38,931 nucleotides of DNA from Planctomycetota bacterium. GTDB taxonomy: Bacteria > Planctomycetota > DG-23 > DATKVD01. The notes under the pieces were generated by a model that saw only the letters and a list, made by a program, of their open reading frames with translations, was not told the origin of the DNA and made no database searches. Numbering within the stretch: the first letter of the stretch is position 1; each line of letters begins with the position of its first letter. A program made the translations under genes and the position numbers. Positions 1 to 38,931 of this stretch are shown here, one piece after another. The stretch is taken from the NCBI GenBank assembly GCA_035530235.1, contig DATKVD010000409.1:1-38931 (forward strand), written 5' to 3'.

Positions 1-170
1 GCCTCGGCGATGCGGCACAACAGCCTCCCCGTGCCGCAGGGCACATCGAGGACGGGACCGCCGGTTTCACGGGCGTACTTCACGTACCACGCCACCTCCT
101 CTTCGGTCAAGGGGGCGTGATGGGGATAATCCCACCCGAACCGGTCGTAGCGCTTCCGCAGGTCGCTCAT
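1..170 (-). CDS. class I SAM-dependent methyltransferase, N-terminal fragment (3' end lies outside the window)
   Basis: Minus-strand ATG at 170-168. My hand translation MSDLRKRYDRFGWDYPHHAPLTEEEVAWYVKYARETGGPVLDVPCGTGRLLCRIAE runs off the window start. VLDVPCGTGR fits the Gly-rich SAM-binding motif I. Too short to appear in the supplied ORF track. Confidence 0.55.
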   Translation of the reverse strand, partial: MSDLRKRYDRFGWDYPHHAPLTEEEVAWYVKYARETGGPVLDVPCGTGRLLCRIAE

Positions 171-330
171 GACGCCTTGCCTCCCGTGCGGGTCATGCTT
201 GGACTATGATGGCGACTGTCGGATGCGGATGCAAATGCGTATTCTGCCTCGGGGGCGGAGCTTTTTCCTGCGGAAAACCGAACCGGGAGGGTTACAATCC
301 GGGACCGTCTTTCATCAGAGAGGAGGTGCC

Positions 331-1443
331 ATGACGCCGCGTGAACGCATGCTGGCCGCACTTCGGGGAGACCGGGCGGATCGGGTGCCGATGGAACTCT
401 ACGGGTTCTGGCTGCCCGACCGCGACGCGGTGGAGACGATCGACGACCCCCTCAAGCGGGAAATCGCGGAGCGCATCATCGACGAGCTGGTCTTCCGCAC
501 CAAGGTCGACGCCCCCTTGAACCGGCTGCTCGGCACGCCCCCGCAGCGCATCCGCGAAGAACACAGGAAACTCCCCAATGGGAACACCCGCACGTTCGGC
601 ACCATCGACACCCCGAAGGGCGAGCTGACCTTCGTGAGCGAAGAGGACCCGGTCGTCGGCACCACGTGGATGGTGAAGTACCCCATCGAGAGCCGCGCCG
701 ACATCGACGCGATCCTGTCGGTGCCGTGGGAGGTTCCGGCGGGGCTCGTGCCGCCCGACGGCTCCGAGCGCACCGGGGATTTCGAGACGCGGGGCATCTG
801 CGAGGCCGGGGTGTCGAGCCCGATGGTGTGGGTCGGGGGGACCATGAGTTACCAGGGCTATCTCGAGTTGTGTGCGACCGACTTACGACTCGTGAAGGAG
901 ATGACCGACCTGTGTGTCGCCCGGGCGCTCGCGTGTCTCGAGGTGCTGCTCTCGCGTCCGGGCGTCGACCTCGTGTGGATGGGCGGGAGCGAGTGGCTCA
1001 CCCCGCCCATGGGCTCGCCCGCACTCTACGATGCGCTGGTCCAGGAGCAGGAACGGGCGATGATCGATTACGTCCACACGAATTCCGACGCCGTGGTGCA
1101 GGTGCACTGTCACGGGCGGGTGGGCACGGTGCTCGAGAAGACGATCGCGCGCGGGGCCGACTACACCGAACCCGTCGAGCCCCCGCCCGACGGCGACATC
1201 ACGCTGGCCGACGCGAAGGCCCTCGCCGCCGGCCGCATCACCCTCGGCGGAAACATCGAGACGCGCGTCATGGCGAACGAGACCGAGGAGGTGGTGGAGC
1301 ACGCCGTCCGCGCGGCGTTCGACGGGGGAAAGGAACGCTTCATCCTCGTCACCACCGCCGGCTGCTCACCGACGCTCTCCGACCGCGAGTTCCGGAACTA
1401 CATGCGTCTCGTCGACGTCTGGGAAGAACTCTCACCGATCTGA
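331..1443 (+). CDS. uroporphyrinogen decarboxylase (URO-D) / MtaA-CmuA-like family protein
   Basis: Track ORF 169..1443. An in-frame ATG at 331 is preceded by GAGGAGG (321-327). The N-terminus MTPRERMLAALRGDRADRVP and the ~370-aa length are typical of the URO-D fold family. Upstream residues of the track ORF are Cys/Arg-rich and look non-coding. Confidence 0.65.
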   Translation: MTPRERMLAALRGDRADRVPMELYGFWLPDRDAVETIDDPLKREIAERIIDELVFRTKVDAPLNRLLGTPPQRIREEHRKLPNGNTRTFGTIDTPKGELTFVSEEDPVVGTTWMVKYPIESRADIDAILSVPWEVPAGLVPPDGSERTGDFETRGICEAGVSSPMVWVGGTMSYQGYLELCATDLRLVKEMTDLCVARALACLEVLLSRPGVDLVWMGGSEWLTPPMGSPALYDALVQEQERAMIDYVHTNSDAVVQVHCHGRVGTVLEKTIARGADYTEPVEPPPDGDITLADAKALAAGRITLGGNIETRVMANETEEVVEHAVRAAFDGGKERFILVTTAGCSPTLSDREFRNYMRLVDVWEELSPI

Positions 1444-1455
1444 AGAGGAAAGGTC

Positions 1456-2667
1456 ATGGCCGGGATTCATCCGACGTATGAGGAGGTGTGTGCCCACCTG
1501 GAGGGGGCGTGCGCACGGTCGCCGGTCGTCCGGCGGGAGGTGGTCGGCAAATCGTTCGAGGGACGTGACCTGTGGCTCGCGACCGTGACGGATTTCGACG
1601 TTCCCGACGACGAGAAGCAGACGGTCGTCCTCACGTGCGGCGTGCACGGCAGCGAGGAGTCGGGGCGCGCGCTCGGGCTGGCGGTCATCGACTGGGCCGG
1701 GACGCGGGACGCGGCCGAGACGCTCCGGAAGCAGAGGCTCCTCGTCTTCAGCTGTGTGAATCCGGACGGCGCCGAGCGCGACAGCTATCACAACGCACAG
1801 GACATCAACATCTGCCGGGCGTATGCACGTGACGGCACGTGCGCCACCCCCGAGGCCCAGGCCGTCTGGGACGTCCTGGTGCGCGAAGTCCCCGACGCCT
1901 TCGTCGATTGTCACGGACTCGCCGGCGGCGGGATGCATGAACTCGTGCTCCCCATGCTCGGACGGCTCTGCGGACCCGAAAACGTCATCAATCAGGTCAT
2001 CGCCTACGACATGACCCGGGCCGCCGAGGCCGCCGGGTTCCCACAGCAGACCCCACACCTCGTCGAGTGCTGGACGGGCGACCAGGACTTCATCGAAAAA
2101 ATCCTCTTCCACCGATTCGGCACCATCGGCTTCACGCTCGAGATGAACGAGGGATACCTGACGACGGAAGAGACGCAGCGGTCGGGGCTCGCCCGGCTGA
2201 AGGCGCTCTTCGGCTGGGGGAACCGCAGGAGCTTCGGCCTGCCGTGGGAGGGCTACCCCAACGGGTGGCTGGGCGGCGGACCGATGTGCGGCGTCCTGCC
2301 CCACGGCCGGAACCCGGGCGAACGCCGACGCAGCCGGGCGGCGATCATGCCCTTCATGCCGCAGGTCCCACAGTTCAGCCGCAAGCCCGACAGGGACGGT
2401 CACTGCGTCACGACGCTCGAGATCACCGAGGGCGACGCGCCCGTGCCCCCGGCGATGACACTCGGCGTCCGCGTCTACCCGTGGTGCACCATCGAAAGCG
2501 CGGCGTTCGACGGCGAGCCGCTCGACCGCGACGCCTTCCCCACCGGCTACACGGTCCACGACGACGACGACTGCTCACACCTCTGTGTCGTGGATATCGG
2601 CGCGCGGCTCGCGACGGGAAAGCACGAGCTGCACATCCGCTATTCGGACCGGCGGGCCGGGACCTGA
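1456..2667 (+). CDS. M14-family zinc carboxypeptidase-like protein
   Basis: ATG at 1456 lies 12 nt after the previous stop, behind GAGGAAAGG, so it is probably co-transcribed. GVHGSEESG carries the HxxE zinc motif and VDCHGL supplies a downstream His. SFEGRDLWL is typical of M14 N-termini. Confidence 0.65.
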   Translation: MAGIHPTYEEVCAHLEGACARSPVVRREVVGKSFEGRDLWLATVTDFDVPDDEKQTVVLTCGVHGSEESGRALGLAVIDWAGTRDAAETLRKQRLLVFSCVNPDGAERDSYHNAQDINICRAYARDGTCATPEAQAVWDVLVREVPDAFVDCHGLAGGGMHELVLPMLGRLCGPENVINQVIAYDMTRAAEAAGFPQQTPHLVECWTGDQDFIEKILFHRFGTIGFTLEMNEGYLTTEETQRSGLARLKALFGWGNRRSFGLPWEGYPNGWLGGGPMCGVLPHGRNPGERRRSRAAIMPFMPQVPQFSRKPDRDGHCVTTLEITEGDAPVPPAMTLGVRVYPWCTIESAAFDGEPLDRDAFPTGYTVHDDDDCSHLCVVDIGARLATGKHELHIRYSDRRAGT

Positions 2668-2714
2668 CGGGGCACCGGAGAAGGGCTCGCCTTGCAGGGC
2701 CCACGCTCGACCGC

Positions 2715-3965
2715 CTAGGGGCTGGGCGCGAGGCGCCGGGGCACCCATATGGCGACGACGGCGACGCTGACGGCGGCCGCGGCGGCCCCCATGAGGAAGG
2801 TCCACTCGTAGCCGAACGTTATCCAGAGGATGCCGCCCACCAGCGGCATGATGACGGCGGCGACGTGGTTCATCGCCACGCCCATCGAGAGGGTGGGGGT
2901 GAGTTCGCGCTTCGGTGCGATGCGTCCGACGAACGTCTCGAGTGACATCGCGAAGACGAAGAAGGCGTTGTCGGCGATGTAGATGGCGTAGAGGACGCCC
3001 GGCTGGCGGATGAAGGCGTAGCCGACGAAGAGAAGCGTGAGGGAGGCGTAGTAGAAGAGGAGGATGCGACGCTCCCGGAACCGGTCGATGACACGTCCGA
3101 CGATGGGAAACGCGATGAACCCGGCGGCCTGGACGCTGATCTGAAGGGTGAGTATCTTCCAGACGGGGGTACCGTGTCGTGCAACCAGGAGGATGCCCGC
3201 GAAGGCGATGAAGATCTGCTTGCGCCACCCTTCGAGGAAACAGAGGACGTAGTAGAGGAGGTACTTGCGGCTGAAGACGAGTCGGGGTCCGGGGGTCTTG
3301 ATCTTGCGTGGGATCCCGAAGCACATCGCCGCGGCGAGAACCGACGCGGCCGCGCCGACGAGATAGATCGGACGCATCCCCACCTTCAGCAGCGTCACCG
3401 CCAGCGCCAGGCCGAGTCCCACCGCGTAACCGATCGACCCGGAACTGCGGATCTGTCCCAGACGGTAGCCGGTGCGCCCCGGCTCGGCCATCGCCATCGC
3501 CATCGAGTTCGGCAGCGGCATCCACACGTGCAGACCCTGACTCCACGTCATGCTCATGACGACCAGCCAGACGTAGTCGTGCACGAAGAAATAGCCCGAG
3601 AGTCCCGCCGCCACCAGCATCAGCACGCCTGTGGCCACCAGGGGCTCCGCCAGTCCCGCCAGGAGCGCCAGCACCCCCAGTGCGAGGATGCCGCAGCTCT
3701 CACGGAAGGCCTCGAGGTAGCCGATCTCGTCGAAGTCGAGCTTGAGGTCCTGTCTGAGGAAGTTCGCGTTGAGTCCCATCTGGACGGCCATGGCGACGCC
3801 GACCAGCGCCACGGCGGCGGCGAGGAAGAGCATCCCCCGTCGACGCGTGGCCGCGTCGATTCGCGGGTGCAGTCCCTCGGTGAGGATCTCTCCGGTTCGT
3901 CTTTCGGCCACGGTTTCTCCGAAAACAGACGCGGCGGGGCGGGGGCCCCGCCGCGCGGCGTTCAA
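2715..3965 (-). CDS. MFS-type membrane transporter
   Basis: About 12 hydrophobic segments throughout, for example LFLAAAVALVGVAMAV, GILALGVLALLAGLAEP and IMPLVGGILWITFGY. The codon at 3965 is TTG. An ATG at 3833 (MLFLAAAV) is an alternative start. Confidence 0.6.
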   Translation of the reverse strand: MNAARRGPRPAASVFGETVAERRTGEILTEGLHPRIDAATRRRGMLFLAAAVALVGVAMAVQMGLNANFLRQDLKLDFDEIGYLEAFRESCGILALGVLALLAGLAEPLVATGVLMLVAAGLSGYFFVHDYVWLVVMSMTWSQGLHVWMPLPNSMAMAMAEPGRTGYRLGQIRSSGSIGYAVGLGLALAVTLLKVGMRPIYLVGAAASVLAAAMCFGIPRKIKTPGPRLVFSRKYLLYYVLCFLEGWRKQIFIAFAGILLVARHGTPVWKILTLQISVQAAGFIAFPIVGRVIDRFRERRILLFYYASLTLLFVGYAFIRQPGVLYAIYIADNAFFVFAMSLETFVGRIAPKRELTPTLSMGVAMNHVAAVIMPLVGGILWITFGYEWTFLMGAAAAAVSVAVVAIWVPRRLAPSP

Positions 3966-4007
3966 GGACTCGAGGCCCGCCCCGACGTGTCGGGGAGGAG
4001 CCCCGCA

Positions 4008-5183
4008 TCACTTGTTGTGTGCGAAGTACTCCCGGACCAGGGCCTTGAGAAGTTCGGCCCGTCGGTCGTAGAGCTTCTTGAGCGGACGTTTCCTGTGGTT
4101 GGCCAGGGCGTAGTGGGTGAGGATCGGCAGTGCGATGGTCGTGTCGGTGTAGCAGACGACGGCGTCCGGCAGACGCGTGGGGTCCACCTTGCCCCAGCTC
4201 ACGGCCTCGTGCGGGGTGGCCCCGGAGAGTCCGCCGGTGTCGGGCCGGGCGTCGGTGACCTGGAAGAAATAGTCGTGTCCGACCTCCTTGATGCGCAGCA
4301 CCTCCTGGATCTGGGGTTCGGTCTGGAGGAGGAAGTTCTTGGGACTGCCGCCGCCCATGAGCAGCACGGCGCTTCTCCCGCCGGAGCGCTTCGCCGCGAG
4401 CACGATCGCCGTCGTCTCGTTCACGTCGACGGACGGGTTCACACGGAGCCTGTTGCCCTTGAGCTCCACCCCCGCCACGTTCATGCCGATGGTGGAATCG
4501 CCCGGTGAGGGGGTATAGACCGGCACGCCCGAGCGGTAGGCGGCCGCCAGGACCGACACGTTCCTGAGTCCGGACTTCCGCTCCCACTCGGCGGCGTATT
4601 TTCCGAGGAGGTAGTGCAATTCGGCGGTGCCCATCTCGTGCTGGAACTCCGGCTCGACCAGGATGCCGCGGATGATCTCGTCGGTTGCCATCAGACAGTC
4701 GGTGTAGCCCAGCAGCACGTCGTAGATGCGGACGACGTCGTTCCTGCGGAGGTCGGCGTCGTCGACGAGGTGACTTCCCGCGTGGAGTGGGAGGTTGAAG
4801 GCGAAGTGCAGGTCGTGGTAGAGGTTCGCACCGGTCGAGACGATCCAGTCCACGAACCCGGCCTTGATGAGCGGGATGACACAGGAGCAGCCGAGCCCCG
4901 CCGGCGTGAGCGCCCCGGCCAGGCTCATCCCCACCGTCACGTCGGCCTTCAGCATCTTCTGGACGAACAGCTGACACCCCTCGCGCAGCCGGGCGGCGTT
5001 GTAGGCCAGGAAGCCGTCCATCAGCGTGGTGAGCTTCTCACGGCCGGTGACGGCCTTGGGCAGGATGCGCTTGCCGGAGAGGTACTTCGCCTTGTGCGGG
5101 TATTTCTTCTTCTTCAGCCAGTCCGGGACCTCCGAGACCTCCTTCTTGACCCTGTGATTCCTCTTCACTTCGGTTCCTCCCAT
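4008..5183 (-). CDS. deoxyhypusine synthase-like protein (bacterial homospermidine-synthase type)
   Basis: [27 protein letters not shown] and GGGSPKNF are characteristic of the deoxyhypusine synthase family. The start is ATG 5183 or, more likely, GTG 5168, which lies 6 nt after GGAGGA. Confidence 0.8.
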
Positions 5184-5185
5184 TT

Positions 5186-5468
5186 TTTCACCGCAAAGAC
5201 GAATAGACGCTAAGACACTGAGACACTGAGACGCTAAGTGAAAACAACGACCCGGCTTTGCTTCTTCTCCTGTTTCTGACTCAGCGTCTGGTCTCTTTCA
5301 CGGCCACGGCTGGCTTGTCCAGCCGTGCGTCTTGCCGAATCGCGACAGCACGGCTTGCGAGCAAGCCGTGGCACACCGGCTGTAAAACAGTTTCCCGTTG
5401 TTTCTTCTGCTGTTTCTGACTCAGCGTCTTAGCGACTTAGCGTCTCAGCGTCTGGTCTTTTTCACGGC
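5186..5468. repeat. complex intergenic repeat: 43-nt direct repeat bracketing two related hairpins, plus short word repeats
   Basis: TTCTTCTSCTGTTTCTGACTCAGCGTCT-GGTCTYTTTCACGGC occurs at 5262-5304 and at 5402-5468. The copies match at 41/43 positions. The right copy carries a 24-nt internal insertion (5430-5453) and overlaps the decarboxylase stop codon. Perfect hairpins: CACGGCTGG-cttgt-CCAGCCGTG (5305-5327) and CACGGCTT-gcgagc-AAGCCGTG (5349-5370). GACGCTAAG/ACACTGAG word repeats lie at 5206-5238. Confidence 0.6.
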
Positions 5469-6589
5469 ACCATCACGGTCCTTGCGGACGTGATGCTGTT
5501 GAAGTTCGTGGCGCTGGCGGTGCTGTAGGCCCCGATGTTCTCCACGTAGACGATGTCGCCGATTTCGAGTTCGGGCAGGTCCTGTCCGCGTGCGATGATG
5601 TCGAAGCTGTCGCAGGTGGGCCCCGCGAGGGTCGAGAGGCGTCGTCGGCCGCGACGGAGCGCCTGGAAGCGGTACTGTGCGTGGTCGAAGACGATCCCGC
5701 TCAGCGCCCCGTAGACCCCGTCGTCGAGGTAGTACCAATGCTTGTTTTCACGGATGGCCTTTCCGGAGACGCGCGTGACGAGGGTCGCCGCGGGACCGAC
5801 GAGGAACCGTCCCGGCTCCGCGATGACCCGCACGTTCCGGTCGATCAGCCGGTCCAGCTCCCTCGCGATGACTCCCGCCGTCTCGTCGAACGCATCCTCG
5901 TCCCCGTCGAACCAGGGAATCGAGAACCCCCCGCCGATGTCCACGATGTCGAGCGGGAGCTGCTTGAGTCGGGCGTCACGGACGATGATGGCGGCCATCT
6001 CCAGGGCTTCGATGTAGTTTTCGGCCCGTTTGCACTGACTGCCGACGTGGAAGCTGACCCCGGTGGGCCTGAGTCCCATCTGGTGGGCCTTGATGAGGAA
6101 GGGGACGGCGTCGGCCGGGTCGACGCCGAACTTCAGGCTCAGCTCGATGATGGAGCCGACGTTGGGGACCTTGATGCGGACGATGACGTGTGCCTCGGGG
6201 GCGTGCTCGGCGATCTTGTCGAGTTCGTATTCACTGTCGAAGGTGAGGAGCTTGACGTCGTGTTTCCGGGCGGCGTCGAGGGCCTCGGCCGGCTTGATGG
6301 TGTTGGCGAAGATGATCTTCCCGGGTTTTGCCCCGGCGGTCAATACGGCTTCCATCTCGGCCTGGGAGGCCACGTCGAACCCCGCCCCGGCGGCCGACAT
6401 CGTCTTCAGGATCTCCGGGTCCGGGTTCGCCTTGACCGCGTAGAAGGGCTCCACCCGGGGCAGCAGACGCCGGAAACGCTCCAACTGGGTCCTGAGCGCC
6501 GACCGGCTGACCACCAGGATCGGCGTCCCGTGCCGACGCACCAGACCCCTCAGTCGCTGTTCGTGATTGCGTGTCGAGCGCTTCGCCAA
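5462..6589 (-). CDS. PLP-dependent ornithine/lysine/arginine decarboxylase (alanine-racemase-fold, ODC-like)
   Basis: FYAVKANPDPEILKTMSAAGAGFDVAS contains the PLP-Lys motif. GGGF, EPGRF and CDSFD motifs are also present. The track ORF begins at TTG 6658. I prefer the in-frame TTG at 6589, which lies 7 nt after AGAGGAGGAGC. Confidence 0.8.
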   Translation of the reverse strand: MAKRSTRNHEQRLRGLVRRHGTPILVVSRSALRTQLERFRRLLPRVEPFYAVKANPDPEILKTMSAAGAGFDVASQAEMEAVLTAGAKPGKIIFANTIKPAEALDAARKHDVKLLTFDSEYELDKIAEHAPEAHVIVRIKVPNVGSIIELSLKFGVDPADAVPFLIKAHQMGLRPTGVSFHVGSQCKRAENYIEALEMAAIIVRDARLKQLPLDIVDIGGGFSIPWFDGDEDAFDETAGVIARELDRLIDRNVRVIAEPGRFLVGPAATLVTRVSGKAIRENKHWYYLDDGVYGALSGIVFDHAQYRFQALRRGRRRLSTLAGPTCDSFDIIARGQDLPELEIGDIVYVENIGAYSTASATNFNSITSARTVMVP

Positions 6590-6671
6590 TGCCGCTCCTC
6601 CTCTGACGGACCCCTGGTCGGGGGGACCACATTCTACCAGATGCCGACGCGAGGGCAAGCGAGAATGGCTG

Positions 6672-7607
6672 CTACGTGCACAGGGCGACGAGGTCGGCGA
6701 TTTTCGCCGTCGCGAGGGCCATCACCTGGTCGGACGCCCCGTAGTAGATCCGCACGCGTCCGTCGCCCATGTCGATGAGCCCGGTGGGGAAGATGACCCG
6801 CGGACGGTAGCCCTCGTTCTCATACGGCACGTCGGGCTCGGGTTCGAGGATCGGCTCCTCGCAGCGTCCCACGACCACCGACGGGTCTTCGAGGTCGAGG
6901 AGCATCACCCCCGCACGGTAGGTCTTGTTCCAGCCGGTGGGCCCCGGCTCACGGAGCTCCGCCCCGTGAAAGACCGTGAGCCAGCCGGCGTCGGTGCGGA
7001 TGGGCGGGGCCCCGGGACCGATCTTGTGCGACCCCCACGACACCTCCTGCCACCGGAGCACCGGCTTGTGGTCGCCCCAGTATCTCAGGTCGGGCGAGTA
7101 GCTGATCCACAGGTCGTAGGGACGTTCCTTCTCGTAGATCCGTGCGAAGGGGCGGTCGAGCCGGCAGTAACGCCCGCCGATCTTCTCCGGGAAGAGGGCG
7201 GCGTTCCGGTTGTCGGGCTCGGAGAGGAACTTGCGTTCGATGGTCTTGAAATCCTTCGTGACCGCGATGCCCAGACGGATGCCGACCGAGGTATCGGTGG
7301 CGTAGCAGATGACGTAGTCGTCGTCGATGCGCGTGACGCGCGGGTCGTAGACGGCGTTCTCCTCCACGTCCTCGGGCTCCATCAGGGGCTTGGGATCGAC
7401 GGTCCACGCAAGCCCGTCGGTTGAGCGGGCCAGTCCGAGGAAGAGATAAGGCTCCGGGCGACGCTGGTCGATGCGCAGCACCATCACGTACCCGTCGTCG
7501 GTCTTCGCGACGGACGAGTTGTAGACCTGTCTGCAGTCGTAGGGGACATCCTCCGGGGTGAGGATGGGGTTCCCCGCGTAACGCGTCACGGCGTCCTTTG
7601 CGGGCAT
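6672..7607 (-). CDS. GH130-family glycoside phosphorylase/hydrolase (beta-mannoside type fold)
   Basis: RYAGNPILTPEDVPY, YNSSVAKTDDGYVMVLR, AVYDPRVTRIDDDYVICY and ALFPEKIGGRY, together with the ~310-aa length, match my memory of GH130 proteins. ATG 7607 follows GGAGA. Confidence 0.65.
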   Translation of the reverse strand: MPAKDAVTRYAGNPILTPEDVPYDCRQVYNSSVAKTDDGYVMVLRIDQRRPEPYLFLGLARSTDGLAWTVDPKPLMEPEDVEENAVYDPRVTRIDDDYVICYATDTSVGIRLGIAVTKDFKTIERKFLSEPDNRNAALFPEKIGGRYCRLDRPFARIYEKERPYDLWISYSPDLRYWGDHKPVLRWQEVSWGSHKIGPGAPPIRTDAGWLTVFHGAELREPGPTGWNKTYRAGVMLLDLEDPSVVVGRCEEPILEPEPDVPYENEGYRPRVIFPTGLIDMGDGRVRIYYGASDQVMALATAKIADLVALCT

Positions 7608-7635
7608 GGGGTCTCCAGGTTTCAGAGGTCGATTG

Positions 7636-9279
7636 TCACGGTTTCGCGGTCGGCGCTGTTGGTGCGGCTTCGGGTTTCTGCCGCGTCTTTTCCACGTAGA
7701 AGACGATGTTGGTCACGACGTCGAAGGCGGGTGTCGCAGTCGAGCCCCCGCGCTCCCACTGGCACGAGATGCCGTTGGGCAGGTAGAGCACACTGAAGCG
7801 TCCCTGTCCGCCGTCGGAGGCGAGACCCAAGATCTTCGGTCTGAGCGTTCTCAGAGGTCGCGGGTCGGTATAGATGGGGTGGTCCTTCCTGATCTCTCGG
7901 AGTTCTGAGCCGGGCCAGAGCGACGCGAGGAGTTTGCGGAACGAATCGTCGAACGCCTTCTTCGAGCAGCACGCCTCGCCGAGGAGGGTCCCCCCGCGCT
8001 CGACGTAAGCCTTCAGCTTCGCCTTCTCGGCGTCGCTGAAGTTGAGCGGGTCGTGACCGCTGATCCAGAGGATGGGGACGCGCAGGAGGAAATCGACGTC
8101 GGCGTCGAGTGTCACGATGCGCCACTGCTTCGGTTTCTGGAAGCGGTCGCTGACGTATTCGACGAGATGCTTGACGTCGTGGAGGTGGTTGTTCCAGTCG
8201 CCCTGGCGCTTGAGCTTGTTGATGATGACGGGTTCCAGTCCGCGTGCGAGGAAGAGCACCGCGAAAGCGGCGCCGACCTCCTGGCCCGGGGCCTGGGCGT
8301 TGCGCGCGCGCCAGCGACGGTCCTTCACGAGCCGCGAGGCCCCTTCGTCGAACCACGATTTCCCGCCGAACTCGCTGAACCCGCTCAGGATCCCCAGACG
8401 CTCCGTCGCGTAGAACCCGTAGGTCTCGAGCTGGTCGTAGTCGAGGTTCGCCGCCACCCACGCGAGACCCGCTTCCACCGGCCGACTCTCGGGCGTGGGC
8501 TTGCACTGCTCGTGCCGGTCGCCGAGCATCTCGTTGCAGATCGCCAGACTGATCGTGCACACGAGCGTCATGTTGGCGTTGGATTCCTTGGGGGCGTAGG
8601 TCGGTCCGTAGTGCCACCCACCGTCCTGGTTCTGGAAATCGAGGTAGTGCTTCCGCAGGAGAAGCCACGTCCTCTCGGGGATCTGGAACCCGGCGAGTTG
8701 GGCGTAGTAGAGCCCGAGCACGGCGAACTGCGTGTTGGAATGGTCCGCGCGTCCGAACGCCCGCGGCGCCTCTCCACGGGACTGAAGACGCGGGGGGTAA
8801 TGCAGGTAATAGCCCCAGAACCCGACGTCACGGCCCGTCGTCTGCTGTGAGAGGACGAGCATCTCGGCGTAGAGTCCGATCAGTCTGCGATGCTTCGTCG
8901 GGTCGGCCTTGTAGAGGACACTGATAACGAGCCCGGCCGAGTAGGTGAGCGCCTCCGGTTTGCGCTGCGTGATGTAGGCGAGTCCCTTCTGGATGGCGGC
9001 CTCTGCGTCGGCGTAGGTCTCACCCGACAGGTGCGGCAGTGCGTGCTGAAGGGCGAGCACCGCCAGTGCCGTCTGACCCACCGGGAAGACGTAGGCCGTG
9101 CTCACCTCGAAGAAGTGCTTGTCGAGCACGAACGACCCGTCGGGCTGCTGGGTCTTCATGAGACGCTCGCACCCCTCGCGGATGGCGTCACGGGTCTGGT
9201 CCAGAGAAACCGTCTGTGCGTGCGATGCGGCCGAAAGGAACATCAGCACGACCAGGATCGCGGCGGCTTTCCAGCGCAT
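7636..9279 (-). CDS. secreted prenyltransferase/terpene-cyclase-like repeat protein with C-terminal DUF4159-like domain
   Basis: ATG 9279 follows GGAGACGACC. The signal peptide is MRWKAAAILVVLMFLSAASHAQ. QQPDGSF and QNQDGGWHY are QW-type repeats. The C-terminal PILWISGHDPLNFSDAEKAKLKAYVERGGTLLGEACC resembles DUF4159. Confidence 0.6.
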   Translation of the reverse strand: MRWKAAAILVVLMFLSAASHAQTVSLDQTRDAIREGCERLMKTQQPDGSFVLDKHFFEVSTAYVFPVGQTALAVLALQHALPHLSGETYADAEAAIQKGLAYITQRKPEALTYSAGLVISVLYKADPTKHRRLIGLYAEMLVLSQQTTGRDVGFWGYYLHYPPRLQSRGEAPRAFGRADHSNTQFAVLGLYYAQLAGFQIPERTWLLLRKHYLDFQNQDGGWHYGPTYAPKESNANMTLVCTISLAICNEMLGDRHEQCKPTPESRPVEAGLAWVAANLDYDQLETYGFYATERLGILSGFSEFGGKSWFDEGASRLVKDRRWRARNAQAPGQEVGAAFAVLFLARGLEPVIINKLKRQGDWNNHLHDVKHLVEYVSDRFQKPKQWRIVTLDADVDFLLRVPILWISGHDPLNFSDAEKAKLKAYVERGGTLLGEACCSKKAFDDSFRKLLASLWPGSELREIRKDHPIYTDPRPLRTLRPKILGLASDGGQGRFSVLYLPNGISCQWERGGSTATPAFDVVTNIVFYVEKTRQKPEAAPTAPTAKP

Positions 9280-9324
9280 GGGTCGTCTCCGTTGCACTCC
9301 GTCTCCGTGACAGGCCGACACTAT

Positions 9325-9497
9325 CAGGCTGCTAAGAAAGTGTTGTCATCCTGACCCCGAGCGAAGTCGAGGGGGAAGGATCTGGTCACGATGCGGGATG
9401 AACATCCCCTTTTTCGCGCAGAAATCGCGCGTTCTCCTGCATACGGGGCAAGATTCTTCGTCGCTTCGCTCCTCAGAATGACATTCTTAGCAGCCTG
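9325..9497. mobile_element. MITE-like non-autonomous element with terminal inverted repeats and 4-bp target-site duplication
   Basis: CAGGCTGCTAAGAA at 9325-9338 is the exact reverse complement of 9484-9497. The arms extend imperfectly for ~45 nt (TCATCCTGA..AGCGAAGTCGA..AAGGATC versus GATTCTTCGTCGCTTCGCT..TCAGAATGA). CTAT flanks both ends (9321-9324 and 9498-9501). There is no ORF inside. Inner hairpins are GGGATgaacATCCC and CGCGCagaaatCGCGCG. Confidence 0.5.
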
Positions 9498-11684
9498 CTA
9501 TGGCTTGATCTCGATCTCCCGCTTCCTGTCCATCGTCACCGATCTGGCTGCCGTCCTGCCTTCTATCTCAACGCTCACCGTGTGAGGCGTGTATTCGATC
9601 TTCCTGGATTCGCCGTGCGTCATCTCCCCCGTGGCCTCCTGCTTGTACTGGGCCAACGGGATGTCCAGCCTGCCGGTCTGGTCGGCCGATCCGGTGAAGA
9701 CCTCCCTGCCGTCCTTGTCCTTGACGGTCACCCTGGCGCCTGCGGGCGCCGTCAGCGTCAGGGTCCATTCCACGGTGAAGTCCCGAAGCGCCTTGTACTT
9801 TGCGAACGTCTTGGCATCTTCGGCGCTCAGCGGCTCCAGCCCGCCGGCAAACTTGACCTTGTCGTATCCCGCGGCGCCCTCGAACGTCGAATCGCGGAAC
9901 ACGTGCCCATACGAGTCAAGCACCCAGTGGCCGCACTGGATCGTCCGGTAATCGCCCCGGTCGGGGCCGACCTTGACGAACGTGTTGTTGTAGAACCGGG
10001 CGTTGCACCCCACGCCGTAGCTCTCGCCCAACATGACGTGGCAGAGATTGGAGATGACGGTGTTGTCCTTGAACAGCATCGGGGCGTCGGCTGCTTCGGA
10101 ATGGCCGGCGACGGCGATGGCGGCTTTCCCCTTGCTGGCGTCGTCTTCCGCGATGACCTTGACGATGTTGTTGCGATAGACGATGTCCTTCATCTCCGGA
10201 ATCGGGCAGGTCCAGATGCCGCGGGCCACGCCGCCGTCGCGGGCCTTGACGATCAGGATGTTTTCGGCGTGCTCGATGTTCACGCCGCCCCAGGTCAGGC
10301 GAAGGCAGGAGGCCAGGCTCATCTTGCCGTATTCCCTGAACCGGTCGTTAGGCTCCGTCGCCTGGAGATGGATGAAGTTCGAGAGGATCTTGAAGTCCTT
10401 GCCCTTCACGCCGAACGGGCCGATTCCTATCATGTGATAGCCGCCGCCGAATATCTTGTTGTTCCGGCATACGCCGGTTGCCGCACCCAGGTAGATGATC
10501 CCGAAGGAGTTGGTCGAGTAGCTGTCCACGTAGATCTCGTTGCTGTAGACCTCGGCGCCACCGCCGCCTCCGAGGCCGCACTGGCGGACGCGACGCATGA
10601 GGTTGTGGTGAACCTTCTTGCCGCCGCTGGTGATGCCCTTGGTACCCCTGTGGCGGTTGAGGATCTCCGTGCCGCGGTCCGCCACGACGTTGTGATGGAT
10701 GTGGCAGTTCTGGGACCAGTAGAGCTGCATGCCGGTGATCTGCGGGCCGTAGTAATCGACCGTCACGCCGGCGATTTCGCTGTTGTTGTTGCCGTAGAAG
10801 AAGATCGGGTTCATGCCGTACGTGCAATCGTCGGAAGAGCCCTTGCCCGCCCCCTGGCGGATGACGCCGTTCAGCACCTTCAGGTCGTTGAGCCCGCCCG
10901 TGGCGGCGCCGACGCCGTAAACCATGGGCTGCTGGTCGGGGGCGTCCTTGCGGGTGGTGAGGGTCACCACGTGTTTGCGGTCCAGGAGCTTCTCGTCGAT
11001 CTTCACCCACGGCTTGGCCGCCCTTGACCAGGTGATGCCGGGGCTTTCGTTGTACGTGACCGTGTGGCCGTTCAGGTCGAGGGCGACCCCCGCGGCGAAG
11101 ATGGCGATGGCCGCGCCGGGCGCGGTGATGTCTTCCTTGAGCACGTAGGTCTTGTTCGGCTCCTTCAGGAGGTATGGCGGGCCTTGCACGTCGCCCGGAA
11201 TGTACAGGGCGCCGGCGATCTTCTTCGTCTGAAACGTCGCGTCCGGCGAGGTGACCTTGTTGCCCCGCTCGTCCGTCGAGACCATGCGGCAGTGATAGGT
11301 GGCGTCCGCCTTCAGGTCCTTGACGTAGTGCACGTGGGTGTAGAAGAACCGCTCCGTCTCCGGCGTCCTGCCGCCGTACTGGTCCGTCTCGCCGTATTCC
11401 ACGCGCGTCCGGGCCGGGAGGTTGGTCTGCCATGCGATGCACGCGGAGTTCTCCGACACGTGCCGCCACGAGCCGTCCTCGGCGACCTGCAGCTCCTTGC
11501 CGAACTTCTCGTAAACCAGCGGCTCCTTCTCCGCGCCGAAGTACTGCCGGCAGAACCTGCCGAAATCCGCGTAAGCAGCATCCGGATCTGCCGCCGTGGA
11601 TGACTTCGTCGTTGTCTGTGCCGACGTCGTCATGGCGATCGCGCATGTGATCACAGCGGTAAGCAGCAGAGTGCACGTCTTCAT
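9498..11684 (-). CDS. secreted right-handed parallel beta-helix protein (Fn3/purple-acid-phosphatase-N-like head, CarboxypepD_reg-like tail)
   Basis: The true start is ATG 11684 (MKTCTLLLTAVITCAIAMTTSAQ signal). The 111 residues upstream in the track ORF are Arg/His-rich junk. VEYGETDQYGGRTPETERFFYTHVHYVKDLKADATYHCRM is Fn3-like. The repetitive middle (NN..V/I..G.. rungs) suggests a beta-helix. It is a paralog of the next gene. Confidence 0.7.
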   Translation of the reverse strand: MKTCTLLLTAVITCAIAMTTSAQTTTKSSTAADPDAAYADFGRFCRQYFGAEKEPLVYEKFGKELQVAEDGSWRHVSENSACIAWQTNLPARTRVEYGETDQYGGRTPETERFFYTHVHYVKDLKADATYHCRMVSTDERGNKVTSPDATFQTKKIAGALYIPGDVQGPPYLLKEPNKTYVLKEDITAPGAAIAIFAAGVALDLNGHTVTYNESPGITWSRAAKPWVKIDEKLLDRKHVVTLTTRKDAPDQQPMVYGVGAATGGLNDLKVLNGVIRQGAGKGSSDDCTYGMNPIFFYGNNNSEIAGVTVDYYGPQITGMQLYWSQNCHIHHNVVADRGTEILNRHRGTKGITSGGKKVHHNLMRRVRQCGLGGGGGAEVYSNEIYVDSYSTNSFGIIYLGAATGVCRNNKIFGGGYHMIGIGPFGVKGKDFKILSNFIHLQATEPNDRFREYGKMSLASCLRLTWGGVNIEHAENILIVKARDGGVARGIWTCPIPEMKDIVYRNNIVKVIAEDDASKGKAAIAVAGHSEAADAPMLFKDNTVISNLCHVMLGESYGVGCNARFYNNTFVKVGPDRGDYRTIQCGHWVLDSYGHVFRDSTFEGAAGYDKVKFAGGLEPLSAEDAKTFAKYKALRDFTVEWTLTLTAPAGARVTVKDKDGREVFTGSADQTGRLDIPLAQYKQEATGEMTHGESRKIEYTPHTVSVEIEGRTAARSVTMDRKREIEIKP

Positions 11685-11773
11685 GTCAGGCCCTTTCTTC
11701 ACTCGGCAATGGGGGCATATGGCCAGCCGCTCCTGTCCCCTTTTTCTCCCGACGGCCATCCATGGCCTTCGCT

Positions 11774-13804
11774 TCACTCGGCCTTGAGCATCTTCGCGCC
11801 GTCCATCGTGACGGTCTTCGTCACGGTGCGGCCGGCCGCGGTCACGGTGACGGTGTGCGGGGTCATCGGCGTCTTCTTGAGGGCCTTGAGCTTGAACTCG
11901 GTGAGCGGGACGTCGAGCGTGCCCGCGGCGCCGACGGTCCCCTTGAAGACCTCTTTCCCGTCGGCGTCGGTGATGGCGACCCCCGCGTTCGCGGTGGCCT
12001 CCACGGTGAGTGTCCACTGCACCTCGAAATCGTCCTGGTTGAGTCCCCGCACGCGGTCGAAGCCCGCGCCCCCTTCGAACTTCGTGTCGAGAAAGACGTG
12101 ACCACTCGAGACGTAGCCCGCTCGTCCCACGATCGTCGCGTAGTCGGCACGGTCGCCCACCTTGACGAACGTGTTGCCGACGAAGCGGTAGTTCTGCGCG
12201 GTGCCGTAGTTGTCCTTGAGTGAGAAGTTGGCGAAGTTGCTGACGAGCGTGTTGTTCTGGAAGAGGAGGGTCTGCGGCTCGCCCCGTCCGCGGGTGCCGA
12301 CGCCGCCGACCGCCCCCCAGCCGTCGGACTTCTCGTTCTCGCAGATCGCGATGACGAGGTTGTCACGGAAGACGGCGCCTTTGGCGTTCGGGTCGGCGTA
12401 GAAGAAGGTCCCGCGGATCTTCCCGCCGTCCCGTGCGGTCATCAGGAACACGTTGTCGTGGTAGAGCGGGTTCTCACAGCCCCAGGTGAGTCGTGCCCCA
12501 CTCATGATGCTGTACTCCGCCGACTCCATCGCCTTCTTGTTGAGGTCCTTCTCGTATTCGTCGATGTCGTGGGCGTGGAGCCAGACGTAGTTGTGGTGGA
12601 CCTTGACGTTGGCGGAGGTGGCCCCGCCGGTGGTGGCGAAGGCGACCACGTTGTTCCCGCAGCCGAAGATGCGGTTATGGTGGATCTCCGAGTTCGCCTT
12701 GGCACCGATGCCGCCCCCGTTGATCCCGTAGGAGTCGATGTGCAGCTCGTTGCCGAAGAACTCGGCGTTCTCGGCCCCGCCCCCGATCCCGACGTGTCGT
12801 GAGCGCACCACCAGGTTGTTGTAGGCCTTGCCGCCGGTGCTCGCGAGCGTGATGGCCTTGAGCTGCTGATGCCGGTTGGAGATGAGGTTCCCCCGGTCCT
12901 CGACGACGTTGTGATGGATCGTGATGCCCGATCCGCACCAGTGGGTGATGATGCCGCTCATCTGTCGCCCGCTGTAGACGCACCTCACCCCGGCGATCTC
13001 CGACCCAGCTGCACCCGAGAGATAGATCGGGTTGAACCCGAGTGACGTATAGGACCCCTCGTCGTTCCCCTTGCCCTGGATGAGGATGCCGTTGAGGATC
13101 TTGACGTTCTTGTCGACGCCGCGGCCGCGCACCCGCACCCCGAACGCCGAGTCGTTCAGCATCTTGTTGAAGCTGTCGGTGGGCAGGCCCAGGTGCTCGT
13201 CGTTGTAGACGATAGTGTGCCCGCCGAGGTCGAGCGTGACGTCGCCCGCCGTGATGTTGAACGCACTCCGCGGGGCGGTGATGTCCTTCGTGACGAGATA
13301 GGTGGTCCCGGGCTTATTGAGTTCGAAGGGCGGACCCTCGAGGTCGTCCGGGATCCGCACCACGTCCGCCAGGGTCTTCGTCCGCAGCGTCATCTTCTTC
13401 GACGCCGCGCCCCGGTGCATCCGGTCGGTCACGCCCATCTCGAAGCGGTACTCCGTGTCGGGCTTCAGGTCCTTCAGGTGGAAGATGTGGACGTAGTGCA
13501 GCTCCTCGTCCTTGATCGGCTCGCCGTAGTTGGCGGCATCGGTGATGTAGAGATATGCCTGTGTGCGGACGTTCGTCTCCATCGCGACCACGGCCGAGGT
13601 CTCCGAGGCGTAGACCCACGTGCCGCTCTCGATGAAGGCCGGTGCCGCCTCTTCGATGCCGTAGGACTTCATCACGGCCTTGACGAGGTCGGAGGGCTCC
13701 TGGCCCTTGGGGTTGGTGAAGGGGATGGGCTCCATGCCCTGTCCGAAGGTCGCGGAAGGAACAACGAACAGCACGAGCACGGCTGCGGCGGCCAGGCGTT
13801 TCAT
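11774..13804 (-). CDS. secreted parallel beta-helix protein, paralog of 9498..11684
   Basis: ATG 13804 follows GAGGAGGG. The signal is MKRLAAAAVLVLFVVPSATFGQG. IPDDLEGPPFELNKPGTTYLVTKDITAP..LDLGGHTIVYNDE aligns with IPGDVQGPPYLLKEPNKTYVLKEDITAP..LDLNGHTVTYNES of the neighbouring gene. The C-terminal module also matches (TVTAAGRTVTKTVTMDG versus SVEIEGRTAARSVTMD). Confidence 0.7.
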   Translation of the reverse strand: MKRLAAAAVLVLFVVPSATFGQGMEPIPFTNPKGQEPSDLVKAVMKSYGIEEAAPAFIESGTWVYASETSAVVAMETNVRTQAYLYITDAANYGEPIKDEELHYVHIFHLKDLKPDTEYRFEMGVTDRMHRGAASKKMTLRTKTLADVVRIPDDLEGPPFELNKPGTTYLVTKDITAPRSAFNITAGDVTLDLGGHTIVYNDEHLGLPTDSFNKMLNDSAFGVRVRGRGVDKNVKILNGILIQGKGNDEGSYTSLGFNPIYLSGAAGSEIAGVRCVYSGRQMSGIITHWCGSGITIHHNVVEDRGNLISNRHQQLKAITLASTGGKAYNNLVVRSRHVGIGGGAENAEFFGNELHIDSYGINGGGIGAKANSEIHHNRIFGCGNNVVAFATTGGATSANVKVHHNYVWLHAHDIDEYEKDLNKKAMESAEYSIMSGARLTWGCENPLYHDNVFLMTARDGGKIRGTFFYADPNAKGAVFRDNLVIAICENEKSDGWGAVGGVGTRGRGEPQTLLFQNNTLVSNFANFSLKDNYGTAQNYRFVGNTFVKVGDRADYATIVGRAGYVSSGHVFLDTKFEGGAGFDRVRGLNQDDFEVQWTLTVEATANAGVAITDADGKEVFKGTVGAAGTLDVPLTEFKLKALKKTPMTPHTVTVTAAGRTVTKTVTMDGAKMLKAE

Positions 13805-13825
13805 GTCTTGCCCTCCTCGAGGCGG

Positions 13826-14452
13826 TTATTCTGGTTCACCAACGACGGTAAGCGTCACGTCGTCGATCCAGAGCTCACCGTAGGCCCTGGTGTAGATGAA
13901 GACGTGGATGCGGACCTTGCCGTCGTCACCGGGTTTTCGTTTTCCGCTCGGCGGCTTCACCGTGACCTCTCCGGTGACCTCGGTCCAGTCGTAATCGGCC
14001 TTGTCGGGCAGGGGGATCTGTGCCCATCCGTCGCCGGGGTCGCCCTCGAAGTTGACCGCGCAGTTCCCCTTGGCGTCGACGCCCTTGAAGAAGCCGCGGA
14101 AACGGAGCCGGGTGCCCGGGGTCACGCGGATCTCGTCGGTGCACACGCCGCCCCGCCCGCGCTTCCGACACACCAGTCTCGCACACAGCTTGCCCGTCCG
14201 GCCCCGGCCCAGCTTGACGTCGTAGTCCCCGCCGTCCCAGAACCCCGAATACCCCCAGTGGGCGAAGGGACTGCGTGCGACGCCGTCGAGATCACCGTAG
14301 CCCCAGGGCTCGGCGGGGTAGGGCTTCCTCGGCCCGCTTCGGTCCTCGAACGACGGGTTCTTCACCAGGTTGCCCGCGGACGCGTCCTGCCCCGACGCCG
14401 CCGCGCACCACGCCATGCTGAAAACCGAAAGCAGGATCAGTGACCTTCTCAT
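13826..14452 (-). CDS. small secreted carbohydrate-binding-module-like (jelly-roll) protein
   Basis: The signal is MRRSLILLSVFSMAWCAAASGQ. NLVKNPSFED is a typical CBM4/9/22-type start. It is a clear paralog of the N-domain of 14453..16738 (WDGG.Y.V.L, G.RGGV, PGT.L.F, NFEG.PGDGW, YDWT.VT, WIDDVT). Its ATG (14452) directly abuts the upstream stop codon (14453-14455). Confidence 0.6.
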   Translation of the reverse strand: MRRSLILLSVFSMAWCAAASGQDASAGNLVKNPSFEDRSGPRKPYPAEPWGYGDLDGVARSPFAHWGYSGFWDGGDYDVKLGRGRTGKLCARLVCRKRGRGGVCTDEIRVTPGTRLRFRGFFKGVDAKGNCAVNFEGDPGDGWAQIPLPDKADYDWTEVTGEVTVKPPSGKRKPGDDGKVRIHVFIYTRAYGELWIDDVTLTVVGEPE

Positions 14453-16738
14453 TTACCTGTCTCCTACGATCTTGCGGAGTGCGACGATCGTCTCGGCCAC
14501 CTTGCCGCGGAAGGCGAAGTACCGGTCGGCGTCGCTGCTGTAGACGCCGGCGTCGGTGATGAGTTCGTCCATGGCGAGGAGCTCATGGGCACGCTTGAGC
14601 GCGGGGGGCATCTGTCCGCGCAGGCGCACCTTGTCGGCCAGCTGCTTGAGCGTCCACAGATACTCGTAGTCCTCGAACCCGTCCCGCAGGGCCTTCAGAC
14701 GGATCGACGGATAGGGCACGCCGTCCGGTCCCGGGTAGAGGAGATACCCGTCCCCGTTATAGCGGCCGAAGGTGTTGGGGTCCCACGGGGCGTCGGGCCA
14801 CTGGTTGGGGGGCTTTCTGCGCCAGTTGGTCCCCCACGACACCGGAGACCAGTATTCGAACCCGGCGGCGTTGTACTTCCAGCAGAACATCGGGATGATT
14901 CTGGCGTCGATGAGCGGGTATTCGATGAAGAGGTTCGGGTGGTCCATGGGATAGCAGCAGACGGCGAGCCAGGCCTCGGTGCCGCGCTCTTGCATGGCCT
15001 GGACGCCCGTCTTGTGATACTGGGCGATGTAGACGTCGAAGACGTCGACGTGCCCGGCGAGTTCTTTCACCCCCTCGGGCTCGTTGAGACACTGGAGGAT
15101 GCGCAGCTCGGGCGCGGCCTGCTTGATCGCCTTGGCGATCTTCTTCACCTCCCCCCAGTGTTTCCTGGGGGCTTCATCGTAGGTGTAGACGTAGGCCCTG
15201 TCGATCCAGCCCTTTTCGCGCAGGTGGTCGCCGTAGGCCTTCAGCATCTCCGTGAACTGTGCGATGAACTCGGGGGTGTATTCGTTCTTTCCGGCGCGCT
15301 TCAGGTTGGCCGCGGTGCCCATGATGAAGGCGTTCATGCCCCCGGCGGTGAGACGTTCGAGCGTCGCGTCGACGCCGGCGAAGTCGTACTTGCCGTCACG
15401 GCCCTTGCGGACGTGGGCGACCACCTCGCCCCCCGGACCCAGACGGTGCTCGAGCAGGATGTCCTGGTATCTCCGCACGGCTTCGCCGCGTTTTCGGTTG
15501 CCCTCGGGCGACCAGTCATACCCGTAGAACGAATGTGCCGCGCCCATGCCCAGCCACGTCATCGTCCGCAGGTGCGTCTCGTCGGTCACCGCGAAGTCCC
15601 ACACCGTCACCGTGATCGGCACCCGCGTCGGTTTCATGTCCTTCGGCGTGACCGTGATCGTTCCCGTGTAGGTTCCGGGCGGCGTGTCCTTCGCGGTCTT
15701 CACGGTGACCCACACGGGTGTGCGGGAGAGCGTCTTCACGGTGAAGGCGCCCGGCGGCATCAGGGGGTCCGGGTACCACCCCACGCGGTCCACGCGGTAG
15801 GGCGGGGTGATGGCCGTCTCGATGAAGTCGACGCGCCGCCACGACAGTGCGCTTGCCGGGATCACCGCACCCGCGGCGGTCTTCAGGTCGCTGAACGTGA
15901 CGTCCGAGACGGTGACGTCGCGCCAGGGGGCCTCGATGATGACCTGCGCGTCTTCATATTCGTTGCGTGCGAGCGAGACGGCGAGCGTGTTCGTCAGCTT
16001 GTCCGCCGGTGCGAAGTCGGTGTCGGGGTAGACCTTGACCAGCGCGCTTGCGGTGTCGATGCGGTAGCCGATGGACCCGGCGGGTTCCGGGATGTCCTTC
16101 GGCCTGGGCGGGACCAGTGCCGGGGTGTCGGGGGCTTCGGCCATCTCGTTCACGTCGACGGTCTCGACGGTCACGTCGTCGATCCACACGGAGCCCCGGG
16201 CCTTCGAGTAGACGAAGATCATCAGCGTCTGTCCGTCGGCGCGGCTGTGTCTGACGGGCACGACCGAGCGGTGGGTGACGTGCGTCCAGTCGTAGGTGCC
16301 GCCGTCGAGGTCCAGCTTGTTCCATCCGTCGCCCGGGGTGCCCTCGTAGTTGAGGAAGATGCGTCCGCCCTCGGCGTCCCGGGCCTTGATCCAGAACGAG
16401 ACCTTGAGGATGGTGCCCGGGAAGAGCTTGAACGGAGAGGACGCGACGCCCCCGCGGCCCTGCTTCCCGCAGCGGATCTCGATGGCATGCTTCCCCGTGT
16501 GGGCTTCATCCGAGAGATGCACGGTGTAGCGCCCGCCGTCCCACCCGCCGCCGAACACCCACCCGGCGGCCGGGCTGTCGTTCAGCCCCGGGTAGAAGCT
16601 CCTCTCCAACTCCGGCAGCTTCGCCTTGAAAGCCGTCGTCGTGGGCGTCTCGAAGCCCCCGTTGGCGATCAGGTTTTCCCCGGCGACCGCCGCCGATGCT
16701 AGGAGAAGCAGAACGCAGACCACCGCGTATCGTCGCAT
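14453..16738 (-). CDS. secreted CBM + DUF4091/GH123-like glycoside-hydrolase-like protein
   Basis: The signal is MRRYAVVCVLLLLASAAVAG, followed by a CBM-like N-domain. YTGTITVTPKDMKPTRVPITVTVWDFAV, YVYTYDEAPRKHW, FEYWSPVSWG and GDGYLLYPG..PYPSIRLKALRDGFEDYEYL fit my memory of DUF4091-containing enzymes. Confidence 0.65.
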   Translation of the reverse strand: MRRYAVVCVLLLLASAAVAGENLIANGGFETPTTTAFKAKLPELERSFYPGLNDSPAAGWVFGGGWDGGRYTVHLSDEAHTGKHAIEIRCGKQGRGGVASSPFKLFPGTILKVSFWIKARDAEGGRIFLNYEGTPGDGWNKLDLDGGTYDWTHVTHRSVVPVRHSRADGQTLMIFVYSKARGSVWIDDVTVETVDVNEMAEAPDTPALVPPRPKDIPEPAGSIGYRIDTASALVKVYPDTDFAPADKLTNTLAVSLARNEYEDAQVIIEAPWRDVTVSDVTFSDLKTAAGAVIPASALSWRRVDFIETAITPPYRVDRVGWYPDPLMPPGAFTVKTLSRTPVWVTVKTAKDTPPGTYTGTITVTPKDMKPTRVPITVTVWDFAVTDETHLRTMTWLGMGAAHSFYGYDWSPEGNRKRGEAVRRYQDILLEHRLGPGGEVVAHVRKGRDGKYDFAGVDATLERLTAGGMNAFIMGTAANLKRAGKNEYTPEFIAQFTEMLKAYGDHLREKGWIDRAYVYTYDEAPRKHWGEVKKIAKAIKQAAPELRILQCLNEPEGVKELAGHVDVFDVYIAQYHKTGVQAMQERGTEAWLAVCCYPMDHPNLFIEYPLIDARIIPMFCWKYNAAGFEYWSPVSWGTNWRRKPPNQWPDAPWDPNTFGRYNGDGYLLYPGPDGVPYPSIRLKALRDGFEDYEYLWTLKQLADKVRLRGQMPPALKRAHELLAMDELITDAGVYSSDADRYFAFRGKVAETIVALRKIVGDR

Positions 16739-16782
16739 CGTCTTGCCCCCTCACGGATACCGGGTTCTCCCCTGCCGGATGC

Positions 16783-16811
16783 ATTATAGGTGGTGGGAAG
16801 GCAAGGATAAC
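16783..16811 (-). promoter_or_regulatory. candidate sigma70-type promoter of the CBM/beta-helix operon (perfect -10, poor -35)
   Basis: The minus strand reads TTATCC-16nt-TATAAT (the -10 is at 16788-16783). This lies ~45 nt upstream of ATG 16738, which is preceded by GAGGGGG. Only the -10 box is convincing. Confidence 0.25.
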
Positions 16812-17007
16812 TCTCGGCGCAAATCGCGCCAAGGGAAATCAGCCGGCGGGTGAGGTGAGATGCGGTCGGGAGGCCGGCGGTCCAGGCGCGGCTTCGGACC
16901 CGGAGCGGAACTCAAGTCCTTCCTGACCCGCCGGCTGAGGACGTCATAGAGGTATGGGGAGGTCGAGGTGGAGGCGCTTGCCGCAGCCACGACCTGAGCG
17001 GACGGGA

Positions 17008-17583
17008 TCATTCCTTCGCCCCCGCCTTGCGCAGGACGTCCGCAACGTCTTCGTGCGAACAGGAGACGGCCACCTTGAGCGCCGTAGTGCCGTCATTGCT
17101 CCGGGCGTTGATATCGGCGCCCTTGGCGATGAGAAGTTCGGCGACCTCCTTTTGCCCACGGGCGGCCGCCCAGCACAGGGGCGTCCACCCCTCACTGTTC
17201 CTGGCGTTGACGTCGGCGCCTTGGGAAATGAGAAGCTCGGCGACCTCCTCTTGCCCATCCTGAACCGCCCAATTCAGGGGTGTCCAGCCATCCCTCCCCG
17301 CTGCGTTGACGTCGGCGCCCTTGCACAGAAGCAAGTCGACCAGCGCGCGATTACGCCATCGTACGGCGAAGTAGAGCGGTGTGCGCCCGTCCCAGTCCCG
17401 CGCATTGACGGGAGAGGGGAAGGAATGCGCCAGATCCACGACCACCGTCTCGTCCCTTGCGTCCATCGCGATGGACATGGCCTTCTCGAGGATGCGGAGG
17501 CGGACGCAGTACGTCCCCGCGAGCGTGAGGACGAGGAAGAGGACCATCGACATCGGGGGGATGAACTTCTTGAGACGCATCAT
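17008..17583 (-). CDS. membrane-anchored ankyrin-repeat protein (4 repeats)
   Basis: The start ATGATG at 17583 follows GGAGGGGCG. The N-terminal hydrophobic helix is MSMVLFLVLTLAGTYCV. There are four ~33-aa repeats of type DGWTPLNWAVQDGQEEVAELLISQGADVNARN. The rest of track ORF 17008..18153 upstream is low-complexity. Confidence 0.75.
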   Translation of the reverse strand: MMRLKKFIPPMSMVLFLVLTLAGTYCVRLRILEKAMSIAMDARDETVVVDLAHSFPSPVNARDWDGRTPLYFAVRWRNRALVDLLLCKGADVNAAGRDGWTPLNWAVQDGQEEVAELLISQGADVNARNSEGWTPLCWAAARGQKEVAELLIAKGADINARSNDGTTALKVAVSCSHEDVADVLRKAGAKE

Positions 17584-18120
17584 CGCCCCTCCGCCAGGGT
17601 GTCGGTGCGGATTCCACAAGTATTCTACCGGGCGAAGTGGAGAGTTTCCAATGGCTTGCGGCCCCCCCACGGCCGGCCGGTCGCCTGGTCGTGGGGTCGC
17701 AGCGGGGCGGGATTCGATACTGATTCTCCGAGTCCTTGGGACGGGGAGGAATGATCGGATTGGCACCTCGTGGGGCAGTAAGTGTGCAGCGGTTCGCCAT
17801 GGTCTCTCCTCATCAGGAAAAGGACTTGCACCCACCTTCCCCCCCCCTCCCCCCATGGGGCCCACGGAACCGCCCCGCTGGACAGGAAATGTGAGGTTTT
17901 TACGGATTGCGTGTCTAATTGCGCCTAAGTGCGACTCTTGCAGCAAACTTGTGCGAAAATCTGCGTCTGGCGCCGGATTCGGCCGATATTTCACAATGTG
18001 CCGGTGCCAGGGTCGTGCAGTCGTTGGCGGTGGCGGCGGTTTCTCCCAACGTTCCGCGACAAGAAACAAGAGGATTTCGGAATCACGGAGGCCAATTTGG
18101 GGTATTAAGGTGGATGGCCA

Positions 18121-18256
18121 GACAGGATCCCCGAAAGGGCGAGCGCACCGCAAGGTGCGTGCGCAAAGTCACGGATCCCTGCAGGGATAGCCGGACTGCC
18201 GAAGGGACGAGTGGGGTTCGACCCGCACCTTCGGTGGAAGGCGCGGGTTGTTTTGT
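18121..18256 (+). promoter_or_regulatory. structured 5' leader (candidate riboswitch/attenuator) upstream of the giant cadherin-repeat gene
   Basis: A GCAA-capped 7-bp hairpin lies at 18143-18160. A weak GAAA-capped hairpin lies at 18130-18139. The helix CGG-ATCCC-tgca-GGGAT-ag-CCG spans 18072+100 (18172-18193). CCGAA(A)GGG(A)CGAG is a direct repeat (18131 and 18199). The helix 18196-18205:18228-18237 competes with the terminator hairpin at 18221-18248. Confidence 0.35.
18221..18256 (+). terminator. intrinsic-terminator-like hairpin plus U-tract inside the leader
   Basis: ACCCGC-a-CCTT / AAGG-c-GCGGGT forms 10 bp with one A.C mismatch and a 6-nt loop, followed by TGTTTTGT (18249-18256). It lies 60-130 nt upstream of the candidate start codons of the giant gene. 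Confidence 0.4.
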
Positions 18257-18315
18257 AAAGGGTTCAAAATATTGAGACGGTGCGCTGACGGCAGCCGGTC
18301 GCTTCACCGCAAGCG

Positions 18316-21300
18316 GTGGCGCGGACCGGACTTGGTGCGAACAGCCAACTGCCGAACGCTTTGCTCGTGAGAGGAACGCGACCTTTGGTGAAGTTTGAAG
18401 CGCTTGAACCCAGACTGCTTCTCGCTGCGGGGTGGGACGTTGTACTCATCGACGACGCCCTCCCCTCGTGGGACATCCTCTCAGCGTCGGCCGTTGAAGC
18501 CGACAGGATCATCCCCTACGACAGCGCCGCCGAGACGGCTGACGATGTCCTATCACGTGTGATTGAACTTGCCGAAGCCAACGATACCAGAATCGATTCA
18601 CTCTGCATCCTCTCGCACGGAGCGCCGGGCCGGTTCGCCCTGGGAAACGAGTGGGTCTCTCAGAGCACGCTTTCGTCGCTCTCCCCCGTCTGGACGAGAC
18701 TGGGCGAGGTGCTTGCCGACGGCGCGGATCTCCTCATCTTCGGGTGCAACGTGGCGGACGACGCCGGGGGACAGGCCCTCTTGGACAGACTGGGTGATCT
18801 TACCGGCGCGGATGTCTTTGCTTCGAACAACTTGACCGGCGTCGGCGGCGACTGGGTGCTGGAAGTGGCTTCGGCAGGCGACGAAGAGGAACTGGCTGCC
18901 GGGCTGGACCTGCCGCTGAACGCCTCGCTGCTCGATGCCTCCGACGTGAGTCTCGCCAACAGCGCCCCGGTGCTGGATAACACGCAGAGCCCGACGCTGA
19001 CGGCCGAGAACGAAGACGCGGGGACGCCCTTGGGGGCGGTGGGGACGCTGGTTTCCAGCCTGGTGGATTTCGCGGTCCCCAGCGGGCAGGTTGATAACGT
19101 GACCGATCCGGACTCGGGGGCCCTGCTGGGCATCGCGGTCACGTCGGCCGATACGACCAACGGCACGTGGCATTACTCCACCGACAACGGCACCAATTGG
19201 TTCGCGTTGGGGGCGGTGGCCAACAACAACGCGCGACTCCTGGCGGCGGACGCCAACACGCGGATCTACTTCCAGCCCAACGCCGACTACAACGGCACCC
19301 TGGCCAGCGCGATCACTTTCCGGGCCTGGGACCAGACCAGCGGAACGAACGGCGGCACGGCCGACACGATTGGCACCAGTAACAGTTTCCTCGATTGTTT
19401 CAGTTCCGCTTCGTACAGCAACAACGATGGGACACAGAGTTGGAGTACGAACTGGATCGAAAACGACATCGACGGTGGCGGTGCGACCGGCGGAAATATC
19501 GATGTGCCGACGCCATTTCTGCGAGTAATTGCGTCGCACGTTGGCGATCGAATCTACCGTGAAGCAGACCTGACCGGTGCATCGGCGGCCACGTTCTCAT
19601 TCTCACTCGATAACCGGATGGTCGGATCGGACCAGGTTGCCGTTCAGGTCTCCGGAGACGGCGGGAGTGGTTATACAACGCTGATGACGATCACGAGTGC
19701 GACCGCCAACGGAACGCTCAGTTTCGACATCTCCGCGTATATCGCCAGCAATACTCGGGTCCGCTTCTATGTCGTGCAGGGGCCACCGGGGCCAAGTGGG
19801 AACGAGGTACGGTTTGATGACGTTCAAATTGAGACTGTGACGGGCCACGGCGGCACCACGGCCTTCTCGTCCGCTACCGACACGGCCAGCCTGGTGATCA
19901 ACGCAATCAACGACGCCCCGATGATTAACGACCAGTCGCTCCCGAACGTCGACGAGAACGGTGCCAACGGGACCTCGGTCGGCACCGTGGTCGCCAGCGA
20001 TCCCGATGCCGGTGATTCGCTCACCTATTCAATCACGGCAGGCAACACGGGAGGGGCGTTTGCGATCGACCCGAACACCGGCGAGATCACGGTCAATAAT
20101 GGTGCGGCTCTCGACTTTGAAACAAACCCGGTCTTCAGTCTGACCGTGCAGGTCGAGGACACCGGAGCGCTCACCGATGATGCGACCGTGACCATCAACC
20201 TGAACGACCTCAACGAATCGCCCAGCATCAACGATCAAAGCCTGCCGAACATCGATGAAAACTCGGCGAACGGGACCTCGGTCGGCACCGTGGTCGCCAG
20301 TGACGTCGATGCCGGCGATTCGCTGACCTATACGATTACTGCCGGGAACACCGGTAATGCTTTCGCCATCGACCCGAACACGGGGGAGATTACCGTCAAC
20401 AACAGTGCGACCCTCGACTTCGAGACAAGGCCGGTCTTCAACCTGACGGTGCGGGTCGAGGACACCGGCGCTCTGACGGATGATGCCACGGTGACGATCA
20501 ACCTGAATGAAGTGAATGAGACCCCGACGATCAACGATCAAAGCCTCCCGAACATTGATGAAAACTCGCCTGACGGGACGAGTGTGGGGACTGGGGTTGC
20601 GAGTGACCCTGATGCCGGCGACAGCCTGACCTACAAGATCACTAGCGGAAACACGGGAAACGCCTTTGCCATTGACCCGGACACCGGTGAGGTCACGGTC
20701 AATAACAGCGGGGCTCTCGACTTCGGGACCGACCCGGTCTTCAACCTGACGGTGCAGGTGAAGGACACCGGTGCCCTGACGGATGATGCGATCGTGACGA
20801 TCGCCCTGAATGACCTCAACGAGTCGCCCATCATCGATGACCAGTCACTGCCGAATGTCGATGAGAACGCTGCGAGCGGCACCTTAGTCGGGACGGTCGT
20901 TGCCAGTGATCCCGATGCGGGGGACAGCTTGACCTACAGCATCACGGGTGGCAATACGGGTAACGGGTTTTCGATCAGTGCCTCCAGTGGTCAGATCAGG
21001 GTGAATAGCAGTGCCGCCCGGGACTTTGAGACGAATCCGGTCTTCTATCTGACCGTCGAGGTCGAGGATACGGGCGGACTGACGGATACCGCGACGGTGA
21101 CGATCAACCTCAATGACCTCAACGAGACCCCGACGATCAACGACCAGTCGCTCCCGAACCTCGACGAGAACAGTGCTAACGGTACCTTGGTCGGCACCGT
21201 GGTCGCCAGTGACGTCGATGCGGGCGATTCGCTGACCTACACGATTACCGGCGGGAACACCGGCAATGCTTTCGCCATCGATCCCAATACCGGCGAGATC

Positions 21301-22803
21301 ACGGTCAATAATTCGGCCGCTCTCGACTTCGAGACCAAGTCGGTCTTCAGCCTGACGGTGCAGGTCGAAGACACGGGTGCCCTGACGGATGATGCGACCG
21401 TGACGATTAATCTGAACGATCTCAACGAGTCGCCCATCATCAATGACCAGTCACTGCCGAATGTCGATGAGAACGGTGCTGATGGAACTCCGGTCGGCAC
21501 CGTCGTCCCCATCGACCCGGATGCGAGCGACTCACTAACGTACACGATCACCGGCGGCAACACCGGCAACGTCTTTGCGATAGACCCCGATACGGGTGAG
21601 ATTACTGTCAACAACTCGGCTGCGCTGGATTTCGAGACGCACCCGGTGTTCAGCCTCACCGTCCGGGTCGAGGACACCGGCGCCCTGACCGACACGGCAA
21701 CCGTGACGATCAATCTCAACGATCTCAACGAGTCCCCGAGTGTTGCCGACCAGGATGTCGTTGTCCTGATAGGCAGTCCCGACGGGACCGCGGTGGGCAC
21801 GATGAGTGCGACCGATCCGGATTCCGGCGACACGCTCACCTACGCAATCACGGGAGGGAACGGCAGCGGAATCTTCGCGATCGACGCGGCGGCCGGGAAA
21901 GTCACGGTGGCAGACGGTGCTGCGCCCGGCGCCGGGGGCGCAATCATCTACGTTCTGACGGTTCAAGTCACGGACGGGGGCGGCATGACCGACACGGCCA
22001 CCCTTACGATCGACCTTGCCCGGCCGTATGAGCCGCCGAGTGTGGATGAGCCCGGATCGTCCGGCGATGAGAACGGGGACGGAGACGACACGGACCGTGA
22101 GGGAAACAAGTCGACGCCCGTTCCAGGTAATCCATCCGACGACGGAGACGGGGATTCGCCCTCGGCACCGGATGAGGGGGCCACCCCTGATTACGGCGGC
22201 GGAAGGGATCCGGCCGGTCCTGCGAAAGATGAAGGGCCGCCGCCCGTTCCCGCAGAGCCGCCTGAGGCGGGAGAGCCCCCTGAGGCGGTGTCAGAACCGC
22301 AACCGGACATTCCAGCGGAGCCCGAGCCGGGGCCCCCTTTGCCCCCGAACGATGTCTCACCGACGCCGACGGCTCCCCAGGTTGTCACTGAGCTGGTGAA
22401 GCCCCTGCCGCCGGTGGCTCCCGTGACGGCGGCTGACGTGGTTTCGGAAACGGCGCCGGTCTGGGAGAGTCTGGACCACCTCGATGAGCACATGGACGAA
22501 CAAGCGGCCCAGCAGGCCCAATGGCAGACGGCCGCGGTCGGCACAACGACGGGCTTGACCTTCGCACTGTCGGTGGGATACATCGTCTGGTCGTACCAGA
22601 GCAGCGGGCTGCTGCTCAGCGTGCTGTCAAGTCTGCGTCTCTGGCGGTGGACCGACCCGCTGCCCATCCTGGAGTACTGGGAGCGGCAGGAACATCAGAG
22701 ACGTCGGAGGAAGAAGGGCTCAGGGGACACCGGCGATTCGGAAGAGAAGCGATTGGCGAGACTGTTTGAGCCGCGTCTCACCAGACACATTGAGACTCAA
22801 TAG
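18316..22803 (+). CDS. giant DUF4347-like / cadherin-repeat surface protein with Pro-rich stalk and C-terminal TM anchor
   Basis: The N-terminus has ..FEALEPRLLLAA, then ILSHGAPGRFALG..LLIFGCNVA..ADVFASNNLTG, which looks like DUF4347. Seven 100-aa cadherin-like repeats follow, then PEPxP-rich low complexity, then the hydrophobic AAVGTTTGLTFALSVGYIVWSY followed by RRRRKK. The codon at 18316 is GTG. TTG 18385 or GTG 18388, 8-11 nt after GAGGAA, are plausible true starts. Confidence 0.85.
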   Translation: MARTGLGANSQLPNALLVRGTRPLVKFEALEPRLLLAAGWDVVLIDDALPSWDILSASAVEADRIIPYDSAAETADDVLSRVIELAEANDTRIDSLCILSHGAPGRFALGNEWVSQSTLSSLSPVWTRLGEVLADGADLLIFGCNVADDAGGQALLDRLGDLTGADVFASNNLTGVGGDWVLEVASAGDEEELAAGLDLPLNASLLDASDVSLANSAPVLDNTQSPTLTAENEDAGTPLGAVGTLVSSLVDFAVPSGQVDNVTDPDSGALLGIAVTSADTTNGTWHYSTDNGTNWFALGAVANNNARLLAADANTRIYFQPNADYNGTLASAITFRAWDQTSGTNGGTADTIGTSNSFLDCFSSASYSNNDGTQSWSTNWIENDIDGGGATGGNIDVPTPFLRVIASHVGDRIYREADLTGASAATFSFSLDNRMVGSDQVAVQVSGDGGSGYTTLMTITSATANGTLSFDISAYIASNTRVRFYVVQGPPGPSGNEVRFDDVQIETVTGHGGTTAFSSATDTASLVINAINDAPMINDQSLPNVDENGANGTSVGTVVASDPDAGDSLTYSITAGNTGGAFAIDPNTGEITVNNGAALDFETNPVFSLTVQVEDTGALTDDATVTINLNDLNESPSINDQSLPNIDENSANGTSVGTVVASDVDAGDSLTYTITAGNTGNAFAIDPNTGEITVNNSATLDFETRPVFNLTVRVEDTGALTDDATVTINLNEVNETPTINDQSLPNIDENSPDGTSVGTGVASDPDAGDSLTYKITSGNTGNAFAIDPDTGEVTVNNSGALDFGTDPVFNLTVQVKDTGALTDDAIVTIALNDLNESPIIDDQSLPNVDENAASGTLVGTVVASDPDAGDSLTYSITGGNTGNGFSISASSGQIRVNSSAARDFETNPVFYLTVEVEDTGGLTDTATVTINLNDLNETPTINDQSLPNLDENSANGTLVGTVVASDVDAGDSLTYTITGGNTGNAFAIDPNTGEITVNNSAALDFETKSVFSLTVQVEDTGALTDDATVTINLNDLNESPIINDQSLPNVDENGADGTPVGTVVPIDPDASDSLTYTITGGNTGNVFAIDPDTGEITVNNSAALDFETHPVFSLTVRVEDTGALTDTATVTINLNDLNESPSVADQDVVVLIGSPDGTAVGTMSATDPDSGDTLTYAITGGNGSGIFAIDAAAGKVTVADGAAPGAGGAIIYVLTVQVTDGGGMTDTATLTIDLARPYEPPSVDEPGSSGDENGDGDDTDREGNKSTPVPGNPSDDGDGDSPSAPDEGATPDYGGGRDPAGPAKDEGPPPVPAEPPEAGEPPEAVSEPQPDIPAEPEPGPPLPPNDVSPTPTAPQVVTELVKPLPPVAPVTAADVVSETAPVWESLDHLDEHMDEQAAQQAQWQTAAVGTTTGLTFALSVGYIVWSYQSSGLLLSVLSSLRLWRWTDPLPILEYWERQEHQRRRRKKGSGDTGDSEEKRLARLFEPRLTRHIETQ
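19909..22008 (+). repeat. seven tandem 300-bp coding repeats (cadherin-like domains)
   Basis: Units start at 19909, 20209, 20509, 20809, 21109, 21409 and 21709. Each encodes N(D/E)xPxINDQSLPNxDEN..GT.VGTVVASD.DAGDSLTY.ITGGNTGNAFAIDPNTGEITVNN..LDFET.PVF.LTV.VEDTGALTDDATVTINLNDL. Units 2 and 5 share long near-identical nucleotide stretches (GGTCGGCACCGTGGTCGCCAGTGACGTCGATGC..). Confidence 0.85.
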
Positions 22804-22815
22804 GGAGGAAGACCC

Positions 22816-25242
22816 ATGTTGGGCAAACGGGCATCGGCGGCAACGCGCATCAGCCTGGGACTGGTGGGGCTGACGGTCACGCTGCTGCTCGTGGCACAGT
22901 TGGTCGGACTTGTACCCGACCGGTCCGAGGCCATTCTCAAAGGCCGAAAGGCGTTGTGCGAGGCCGTTGCGTTTCACTGGGCTATCGCGGCCCAGACATC
23001 GGACCTTTCCTGGATACGGGCCGCGGGGGACAGTGTCGTCAAGCGGAACCCGGACGTCCTCTCGATCGCCCTGCGCTCCGACGACGGAAAACTGCTGGTC
23101 GAGGCAGGCGAGCATGAGGCGTTCTGGGAGGAACTCCCGACCGGTGAGTCCACCGTGAATCAGGCCGTCGTGCCGATCTTCGGGCTTCCGGGCCGCACGC
23201 CCCGGGGCCAGATAGAAGTCCGTTTCGCGTCGCTGGACGGCGGGGGACTGCTTTCGTGGCTGCGGATTCCCATCTTCGGCATGGTGCTCTTTCTCGCCGT
23301 CTGGGGTTTTCTCGTTTTCCGGGTCTACATGGGCAGGACGCTCCAGCACCTCGACCCGTCCAAGGTTGTTCCTGAGCGTGTGAAAGTGGCATTGAACATC
23401 ATGTCGGAGGGCGTGGCGCTCCTGGACGACAGGGAGCGCATCGTTCTGGCGAATGATGTTTTCGCGGCAACCCTCGGTGTTCCCGCGTCCGAGTTGCAGG
23501 GACAGCGTATCGGCGGACTGTCGTGGCGACAGCAGGACTCCGGCAAGCCGCCTGAAGAGTATCCTTGGACGGAGGCCCTGCGTGAAGGAAAGACTCTGCG
23601 CGGCGTCGCGCTGGTGCTGCCGGACGGCCCGAAGGGTGTCCGAACATTTGTGGTCAACGTGACCCCCATCCTGGGTGCGGGCAAGACGCCCAAGGGCGCG
23701 CTCGCGACCTTCGACGATGTCAGTGCCGTCGAAGAGAAGAATGCCCGTCTCCGGGAAATGCTGAAACTGCTCAAGGAATCACAGAAGAAGGTCAACTGCC
23801 AGAACCAGCAACTCCAGGAGTTGGCCGCGCACGACCCGCTGACCGGATGTCTGAACCGCCGTGCCTTCTTCGAGAACGCCGAAATCGCGTGGAGTGCCGC
23901 CAAGAGATACGGCTATCCTCTCGGCTGCATCATGGTGGACGTGGACCATTTCAAAGCGGTCAACGACCGTCACGGGCACGCCGTGGGTGACCAGGTCCTT
24001 CGGGAACTGGCCAGGAGGCTTCAGTTGGGCAGCCGGGACAGCGACGTGATCTGCCGTTACGGCGGAGAGGAGTTCTGTATCCTCCTCTTGCACGCCGACA
24101 TCGAACAGACGTTGAAAGCAGCTGAACACTACCGTAAGTCGATCGAGTCCAAGGATCACGCCGGTATCCCTGTGACGGTGAGCTTGGGTTGTTCGGCCAC
24201 GGAATCCGGGGCGACCGACCTGCACGAGCTGCTCAACCAGGCCGACCAGGCCCTCTATGTGGCCAAGAGATCCGGGCGAAAATGCTCGGCCAGATGGGAC
24301 GACGTAGCCCAAGAGGTGAAAATCGAAAAAACGAGCCCCTTGTCCGAAGAACTCCCGGGGGATGCCAAGTTGGCCGTCCCCATTCCCATCCAGGCCGTGA
24401 ATGCACTGATGGCCGCTCTAGCCCATCGGGACATCACAACGGCGGAACACAGTCGGGAGGTCGCCGAGCTCTGCGTGACAACGGCCGAGGGTCTCATGTC
24501 CCCCAGCGAGTGCTTCGTGCTTGAGGTCGCCGCACTTCTCCACGACATCGGCAAGCTCAGTGTGCCGGATTGGGTCCTGCTCAAGCCCGGGCCGCTTACG
24601 GAGGAAGAGTGGCGGGTAATGCACCACTACAACGAAATGGGCGTCGGAATCATCGCCTCGGCCTTCGCCAGCGCCCAGCTGACCGAAATCGCGCGATACC
24701 ATCGTGCGTGGTACGGCGGACGTCCCGACAAGCCGGCCATGCCGACGGGGAAGGACATTCCGCTCCGGGCCAGGATCCTCGCCATCGGCGATGCCTTCAG
24801 CGCCATGACCGGCAATCGTCCCTATCGCAAAGCCATGCGTCAGGAGGAAGCGTTCGAAGAACTCCGCCGCTGCTCAGACACGCAGTTCGACCGCGAACTG
24901 GTGGAGTTATTCATCGAAAAAGTGCCGGCCCGTGACCAGAGCAGGAGAACCAGTGAGACGGCTTTCTCCGAAGGGACGTTGCTGGAAATCGGCAGGCAGA
25001 CCGAAGGACTTGTCTCGGCTCTGGAGGCTCAGGACATAAGCACGCTGGCGGTCCTCGCCGGGCGACTGGCGGCGGTCGCAACCAAACAGGGAATGCCCAC
25101 GATCGCGCAACGTGCAGCCCAGCTCCAGGAAGCCGCTCGGGGCGATGGTGATCCGGAGACCATTCTCCAACTCACAACCGATCTTCTGAATCTCTCGCGC
25201 CTGGAGCGGGAGAATCACCTCGCCGCCAAACGCAGCTCCTGA
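22816..25242 (+). CDS. membrane sensor PAS-GGDEF (diguanylate cyclase) fused to an HD-GYP-like domain and a helical C-terminal tail
   Basis: ATG 22816 lies 13 nt after the stop of the giant gene, behind GGGAGGAAG. There are two N-terminal TM segments and a PAS-like NIMSEGVALLDDRERIVLAND. RDSDVICRYGGEEFCILL carries an RxxD I-site plus GGEEF (24061-24075). ALLHDIGK supplies the HD (24541-24546). DIPLRARILAIGDAFSAMTGNRPYRKAM is the HD-GYP family C-motif. Confidence 0.85.
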   Translation: MLGKRASAATRISLGLVGLTVTLLLVAQLVGLVPDRSEAILKGRKALCEAVAFHWAIAAQTSDLSWIRAAGDSVVKRNPDVLSIALRSDDGKLLVEAGEHEAFWEELPTGESTVNQAVVPIFGLPGRTPRGQIEVRFASLDGGGLLSWLRIPIFGMVLFLAVWGFLVFRVYMGRTLQHLDPSKVVPERVKVALNIMSEGVALLDDRERIVLANDVFAATLGVPASELQGQRIGGLSWRQQDSGKPPEEYPWTEALREGKTLRGVALVLPDGPKGVRTFVVNVTPILGAGKTPKGALATFDDVSAVEEKNARLREMLKLLKESQKKVNCQNQQLQELAAHDPLTGCLNRRAFFENAEIAWSAAKRYGYPLGCIMVDVDHFKAVNDRHGHAVGDQVLRELARRLQLGSRDSDVICRYGGEEFCILLLHADIEQTLKAAEHYRKSIESKDHAGIPVTVSLGCSATESGATDLHELLNQADQALYVAKRSGRKCSARWDDVAQEVKIEKTSPLSEELPGDAKLAVPIPIQAVNALMAALAHRDITTAEHSREVAELCVTTAEGLMSPSECFVLEVAALLHDIGKLSVPDWVLLKPGPLTEEEWRVMHHYNEMGVGIIASAFASAQLTEIARYHRAWYGGRPDKPAMPTGKDIPLRARILAIGDAFSAMTGNRPYRKAMRQEEAFEELRRCSDTQFDRELVELFIEKVPARDQSRRTSETAFSEGTLLEIGRQTEGLVSALEAQDISTLAVLAGRLAAVATKQGMPTIAQRAAQLQEAARGDGDPETILQLTTDLLNLSRLERENHLAAKRSS

Positions 25243-25662
25243 CGCGATCGATGCGGTGCTGATGACGGGTTACGGTGCTTCCGCCGCAGACGGTTGGCGG
25301 CTTGCATGCAACCCGCTGCCGTGATATGAGACAGGCCCTCGTTTCTCAACCCCTGTTCCCACCGAGGGCCTGAAGATGCCATCCATGGCAGTCTCCCGCA
25401 TCCCTCCCCGAGCTGGACTCGGACCAGGAATCCGCCGAGGCGGATTGACAGCCTTTCGCGATCTGCGGGAGCGGGATTGCCTCATGCTGGCGCGATTCAT
25501 CACCGGAGACAGGCCGCGTCTGTGCGTTTGATCCGAGGGCGCATGTGAACTGCCGGGAGGGAGGTCACTTCTTGTCGGTCTTGGCGGGTTCTTCGGGTTT
25601 CTTCTCGAGCTTCTTCAACGGTTCGGCGGCCCGTCGGCCCCTGGTTATTCACTTGTCCTTAT

Positions 25663-27021
25663 TCATCCCCCTTTGTGTTGGCCGTGGCTGACGGGGGCGC
25701 CGATGAGGGGCCAGGCGTACTTGCCCAGGGCCAAGGACACCAAGTCCGCGTGCGAGGTGACCAGCCGGAAGGTCAGGAGTGCCGTCGCCGCCGCCAGGCC
25801 GAAGAGGATGCCGCCCAGGTGGGCCCAGTGGGCCGTGCCGGTCTCGGCACCCACCAGGGTGAAGATCACGTCGAAGGCGACGTAGAACAGCACCAGGAGC
25901 ACGCCGCGGACGGCAAAGATCTTTATCGAAAGACGGAACCTGGCAATAAGCCCCCATCGCATCCATATCGCCATGTACACCCGCTGTAGCGGGAACAGCA
26001 CGAGGTACATGCCGGCCAGACCCATGATGGCCCCGGAGGCCCCCAGCATGGGTGTCGGCACGCCGGCCGCCTCGGCCGTCATGTGGGCCCACGCCGCCAG
26101 CACCGCCAGCAGCGGGTAGAGCAGCGCCGTCCACACGTTGCCCACCAGGGCGTTCACCCGGGTGCCGAGGACCAGCAGAAAGACGAGGTTGCCCGCCAGG
26201 TGCATGATGTCGGCATGGAGGAATGCCGAGGTGACCATCTGGTAGAGGTGGAACTCGCCCAGCGACCGCTGTTCGGGTGTCAGGGCCTGGTAGGTTTCGC
26301 GAATCAACCGGTCCTCCGGGACCGTCCCTTCCAGTTCCTCGGCCTTCCGGACGAAGGCGTCTGAGTCACCGTAGCTGGTATACTCGTAGAACGCGATGAT
26401 CTGCTCGTCGGAAGCGGGCGCCTTGCCCGCCCAGAGCATCAGGTTCTTGAGGCTCTGCATCTGGGGCGCACCGCGCCATTCGTAGGACCAGAACACCACG
26501 CTGGCCAGCACCGTTGCCGCCGCAATGACCCAGACGGCCCACGGCTTCTTCCGCCCCGGGGCCTCGGAGTAGACCGGATAAAGTCCGAACGGGATGAGCC
26601 AGCTGATGGGACGGAGGACCTGTTCGACGCGGCCCTCCAGCTCATTGCGATCGACGTCGCGGGCCGTCAGGACGGGCCGGCCGCTCGGAAGATAGATGCC
26701 GCAGTCCACACACACCTTGGCGTCCATGGGCAGCGGGCGGGCGCAGCTCGGACAGAACGTGCCGGCGGCCGTCGGATGCAGCGGGTCCGTGCGAAGGGGT
26801 TCCGGCCGGGCAGGTGCCGCCGCCGCGCGGCGCGGGGGCCTGTCATCGGCGGCGCCCAAGGCCGCATCATTTGCATGGGGGCCGGACGGCTCGGGTGCGG
26901 GTTCGGCGGACTCGGGCACACGCAGGATCGAACTGCACCTGGGGCAGCGTCCCTTTCGGCCGCCCTTGTCGTCGGCGACCCGCAGGACGCTCCCGCACTG
27001 CGGACACTGGAAGCTGATCAT
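25663..27021 (-). CDS. rhomboid-family intramembrane serine protease with N-terminal zinc-ribbon domains
   Basis: FLHADIMHLAGNLVFLLVLG is the HxxxN motif and GASGAIMGLAG is the GxSG catalytic Ser motif. HWAHLGGILFG carries the catalytic His. The N-terminus has CPQCGS..CPRCSS and CPSCAR..CVDCG zinc ribbons. Confidence 0.8.
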   Translation of the reverse strand: MISFQCPQCGSVLRVADDKGGRKGRCPRCSSILRVPESAEPAPEPSGPHANDAALGAADDRPPRRAAAAPARPEPLRTDPLHPTAAGTFCPSCARPLPMDAKVCVDCGIYLPSGRPVLTARDVDRNELEGRVEQVLRPISWLIPFGLYPVYSEAPGRKKPWAVWVIAAATVLASVVFWSYEWRGAPQMQSLKNLMLWAGKAPASDEQIIAFYEYTSYGDSDAFVRKAEELEGTVPEDRLIRETYQALTPEQRSLGEFHLYQMVTSAFLHADIMHLAGNLVFLLVLGTRVNALVGNVWTALLYPLLAVLAAWAHMTAEAAGVPTPMLGASGAIMGLAGMYLVLFPLQRVYMAIWMRWGLIARFRLSIKIFAVRGVLLVLFYVAFDVIFTLVGAETGTAHWAHLGGILFGLAAATALLTFRLVTSHADLVSLALGKYAWPLIGAPVSHGQHKGG

Positions 27022-27382
27022 GACCCCCGCCCTCGACGGGAATGGGGCGATTCACTTTCCGGCCGCCTTCGGCGGTCTCCCGGATTGCCGTCCAGACCCG
27101 GGTCCCGCTCTGCCCATGCATTCTAAGGGCTTCACATCAGCATCTCCAGAAAAAAAAGACGCCGGCGGCATTGCGGAGTGAATGTCATTGGGGGCCTCCG
27201 GGCCTGCGCCCGGGGAGAGGAGAATCCGGCCCGTCCGTGGAGAGTCAAGCATGGTGTCCCCGGAACTCCAAAAACAGCGTGGCCGCCCAGAGTAACTGTT
27301 GCTCTGCAGGCCCGTCTACCTCATACTGATTGACGTGCCTTGCAGCAGGAAACGGGCATTCCATCATGAGGAACGATCGGAC

Positions 27383-28444
27383 ATGAACACCCGGCGTGTG
27401 GCGTTGGCGGTGACAGTCGGCGTGATCGTCGCGGCAGCTGCAGGCTGCGGAAGCAAGGCCTCACAGCACGAGCCATCGGACCGAGTGAAGGCGGACGCAA
27501 AGGAAAGCAGTGCTGGACAACCCGGATCGAAGGCGGAACCCCCCAAGGCGGAGACCGCGAAATCCCAGAAAGAGCCGCCGGAAGTCAGGGACAATTCCGC
27601 GAAGGGATATCCGCCGGTTTCGGCGCAAGGAGAAGGCCCCGCCACGGCACAAGACAAGCAGAACACGCGCGGCGACGTGACGCCGCCCGCCTTTGAAGTG
27701 GTGGACGGGCCCCGAACCGACGAGCAAGGACTCATCTCCTGGACGATCACCAGTCCTTATCAGAAGGGGCCCAACCCGGTACAGGTCCTTTGCCCCGATC
27801 AGGTGAAGAAAGGGACGCGTCTCCGGGTCATCTACGTCCTTCCGGTGAACCCGGGCATCAACAGTGGATGGGGCAGCGGAATCGTCGAGGCGAAACGTCT
27901 GGACCTCCACAACAAGTACGGCGTCATGTTCGTCTGCCCGGCGTTCGAGCGGGGGCCGAATTATGGGGATCATCCCACCGATCCCACGTGGCGCCATGAG
28001 AGTCACATTGTGAACGCGGTCGTCCCGTTCATCGAACAGCATTACCCGGTTCTGGCCGAGCCGCGCGGGCGGCTGCTTCTCGGATTCAGCATGTCGGGCT
28101 GCGGGGCGCTCAGCCTGCTCCTGCAGCATCCGGATGTTTTCGGCAGGATCGCCTCCTGGGACGCGCCCCGGCACTGGAGGTGGTGGCCGCCTGACCCCGG
28201 CCAGTTGCAGTCGACGCGCCCCTGGCAGCCCGACGCCTTGCTCGATCAACGCGCCGAGATGCTGAAGACGGGAGGGAGTCGTATAGCCCTGCTCGGCTAT
28301 GACTGCTACCGGGCCGACGCGGAGTCGACCCACAAGAAGCTGCTGTCGCTCGGCATCCCGCACGACTACAGCAATGACAAGTACCATCGGCATTGCTGGG
28401 GAAGCGGCTGGTTTGCTCCGGCCGTCGAGATACTGCTGAAATGA
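27383..28444 (+). CDS. lipoprotein, esterase-D/putative-esterase family alpha/beta hydrolase
   Basis: ATG 27383 follows GAGGAA. MNTRRVALAVTVGVIVAAAAGC is a lipobox-like signal, followed by a low-complexity K/E/P linker. LLLGFSMSGCGALSLLLQHPDVFG contains the GxSxG nucleophile elbow. Confidence 0.6.
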   Translation: MNTRRVALAVTVGVIVAAAAGCGSKASQHEPSDRVKADAKESSAGQPGSKAEPPKAETAKSQKEPPEVRDNSAKGYPPVSAQGEGPATAQDKQNTRGDVTPPAFEVVDGPRTDEQGLISWTITSPYQKGPNPVQVLCPDQVKKGTRLRVIYVLPVNPGINSGWGSGIVEAKRLDLHNKYGVMFVCPAFERGPNYGDHPTDPTWRHESHIVNAVVPFIEQHYPVLAEPRGRLLLGFSMSGCGALSLLLQHPDVFGRIASWDAPRHWRWWPPDPGQLQSTRPWQPDALLDQRAEMLKTGGSRIALLGYDCYRADAESTHKKLLSLGIPHDYSNDKYHRHCWGSGWFAPAVEILLK

Positions 28445-28798
28445 GACCTCTCCCGGTGAAGCGCAGGGGCCCGGACGAAATCATCCGCGACGACCTCGGC
28501 CTAGCCTCCGGTGCGCCGTCCGGCGGGGGGAATTCTGTCTACTGTTAGTATATCGGCTGGAAGTTCGAAATCGCAGGACTGGGGTGCGGCTAGTACGGGG
28601 TTGTTAACCCGCGCGGGCGCAAGAGACCGGTTGACATCGAACAACAAGCTTGGTACGTTTGCGACTGGCTCGACCGTTTCACACTGGAGCCGGCGAGGGT
28701 GAGAGGGGAGAAGATGGAGTGATGGTGTCCAGCCGCGTGGGCAGCGGGAAGGCGGCGAGTAAACGATCGGGAGAAAGAGGCGTCATAGGAGGTCGGTC

Positions 28799-30445
28799 AT
28801 GCGAGCTTTTCTGTGCGCGTGTTGCACGGTGCTGCTGCTTTATTCCGGGGCGAGCGCTCAGGAGGTGAAAGTCCTCGAGTTGCTGAAGGTCGCGGGACCT
28901 GCGGACGCGAAGCAGTTGCCCGGTTTCTTCCCGACCAGCGCATGCAATGCCGCCGTCGGCGTCGAGGCAGATCCGGCCGGTGCCTGGATCACGGTCGTCT
29001 TCGACAAGCCCGCTCAGGACGCGAAGCAAACGTTCTCCGCCGTCCTCTTCGAGTTCGACTACACGCGAGCGGTGGAGCCATTCGATTGGCGAAAGGCCCC
29101 GGACGGCACGGAGGAATGGCCGAACACATGGACGGGCTATGACGCCTTTGTTTTCGACTACGACAATCCGGAGAAGACCCCGGTCAAGGTCAAGGTGCTG
29201 CTGCAGGATTACGTAAGCTGGTATCACACGGACGTCGACGGGCTGGTCCGGCTGAACCATGTTGGTCCGCAGCAGAAGTACCTGCCTCAGATGTATCAAG
29301 AGGATATCGAACTCAAGCCAGGCAAGGGCCGCGCGAGCATCGACCTCCGGAAGGCGATGTGGACGAGCAAGACCCCGCCCGAAGTCGAGAGTCGAGAGAA
29401 GGTTCCCTGGGGCATGTCGGCGCTGTCGCGGTCGAGCCAAAAGAAGGGGTTGGAACTTCTCGACATGCGGGCCTTCGGCCTGTGCAATCCGTCGCCGGAG
29501 AAGAAACTGACGGTGAAGGTGAACAACTTTCGCCTGGAGGCGCGAGACAGGAAGGCAGGCGTCATCACGTGGCCGGAGCGAGCGACCTGCCCAAAATGCG
29601 GGGGCAAGACCAGCGACCGCTACGCCCCGTTCTGTCCCTTCTGCGGGGCTGAGATGAAGGACAGCCTCTACGACGAGCTGCTAAAGAAGAAGGTCCCGGC
29701 CGCCTCAGACCACACCGTTATCGTTCCAGCGGTCGAAGCTGCCGGCGGCGGCTCCAGCACTGGGGGCGGCAAGGGGCTGATGTCGTACGGCAGGAGCATC
29801 ATCACCGTGCACCACTATGACGTCAATTACAGAAACCCCAAGGGCCCCCAAGTTCCGAAGCTCAACAGCATCTGGGAGGCCCGTTATTATCTGAAGTTCG
29901 AGCTGGGCAAGGAATTCGACCGCAAGCCCGCGGTGAAGAGCGCAACGCTTTGGACCTTTGGATCAAAGCCGAATATCCCGAAGGGACAGGAGAACGATCC
30001 GCGGTGGGCCTGGGCCGATCCGAAGAACGGCATGTCCCTCTGGTTCTCCGGGAAGATCTGGCTGCCGGGACTGCTGGTCTTCGCGGTGGACCGCCAATAC
30101 AACGACTGGGACCCGAAGATGAACTGGGTCACGATGCCGCCTCTGGGAAAACTCATCTACGTGAGCGGGCAATACCCCGGTCGCTGCACACAGATGTATG
30201 GAAACGAGAAGGCCATTGCGCCCACTCTCGGCGAGGAATCGCCCAGGTGGTTGTGTCTGGACATTACGGAGTACGTCAAAGAAACAACAGCCGCCGGGGA
30301 TAAGGTTTTCACCCTCGGCCTGAAGGCGTTCACCCCTTTCGGCGCGATGCGGGAACCGCACGGGTTGGGCCACTGTTTCAGCGGCAGCGGTCTTGTCAGG
30401 GACGAGGAACTGCGGCCGAGGATCGTCGTCGAACTGGAGCCCTGA
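28799..30445 (+). CDS. secreted protein of unknown function (jelly-roll-like N-part, embedded CxxC..CxxC zinc ribbon, DNRLRE-like C-part)
   Basis: ATG 28799 follows AGGAGG. The signal is MRAFLCACCTVLLLYSGASAQ. The zinc ribbon is CPKCGGKTSDRYAPFCPFCG. The C-terminal RYYLKFELG..SATLWTF..NDWDPKMNWVTMPP resembles DNRLRE-type domains, from memory only. Confidence 0.55.
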   Translation: MRAFLCACCTVLLLYSGASAQEVKVLELLKVAGPADAKQLPGFFPTSACNAAVGVEADPAGAWITVVFDKPAQDAKQTFSAVLFEFDYTRAVEPFDWRKAPDGTEEWPNTWTGYDAFVFDYDNPEKTPVKVKVLLQDYVSWYHTDVDGLVRLNHVGPQQKYLPQMYQEDIELKPGKGRASIDLRKAMWTSKTPPEVESREKVPWGMSALSRSSQKKGLELLDMRAFGLCNPSPEKKLTVKVNNFRLEARDRKAGVITWPERATCPKCGGKTSDRYAPFCPFCGAEMKDSLYDELLKKKVPAASDHTVIVPAVEAAGGGSSTGGGKGLMSYGRSIITVHHYDVNYRNPKGPQVPKLNSIWEARYYLKFELGKEFDRKPAVKSATLWTFGSKPNIPKGQENDPRWAWADPKNGMSLWFSGKIWLPGLLVFAVDRQYNDWDPKMNWVTMPPLGKLIYVSGQYPGRCTQMYGNEKAIAPTLGEESPRWLCLDITEYVKETTAAGDKVFTLGLKAFTPFGAMREPHGLGHCFSGSGLVRDEELRPRIVVELEP

Positions 30446-30489
30446 GGGACAGAAGGCCCGGTAGTAAGGAGTTCGAGGCCACACCACTT

Positions 30490-30677
30490 CGAAAACCAGC
30501 GAAAACCAGAGCGAAAACCAGAAAACCAGGACAGTCACCGTTTTTCCCGTTCTTTCTTTCGGCTGCCCGCGGAAGAGAAAACAGGTGACTGTCCTGCTTT
30601 TTCTCGGAAGAGAAAACAGGTGACTGTCCTGCTTTTTCTGGTGACTGTCCTGCTTTTTGTCGTCCTGCTTTTTGTCG
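30490..30677 (+). repeat. A-rich short tandem repeat plus tandemly repeated hairpin arm downstream of the 28799..30445 stop codon
   Basis: (C)GAAAACCAG occurs 4 times at 30490-30529. GGAAGAGAAAACAGGTGACTGTCCTGCTTTTTCT occurs twice in perfect tandem (30571-30604 and 30606-30639). A partial copy GGTGACTGTCCTGCTTTTT lies at 30640-30658 and GTCCTGCTTTTT at 30662-30673. Confidence 0.65.
30522..30604 (+). terminator. long-stem intrinsic terminator candidate
   Basis: CAGGACAGTCACC (30527-30539) is the exact complement of GGTGACTGTCCTG (30584-30596, and again at 30619-30631 and 30640-52). Flanking AAAA/TTTT pairs extend the stem, and CTTTTTCT follows it. Confidence 0.5.
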
Positions 30678-30894
30678 CATCAAAGGACGGCTTCACAGGA
30701 TCCGGTCCGGCCCCAAGCGAGGAGGGATAGCCCCCTTTTCCACTGAAGGCCTGGTGTCATTGTGGTGATTGACTGGAGAGCACGTCTTGATAGAATAAAA
30801 TCAGACTTGATAGCCGCTTGGCAACAGTGGATGACGGAAGCACCAGGGAGCGGGTCAAGAGGAGTTGTGCCTCCAACAAGCCAAGGAGCCGCTC

Positions 30895-32331
30895 GTGCCG
30901 AGACAACCCAATATCCTTTTTCTGATGACCGACCAGATGCAGGCACGGGTCCTGGAACCGGGCCATCCCTGCCAGACGCCCAACCTGGACCGCCTGGCGG
31001 CGAGGGGCGTTCGCTTCCAATGCGCCTACACGCCCAATGCCGTCTGCTCGCCGGCGCGGGCCAGCCTTATGACAGGCCTGCTGCCGCACAACCACGGTGT
31101 CCAGACCGTGACGGGCGACGTGGCACCGGACAAGTGTCTCCTTCGAACCGAACATCCTCATTGGGCCCAGCGGCTCGTTCAGGCCGGCTACCGGACGGGA
31201 TACTTCGGCAAGTGGCACGTCGAGCAGACCCAGAAGGTCGGCGCTTTCGGGTGGCAGGTTGACGGCGGCTGTCTCGAGCCTCGCATGGAAGCCATCCTTC
31301 GTGCAGCCAGGGAGCGCATACACAAGGCTGGGTATTCCCCGGTGAGATACAACGAAACGCCAGGCTATGTCCGCTCCGTGCACTACGGCGTGACGGACAT
31401 CCCGCCCGAAGAGCGGCCAATGGGATTGATCACGCGGGAGGCGCTGTCCTTTCTCGGCGAAGCCCGGCAAGACGACATGCCCTGGTGTTGCTTCGTCAGT
31501 TTTCCCGAGCCGCACGATCCCTACATCGCCGGGCGGGCGGCGTTCGAACGCATCAACGTCGACGCCCTGGAACTGCCGCCCAACGTCCACGACACGCTGG
31601 AAGGCCGGCCGGGTGTTTACCGGAAACTCGCCCGCGTCTGGAAGTCCATGACCGACCGCGAGCATCGCGAGGCACGGGCCTGCTACTTCGCCAGCATCAC
31701 CGAACTCGACGGTCAGTTCGGCCGATTACTCGATGTGCTCGACAAGTCGGGTCAGGCGGACAACACGCTCGTCGTCATGACGGCCGACCACGGCGATCTC
31801 ATGGGCGCCCACAGGATGTACTGCAAAGGCTACACCGTCGCCGAGGAAATCTACAATATCCCCCTGATCGTCGCCGGGGCGGACATCGCCCGGAACATTG
31901 TGACGCCGGCTCGCGTGGGCTTGCACGACCTCTGCCCCACACTGCTGGAACTGACCGGCTGCAAGCCCTTCGATGTTCCGGACTCCCGATCCTTCATGAC
32001 GCTCCTCCAGGATCCGGCAGGCCAAGCCAGGCATTTCACGGCGGGCTACGCCGAATATCACGGCTCCCGCATTCCCATGATGCAGCGGATCGCCTGGAAA
32101 GGCCGCTTCAAGTACGTCCTGAACGGCTTCGACTTCGACGAGCTGTACGACCTCGAAGACGACCCCTTCGAAATGACCAACCTGATCGACAGCGCAGCCC
32201 ACCAGCCCGTCATTCGAGAGCGGATGACGTTCATCTGGGAACGAATCCGAGCCACAGGCGACCCCTTGGAAAAGGCCCAGTACCCGATGTGGCGCATCGC
32301 GTCCTTCGGGCCGCTGGAACTCAAGAAATGA
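30895..32331 (+). CDS. formylglycine-dependent sulfatase (arylsulfatase family)
   Basis: NILFLMTDQ and CSPARASLMTG (the C-x-P-x-R formylglycine motif) are present, along with GKWH and TADHGD. The track start at 30865 is TTG. I prefer GTG 30895, 6 nt after AAGGAG. No signal peptide is present with either start. Confidence 0.85.
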   Translation: MPRQPNILFLMTDQMQARVLEPGHPCQTPNLDRLAARGVRFQCAYTPNAVCSPARASLMTGLLPHNHGVQTVTGDVAPDKCLLRTEHPHWAQRLVQAGYRTGYFGKWHVEQTQKVGAFGWQVDGGCLEPRMEAILRAARERIHKAGYSPVRYNETPGYVRSVHYGVTDIPPEERPMGLITREALSFLGEARQDDMPWCCFVSFPEPHDPYIAGRAAFERINVDALELPPNVHDTLEGRPGVYRKLARVWKSMTDREHREARACYFASITELDGQFGRLLDVLDKSGQADNTLVVMTADHGDLMGAHRMYCKGYTVAEEIYNIPLIVAGADIARNIVTPARVGLHDLCPTLLELTGCKPFDVPDSRSFMTLLQDPAGQARHFTAGYAEYHGSRIPMMQRIAWKGRFKYVLNGFDFDELYDLEDDPFEMTNLIDSAAHQPVIRERMTFIWERIRATGDPLEKAQYPMWRIASFGPLELKK

Positions 32332-32447
32332 CATTCTTCAACTTCGCAGTATCCTGATGTCCAATCATTCTTGTCGGAAGGAATGAACCATAGCCGCGGC
32401 GTCCCGCTGTCCCTCCCCAAATCTCCGTCCGCGTTACTGTAGCTGGA

Positions 32448-32736
32448 GTTACGTCACTTGCCAACGAGCCAACCCGTGGGTACGATTTGCCCTCTCCTGC
32501 GGACCAGGGAGGAGCATAGATGGGCATGTTCGATGTATTCCTCGCGTTCCTTCGTCCTTCGAGGGTTCCTTCTCGACCGTGAGGGGATGAAGGCCAAAAT
32601 GCAACGGGTTCTCATGGACTTCATGTAGCAGTCCCACGAACCCACCTTGTAATCTTCGCGCGAATACGGAGTGATTGTGACGTCGTACAAAAGAAAAGGG
32701 CGCACACGACATGCGCCCTTTCGTTCTTGGCTCCCC
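32448..32736. repeat. copy A of a bipartite conserved module (split by 169 nt)
   Basis: 32448-32512 matches 37846-37910 at 56/65 positions by hand alignment. 32682-32736 matches 37915-37969 at 45/55 positions. In copy B the two halves are 4 nt apart. Confidence 0.6.
32685..32720 (-). terminator. intrinsic terminator (minus strand) downstream of the FG-GAP gene
   Basis: AAGGGCGCA-cacgaca-TGCGCCCTT is a perfect 9-bp stem (32696-32720). On the minus strand it is followed by TTTTCTTTTGT. Confidence 0.5.
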
Positions 32737-32951
32737 GAACGGAACGCCCTTCATAAACACTCTCTGTTTTGGCGAAATCGCTATCTGGTTGCAGCGGGAC
32801 GAGTTGCAGAGTTCCAGTATCGTTCGGTCCTAAAACCGAACGGAGCCCTTCTCGAAATCGACCCGCGGATTAGAGTGGGGGAGGGGGGAAGGTCGCGGAT
32901 TCGGAGTGAGGGTCCGCTATCCTCCGACGACGTGTTGGGGAGGCACACCGA

Positions 32952-34850
32952 TTACTTGGCACCCGGCAACTCAACCGGTACCATCACGGGTTTGTTCTCC
33001 ACAACCACATTCGTGGATTGCTCCGCCAGACCGGGAAACCGCCACTTGATAGTCAGCACGCCGGCGTCCGGCCTTGATATGAACGCCGGGGCCGATCCTG
33101 CAGTAATGTTCCATGCGCCCAGCATGCGATTGTCTGCAGTTGCCCATGCTCGAACCGGACCACTATATCTGGCCTTCGGCGAGACAACGACTCGGGCACA
33201 CAAGTCCGCCCCCGTCGGCATTCTCGCTACCACTACGCACTTCCCGTCTTTCAGCACCGTCGCCAGGTCTTGCGCTCCGTCCCCCGTGAAATCGGCCACG
33301 CATCCCGCAAGCTGTCCCTCTGACGCCTCCGGCAACAACGTTGTTAATCGCTCGAAATCCATTGAGATCGATAATCCGAAGCTGCGAAAGCCACGGTTGA
33401 AAAAGACCTGTGGATAACCCTCGTCGTGCAGAATGACCAGGTCTTGCCATCCGTCATTGTTAATATCAGCGACGCACCCAATGCCGACGGATCTCCTTGC
33501 CCCCATGTAACTCATTTCTCCCGTCAGTTTCGTCCTGTCCGCGAACCGTCCCTCTCCCAAGTTCTCCCATAGGCGGCTTTGGTCCTTCGCAGTACAGAAT
33601 ATGTCCAACAGCCCGTCATTGTTCCAGTCTCCAATGCTCGCCCGGGCAGGGTCTTCTCCCAACGCCACCTGACAAGCTACAGGCTCCTTGAAGACGCCAG
33701 CACCGGTACCCTTGTAGAAGAGACTCCCCCTCGTGAACGGCTGCACGATATCGGGCAGGGAATCCCCATCAAAATCTGCAACAAGGCACGGACCTGCTTT
33801 GCCAAGAGTCTTGCCCGGTGCATCACCTTGGGCCGCTCTTATCCCCAAAGCATCCGGTCCGGGAACCAGCAATAGAGGTGTCTCCGACGTCGTAACAAGC
33901 AATCCCGGCTTCGGGGGGGTCCCGACATCCAGTGGCGTCAACGCCATACACTCCGTCAGTTCCTTTGCACCGGCAGATGCGGCATACGTCCCGTCCGCGC
34001 CCTGCAGGTAAAGCGTCAAGCTCTTGCCGTCCCAGCTCGCCAGATCCAGCCGACCATCACTGTTGAAGTCGCTCCACGCGAAGGCGGTCGATTTCGAATG
34101 CAATTTGAACTTCGCCGTGACATCGTCCGTCGCCTCTCCGGTGCAATCAAACAATCGATCGCTTTCACTGGAGGCCACGAACAAGAGCGGCACGCCCGTT
34201 CTTTTCAGGTCAACAGGGACGGCCGCCGCGACTCTTCCTGCAACCTCTCCTGCTCTCAATACGTGGGCCCAGCATGTGCCGGTCTTGACAGGCACCACCG
34301 CACCATCAGGATCATCCATGATGCACTTTGTCAATCGAAGCAGCATGTCCGTCCCACCGTTCCATGTGGCCACGAGCTCAGCACTTTCCTTGACGACTCT
34401 CCAGACCCCTTTGTCATCCTCCAGCACGAACCAGTAGCCGTCTATATGCAGGAACGCCTTACGCATCTGCCCGGGCCCCGCAGCTTGTTCACCGCCCTCG
34501 GAATCCTCGCCGGGTTTGTCCGACCATGACTCCACGAACATTAGAGACAATTTGTCCTGCGATCTATGCGCTACGTCGCCCGCAAGCTTAGCATGATCCG
34601 GTAATGCGGAGGCCGTCAGATCCACCTCCACCACCTTGCTCTCTTCTTTTCCTTTCAGTACATTCTCCACGGTGAATACGATCTTGCCCTCCGGGGGATC
34701 GGGTTTGATCTTCAGTTGCAGGATGACGTCCGACTGTTTCACCAGGTGCACCGGCGTAAATTTCGGGTTGATAAGACCCGACGATTCCTGCGCACAAAAC
34801 ACAAATACAGCGAACAACACCGGGAAAACCCGGGTCATGCAGCTTCTCAT
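32952..34850 (-). CDS. secreted FG-GAP/VCBS-repeat (integrin-alpha-like beta-propeller) protein
   Basis: ATG 34850 follows AGAGGGA. The signal is MRSCMTRVFPVLFAVFVFCAQ. Repeated FNSDGRLDLA, VADFDGDSLPDIV, IGDWNNDGLLDIF, VADINNDGWQDLV and VADFTGDGAQDLA are FG-GAP calcium-loop motifs. The upstream part of track ORF 32952..35138 overlaps the preceding gene and is rejected. Confidence 0.75.
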   Translation of the reverse strand: MRSCMTRVFPVLFAVFVFCAQESSGLINPKFTPVHLVKQSDVILQLKIKPDPPEGKIVFTVENVLKGKEESKVVEVDLTASALPDHAKLAGDVAHRSQDKLSLMFVESWSDKPGEDSEGGEQAAGPGQMRKAFLHIDGYWFVLEDDKGVWRVVKESAELVATWNGGTDMLLRLTKCIMDDPDGAVVPVKTGTCWAHVLRAGEVAGRVAAAVPVDLKRTGVPLLFVASSESDRLFDCTGEATDDVTAKFKLHSKSTAFAWSDFNSDGRLDLASWDGKSLTLYLQGADGTYAASAGAKELTECMALTPLDVGTPPKPGLLVTTSETPLLLVPGPDALGIRAAQGDAPGKTLGKAGPCLVADFDGDSLPDIVQPFTRGSLFYKGTGAGVFKEPVACQVALGEDPARASIGDWNNDGLLDIFCTAKDQSRLWENLGEGRFADRTKLTGEMSYMGARRSVGIGCVADINNDGWQDLVILHDEGYPQVFFNRGFRSFGLSISMDFERLTTLLPEASEGQLAGCVADFTGDGAQDLATVLKDGKCVVVARMPTGADLCARVVVSPKARYSGPVRAWATADNRMLGAWNITAGSAPAFISRPDAGVLTIKWRFPGLAEQSTNVVVENKPVMVPVELPGAK

Positions 34851-34875
34851 CGAACAAACTCCCTCTTGTGTATGG

Positions 34876-37785
34876 TCATTTGCCAATCGCCTTGCGTACT
34901 TCCGCAGCCATTTCATACAGCCGCTGCGAATATTCCTGCGTCTCTGCGGGGCTGAATACGATATGAGCCGGCGCGGAGGTCTTTGCGGACCCGAATGAGC
35001 TGAATTCACTCCGATAGCGCAAGAACCGGACATGGTCGTCACACACTTTCTTGCATCGTTGCGCCAGGTCCGCGCCGAGTTTCGCCTTGAGTTTCCCATC
35101 CAGAAGTGCGTTCTGGCAGAAGATGTGCGCCTCGGCATCTTGCAGGCCCTCGCGCAGGTTCTCGATCGGAGTGCTTGAGACCGGACCTTTCATGCCCTCG
35201 CCCACGATCTGGTGGATACTTCCATTCAAGCCCACCGTATACCAGAGACGGGTGGGATCGATATACCGCCCGCTAATTGGCTGCATGGCGCCGTATTGCC
35301 GTGTGGGTTTGAGAATCGTCCAGAAATCGGCTCCGATAGGGCCCAATCCCTTGGTTCCAAGGAACGTATCGCGGCCGAACATGCCGGCAATATCGCACAT
35401 TCCCCAGGAGGCTTGTGCTCTTGTCATGCCGGCAAACAGGATCTTTTCAGGCGCCATCCTCCAATCCCGCAGCTCTATGGCCATTTGTCGGGGGTAACCG
35501 ATCACCGGGTAAGGATTGAGCCAGCCATAGAAAGCCCTGTCCGTGTCAGGATCCCAGTGCACGCCGGAAGTGCCGCCTATCACCAGGGATACCCGTCCCC
35601 ATGAATTTCCACCGGGGCCTTTGTCCAGGCTGCGGCTGAGATTCCGGTCGATCGGTCTGCAGTTGAACATGTGCCCGAGGCGGGTCCAACGCGCCTCAGG
35701 AACCAGGGCTATCGCATCCTTAAGACATGCGGCTGATGCCCAGGGTCCGTCCTCTCCGTTGTTGTGATAGCCCAGGGCAATAGATTTCTCCATGCCGTGC
35801 TTGGCCAGGATCTCTCTGCATCCCTCAAACACCGGTTTCCAAAACGCCAACGCTTCCGGCGTCCCCCACGCCGGCGCCCGCGAATCTTTCAGGCTCTTCG
35901 TTGCCGGATCAAATTCGGTGACCAACGGACACCCGTCGGCATCCCGTTCGACTATATAGAAACACACCGTCGGTATCTTGCCCATATGCTTGACGGCCGT
36001 GCCGATGTACCGCTCAAGAATATCCATGCACGGCTTAAACGACCCGTCGGCTTTCTTCACAAACCAGACCATGCCGTGCTCATTCCCGAAATGGGTCCGG
36101 CGCAACAGCGGAATGGTCAGGTCCTTCGTCGAGATCTGTCCGAGAATCTGGAAACACTGGTCAATCAGCCTCCAATGCTCCTCCGACCACATCGGCACGT
36201 TGTAGCGGAGCGCCAGGGTGTCGGGCGACTGAACCATGGCCATATAGGTCTGGAAGTCCTGTGGGTTCGGAAGCGTCCAGTCGCTCACGTGAAGCTGAAT
36301 CGGGATCGCGGTGGACGCCAGATCCTCCGCGCTGACCGTCATCGTGCCGGTATAGTCACCGGGACTAGCATCCTTTGGAACCTGTACGGTCAGCCAGACC
36401 GGCTGAATAGCCGCCTCTCTCTCTCTTGAAAGGCGGTAGGCGAGGCAGGGAATCGCAGCAGGCACAGAATCTTCGAGCGGATCGAATCCGACGACGCTCC
36501 CCATAACGCCCACCTTCGCGAGAAAGTGCGGGTAACGAATACGAAGCGAGGATTTGGGGATAGGTCGCCCGCCATTCCCTTTCAGGGCCGTCACCTCTAC
36601 TTTCAGCGCCTTGATCGGCTTCCCTGAACTGACCACCACCTGCCCGGCGAATGCACCATTCCTGGCGCCCAAGAGCCGAATCGGCGAGATGGGCTCATTG
36701 GGATCGCCGTACATGAACACATCCACTCGTTCCGTAATCGGCCAATTCCATATCTGCGGTGCCAAAGGCCGGGTTATGTTGCCCACGACCGCACTCGGTT
36801 GTGCCTTTGCTGTCAGACTCAATTCCTCGACAGATACCCGGTTCCAGCACAACTTGTAGCGGTCCGTCAGGTCATAGCCTGTTTCTTTTGGGAAGAGTCG
36901 CGTGAACATCCCCGCTGCCGCAGGCGCGCGATGAACCTCGATGGCAAGCACATTGACTCCCTTGCGGAGCGCACTGGGCGGAATCTTCAGACTGATGTGC
37001 CGGAATCGCTTCTTGTACCTGGCCTGTAACTCAGGGTCTTTCACTCTACCTGGATACTCGTTTTCGCTCAGAGTTCGCGTGTCGTCATTTGCAGAACCCC
37101 ACCCGGACTTGATCAGGCTGCCGGATGGAGTAAAGAAAGTCTCCTGGGGATAGTCTTCCGCCAAGGTCTCATTGTTGATCCTTCCCTCCGGCAGATGGAA
37201 GCGCCCAACCTCTCTTCCGTTCAGGTAGACCGCCGTGCCTCCGTGGATCGATGTTTCCAGGTTGAGTTCCGAAACCTGGGCCGGGTCATTTACAGTGAAC
37301 TTGCCGCGCAAGCACACCATGGCCAGGCTCCGGTAGTTCATCCGCATCGGACTCATCGTGCGAAACCAGGCTCCGTCGTCAAACTCCGGTTTGACCCAGT
37401 CCGCCGGCGGAAAAGCAGAGCCCCTGATCTGTGCCGCTTCCCGAAGCGGAATCTCCACAATCTTGACGTTGCCGGTCTGTGCATTCCTGTTCTTCAAGTC
37501 CTCCTGCCATGCCTTTGCAGGGTCGAAAGCCATGTACGGGTCAAAGGGATCCAGGCGGATGAGTTTGCCGTCGTCCTTGCGCACGACCTCGGTCTGCCAG
37601 GTCTCAGAATACCGCCAGACGGTGCCGTTCTCCTGATACATGCCATACGGGCCGGAAATGGCGGAATTCATGCGCAGCAGCGGAATCTCCTCCTTATCCG
37701 CTCCCCACGCGAACGACGCCACGCCATAGGCTATCCATAGAAACGCCATCAGTGTGCTAAGCAGACGCCATCTCATGTTGCTCAT
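34876..37785 (-). CDS. large secreted glycoside-hydrolase-like protein (galactose-binding-like N-domain, DUF4091/GH123-like core)
   Basis: ATG 37785 follows GGAGG. The signal is MRWRLLSTLMAFLWIAYGVASFAWG. PEFDDGAWFRTMSP..LRGKFTV..IHGGTAVYLNGREVG resembles GH2-type sugar-binding jelly rolls. YTGTMTVSAEDLASTAIPIQLHVSDWTLP parallels YTGTITVTPKD..PITVTVWDFAV of 14453..16738. Confidence 0.6.
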   Translation of the reverse strand: MSNMRWRLLSTLMAFLWIAYGVASFAWGADKEEIPLLRMNSAISGPYGMYQENGTVWRYSETWQTEVVRKDDGKLIRLDPFDPYMAFDPAKAWQEDLKNRNAQTGNVKIVEIPLREAAQIRGSAFPPADWVKPEFDDGAWFRTMSPMRMNYRSLAMVCLRGKFTVNDPAQVSELNLETSIHGGTAVYLNGREVGRFHLPEGRINNETLAEDYPQETFFTPSGSLIKSGWGSANDDTRTLSENEYPGRVKDPELQARYKKRFRHISLKIPPSALRKGVNVLAIEVHRAPAAAGMFTRLFPKETGYDLTDRYKLCWNRVSVEELSLTAKAQPSAVVGNITRPLAPQIWNWPITERVDVFMYGDPNEPISPIRLLGARNGAFAGQVVVSSGKPIKALKVEVTALKGNGGRPIPKSSLRIRYPHFLAKVGVMGSVVGFDPLEDSVPAAIPCLAYRLSREREAAIQPVWLTVQVPKDASPGDYTGTMTVSAEDLASTAIPIQLHVSDWTLPNPQDFQTYMAMVQSPDTLALRYNVPMWSEEHWRLIDQCFQILGQISTKDLTIPLLRRTHFGNEHGMVWFVKKADGSFKPCMDILERYIGTAVKHMGKIPTVCFYIVERDADGCPLVTEFDPATKSLKDSRAPAWGTPEALAFWKPVFEGCREILAKHGMEKSIALGYHNNGEDGPWASAACLKDAIALVPEARWTRLGHMFNCRPIDRNLSRSLDKGPGGNSWGRVSLVIGGTSGVHWDPDTDRAFYGWLNPYPVIGYPRQMAIELRDWRMAPEKILFAGMTRAQASWGMCDIAGMFGRDTFLGTKGLGPIGADFWTILKPTRQYGAMQPISGRYIDPTRLWYTVGLNGSIHQIVGEGMKGPVSSTPIENLREGLQDAEAHIFCQNALLDGKLKAKLGADLAQRCKKVCDDHVRFLRYRSEFSSFGSAKTSAPAHIVFSPAETQEYSQRLYEMAAEVRKAIGK

Positions 37786-37833
37786 AATGCCTCCATTGAC
37801 CGGCCTGTTCCTCCCGAAGACTCCGTCGGCCTT

Positions 37834-37862
37834 ATTATGGTTGGGGTTACGTCACTTGTCAA
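37834..37862 (-). promoter_or_regulatory. sigma70-like promoter candidate for the 34876..37785 / 32952..34850 pair
   Basis: The minus strand reads TTGACA (37862-37857) - 17 nt - CATAAT (37839-37834), about 50 nt upstream of ATG 37785. The spacer holds the imperfect palindrome GTGACGTAAC. Copy A has TTGGCA-17-TACAGT at 32464-32436. Confidence 0.4.
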
Positions 37863-37969
37863 CGAGCCGACCCGTGGATGGGATTCGTCCTCTCTTGCGG
37901 ACCGGGGAGGGGGTGTCGTACGAAAGGAAAGGGCGCACATGACGTGCGCCCTTCGGTTGAAAGCTCCCC
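37846..37969. repeat. copy B of the bipartite conserved module (contiguous)
   Basis: See copy A. On the minus strand the order is GGGGAGC end, hairpin, T-tract, GTACGAC, ~45 conserved nt, then the -35/-10-like boxes. Confidence 0.6.
37921..37953 (-). terminator. intrinsic terminator-like hairpin (minus strand)
   Basis: AAGGGCGCA-catgacg-TGCGCCCTT is a perfect 9-bp stem (37929-37953). On the minus strand it is followed by TCCTTTCG, a weaker T-tract than in copy A. Confidence 0.4.
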
Positions 37970-38007
37970 AGCCAGGACTCGAACCTACAACCTGGCGGTT
38001 AACAGCC
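37963..38007 (-). pseudogene. tRNA-derived 3' fragment (Asn-GTT-like anticodon loop to acceptor end), not a functional tRNA
   Basis: The minus strand reads ggCTGTTAAccgcc-aggtt-gtaGGTTCGAGTCCtgg-ctgggga-g-c. This gives a U33-GTT-A37 anticodon-loop pattern, a canonical GGTTCGAGTCC T-loop box and an acceptor-like end. No D-arm or 5' acceptor strand lies upstream, and the T-stem has a G.G mismatch. Confidence 0.3.
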
Positions 38008-38228
38008 TTTGGCGGTCTGTGGAAGCGGCATGCCCTCTCATTCCGGCGCGATTCATCACCGTGTCTTTGAATATGGACAGACCCCGTTTATTTCGTCGGA
38101 CATGGGGGCGGCGCCACCGGCGCCGTGTGCTGCGGCAGGGCACGTGCGGAGTCGGTGTCTGTGCAACACGCGCGCAAGGTCCTTGAACCCCATCGGCCAC
38201 GAGCACTTGACCCCCACGGTTATGGGTG

Positions 38229-38312
38229 TCCTGAGTTTTGTCTCTGAGTTTTGTCTCCTGAGTTTTGTCTGAGTTTTCCTGTCCTGAGTTTTCCTGAGTT
38301 TTCTGAGTTTTC
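38229..38312. repeat. short tandem repeat, CTGAGTTTT x7 (AAAACTCAG on the minus/coding strand)
   Basis: Seven copies with variable 0-8 nt spacers lie between 38229 and 38312. The repeat begins 20 nt downstream of the stop codon (38333-38335) of the last gene. Confidence 0.7.
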
Positions 38313-38332
38313 GTCAACTCGGCATCGCAGCA

Positions 38333-38931
38333 CTAGATCATGTCGCTCAAAAACCGGTGTCTGGCAACCCCGCTCCCGTATTGCGCCATGAACGGTTCAT
38401 AGTAGTGTTTGTGATCGACATGAAAGTGATCGCTGTACTGATTGCACGGCACATAGCGGATGTCCCAATGCGTCAGATACCACATGCCAGACTCATCATC
38501 ATGTAAGCCCATTCCGTCTCTTAGTACTTCGTTGAGGTCTGCTGGACTCAACACTTCGGCCTCGTGTTCCTCAGGATAGAGGTAGTCAGCAAAGACCGAG
38601 AACTGCGCGTGCTTGTCATCGAAGTAAACAGCTCTTGGACGTAGGTAGTGGCGCTCCCAAGCCGTTCCTTCCGGCAACTTGATGCTCTCAATTCTTCGTA
38701 CGATTTCCTCCACCTCGGAAAGCGAAGGGAATACGTGCGCTGTTCTTGAACCTAGGTATAAGAGGTAGTCTTTGTAGTTCGCCGCCCAGAAGGATGGTGA
38801 ATAAGTGGCGTAGACATGCCATGGATTGGCCTTCGCGCTAGCTGGGAAGAACAGATAGACAAGGGGGAGAGTCTGTGGAGTAAACAGTTGCTTCTCAATC
38901 ACCACACTATCCCAATAGCGAACGACAAACC
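38333..38931 (-). CDS. hypothetical protein, probably 5'-truncated by the window end
   Basis: Track ORF 38333..38905 starts at a GTG. The frame stays open upstream to the window edge (..FVVRYWDSV-VIEKQ), so the real start may lie outside the window. Composition is balanced and not Arg-rich. A spot line count gives 28/60 G+C, much lower than the rest of the window. I recognise no family. Confidence 0.5.
   Translation of the reverse strand, partial: FVVRYWDSVVIEKQLFTPQTLPLVYLFFPASAKANPWHVYATYSPSFWAANYKDYLLYLGSRTAHVFPSLSEVEEIVRRIESIKLPEGTAWERHYLRPRAVYFDDKHAQFSVFADYLYPEEHEAEVLSPADLNEVLRDGMGLHDDESGMWYLTHWDIRYVPCNQYSDHFHVDHKHYYEPFMAQYGSGVARHRFLSDMI

Follow-up and report, generated by a model that had tools for sequence, protein, structure and literature searches.

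Comparison of sequences and gene neighborhoods reveals a widespread, previously undescribed two-gene module, in which a giant surface protein ends in a conserved C-terminal tail domain and the next gene encodes a membrane-bound sensor connected to c-di-GMP signaling. It was recognized in a contig of 38,931 nucleotides from a Planctomycetota bacterium (DATKVD010000409.1, assembly GCA_035530235.1), to which we refer throughout as the window, and our literature searches returned no earlier description of it. We estimate the probability at roughly 0.55 that the giant protein serves the sensor as an extracellular antenna or co-receptor, through which c-di-GMP signaling is fed from the outside in. 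The following features of the window are relevant to this proposal:

17008..17586, minus strand: ankyrin-repeat protein (~191 aa) anchored in the membrane by a single N-terminal TM helix (Pfam, gene call)
18316..22803, plus strand: giant surface protein, an ORF of 1495 aa from a GTG start
18394..18429, plus strand: LEPR-XLL-type N-terminal motif of the giant protein, FEALEPRLLLAA (NCBIfam NF012209, residues 26-38)
22453..22800, plus strand: conserved C-terminal tail domain of the giant protein, residues 1380-1495 (alignments, profile searches, AlphaFold2 model)
22804..22815, plus strand: intergenic spacer of 12 nt with a GGAGG Shine-Dalgarno sequence
22816..25242, plus strand: downstream enzyme of 808 aa, with two TM helices, PAS, GGDEF and HD-GYP-type domains
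22816..23760, plus strand: sensor (input) module of the enzyme (alignment, AlphaFold2, Foldseek)
23761..25242, plus strand: output half of the enzyme, a GGDEF diguanylate cyclase and a divergent HD-GYP-type domain (Pfam, NCBIfam)
25663..27021, minus strand: rhomboid intramembrane serine protease (Pfam Rhomboid, E 1.3e-21) with two N-terminal zinc ribbons

The two genes of the module show a near-obligate adjacency. Scanning genomes with the sensor module returned 286 species representatives, from which 80 loci were kept, 79 of them testable. In 74 of these 79 species-representative loci the sensor gene directly follows a tail-bearing ORF of the same strand; the gap has a median of 22.5 nt and is no longer than 130 nt in 71 of the 74. 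The paired loci span Planctomycetota, Gamma/Betaproteobacteria and Desulfobacterota. Five loci carry a sensor with no upstream tail gene, and at one locus two tail-bearing genes precede a single sensor. The reverse approach, from tail to sensor, succeeded in four look-ups out of four. The divergence of the tail follows that of the sensor with r=0.70 (none of 2000 permutations is as high), a correlation confounded by shared phylogeny; two domains within the sensor protein itself correlate at r=0.74. The window shows the arrangement that we propose to define the family, namely a tail at the extreme C-terminus and a same-strand sensor gene directly downstream; the two genes share the reading frame and are likely to be co-transcribed. 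The original prediction, made from the letters of the window, had linked the giant gene with the GGDEF/HD-GYP gene, and the conservation of order, spacing and strand across three phyla upholds this link more strongly than was proposed there, indicating a real functional pair beyond chance adjacency. The predicted domains of the second gene and its Shine-Dalgarno sequence were likewise recovered, although the spacing is 12 nt rather than the 13 nt given there.

The giant protein begins with a LEPRxLL motif, followed by a DUF4347 head (residues 42-192, E 1.5e-30 in Pfam), seven cadherin repeats (seven stretches, E 3.9e-104 in Pfam), a stalk rich in Pro, Glu and Asp (residues ~1235-1375) and the tail. 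In a public annotation of the identical contig the gene starts at 18385 instead, which gives 1472 aa. NF012209 gives the protein 19.4 bits, above its cut-off of 17, which places it among LEPR-XLL proteins. The same N-terminal motif recurs in complete giants with the tail from all three phyla (L002, L009, L020, L036, L046, L048, L060, L063, L088 and L091), and we consider it a candidate non-classical signal that may direct export or targeting. In the giant of locus L044 a classical Sec signal peptide takes its place; together with the extracellular-type domains of which the giants' bodies are made (FG-GAP, cadherin, laminin-G and lectin), this supports export of the body. A DUF4347 head is usual in the giants of the module. 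The bodies themselves are interchangeable: among the eight loci first examined they consist of cadherin or Calx-beta domains or lack any Pfam domain.

The part that these giants have in common is the tail, which is homologous in all eight of those loci despite the unlike bodies. It occupies the last ~95 residues and comprises an amphipathic helix, a long hydrophobic helix (AAVGTTTGLTFALSVGYIVWSY, residues 1406-1427, nt 22531-22596), a W-x-W-x-DPLPIL motif and a charged end. Past the helix it continues for about 70 residues, conserved or charged, and its core is conserved throughout. The head, repeats, stalk and helix are all present at or very near the places given in the original prediction; the RRRRKK stretch, which it put directly after the helix, sits 34 residues past it. 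The tail has no match in Pfam or NCBIfam at E<=10. Our own profile retrieved 821 proteins from a word-indexed database and, in an exhaustive search, 5,473 cluster representatives (4,086 at E<=1e-10); among the matches listed, the match reaches the extreme C-terminus in full-length proteins. The tail of the window scores 129 bits with the HMM. By these profile comparisons it belongs to a new C-terminal domain family, unannotated in current databases. AlphaFold2 models the tail as one 36-residue helix with moderate overall confidence (pLDDT 75), in contrast to the family consensus, in which RGG and LPxW fall midway. In the window the helix is weakly hydrophobic (Kyte-Doolittle peak 1.41). The tail probably holds the giant protein in the cytoplasmic membrane in an N-out/C-in topology.

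The conserved sensor module corresponds to the first ~305 residues of the enzyme and consists of TM1 (8-30), a periplasmic alpha2-beta4 PAS-like domain (36-137), TM2 (152-178), a HLDPSxVIP linker and a cytoplasmic PAS domain (187-301). Its identity with the N-termini of proteins that bear different outputs, and whose genes likewise follow tail genes, is 38-39% (E 8e-58 and 2e-69); one of these is a proteobacterial hybrid kinase (38%, E 8e-58), whose gene is also located 3' of a tail gene. TM1 is conserved to the same degree as the PAS domain, and in both the tail and the sensor the most conserved stretches are juxtamembrane. The AlphaFold2 model of the module (pLDDT 90) finds its best Foldseek match in WalK, as modeled with YycH (9a5d). 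WalK of Bacillota shares the order TM, extracytoplasmic PAS-like domain, TM and cytoplasmic PAS, and it is regulated by single-pass membrane auxiliaries encoded beside the sensor gene (PMC7355866, PMC5013275). Unlike the C-terminally anchored giants described here, however, its auxiliaries YycH and YycI are small proteins with an N-terminal anchor, and they share no sequence homology with the tail; the output of WalK is a classical two-component kinase that acts on cell-wall genes.

While the input module is constant, the outputs attached to it vary with the lineage and include GGDEF with HD-GYP, GGDEF with EAL, GGDEF alone and hybrid histidine kinases with REC and Hpt domains. In the enzyme of the window the GGDEF domain (Pfam E 3.7e-43; TIGR00254 E 6e-50) retains the intact, family-conserved motifs of a cyclase, GGEEF (416-420) and FKxxND (379-384), as well as an RDSD sequence (407-410) of the RxxD I-site type, and we predict an active diguanylate cyclase with I-site feedback. 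Since GGEEF is present in 120 of 120 orthologs and the I-site in ~112 of 120, the enzyme is best viewed as a putative working transmitter, not a degenerate receptor of the LapD kind. Its second catalytic domain (HD_5/HD, Pfam E 6.2e-27) retains H545, H576, D577, K580 and D659, and where a canonical HD-GYP domain has GYP the whole family has W(Y/F)GGxP. The window enzyme deviates from its own family at four conserved positions of this half (H630R, D662S, S666G and D667N), which is possibly a weakened phosphodiesterase.

We propose that the membrane helix of the tail and its juxtamembrane WxxDPLPxL segment bind the TM helices and the HLDPSxVIP linker of the sensor. Contact, load or a ligand on the giant protein, or loss of the giant, would then alter the state of the sensor and hence its output. 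In the window this output would be c-di-GMP from the GGDEF domain, restrained by the I-site, with the attached HD-GYP-like domain possibly contributing little hydrolysis. In other lineages the same input would reach GGDEF-EAL enzymes, or a hybrid histidine kinase and then the product of a REC-GGDEF-EAL or HD-GYP gene. A tail that communicates with the input side would be expected to leave the outputs free to vary behind a constant input module, as is observed.

The gene order is equally compatible with a sensor that controls the giant protein. In such an inside-out, Lap-like arrangement the sensor would read a cytoplasmic or periplasmic cue and, via contact with the tail, govern the display, conformation, retention or release of the giant, the GGDEF, EAL, HD-GYP or kinase domains acting mainly as local regulators. 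There is a precedent for c-di-GMP-controlled retention of a giant adhesin in LapD/LapG/LapA (PMC6890996, PMC13090378), and the I-site suggests that the present protein could also bind c-di-GMP. The Lap systems of Pseudomonas, Vibrio and Desulfovibrio (Dvh) likewise tie a giant repeat-rich adhesin to a two-TM inner-membrane protein with c-di-GMP domains and a small periplasmic domain, encoded in clustered genes. However, LapD, which acts through the protease LapG, contains HAMP, and its GGDEF and EAL domains are degenerate, able to bind c-di-GMP but not to turn it over, whereas in the module described here GGEEF is invariant, PAS takes the place of HAMP and histidine kinases also serve as outputs. 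The enzyme of the window was rejected as a LapD-type receptor on further grounds: its second domain is of the HD type, not EAL, it has no match to Pfam LapD_MoxY_N or HAMP, and the NCBIfam LapD model covers the GGDEF region only, with 47 bits against a cut-off of 1020. A LapG-like or calcium-dependent cysteine protease was seen neither in the window nor as a recurrent neighbor. As had been predicted, neither the NCBIfam scan nor the ten flanking ORFs scanned (7.6-37.8 kb) disclosed LapG/LapD-like or T1SS genes, and there are no S2P genes among these ORFs; in the absence of LapD/LapG homologs or a T1SS from the window, the description "Lap-independent" is fair. Because the tail is co-conserved with the input module, while the outputs are freely swapped, even for phosphorelay kinases, and behave as interchangeable transmitters, we regard the inside-out reading as unlikely; the idea that c-di-GMP controls the anchoring or release of the adhesin, part of the original prediction, fits the data less well than its reverse. 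Alternatively, the main role of the sensor module could be to receive the tail in the membrane, as its dedicated dock or insertion partner, with signaling a secondary function that merely reports whether the giant is there, e.g. once it has broken or been shed. The tightly conserved gene order and spacing, suggestive of co-translation or co-assembly, the unusually high conservation of TM1 and the locus with two tail genes for one sensor would all suit a dock. On the other hand, a pure dock would have no need for a conserved cytoplasmic PAS domain and outputs that are catalytically intact by motif, nor does it account for the five sensors without an adjacent tail gene, and we consider this quite improbable.

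A further reading concerns the rhomboid gene, which the original prediction made the partner of the adhesin: the protease would cleave the C-terminal helix and shed the giant, with the GGDEF/HD-GYP enzyme coupling shedding to c-di-GMP. The gene is as described, convergent with the enzyme gene and 420 nt 3' of it, and its translation shows intact HxxxN, GxSG and His motifs (HLAGN, GASG and AHLGG) besides zinc ribbons at residues 5-33 and 88-108. The tail helix is rich in small residues, and bacteria provide a precedent in rhombosortase and GlyGly-CTERM of Vibrio and Shewanella, where a rhomboid-family protease processes the C-terminal TM helix of exported proteins (PMC3237569, PMC6219818). Nevertheless, not one of the 80 species-representative loci encodes a rhomboid within 10 kb of the pair, and the closest relative, L002, does not do so either. 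Conversely, the one informative relative of this rhomboid that lies on a long contig, L097, has no tail or sensor gene in its vicinity. The convergent orientation and the distance of 420 nt also speak against a partnership. The rhombosortase model TIGR03902 does not match the protease, whose sole NCBIfam matches at E<=0.01 are the zinc ribbons, and the tail has no GlyGly-CTERM match at E<=10; a system of this type was therefore rejected. Moreover, GlyGly-CTERM is a tripartite signal of ~20-25 residues at the extreme C-terminus, whereas the tail extends with conserved motifs far beyond its helix, unlike a disposable sorting signal. Rhomboid shedding thus appears highly improbable, and the rhomboid is, judging by the synteny of relatives, a genuine gene but a chance neighbor of the module. 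Intramembrane proteolysis of the tail in general has a separate candidate: in 8 of 81 loci the neighborhood of the pair includes a fusion of M50/S2P, another intramembrane protease family, with HlyD. The divergent upstream gene does encode a membrane-anchored ankyrin protein, as predicted, with Pfam ANK repeats and one N-terminal TM helix; its ORF spans 17008..18153 on the minus strand, the true start is most likely the methionine of MMRLKK/MRLKK at ~17583-17586, and its position next to the module is not conserved in relatives.

Other giant adhesins and surface sensors bear a partial resemblance to the module. LapA is a T1SS/RTX substrate that its N-terminus holds at the outer membrane, whereas the giant of the window ends in an inner-membrane tail; an adhesin of the LapA, SiiE or FrhA type was rejected, as the protein has no RTX/HemolysinCabind match in Pfam and the flanking ORFs scanned contain no transporter genes; across related loci, HlyD-family genes are close to the pair in only ~8 of 81. 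Closer in sequence are the LEPR-XLL/DUF4347 giants with RTX C-termini, such as that of Vibrio sp. VB16 (~8000 aa), which have LEPRxLL and usually a DUF4347 head (PMC10868602). However, they end in T1SS signals of the RTX/serralysin type, in place of the membrane tail and paired sensor found here, and are either set free or retained at the outer membrane. With respect to function, the PilY1/type IV pilus alignment complex acting on SadC, and the Wsp system, also relay contact from a surface adhesin or envelope sensor to a diguanylate cyclase (PMC8846402), but the relay runs through pili or a chemosensory array, with no adhesin tethered in the membrane beside the cyclase. A 2022 review of surface sensing and c-di-GMP covers Wsp, type IV pili and the flagellum only, with no sensor coupled to a giant adhesin (PMC8846402). 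It is tempting to consider the module as a fourth class of surface sensing, common to Planctomycetota, Gamma/Betaproteobacteria (including Nitrosomonas and methanotrophs) and Desulfobacterota, in which a giant adhesin tethered in the inner membrane, exported by a non-Sec, non-T1SS route marked by LEPRxLL, passes contact or mechanical load directly via its conserved tail to a dedicated sensor that sets c-di-GMP, in some lineages through a phosphorelay ending in a c-di-GMP enzyme. We advance this composite claim tentatively, as one that is more likely than not to prove wrong in some part.

At the locus studied here, synteny corrects a tempting story of rhomboid shedding. More generally, the tail gives a handle on the anchoring of LEPR-XLL/DUF4347 giants, and the module yields testable predictions, namely binding of the tail to the sensor and shifts in c-di-GMP when the giant is deleted or pulled. 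It spans thousands of protein clusters, and ammonia oxidizers, methanotrophs, sulfate reducers and planctomycetes are among its bearers. Only a few apparatuses are understood by which bacteria sense a surface and translate the touch into c-di-GMP and a biofilm; if our proposal is true, the module would add to them a direct and genetically compact route, in which a giant adhesin is wired to its own sensor.

The C-terminal tail of the giant surface protein and the input module of the enzyme encoded directly downstream are two families of homologous sequences that occur in near-obligate adjacency in three phyla, and the bodies of the giants and the outputs of the sensors are freely exchanged. The four genes on which the original prediction was built are all present in the window as ORFs with matches in Pfam:

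start most likely at about 17583-17586, divergent, upstream: ankyrin gene, ~191 aa, a real gene
18316..22803, plus strand: giant protein gene, an ORF of 1495 aa from a GTG start
22816..25242, plus strand: TM-PAS-GGDEF-HD-GYP enzyme gene
25663..27021, minus strand: rhomboid, convergent, 420 nt further on, carrying two zinc ribbons; the HxxxN, GxSG and His motifs can be seen

The layout proposed for the giant holds for the DUF4347 domain (residues 42-192, E 1.5e-30), the seven cadherin repeats (E 3.9e-104; both Pfam) and the Pro/Glu/Asp-rich stalk, which is followed by the hydrophobic segment AAVGTTTGLTFALSVGYIVWSY (residues 1406-1427, nt 22531-22596); the RRRRKK stretch, said to follow this helix, lies 34 residues beyond it. 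The hydrophobicity of the segment is weak, peaking at 1.41 on the Kyte-Doolittle scale. In the public annotation of an identical metagenome contig the start of the giant lies 69 nt later, giving 1472 aa. The protein carries the N-terminal LEPR-XLL motif FEALEPRLLL (NCBIfam) and lacks a Sec-type signal peptide. Comparison of the DUF4347 head with PDB sequences returned two short, weak and uninformative matches to de novo designed TIM barrels.

The enzyme gene is in the same reading frame and, as had been noticed, follows closely behind a Shine-Dalgarno sequence (GGAGG), save that it starts 12 and not 13 nt past the stop codon of the giant. Its product of 808 aa comprises two TM helices, a PAS, a GGDEF and an HD_5/HD domain (Pfam, NCBIfam), and belongs to a full-length orthologous family with 45-54% identity across Planctomycetota, in which GGEEF is invariant (120/120 orthologues) and the RxxD I-site is conserved. 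The HD-GYP-like half of the window enzyme retains H545, HD576-577, K580 and D659. At four positions that are strongly conserved in its own family it carries other residues (H630R, D662S, S666G and D667N; nt 24703-24819, residues 630-668). Because of these substitutions the phosphodiesterase activity of this half is doubtful, and it may be inactive in this organism; c-di-GMP synthesis is the expected output.

Eight members of the enzyme family on long contigs were examined; each is immediately preceded, on its own strand, by the gene of a large protein (1389-5646 aa), and no rhomboid follows the enzyme gene at any of these loci. The annotated domains of these eight upstream proteins vary (DUF4347 with cadherin, Calx-beta, or none), and several share the N-terminal LEPRxLL motif. 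Their final ~95 residues align well, with the consensus, in order, LWxQLDxL, about 12 variable residues, VGxxAGLTxxLSVGYVIW followed by xRGG, xLvATLLttLPxWRWxDPLPvL, and a charged end; in the WxxxDPL core, W, D, P and L never vary. Thus, the giants are conserved at both termini and free to vary in between. The tail matches no model in Pfam or NCBIfam even at E<=10, and constitutes a C-terminal domain family that is new and unannotated. When the window tail alone served as query, a word-indexed search gave zero matches, missing even the window's own protein, and a profile of the eight tails was needed; it found 821 proteins, and an exhaustive search with a tail profile through 1.84 billion cluster representatives brought 5,473 matches, of which 4,086 have E<=1e-10. 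Among the matches listed, the tail of full-length proteins is at the extreme C-terminus.

AlphaFold2 models the window tail as a single 36-residue helix (pLDDT 88-96 in that stretch, 75 overall). The family consensus, which carries RGG and LPxW mid-way, suggests instead a TM helix, then a turn, then an interfacial or re-entrant helix. An N-out/C-in topology, with the charged end in the cytoplasm, is favoured by the positive-inside rule. The window tail (22597-22640) and that of its closest relative (L002; such labels denote related loci fetched from other genomes) have QSS/QSG where ~78% of the family has RGG, and Arg in place of the family Pro in LPxW, a change particular to this lineage in the stretch of the tail that is conserved most strongly.

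Some of the tail matches are proteobacterial, with the tail gene followed by a PAS hybrid histidine kinase gene and then by a REC-GGDEF-EAL gene. The first ~305 residues of the window enzyme are 38% identical to the first ~305 of this kinase (E 8e-58), and a third example of the sensor module is 39% identical to the window enzyme (E 2e-69). The AlphaFold2 model of the module is confident (pLDDT 90) and predicts TM1 (residues 8-30), a periplasmic alpha2-beta4 domain (residues 36-137), TM2 (residues 152-178) and then a cytoplasmic PAS domain; the top structural match is WalK in a WalK-YycH model, and the others are generic PAS domains. Conservation of TM1 equals that of the PAS domain, and in both partners the most conserved stretches are juxtamembrane: HLDPSxVIP in the sensor, RGG and WxxDPLPvL in the tail.

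A genome scan with the full-length enzyme as sole query gave no close relative; a scan covering one genome for each GTDB species, with the alignment of the sensor module as query, yielded 286 relatives, of which 80 loci were fetched. These come from Planctomycetota (Tepidisphaeraceae, Phycisphaeraceae, Pirellulaceae, Isosphaeraceae, Planctomycetaceae), Gammaproteobacteria (Methylococcales, Chromatiaceae, Thiogranum, Thiotrichales), Nitrosomonas and Desulfobacterota; a plasmid search gave no match to the module. According to the tail HMM, run against six-frame translations, a tail-bearing ORF lies directly upstream of the sensor on the same strand at 74 of 79 testable loci in three phyla, with a median gap measured here of 22.5 nt and a gap of at most 130 nt in 71 of the 74, and look-ups beginning at the tail found the sensor downstream in 4/4 cases. 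Chance adjacency is ruled out by this conservation. The pairing itself is near-certain, and the link between the giant and the c-di-GMP enzyme proves far more general than could be known from the window alone. The divergence of tail and sensor sequences correlates with r=0.70 (a value reached by 0 of 2000 permutations), compared to r=0.74 for two domains of the same sensor; this shows that tail and sensor have long been inherited as one unit, shared phylogeny contributing to the correlation, which is not proof of contact.

Output domains fused to the input module, with counts of loci
Planctomycetota: GGDEF+HD-GYP 16; hybrid kinase 12; GGDEF only 2
Desulfobacterota / 'delta': GGDEF+HD-GYP 8; GGDEF or GGDEF+EAL 6
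Gammaproteobacteria: GGDEF+EAL 19; GGDEF only 10; hybrid kinase 2
Betaproteobacteria (mostly Nitrosomonas): GGDEF+EAL 5; GGDEF only 1

Hybrid-kinase sensors are usually followed by a separate gene, encoding REC-GGDEF-EAL in Gammaproteobacteria or HD-GYP in Planctomycetota, so that the pathway still ends in c-di-GMP turnover. Such genes are seen at L010:4553-6406 and L095:4937-6331, as well as in L025, L027, L052, L062, L067 and L085.

Complete giants from all three phyla begin with LE[PAS]RxL[LMF]S, usually with a DUF4347 head, and their bodies consist of FG-GAP, cadherin, laminin-G or lectin domains. The giant at L044:1461-5447 has a classical Sec signal peptide (MRNMRQSKRFAALATALLLLATLIASPCSSAA) in place of the LEPRxLL motif usual elsewhere, which argues that the giant bodies are exported; judging from this replacement, the motif may substitute for an export signal. 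One locus (L009) has two tandem tail-bearing genes, 173-1879 (568 aa) and 2243-9949 (2568 aa), followed by one sensor gene, and two separate pairs per genome occur in L027, L049 and the MAG behind L041/L042.

We propose that the tail and the membrane part of the sensor form a complex, in which the giant would act as the antenna of the sensor and the signal would pass from outside to inside; we put the probability of this mechanism at roughly 55%. Its direction is suggested by the constancy of the input module together with the tail, by outputs that are classical transmitters, histidine kinases included, and by the intact GGEEF and I-site, as opposed to the domains of LapD. In LapD the c-di-GMP domains are degenerate. 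The module resembles Lap in that a giant adhesin is tied to an inner-membrane c-di-GMP protein, but it fails all Lap features tested: RTX/T1SS, LapG, degenerate GGDEF-EAL, the LapD periplasmic domain and HAMP. As originally stated, no Lap or T1SS genes, nor any site-2 protease gene, were found among the flanking window ORFs scanned.

The original prediction had the giant shed by the nearby rhomboid, with the C-terminal helix as substrate. Rhombosortase and GlyGly-CTERM provide a real bacterial precedent for rhomboid processing of such a helix (PMC3237569, PMC6219818), but the window rhomboid does not match the rhombosortase model, nor the tail GlyGly-CTERM (NCBIfam). Moreover, none of the 80 species-representative loci, nor the closest relative, has a rhomboid within 10 kb of the pair, and on the one informative long contig from a metagenome scan a relative of the rhomboid has neither tail nor sensor nearby. 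This part of the prediction is not borne out. The rhomboid gave zero matches to PDB sequences. The ankyrin gene has no syntenic counterpart at the related loci; since neither gene keeps synteny with the pair and the rhombosortase and GlyGly-CTERM models are unmatched, both are best treated as chance neighbours.

Around these four genes lies a polysaccharide-degradation repertoire of the kind typical for planctomycetes, with two paralogues of GH123, one sulfatase, one esterase and one FG-GAP protein, encoded at:

14453-16738, minus strand
34876-37785, minus strand
30865-32331, plus strand
27299-28444, plus strand
32952-35138, minus strand

Three ORFs of 208-839 aa (9498-14452, minus strand) lack a Pfam match, as does a 548-aa ORF (28799-30445, plus strand) with a CPKCG...CPFCG zinc-ribbon-like motif reminiscent of the zinc ribbons of the rhomboid. 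The ORFs at 14585-16702 (plus), 18598-19539 (minus) and 22720-23349 (minus) were rejected as shadow ORFs opposite real genes, typical at ~63% G+C.

At about 8 of 81 loci, an unusual fusion of Peptidase_M50 (site-2 protease) with HlyD, ~710 aa long, and further HlyD-family genes lie near the pair (L034:13316-17693, L060:13149-20014; also L040, L043, L055, L068, L074, L087), so these genes may provide intramembrane processing or a dedicated export apparatus for the giant in some lineages. This frequency, and their absence from the window, rule them out as a universal third component. In a few loci a ~540-aa ORF, a putative outer-membrane factor, lies beside them. A small HlyD-type periplasmic adaptor (~310 aa) adjoins the pair at nine loci, either immediately before the giant gene or immediately after the sensor gene (e.g. 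L036:1944-2894, L046:1-312, L060:1061-1990, L008:12783-13784).

In the literature on DUF4347, LEPR-XLL and giant adhesins with diguanylate cyclases, our search met no account of the module. The LEPR-XLL head also occurs on a Vibrio giant that ends in RTX in place of the tail (PMC10868602), and a 2022 census of c-di-GMP sensory inputs names no surface-sensing apparatus beyond Wsp, type IV pili and the flagellum (PMC8846402). PilY1-SadC and Wsp likewise pass a surface signal to a cyclase, but with other hardware. The closest in logic is WalK with YycH/YycI, where a similarly laid-out sensor is under neighbouring membrane-anchored auxiliary proteins (PMC7355866); however, these partners are small, N-terminally anchored and without homology to the tail. 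The giant-sensor module is a new variant of the theme of a sensor with a membrane-anchored accessory protein; its interest lies in its wide distribution, its compactness and the ease with which it can be tested.

Follow-up and report, generated by a model that had tools for sequence, protein, structure and literature searches.

The prototype of the class I c-di-GMP riboswitch family (RF01051) is Vc2 of Vibrio cholerae; the roles of its bases G20, A47 and C92 as ligand contacts and of its C44-G83 interhelical pair, described as universally conserved, are taken here from PMC4744006. For Cd1 of Clostridioides difficile, PMC9262584 describes a ligand-bound form, [PA][TH], that terminates transcription and a ligand-free form that is a transient P[AT]H antiterminator. 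Bc2 of Bacillus thuringiensis, located before the collagen adhesion protein gene cap, is an ON switch (PMC4933901); it is the best-studied adhesin case. Among the titles listed on c-di-GMP riboswitches in Planctomycetes we found no paper on the subject, and the listed literature on DUF4347 included none on riboswitches.

Here we analyzed a 38,931-nucleotide stretch of a Planctomycetota genome (“the window”). The preliminary description of this DNA had proposed a leader of riboswitch type, in which terminator and antiterminator helices exclude each other, placed ahead of an operon for an adhesin and a c-di-GMP enzyme, and it had the architecture right. We consider it probable that the leader is a canonical c-di-GMP-I riboswitch with a four-strand (P-A-T-H) attenuator and OFF logic, acting on an mRNA for an adhesin and a PAS-GGDEF-HD protein.

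Identity and fold of the aptamer

An Rfam 15 scan of the whole window, a check proposed in the preliminary description, returned a single match above its gathering score. This was RF01051 (c-di-GMP-I) at 18128-18203 on the (+) strand; its score of 56.8 bits exceeds the cut-off of 35, the E-value for the search of the whole window is 1.2e-8, and the match spans the full model (positions 1-87). The same aptamer reached E = 3.5e-10 against RF01051 in a genome-wide search and scores 77.1 bits with R1, our own clade model. Based on the RF01051 and R1 matches, invariant contact bases and covariation, the c-di-GMP-I (GEMM-I) aptamer occupies 18128-18207 (+) and is 76-80 nt long.

Model alignments and the sequence define three helices on the (+) strand. 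P1 pairs 18128-18133 with 18200-18207, which leaves an AA bulge at 18202-18203. P2 is formed by 18139-18140 with 18163-18164 and by 18144-18149 with 18154-18159 and carries a GCAA loop, and P3 pairs 18167-18179 with 18184-18197, with A18171 bulged. Structures seen earlier from the letters alone find their place in this fold: the GCAA-capped hairpin at 18143-18160 is P2, and the bulged helix at 18172-18193 is the inner part of P3. A GAAA-capped mini-hairpin (CCC-GAAA-GGG) can indeed be drawn, but in the consensus fold its bases belong to the 5′ strand of P1 and to J1/2. The reported direct repeat CCGAA(A)GGG(A)CGAG was located at 18131-18143 and 18199-18211.

The equivalents of Vc2 G20, A47 and C92 are G18138, A18165 and C18199, and C18162 and G18190 occupy the positions of the C44-G83 pair between P2 and P3; both of the latter columns are invariant in an alignment of 33 aptamers. 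The stretch GCGCAAAGUCACGG, said previously to recall class I “faintly,” is the class I core, so that the resemblance was real, but the rest of the consensus, which had seemed not to fit, does fit. Judged by its sequence, the leader belongs to a known RNA class: it contains a class I c-di-GMP aptamer of canonical type, with its own terminator. The suggestion that ligand and class were open, and that this might be a new kind of leader, is refuted by the RF01051 match at 56.8 bits and the canonical ligand-contact bases. The aptamer is predicted to bind c-di-GMP. Folding of 18121-18262 yielded -66.6 kcal/mol (z = -3.78); 200 dinucleotide shuffles averaged -52.7 +/- 3.7 kcal/mol, and not one of them was as stable.

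P2 in the window is capped by a GCAA tetraloop, and P3 is without a CCUAA-type receptor. Across the clade, CCTAA accompanies 8 of 17 GAAA loops and 1 of 22 other GNRA loops, as counted with a crude loop finder that left six loops unresolved. Given these counts, the window aptamer fits a receptor-less subtype. A rival reading is that the leader is a specificity variant that senses another ligand, either of the c-di-GMP-I-GGC type (RF03167) or of the cGAMP-sensing GEMM-Ib type. In a permissive scan of 17550-18450, RF03167 was the best-scoring model of the clan, with 57.4 bits compared to 56.8 for RF01051, though this falls under its own cut-off of 59, and the short P3 that lacks a tetraloop receptor is a plausible cause of the higher score. 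The window has A18165 where the RF03167 consensus has its diagnostic G (CGC-G-AA). GEMM-Ib aptamers of the cGAMP type have an A at the position equivalent to G20, whereas the window has G18138. With canonical bases in all 33 aligned aptamers of the clade as well, we regard a change of specificity as highly improbable.

A test for covariation in leaders of orthologous DUF4347 genes had also been proposed. Searches of relatives, genome contigs and metagenome contigs found no orthologous leader, so covariation was examined in paralogs and clade relatives, that is, in related c-di-GMP-I units, where the helices do covary. In the genome of the window (5.05 Mb, 658 contigs), six RF01051 matches exceed the cut-off, and 21 of 41 genomes (this one and 40 relatives) have at least one, for 45 matches in total. 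Thus, c-di-GMP-I riboswitches are common in a little-studied phylum. The alignment comprises 33 of the 45 aptamers; ten were omitted for long P3 insertions (L006, L016, L022, L026, L030, L033, L034, L036, L043 and L045) and two for aberrant 3′ ends (L042 and L044). Two of the former, L026 (G019:C77, 20691-20829) and L034 (G019:C135, 10140-10290), are extended by a long additional insertion that separates P2 from the GCAAAG core, score 45-47 bits with RF01051 and look like an expanded aptamer variant.

The five key bases (three ligand contacts and the interhelical pair) are invariant in all 33 aligned aptamers. For P2 and P3, standard pairs occupy 89.6% of cells, and two-sided changes occur in 104 cells versus 35 +/- 4.7 in column shuffles, with none of 500 shuffles reaching the observed value; 13 of the 18 pairs show changes on both sides. 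When partners were slid by one to three columns as a control, pairing fell to 22-47%. P1 was tested separately because its MAFFT alignment was inconsistent. Across the 45 units, the mean pairing energy is -8.0 kcal/mol when both flanks come from one unit and -5.45 kcal/mol when they come from different units (Wilcoxon p = 5e-8, which is overstated since the units are kin), and in several units (e.g., L015, L019, L029 and L035) P1 sequences are quite different and still pair. The related genomes are kin, and statistics across them are overstated. Covariation nonetheless supports P1, P2 and P3.

Expression platform and direction of the switch

Downstream of the aptamer is an intrinsic terminator at 18219-18256 (+), supported by minimum free energy (MFE) folds, by our own terminator finder (-25.1 kcal/mol) and by two compensatory changes that set the stem of the window and of its paralog on contig C199 apart from that of the related leader at G002:C209. 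The terminator hairpin had been noted as 10 bp at 18221-18248. It is present but larger, spanning 18219-18250 with 8 bp, an A.C mismatch, 5 bp (13 bp in total) and a GGUG loop at 18233-18236. UUGUUUUGU follows the hairpin, and the U-rich tail, TTGTTTTGT at 18248-18256, is interrupted by two G residues. A simple pattern scan for terminators had no entry at 17500-18500, probably because of the mismatch within the stem, and none at 25100-25750.

The 10-bp alternative helix of the preliminary description, 18196-18205 (the A strand) with 18228-18237 (the T strand), is also present on the (+) strand, with eight Watson-Crick and two G.U pairs. Its A strand comprises the end of P3, C92 and the 3′ strand of P1, and its T strand comprises the inner 5′ arm and the loop of the terminator, which begins approximately 11 nt after P1. 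The duplex has an energy of -17.8 kcal/mol compared to -10.2 for shuffled partners, only one of 200 being as good (z = -2.73). We folded growing transcripts from the presumed start at 18115. In transcripts ending at 18232-18244 the antiterminator is part of the MFE structure, which is 3.9-8.0 kcal/mol better than an enforced aptamer fold. From 18247 onward, the MFE structure is aptamer plus terminator.

A comparable platform occurs in other units. All aptamers of the six units of this genome end in CUGCCGAA followed by GGGA, and then comes a hairpin with a U tract. Our finder detected terminators in 29 of the 45 units (28 by stricter criteria). Complementarity between the aptamer 3′ end and the 5′ half of the terminator is significant (z < -2) in 16 of these 28, including five of the six units in this genome; in the other 12, among them the genome’s own unit on C654, it is not.

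These elements suggest a four-strand attenuator in which P is 18128-18133, A is 18196-18207, T is 18219-18237 and H is 18238-18250, followed by the U-rich tract. Without ligand, A would pair with T once T is transcribed, leaving H unpaired and allowing read-through into the operon. With c-di-GMP bound, P1 would hold A, T would pair with H and transcription would stop near 18256. High c-di-GMP would in this way turn off both the adhesin gene and the diguanylate cyclase/HD gene. Because the layout is like that of Cd1, c-di-GMP most likely causes termination in the window leader, a direction drawn from the folding model and from this analogy. As in Cd1-type platforms, aptamer and terminator are separate elements, and the 5′ strand of the terminator is complementary to the 3′ strand of P1. 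For the full-length leader, the terminator state has the lowest energy (MFE) even when no ligand is present, so that read-through would depend on a kinetic trap.

The default termination of the full-length leader in thermodynamic folds is also what an ON switch should show at rest. In such a switch the same aptamer would work with reversed logic: c-di-GMP would favor read-through, and the adhesin would be made at high c-di-GMP. The usual rule is that c-di-GMP promotes adhesion. OFF control of an adhesin is contrary to this rule, and ON logic is biologically more intuitive. It also has an experimental counterpart in Bc2, shown to be ON before the adhesin gene cap (PMC4933901). The structure of the window leader argues against it. 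The terminator hairpin lies wholly outside the aptamer, and the sole aptamer strand complementary to it is the 3′ strand of P1, which is sequestered in the ligand-bound fold. No helix was found that is both stabilised by the bound aptamer and in competition with the terminator; compared with the terminator, a hairpin at 18211-18228 is very weak, and the paralog on contig C199 does not conserve it. We thus consider ON logic unlikely and favor c-di-GMP-induced termination.

Putative promoter, intergenic layout and probable origin of the cassette

The roughly 800 nt of non-coding DNA reported before the giant gene resolve into an ankyrin promoter region, about 450 nt without features, the leader promoter, the 130-nt riboswitch and a 128-nt spacer. 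The ankyrin-repeat gene (17008-17583; identified with Pfam) is divergent, and a sigma-70-like promoter (TTGGAA-18-TAGAAT, 17651-17622 on the (-) strand) lies about 40 nt before it. A long C-rich run at 17840-17856 is set in the otherwise featureless intergenic DNA.

The leader promoter is represented by a promoter-like block, GCCAATTTGGGGTATTAA, at 18091-18108 (+). This block is conserved in a four-way alignment of the window with the units at C199 (G000, the genome of the window), G002:C209 and G001:C106, being nearly letter-identical in the other three, and GCC(A/G)ATTT.GGGTAT is invariant. Units of the more distant genomes G007 and G008 have TTGACA-17-TATAAT-type promoters that end about 20-25 nt before the aptamer. 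From the shared block and this placement, TATTAA at 18103-18108 is likely the -10 hexamer, and transcription would start near 18115.

Similarity among these units extends beyond the promoter: in addition to the promoter-like block, the relatives have the aptamer, CUGCCGAAGG as A strand and a terminator bearing CCUUCGG in common with the window. The window copy is closest to C199, which heads two pilin-like genes. Both the C199 and the G002:C209 cassettes precede pilin-like (N_methyl) genes, Pfam gave no match for the first ORF after G001:C106, and the window copy alone stands before an operon with a DUF4347 adhesin. It seems that only in this lineage was the complete promoter-aptamer-terminator cassette copied to a position ahead of the adhesin operon. 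A blastn search of the window leader against plasmids gave no match.

Pfam was run on 52 of 61 candidate downstream ORFs, covering 42 units; the nine left out were six short ORFs (72-101 aa), that of the window and two of L014 (one the L028 copy, the other an ORF of 89 aa). Downstream of the 42 units were 13 pilin-like genes (with an N-terminal methylation motif), two T2SSE/PilT-type ATPases, one PilM and three sigma-70-family genes. One of the same-phylum genomes has a DUF1559 pilin-like protein, and the DUF1559 family is typical of Planctomycetota. At L008, L010 and L016 (G021, G028 and G032, of the same phylum) the gene that follows the riboswitch belongs to the sigma-70 family and has regions 2, 3 and 4, and this arrangement suggests that c-di-GMP may control an alternative sigma factor. 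The genome of the window also has a divergent pair of c-di-GMP-I riboswitches on C466, at 1770-1850 (-) and 2184-2260 (+), separated by ~300-330 nt. The same pair is found in a genome of the same family (G001:C26, 16663-16771 (-) and 17067-17148 (+)), and one riboswitch of the divergent pair heads a pilin-like gene.

DUF4347 loci elsewhere are without this leader. A search with the DUF4347 N-terminus matched one of the 40 relatives (30% identity), one locus in the genome contig collection (40% identity, in an Acidobacteriota MAG) and two loci in metagenome contigs. Of the latter, one matches the window without any difference for 1815 nt, and the other ends at the contig edge, with no upstream DNA. 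R1 found no riboswitch at L047 and L048, and none at 29 further DUF4347 loci in the 20 of 200 other genomes of the phylum that had a DUF4347 match. Among the 201 genomes, a riboswitch thus lies within 1.5 kb of only one of 30 DUF4347 loci, that of the window itself. With this count and the pilin-type relatives of the cassette, the association of riboswitch and DUF4347 adhesin looks like a recent, local acquisition.

A rival reading is that the cassette, as a duplicate from a pilin-like operon, is a decayed or silent copy that regulates nothing. It is clearly a paralog of the C199 unit, it is found at none of the 29 other DUF4347 loci of the phylum sample, and its U tract is weaker than those of its paralogs. 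Against decay, the conserved aptamer positions, P1 pairing, antiterminator and terminator are all intact. Moreover, the P3 difference from C199 is compensatory, A18175-U18188 in the window being G-C in C199, a change also seen with the paralogous contig aligned to the window. DNA of a related strain, a single contig over 18163-18471, differs from the window at 18345, 18361, 18367 and 18426 and is unchanged across 18163-18344, which includes the 3′ half of the aptamer and the terminator. This conservation is compatible with constraint, but one contig is far too little to count as evidence. We find a silent copy very improbable and retain a working OFF switch as the preferred reading.

The spacer between terminator and adhesin gene contains a predicted Y-shaped structure of two hairpins at 18289-18354 (+), closed by GGCAG/CUGCC and present in both the MFE and the centroid fold. 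It is probably unremarkable and not functional. The fold z-score of the spacer region is only -0.64, an Rfam scan of 18252-18400 at E <= 10 gave no match, and the genome has no second copy of the spacer. A predicted pair of the small hairpin over the ribosome-binding site is disrupted by one strain variant. The 3′ end of the element, ACAGCCAACUGCCGAAC, resembles an aptamer 3′ end, and a second aptamer in the spacer was considered. With filters off, R1 gave 0.6 bits on the (+) strand and 5.6 bits (E = 0.14) on the (-) strand at 18281-18378 in a 901-nt search; the (-) match is attributable to chance or to the GGCAG/CUGCC palindrome, and the candidate was rejected.

The element could instead be a diverged second sensor or translational control domain, making the leader a two-stage one. 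As a precedent for this we counted G002:C88, in a genome of the same order, where two intact c-di-GMP-I aptamers (638-718 and 1067-1147; L014/L028) stand in tandem 429 nt apart, but for the window we give the possibility next to no credence. The first of the tandem aptamers has its own terminator, and together they head a gene for a large secreted protein that starts MRGRCC...FEVLEARVLLSG and whose first 472 aa match nothing in Pfam. This gene was rejected as a homolog of the window adhesin (BLASTP E = 1.5).

Controlled genes and comparison with described riboswitches

A Shine-Dalgarno-like sequence, GAGAGGAA, is found at 18369-18376 (+), and the adhesin start codon is likely TTG at 18385 or GTG at 18388; counted from 18385, the DUF4347 match begins at residue 19. 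The adhesin gene (18385-22803 (+), 1472 aa) encodes, according to Pfam, an N-terminal DUF4347, seven cadherin repeats and Big_9 / Cadherin_4 domains. The second gene (22816-25242 (+), 808 aa) begins 12 nt after the adhesin stop and encodes PAS, GGDEF and HD_5 domains; the two genes are presumably co-transcribed. In the 808-aa protein the GGEEF motif is intact, with an RxxD I-site five residues upstream. The HD domain retains the HD dyad and has GVGII in place of the GYP motif of HD-GYP proteins. The protein is apparently an active diguanylate cyclase. As the same transcript would encode this enzyme, the switch may close a feedback loop on its own ligand: an OFF switch with a net cyclase would make a negative loop on c-di-GMP, and an OFF switch with an enzyme that mainly degrades c-di-GMP would make a positive one.

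In its aptamer the window leader resembles Vc2. Both have three helices with a GNRA-capped P2 and share the core GGC...GCGCAAAG...AGCC...CUGCC, the equivalents of G20, A47 and C92 and the interhelical C-G pair. In contrast to the prototype, P3 in the window is short and without a CCUAA-type tetraloop receptor, and the tetraloop is GCAA rather than GAAA. The internal loop of P2 reads GAG/UGC, compared to AAA/GAC in the RF01051 consensus. These differences are within the known variation of the family.

In its platform the window leader resembles Cd1, an OFF switch before a flagellar operon, with which it shares the P-A-T-H layout. The two differ in the distance from aptamer to terminator, which is much smaller in the window (about 11 nt), and in what is regulated, an adhesin and a GGDEF-HD enzyme as opposed to flagellar genes; for the window, the OFF direction is a prediction. 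Like the window leader, Bc2 (PMC4933901) is a class I c-di-GMP riboswitch that has a platform of terminator type and lies in the leader of a gene for a surface adhesin. However, Bc2 is an ON switch, whereas the layout of the window leader predicts that c-di-GMP turns the adhesin operon off.
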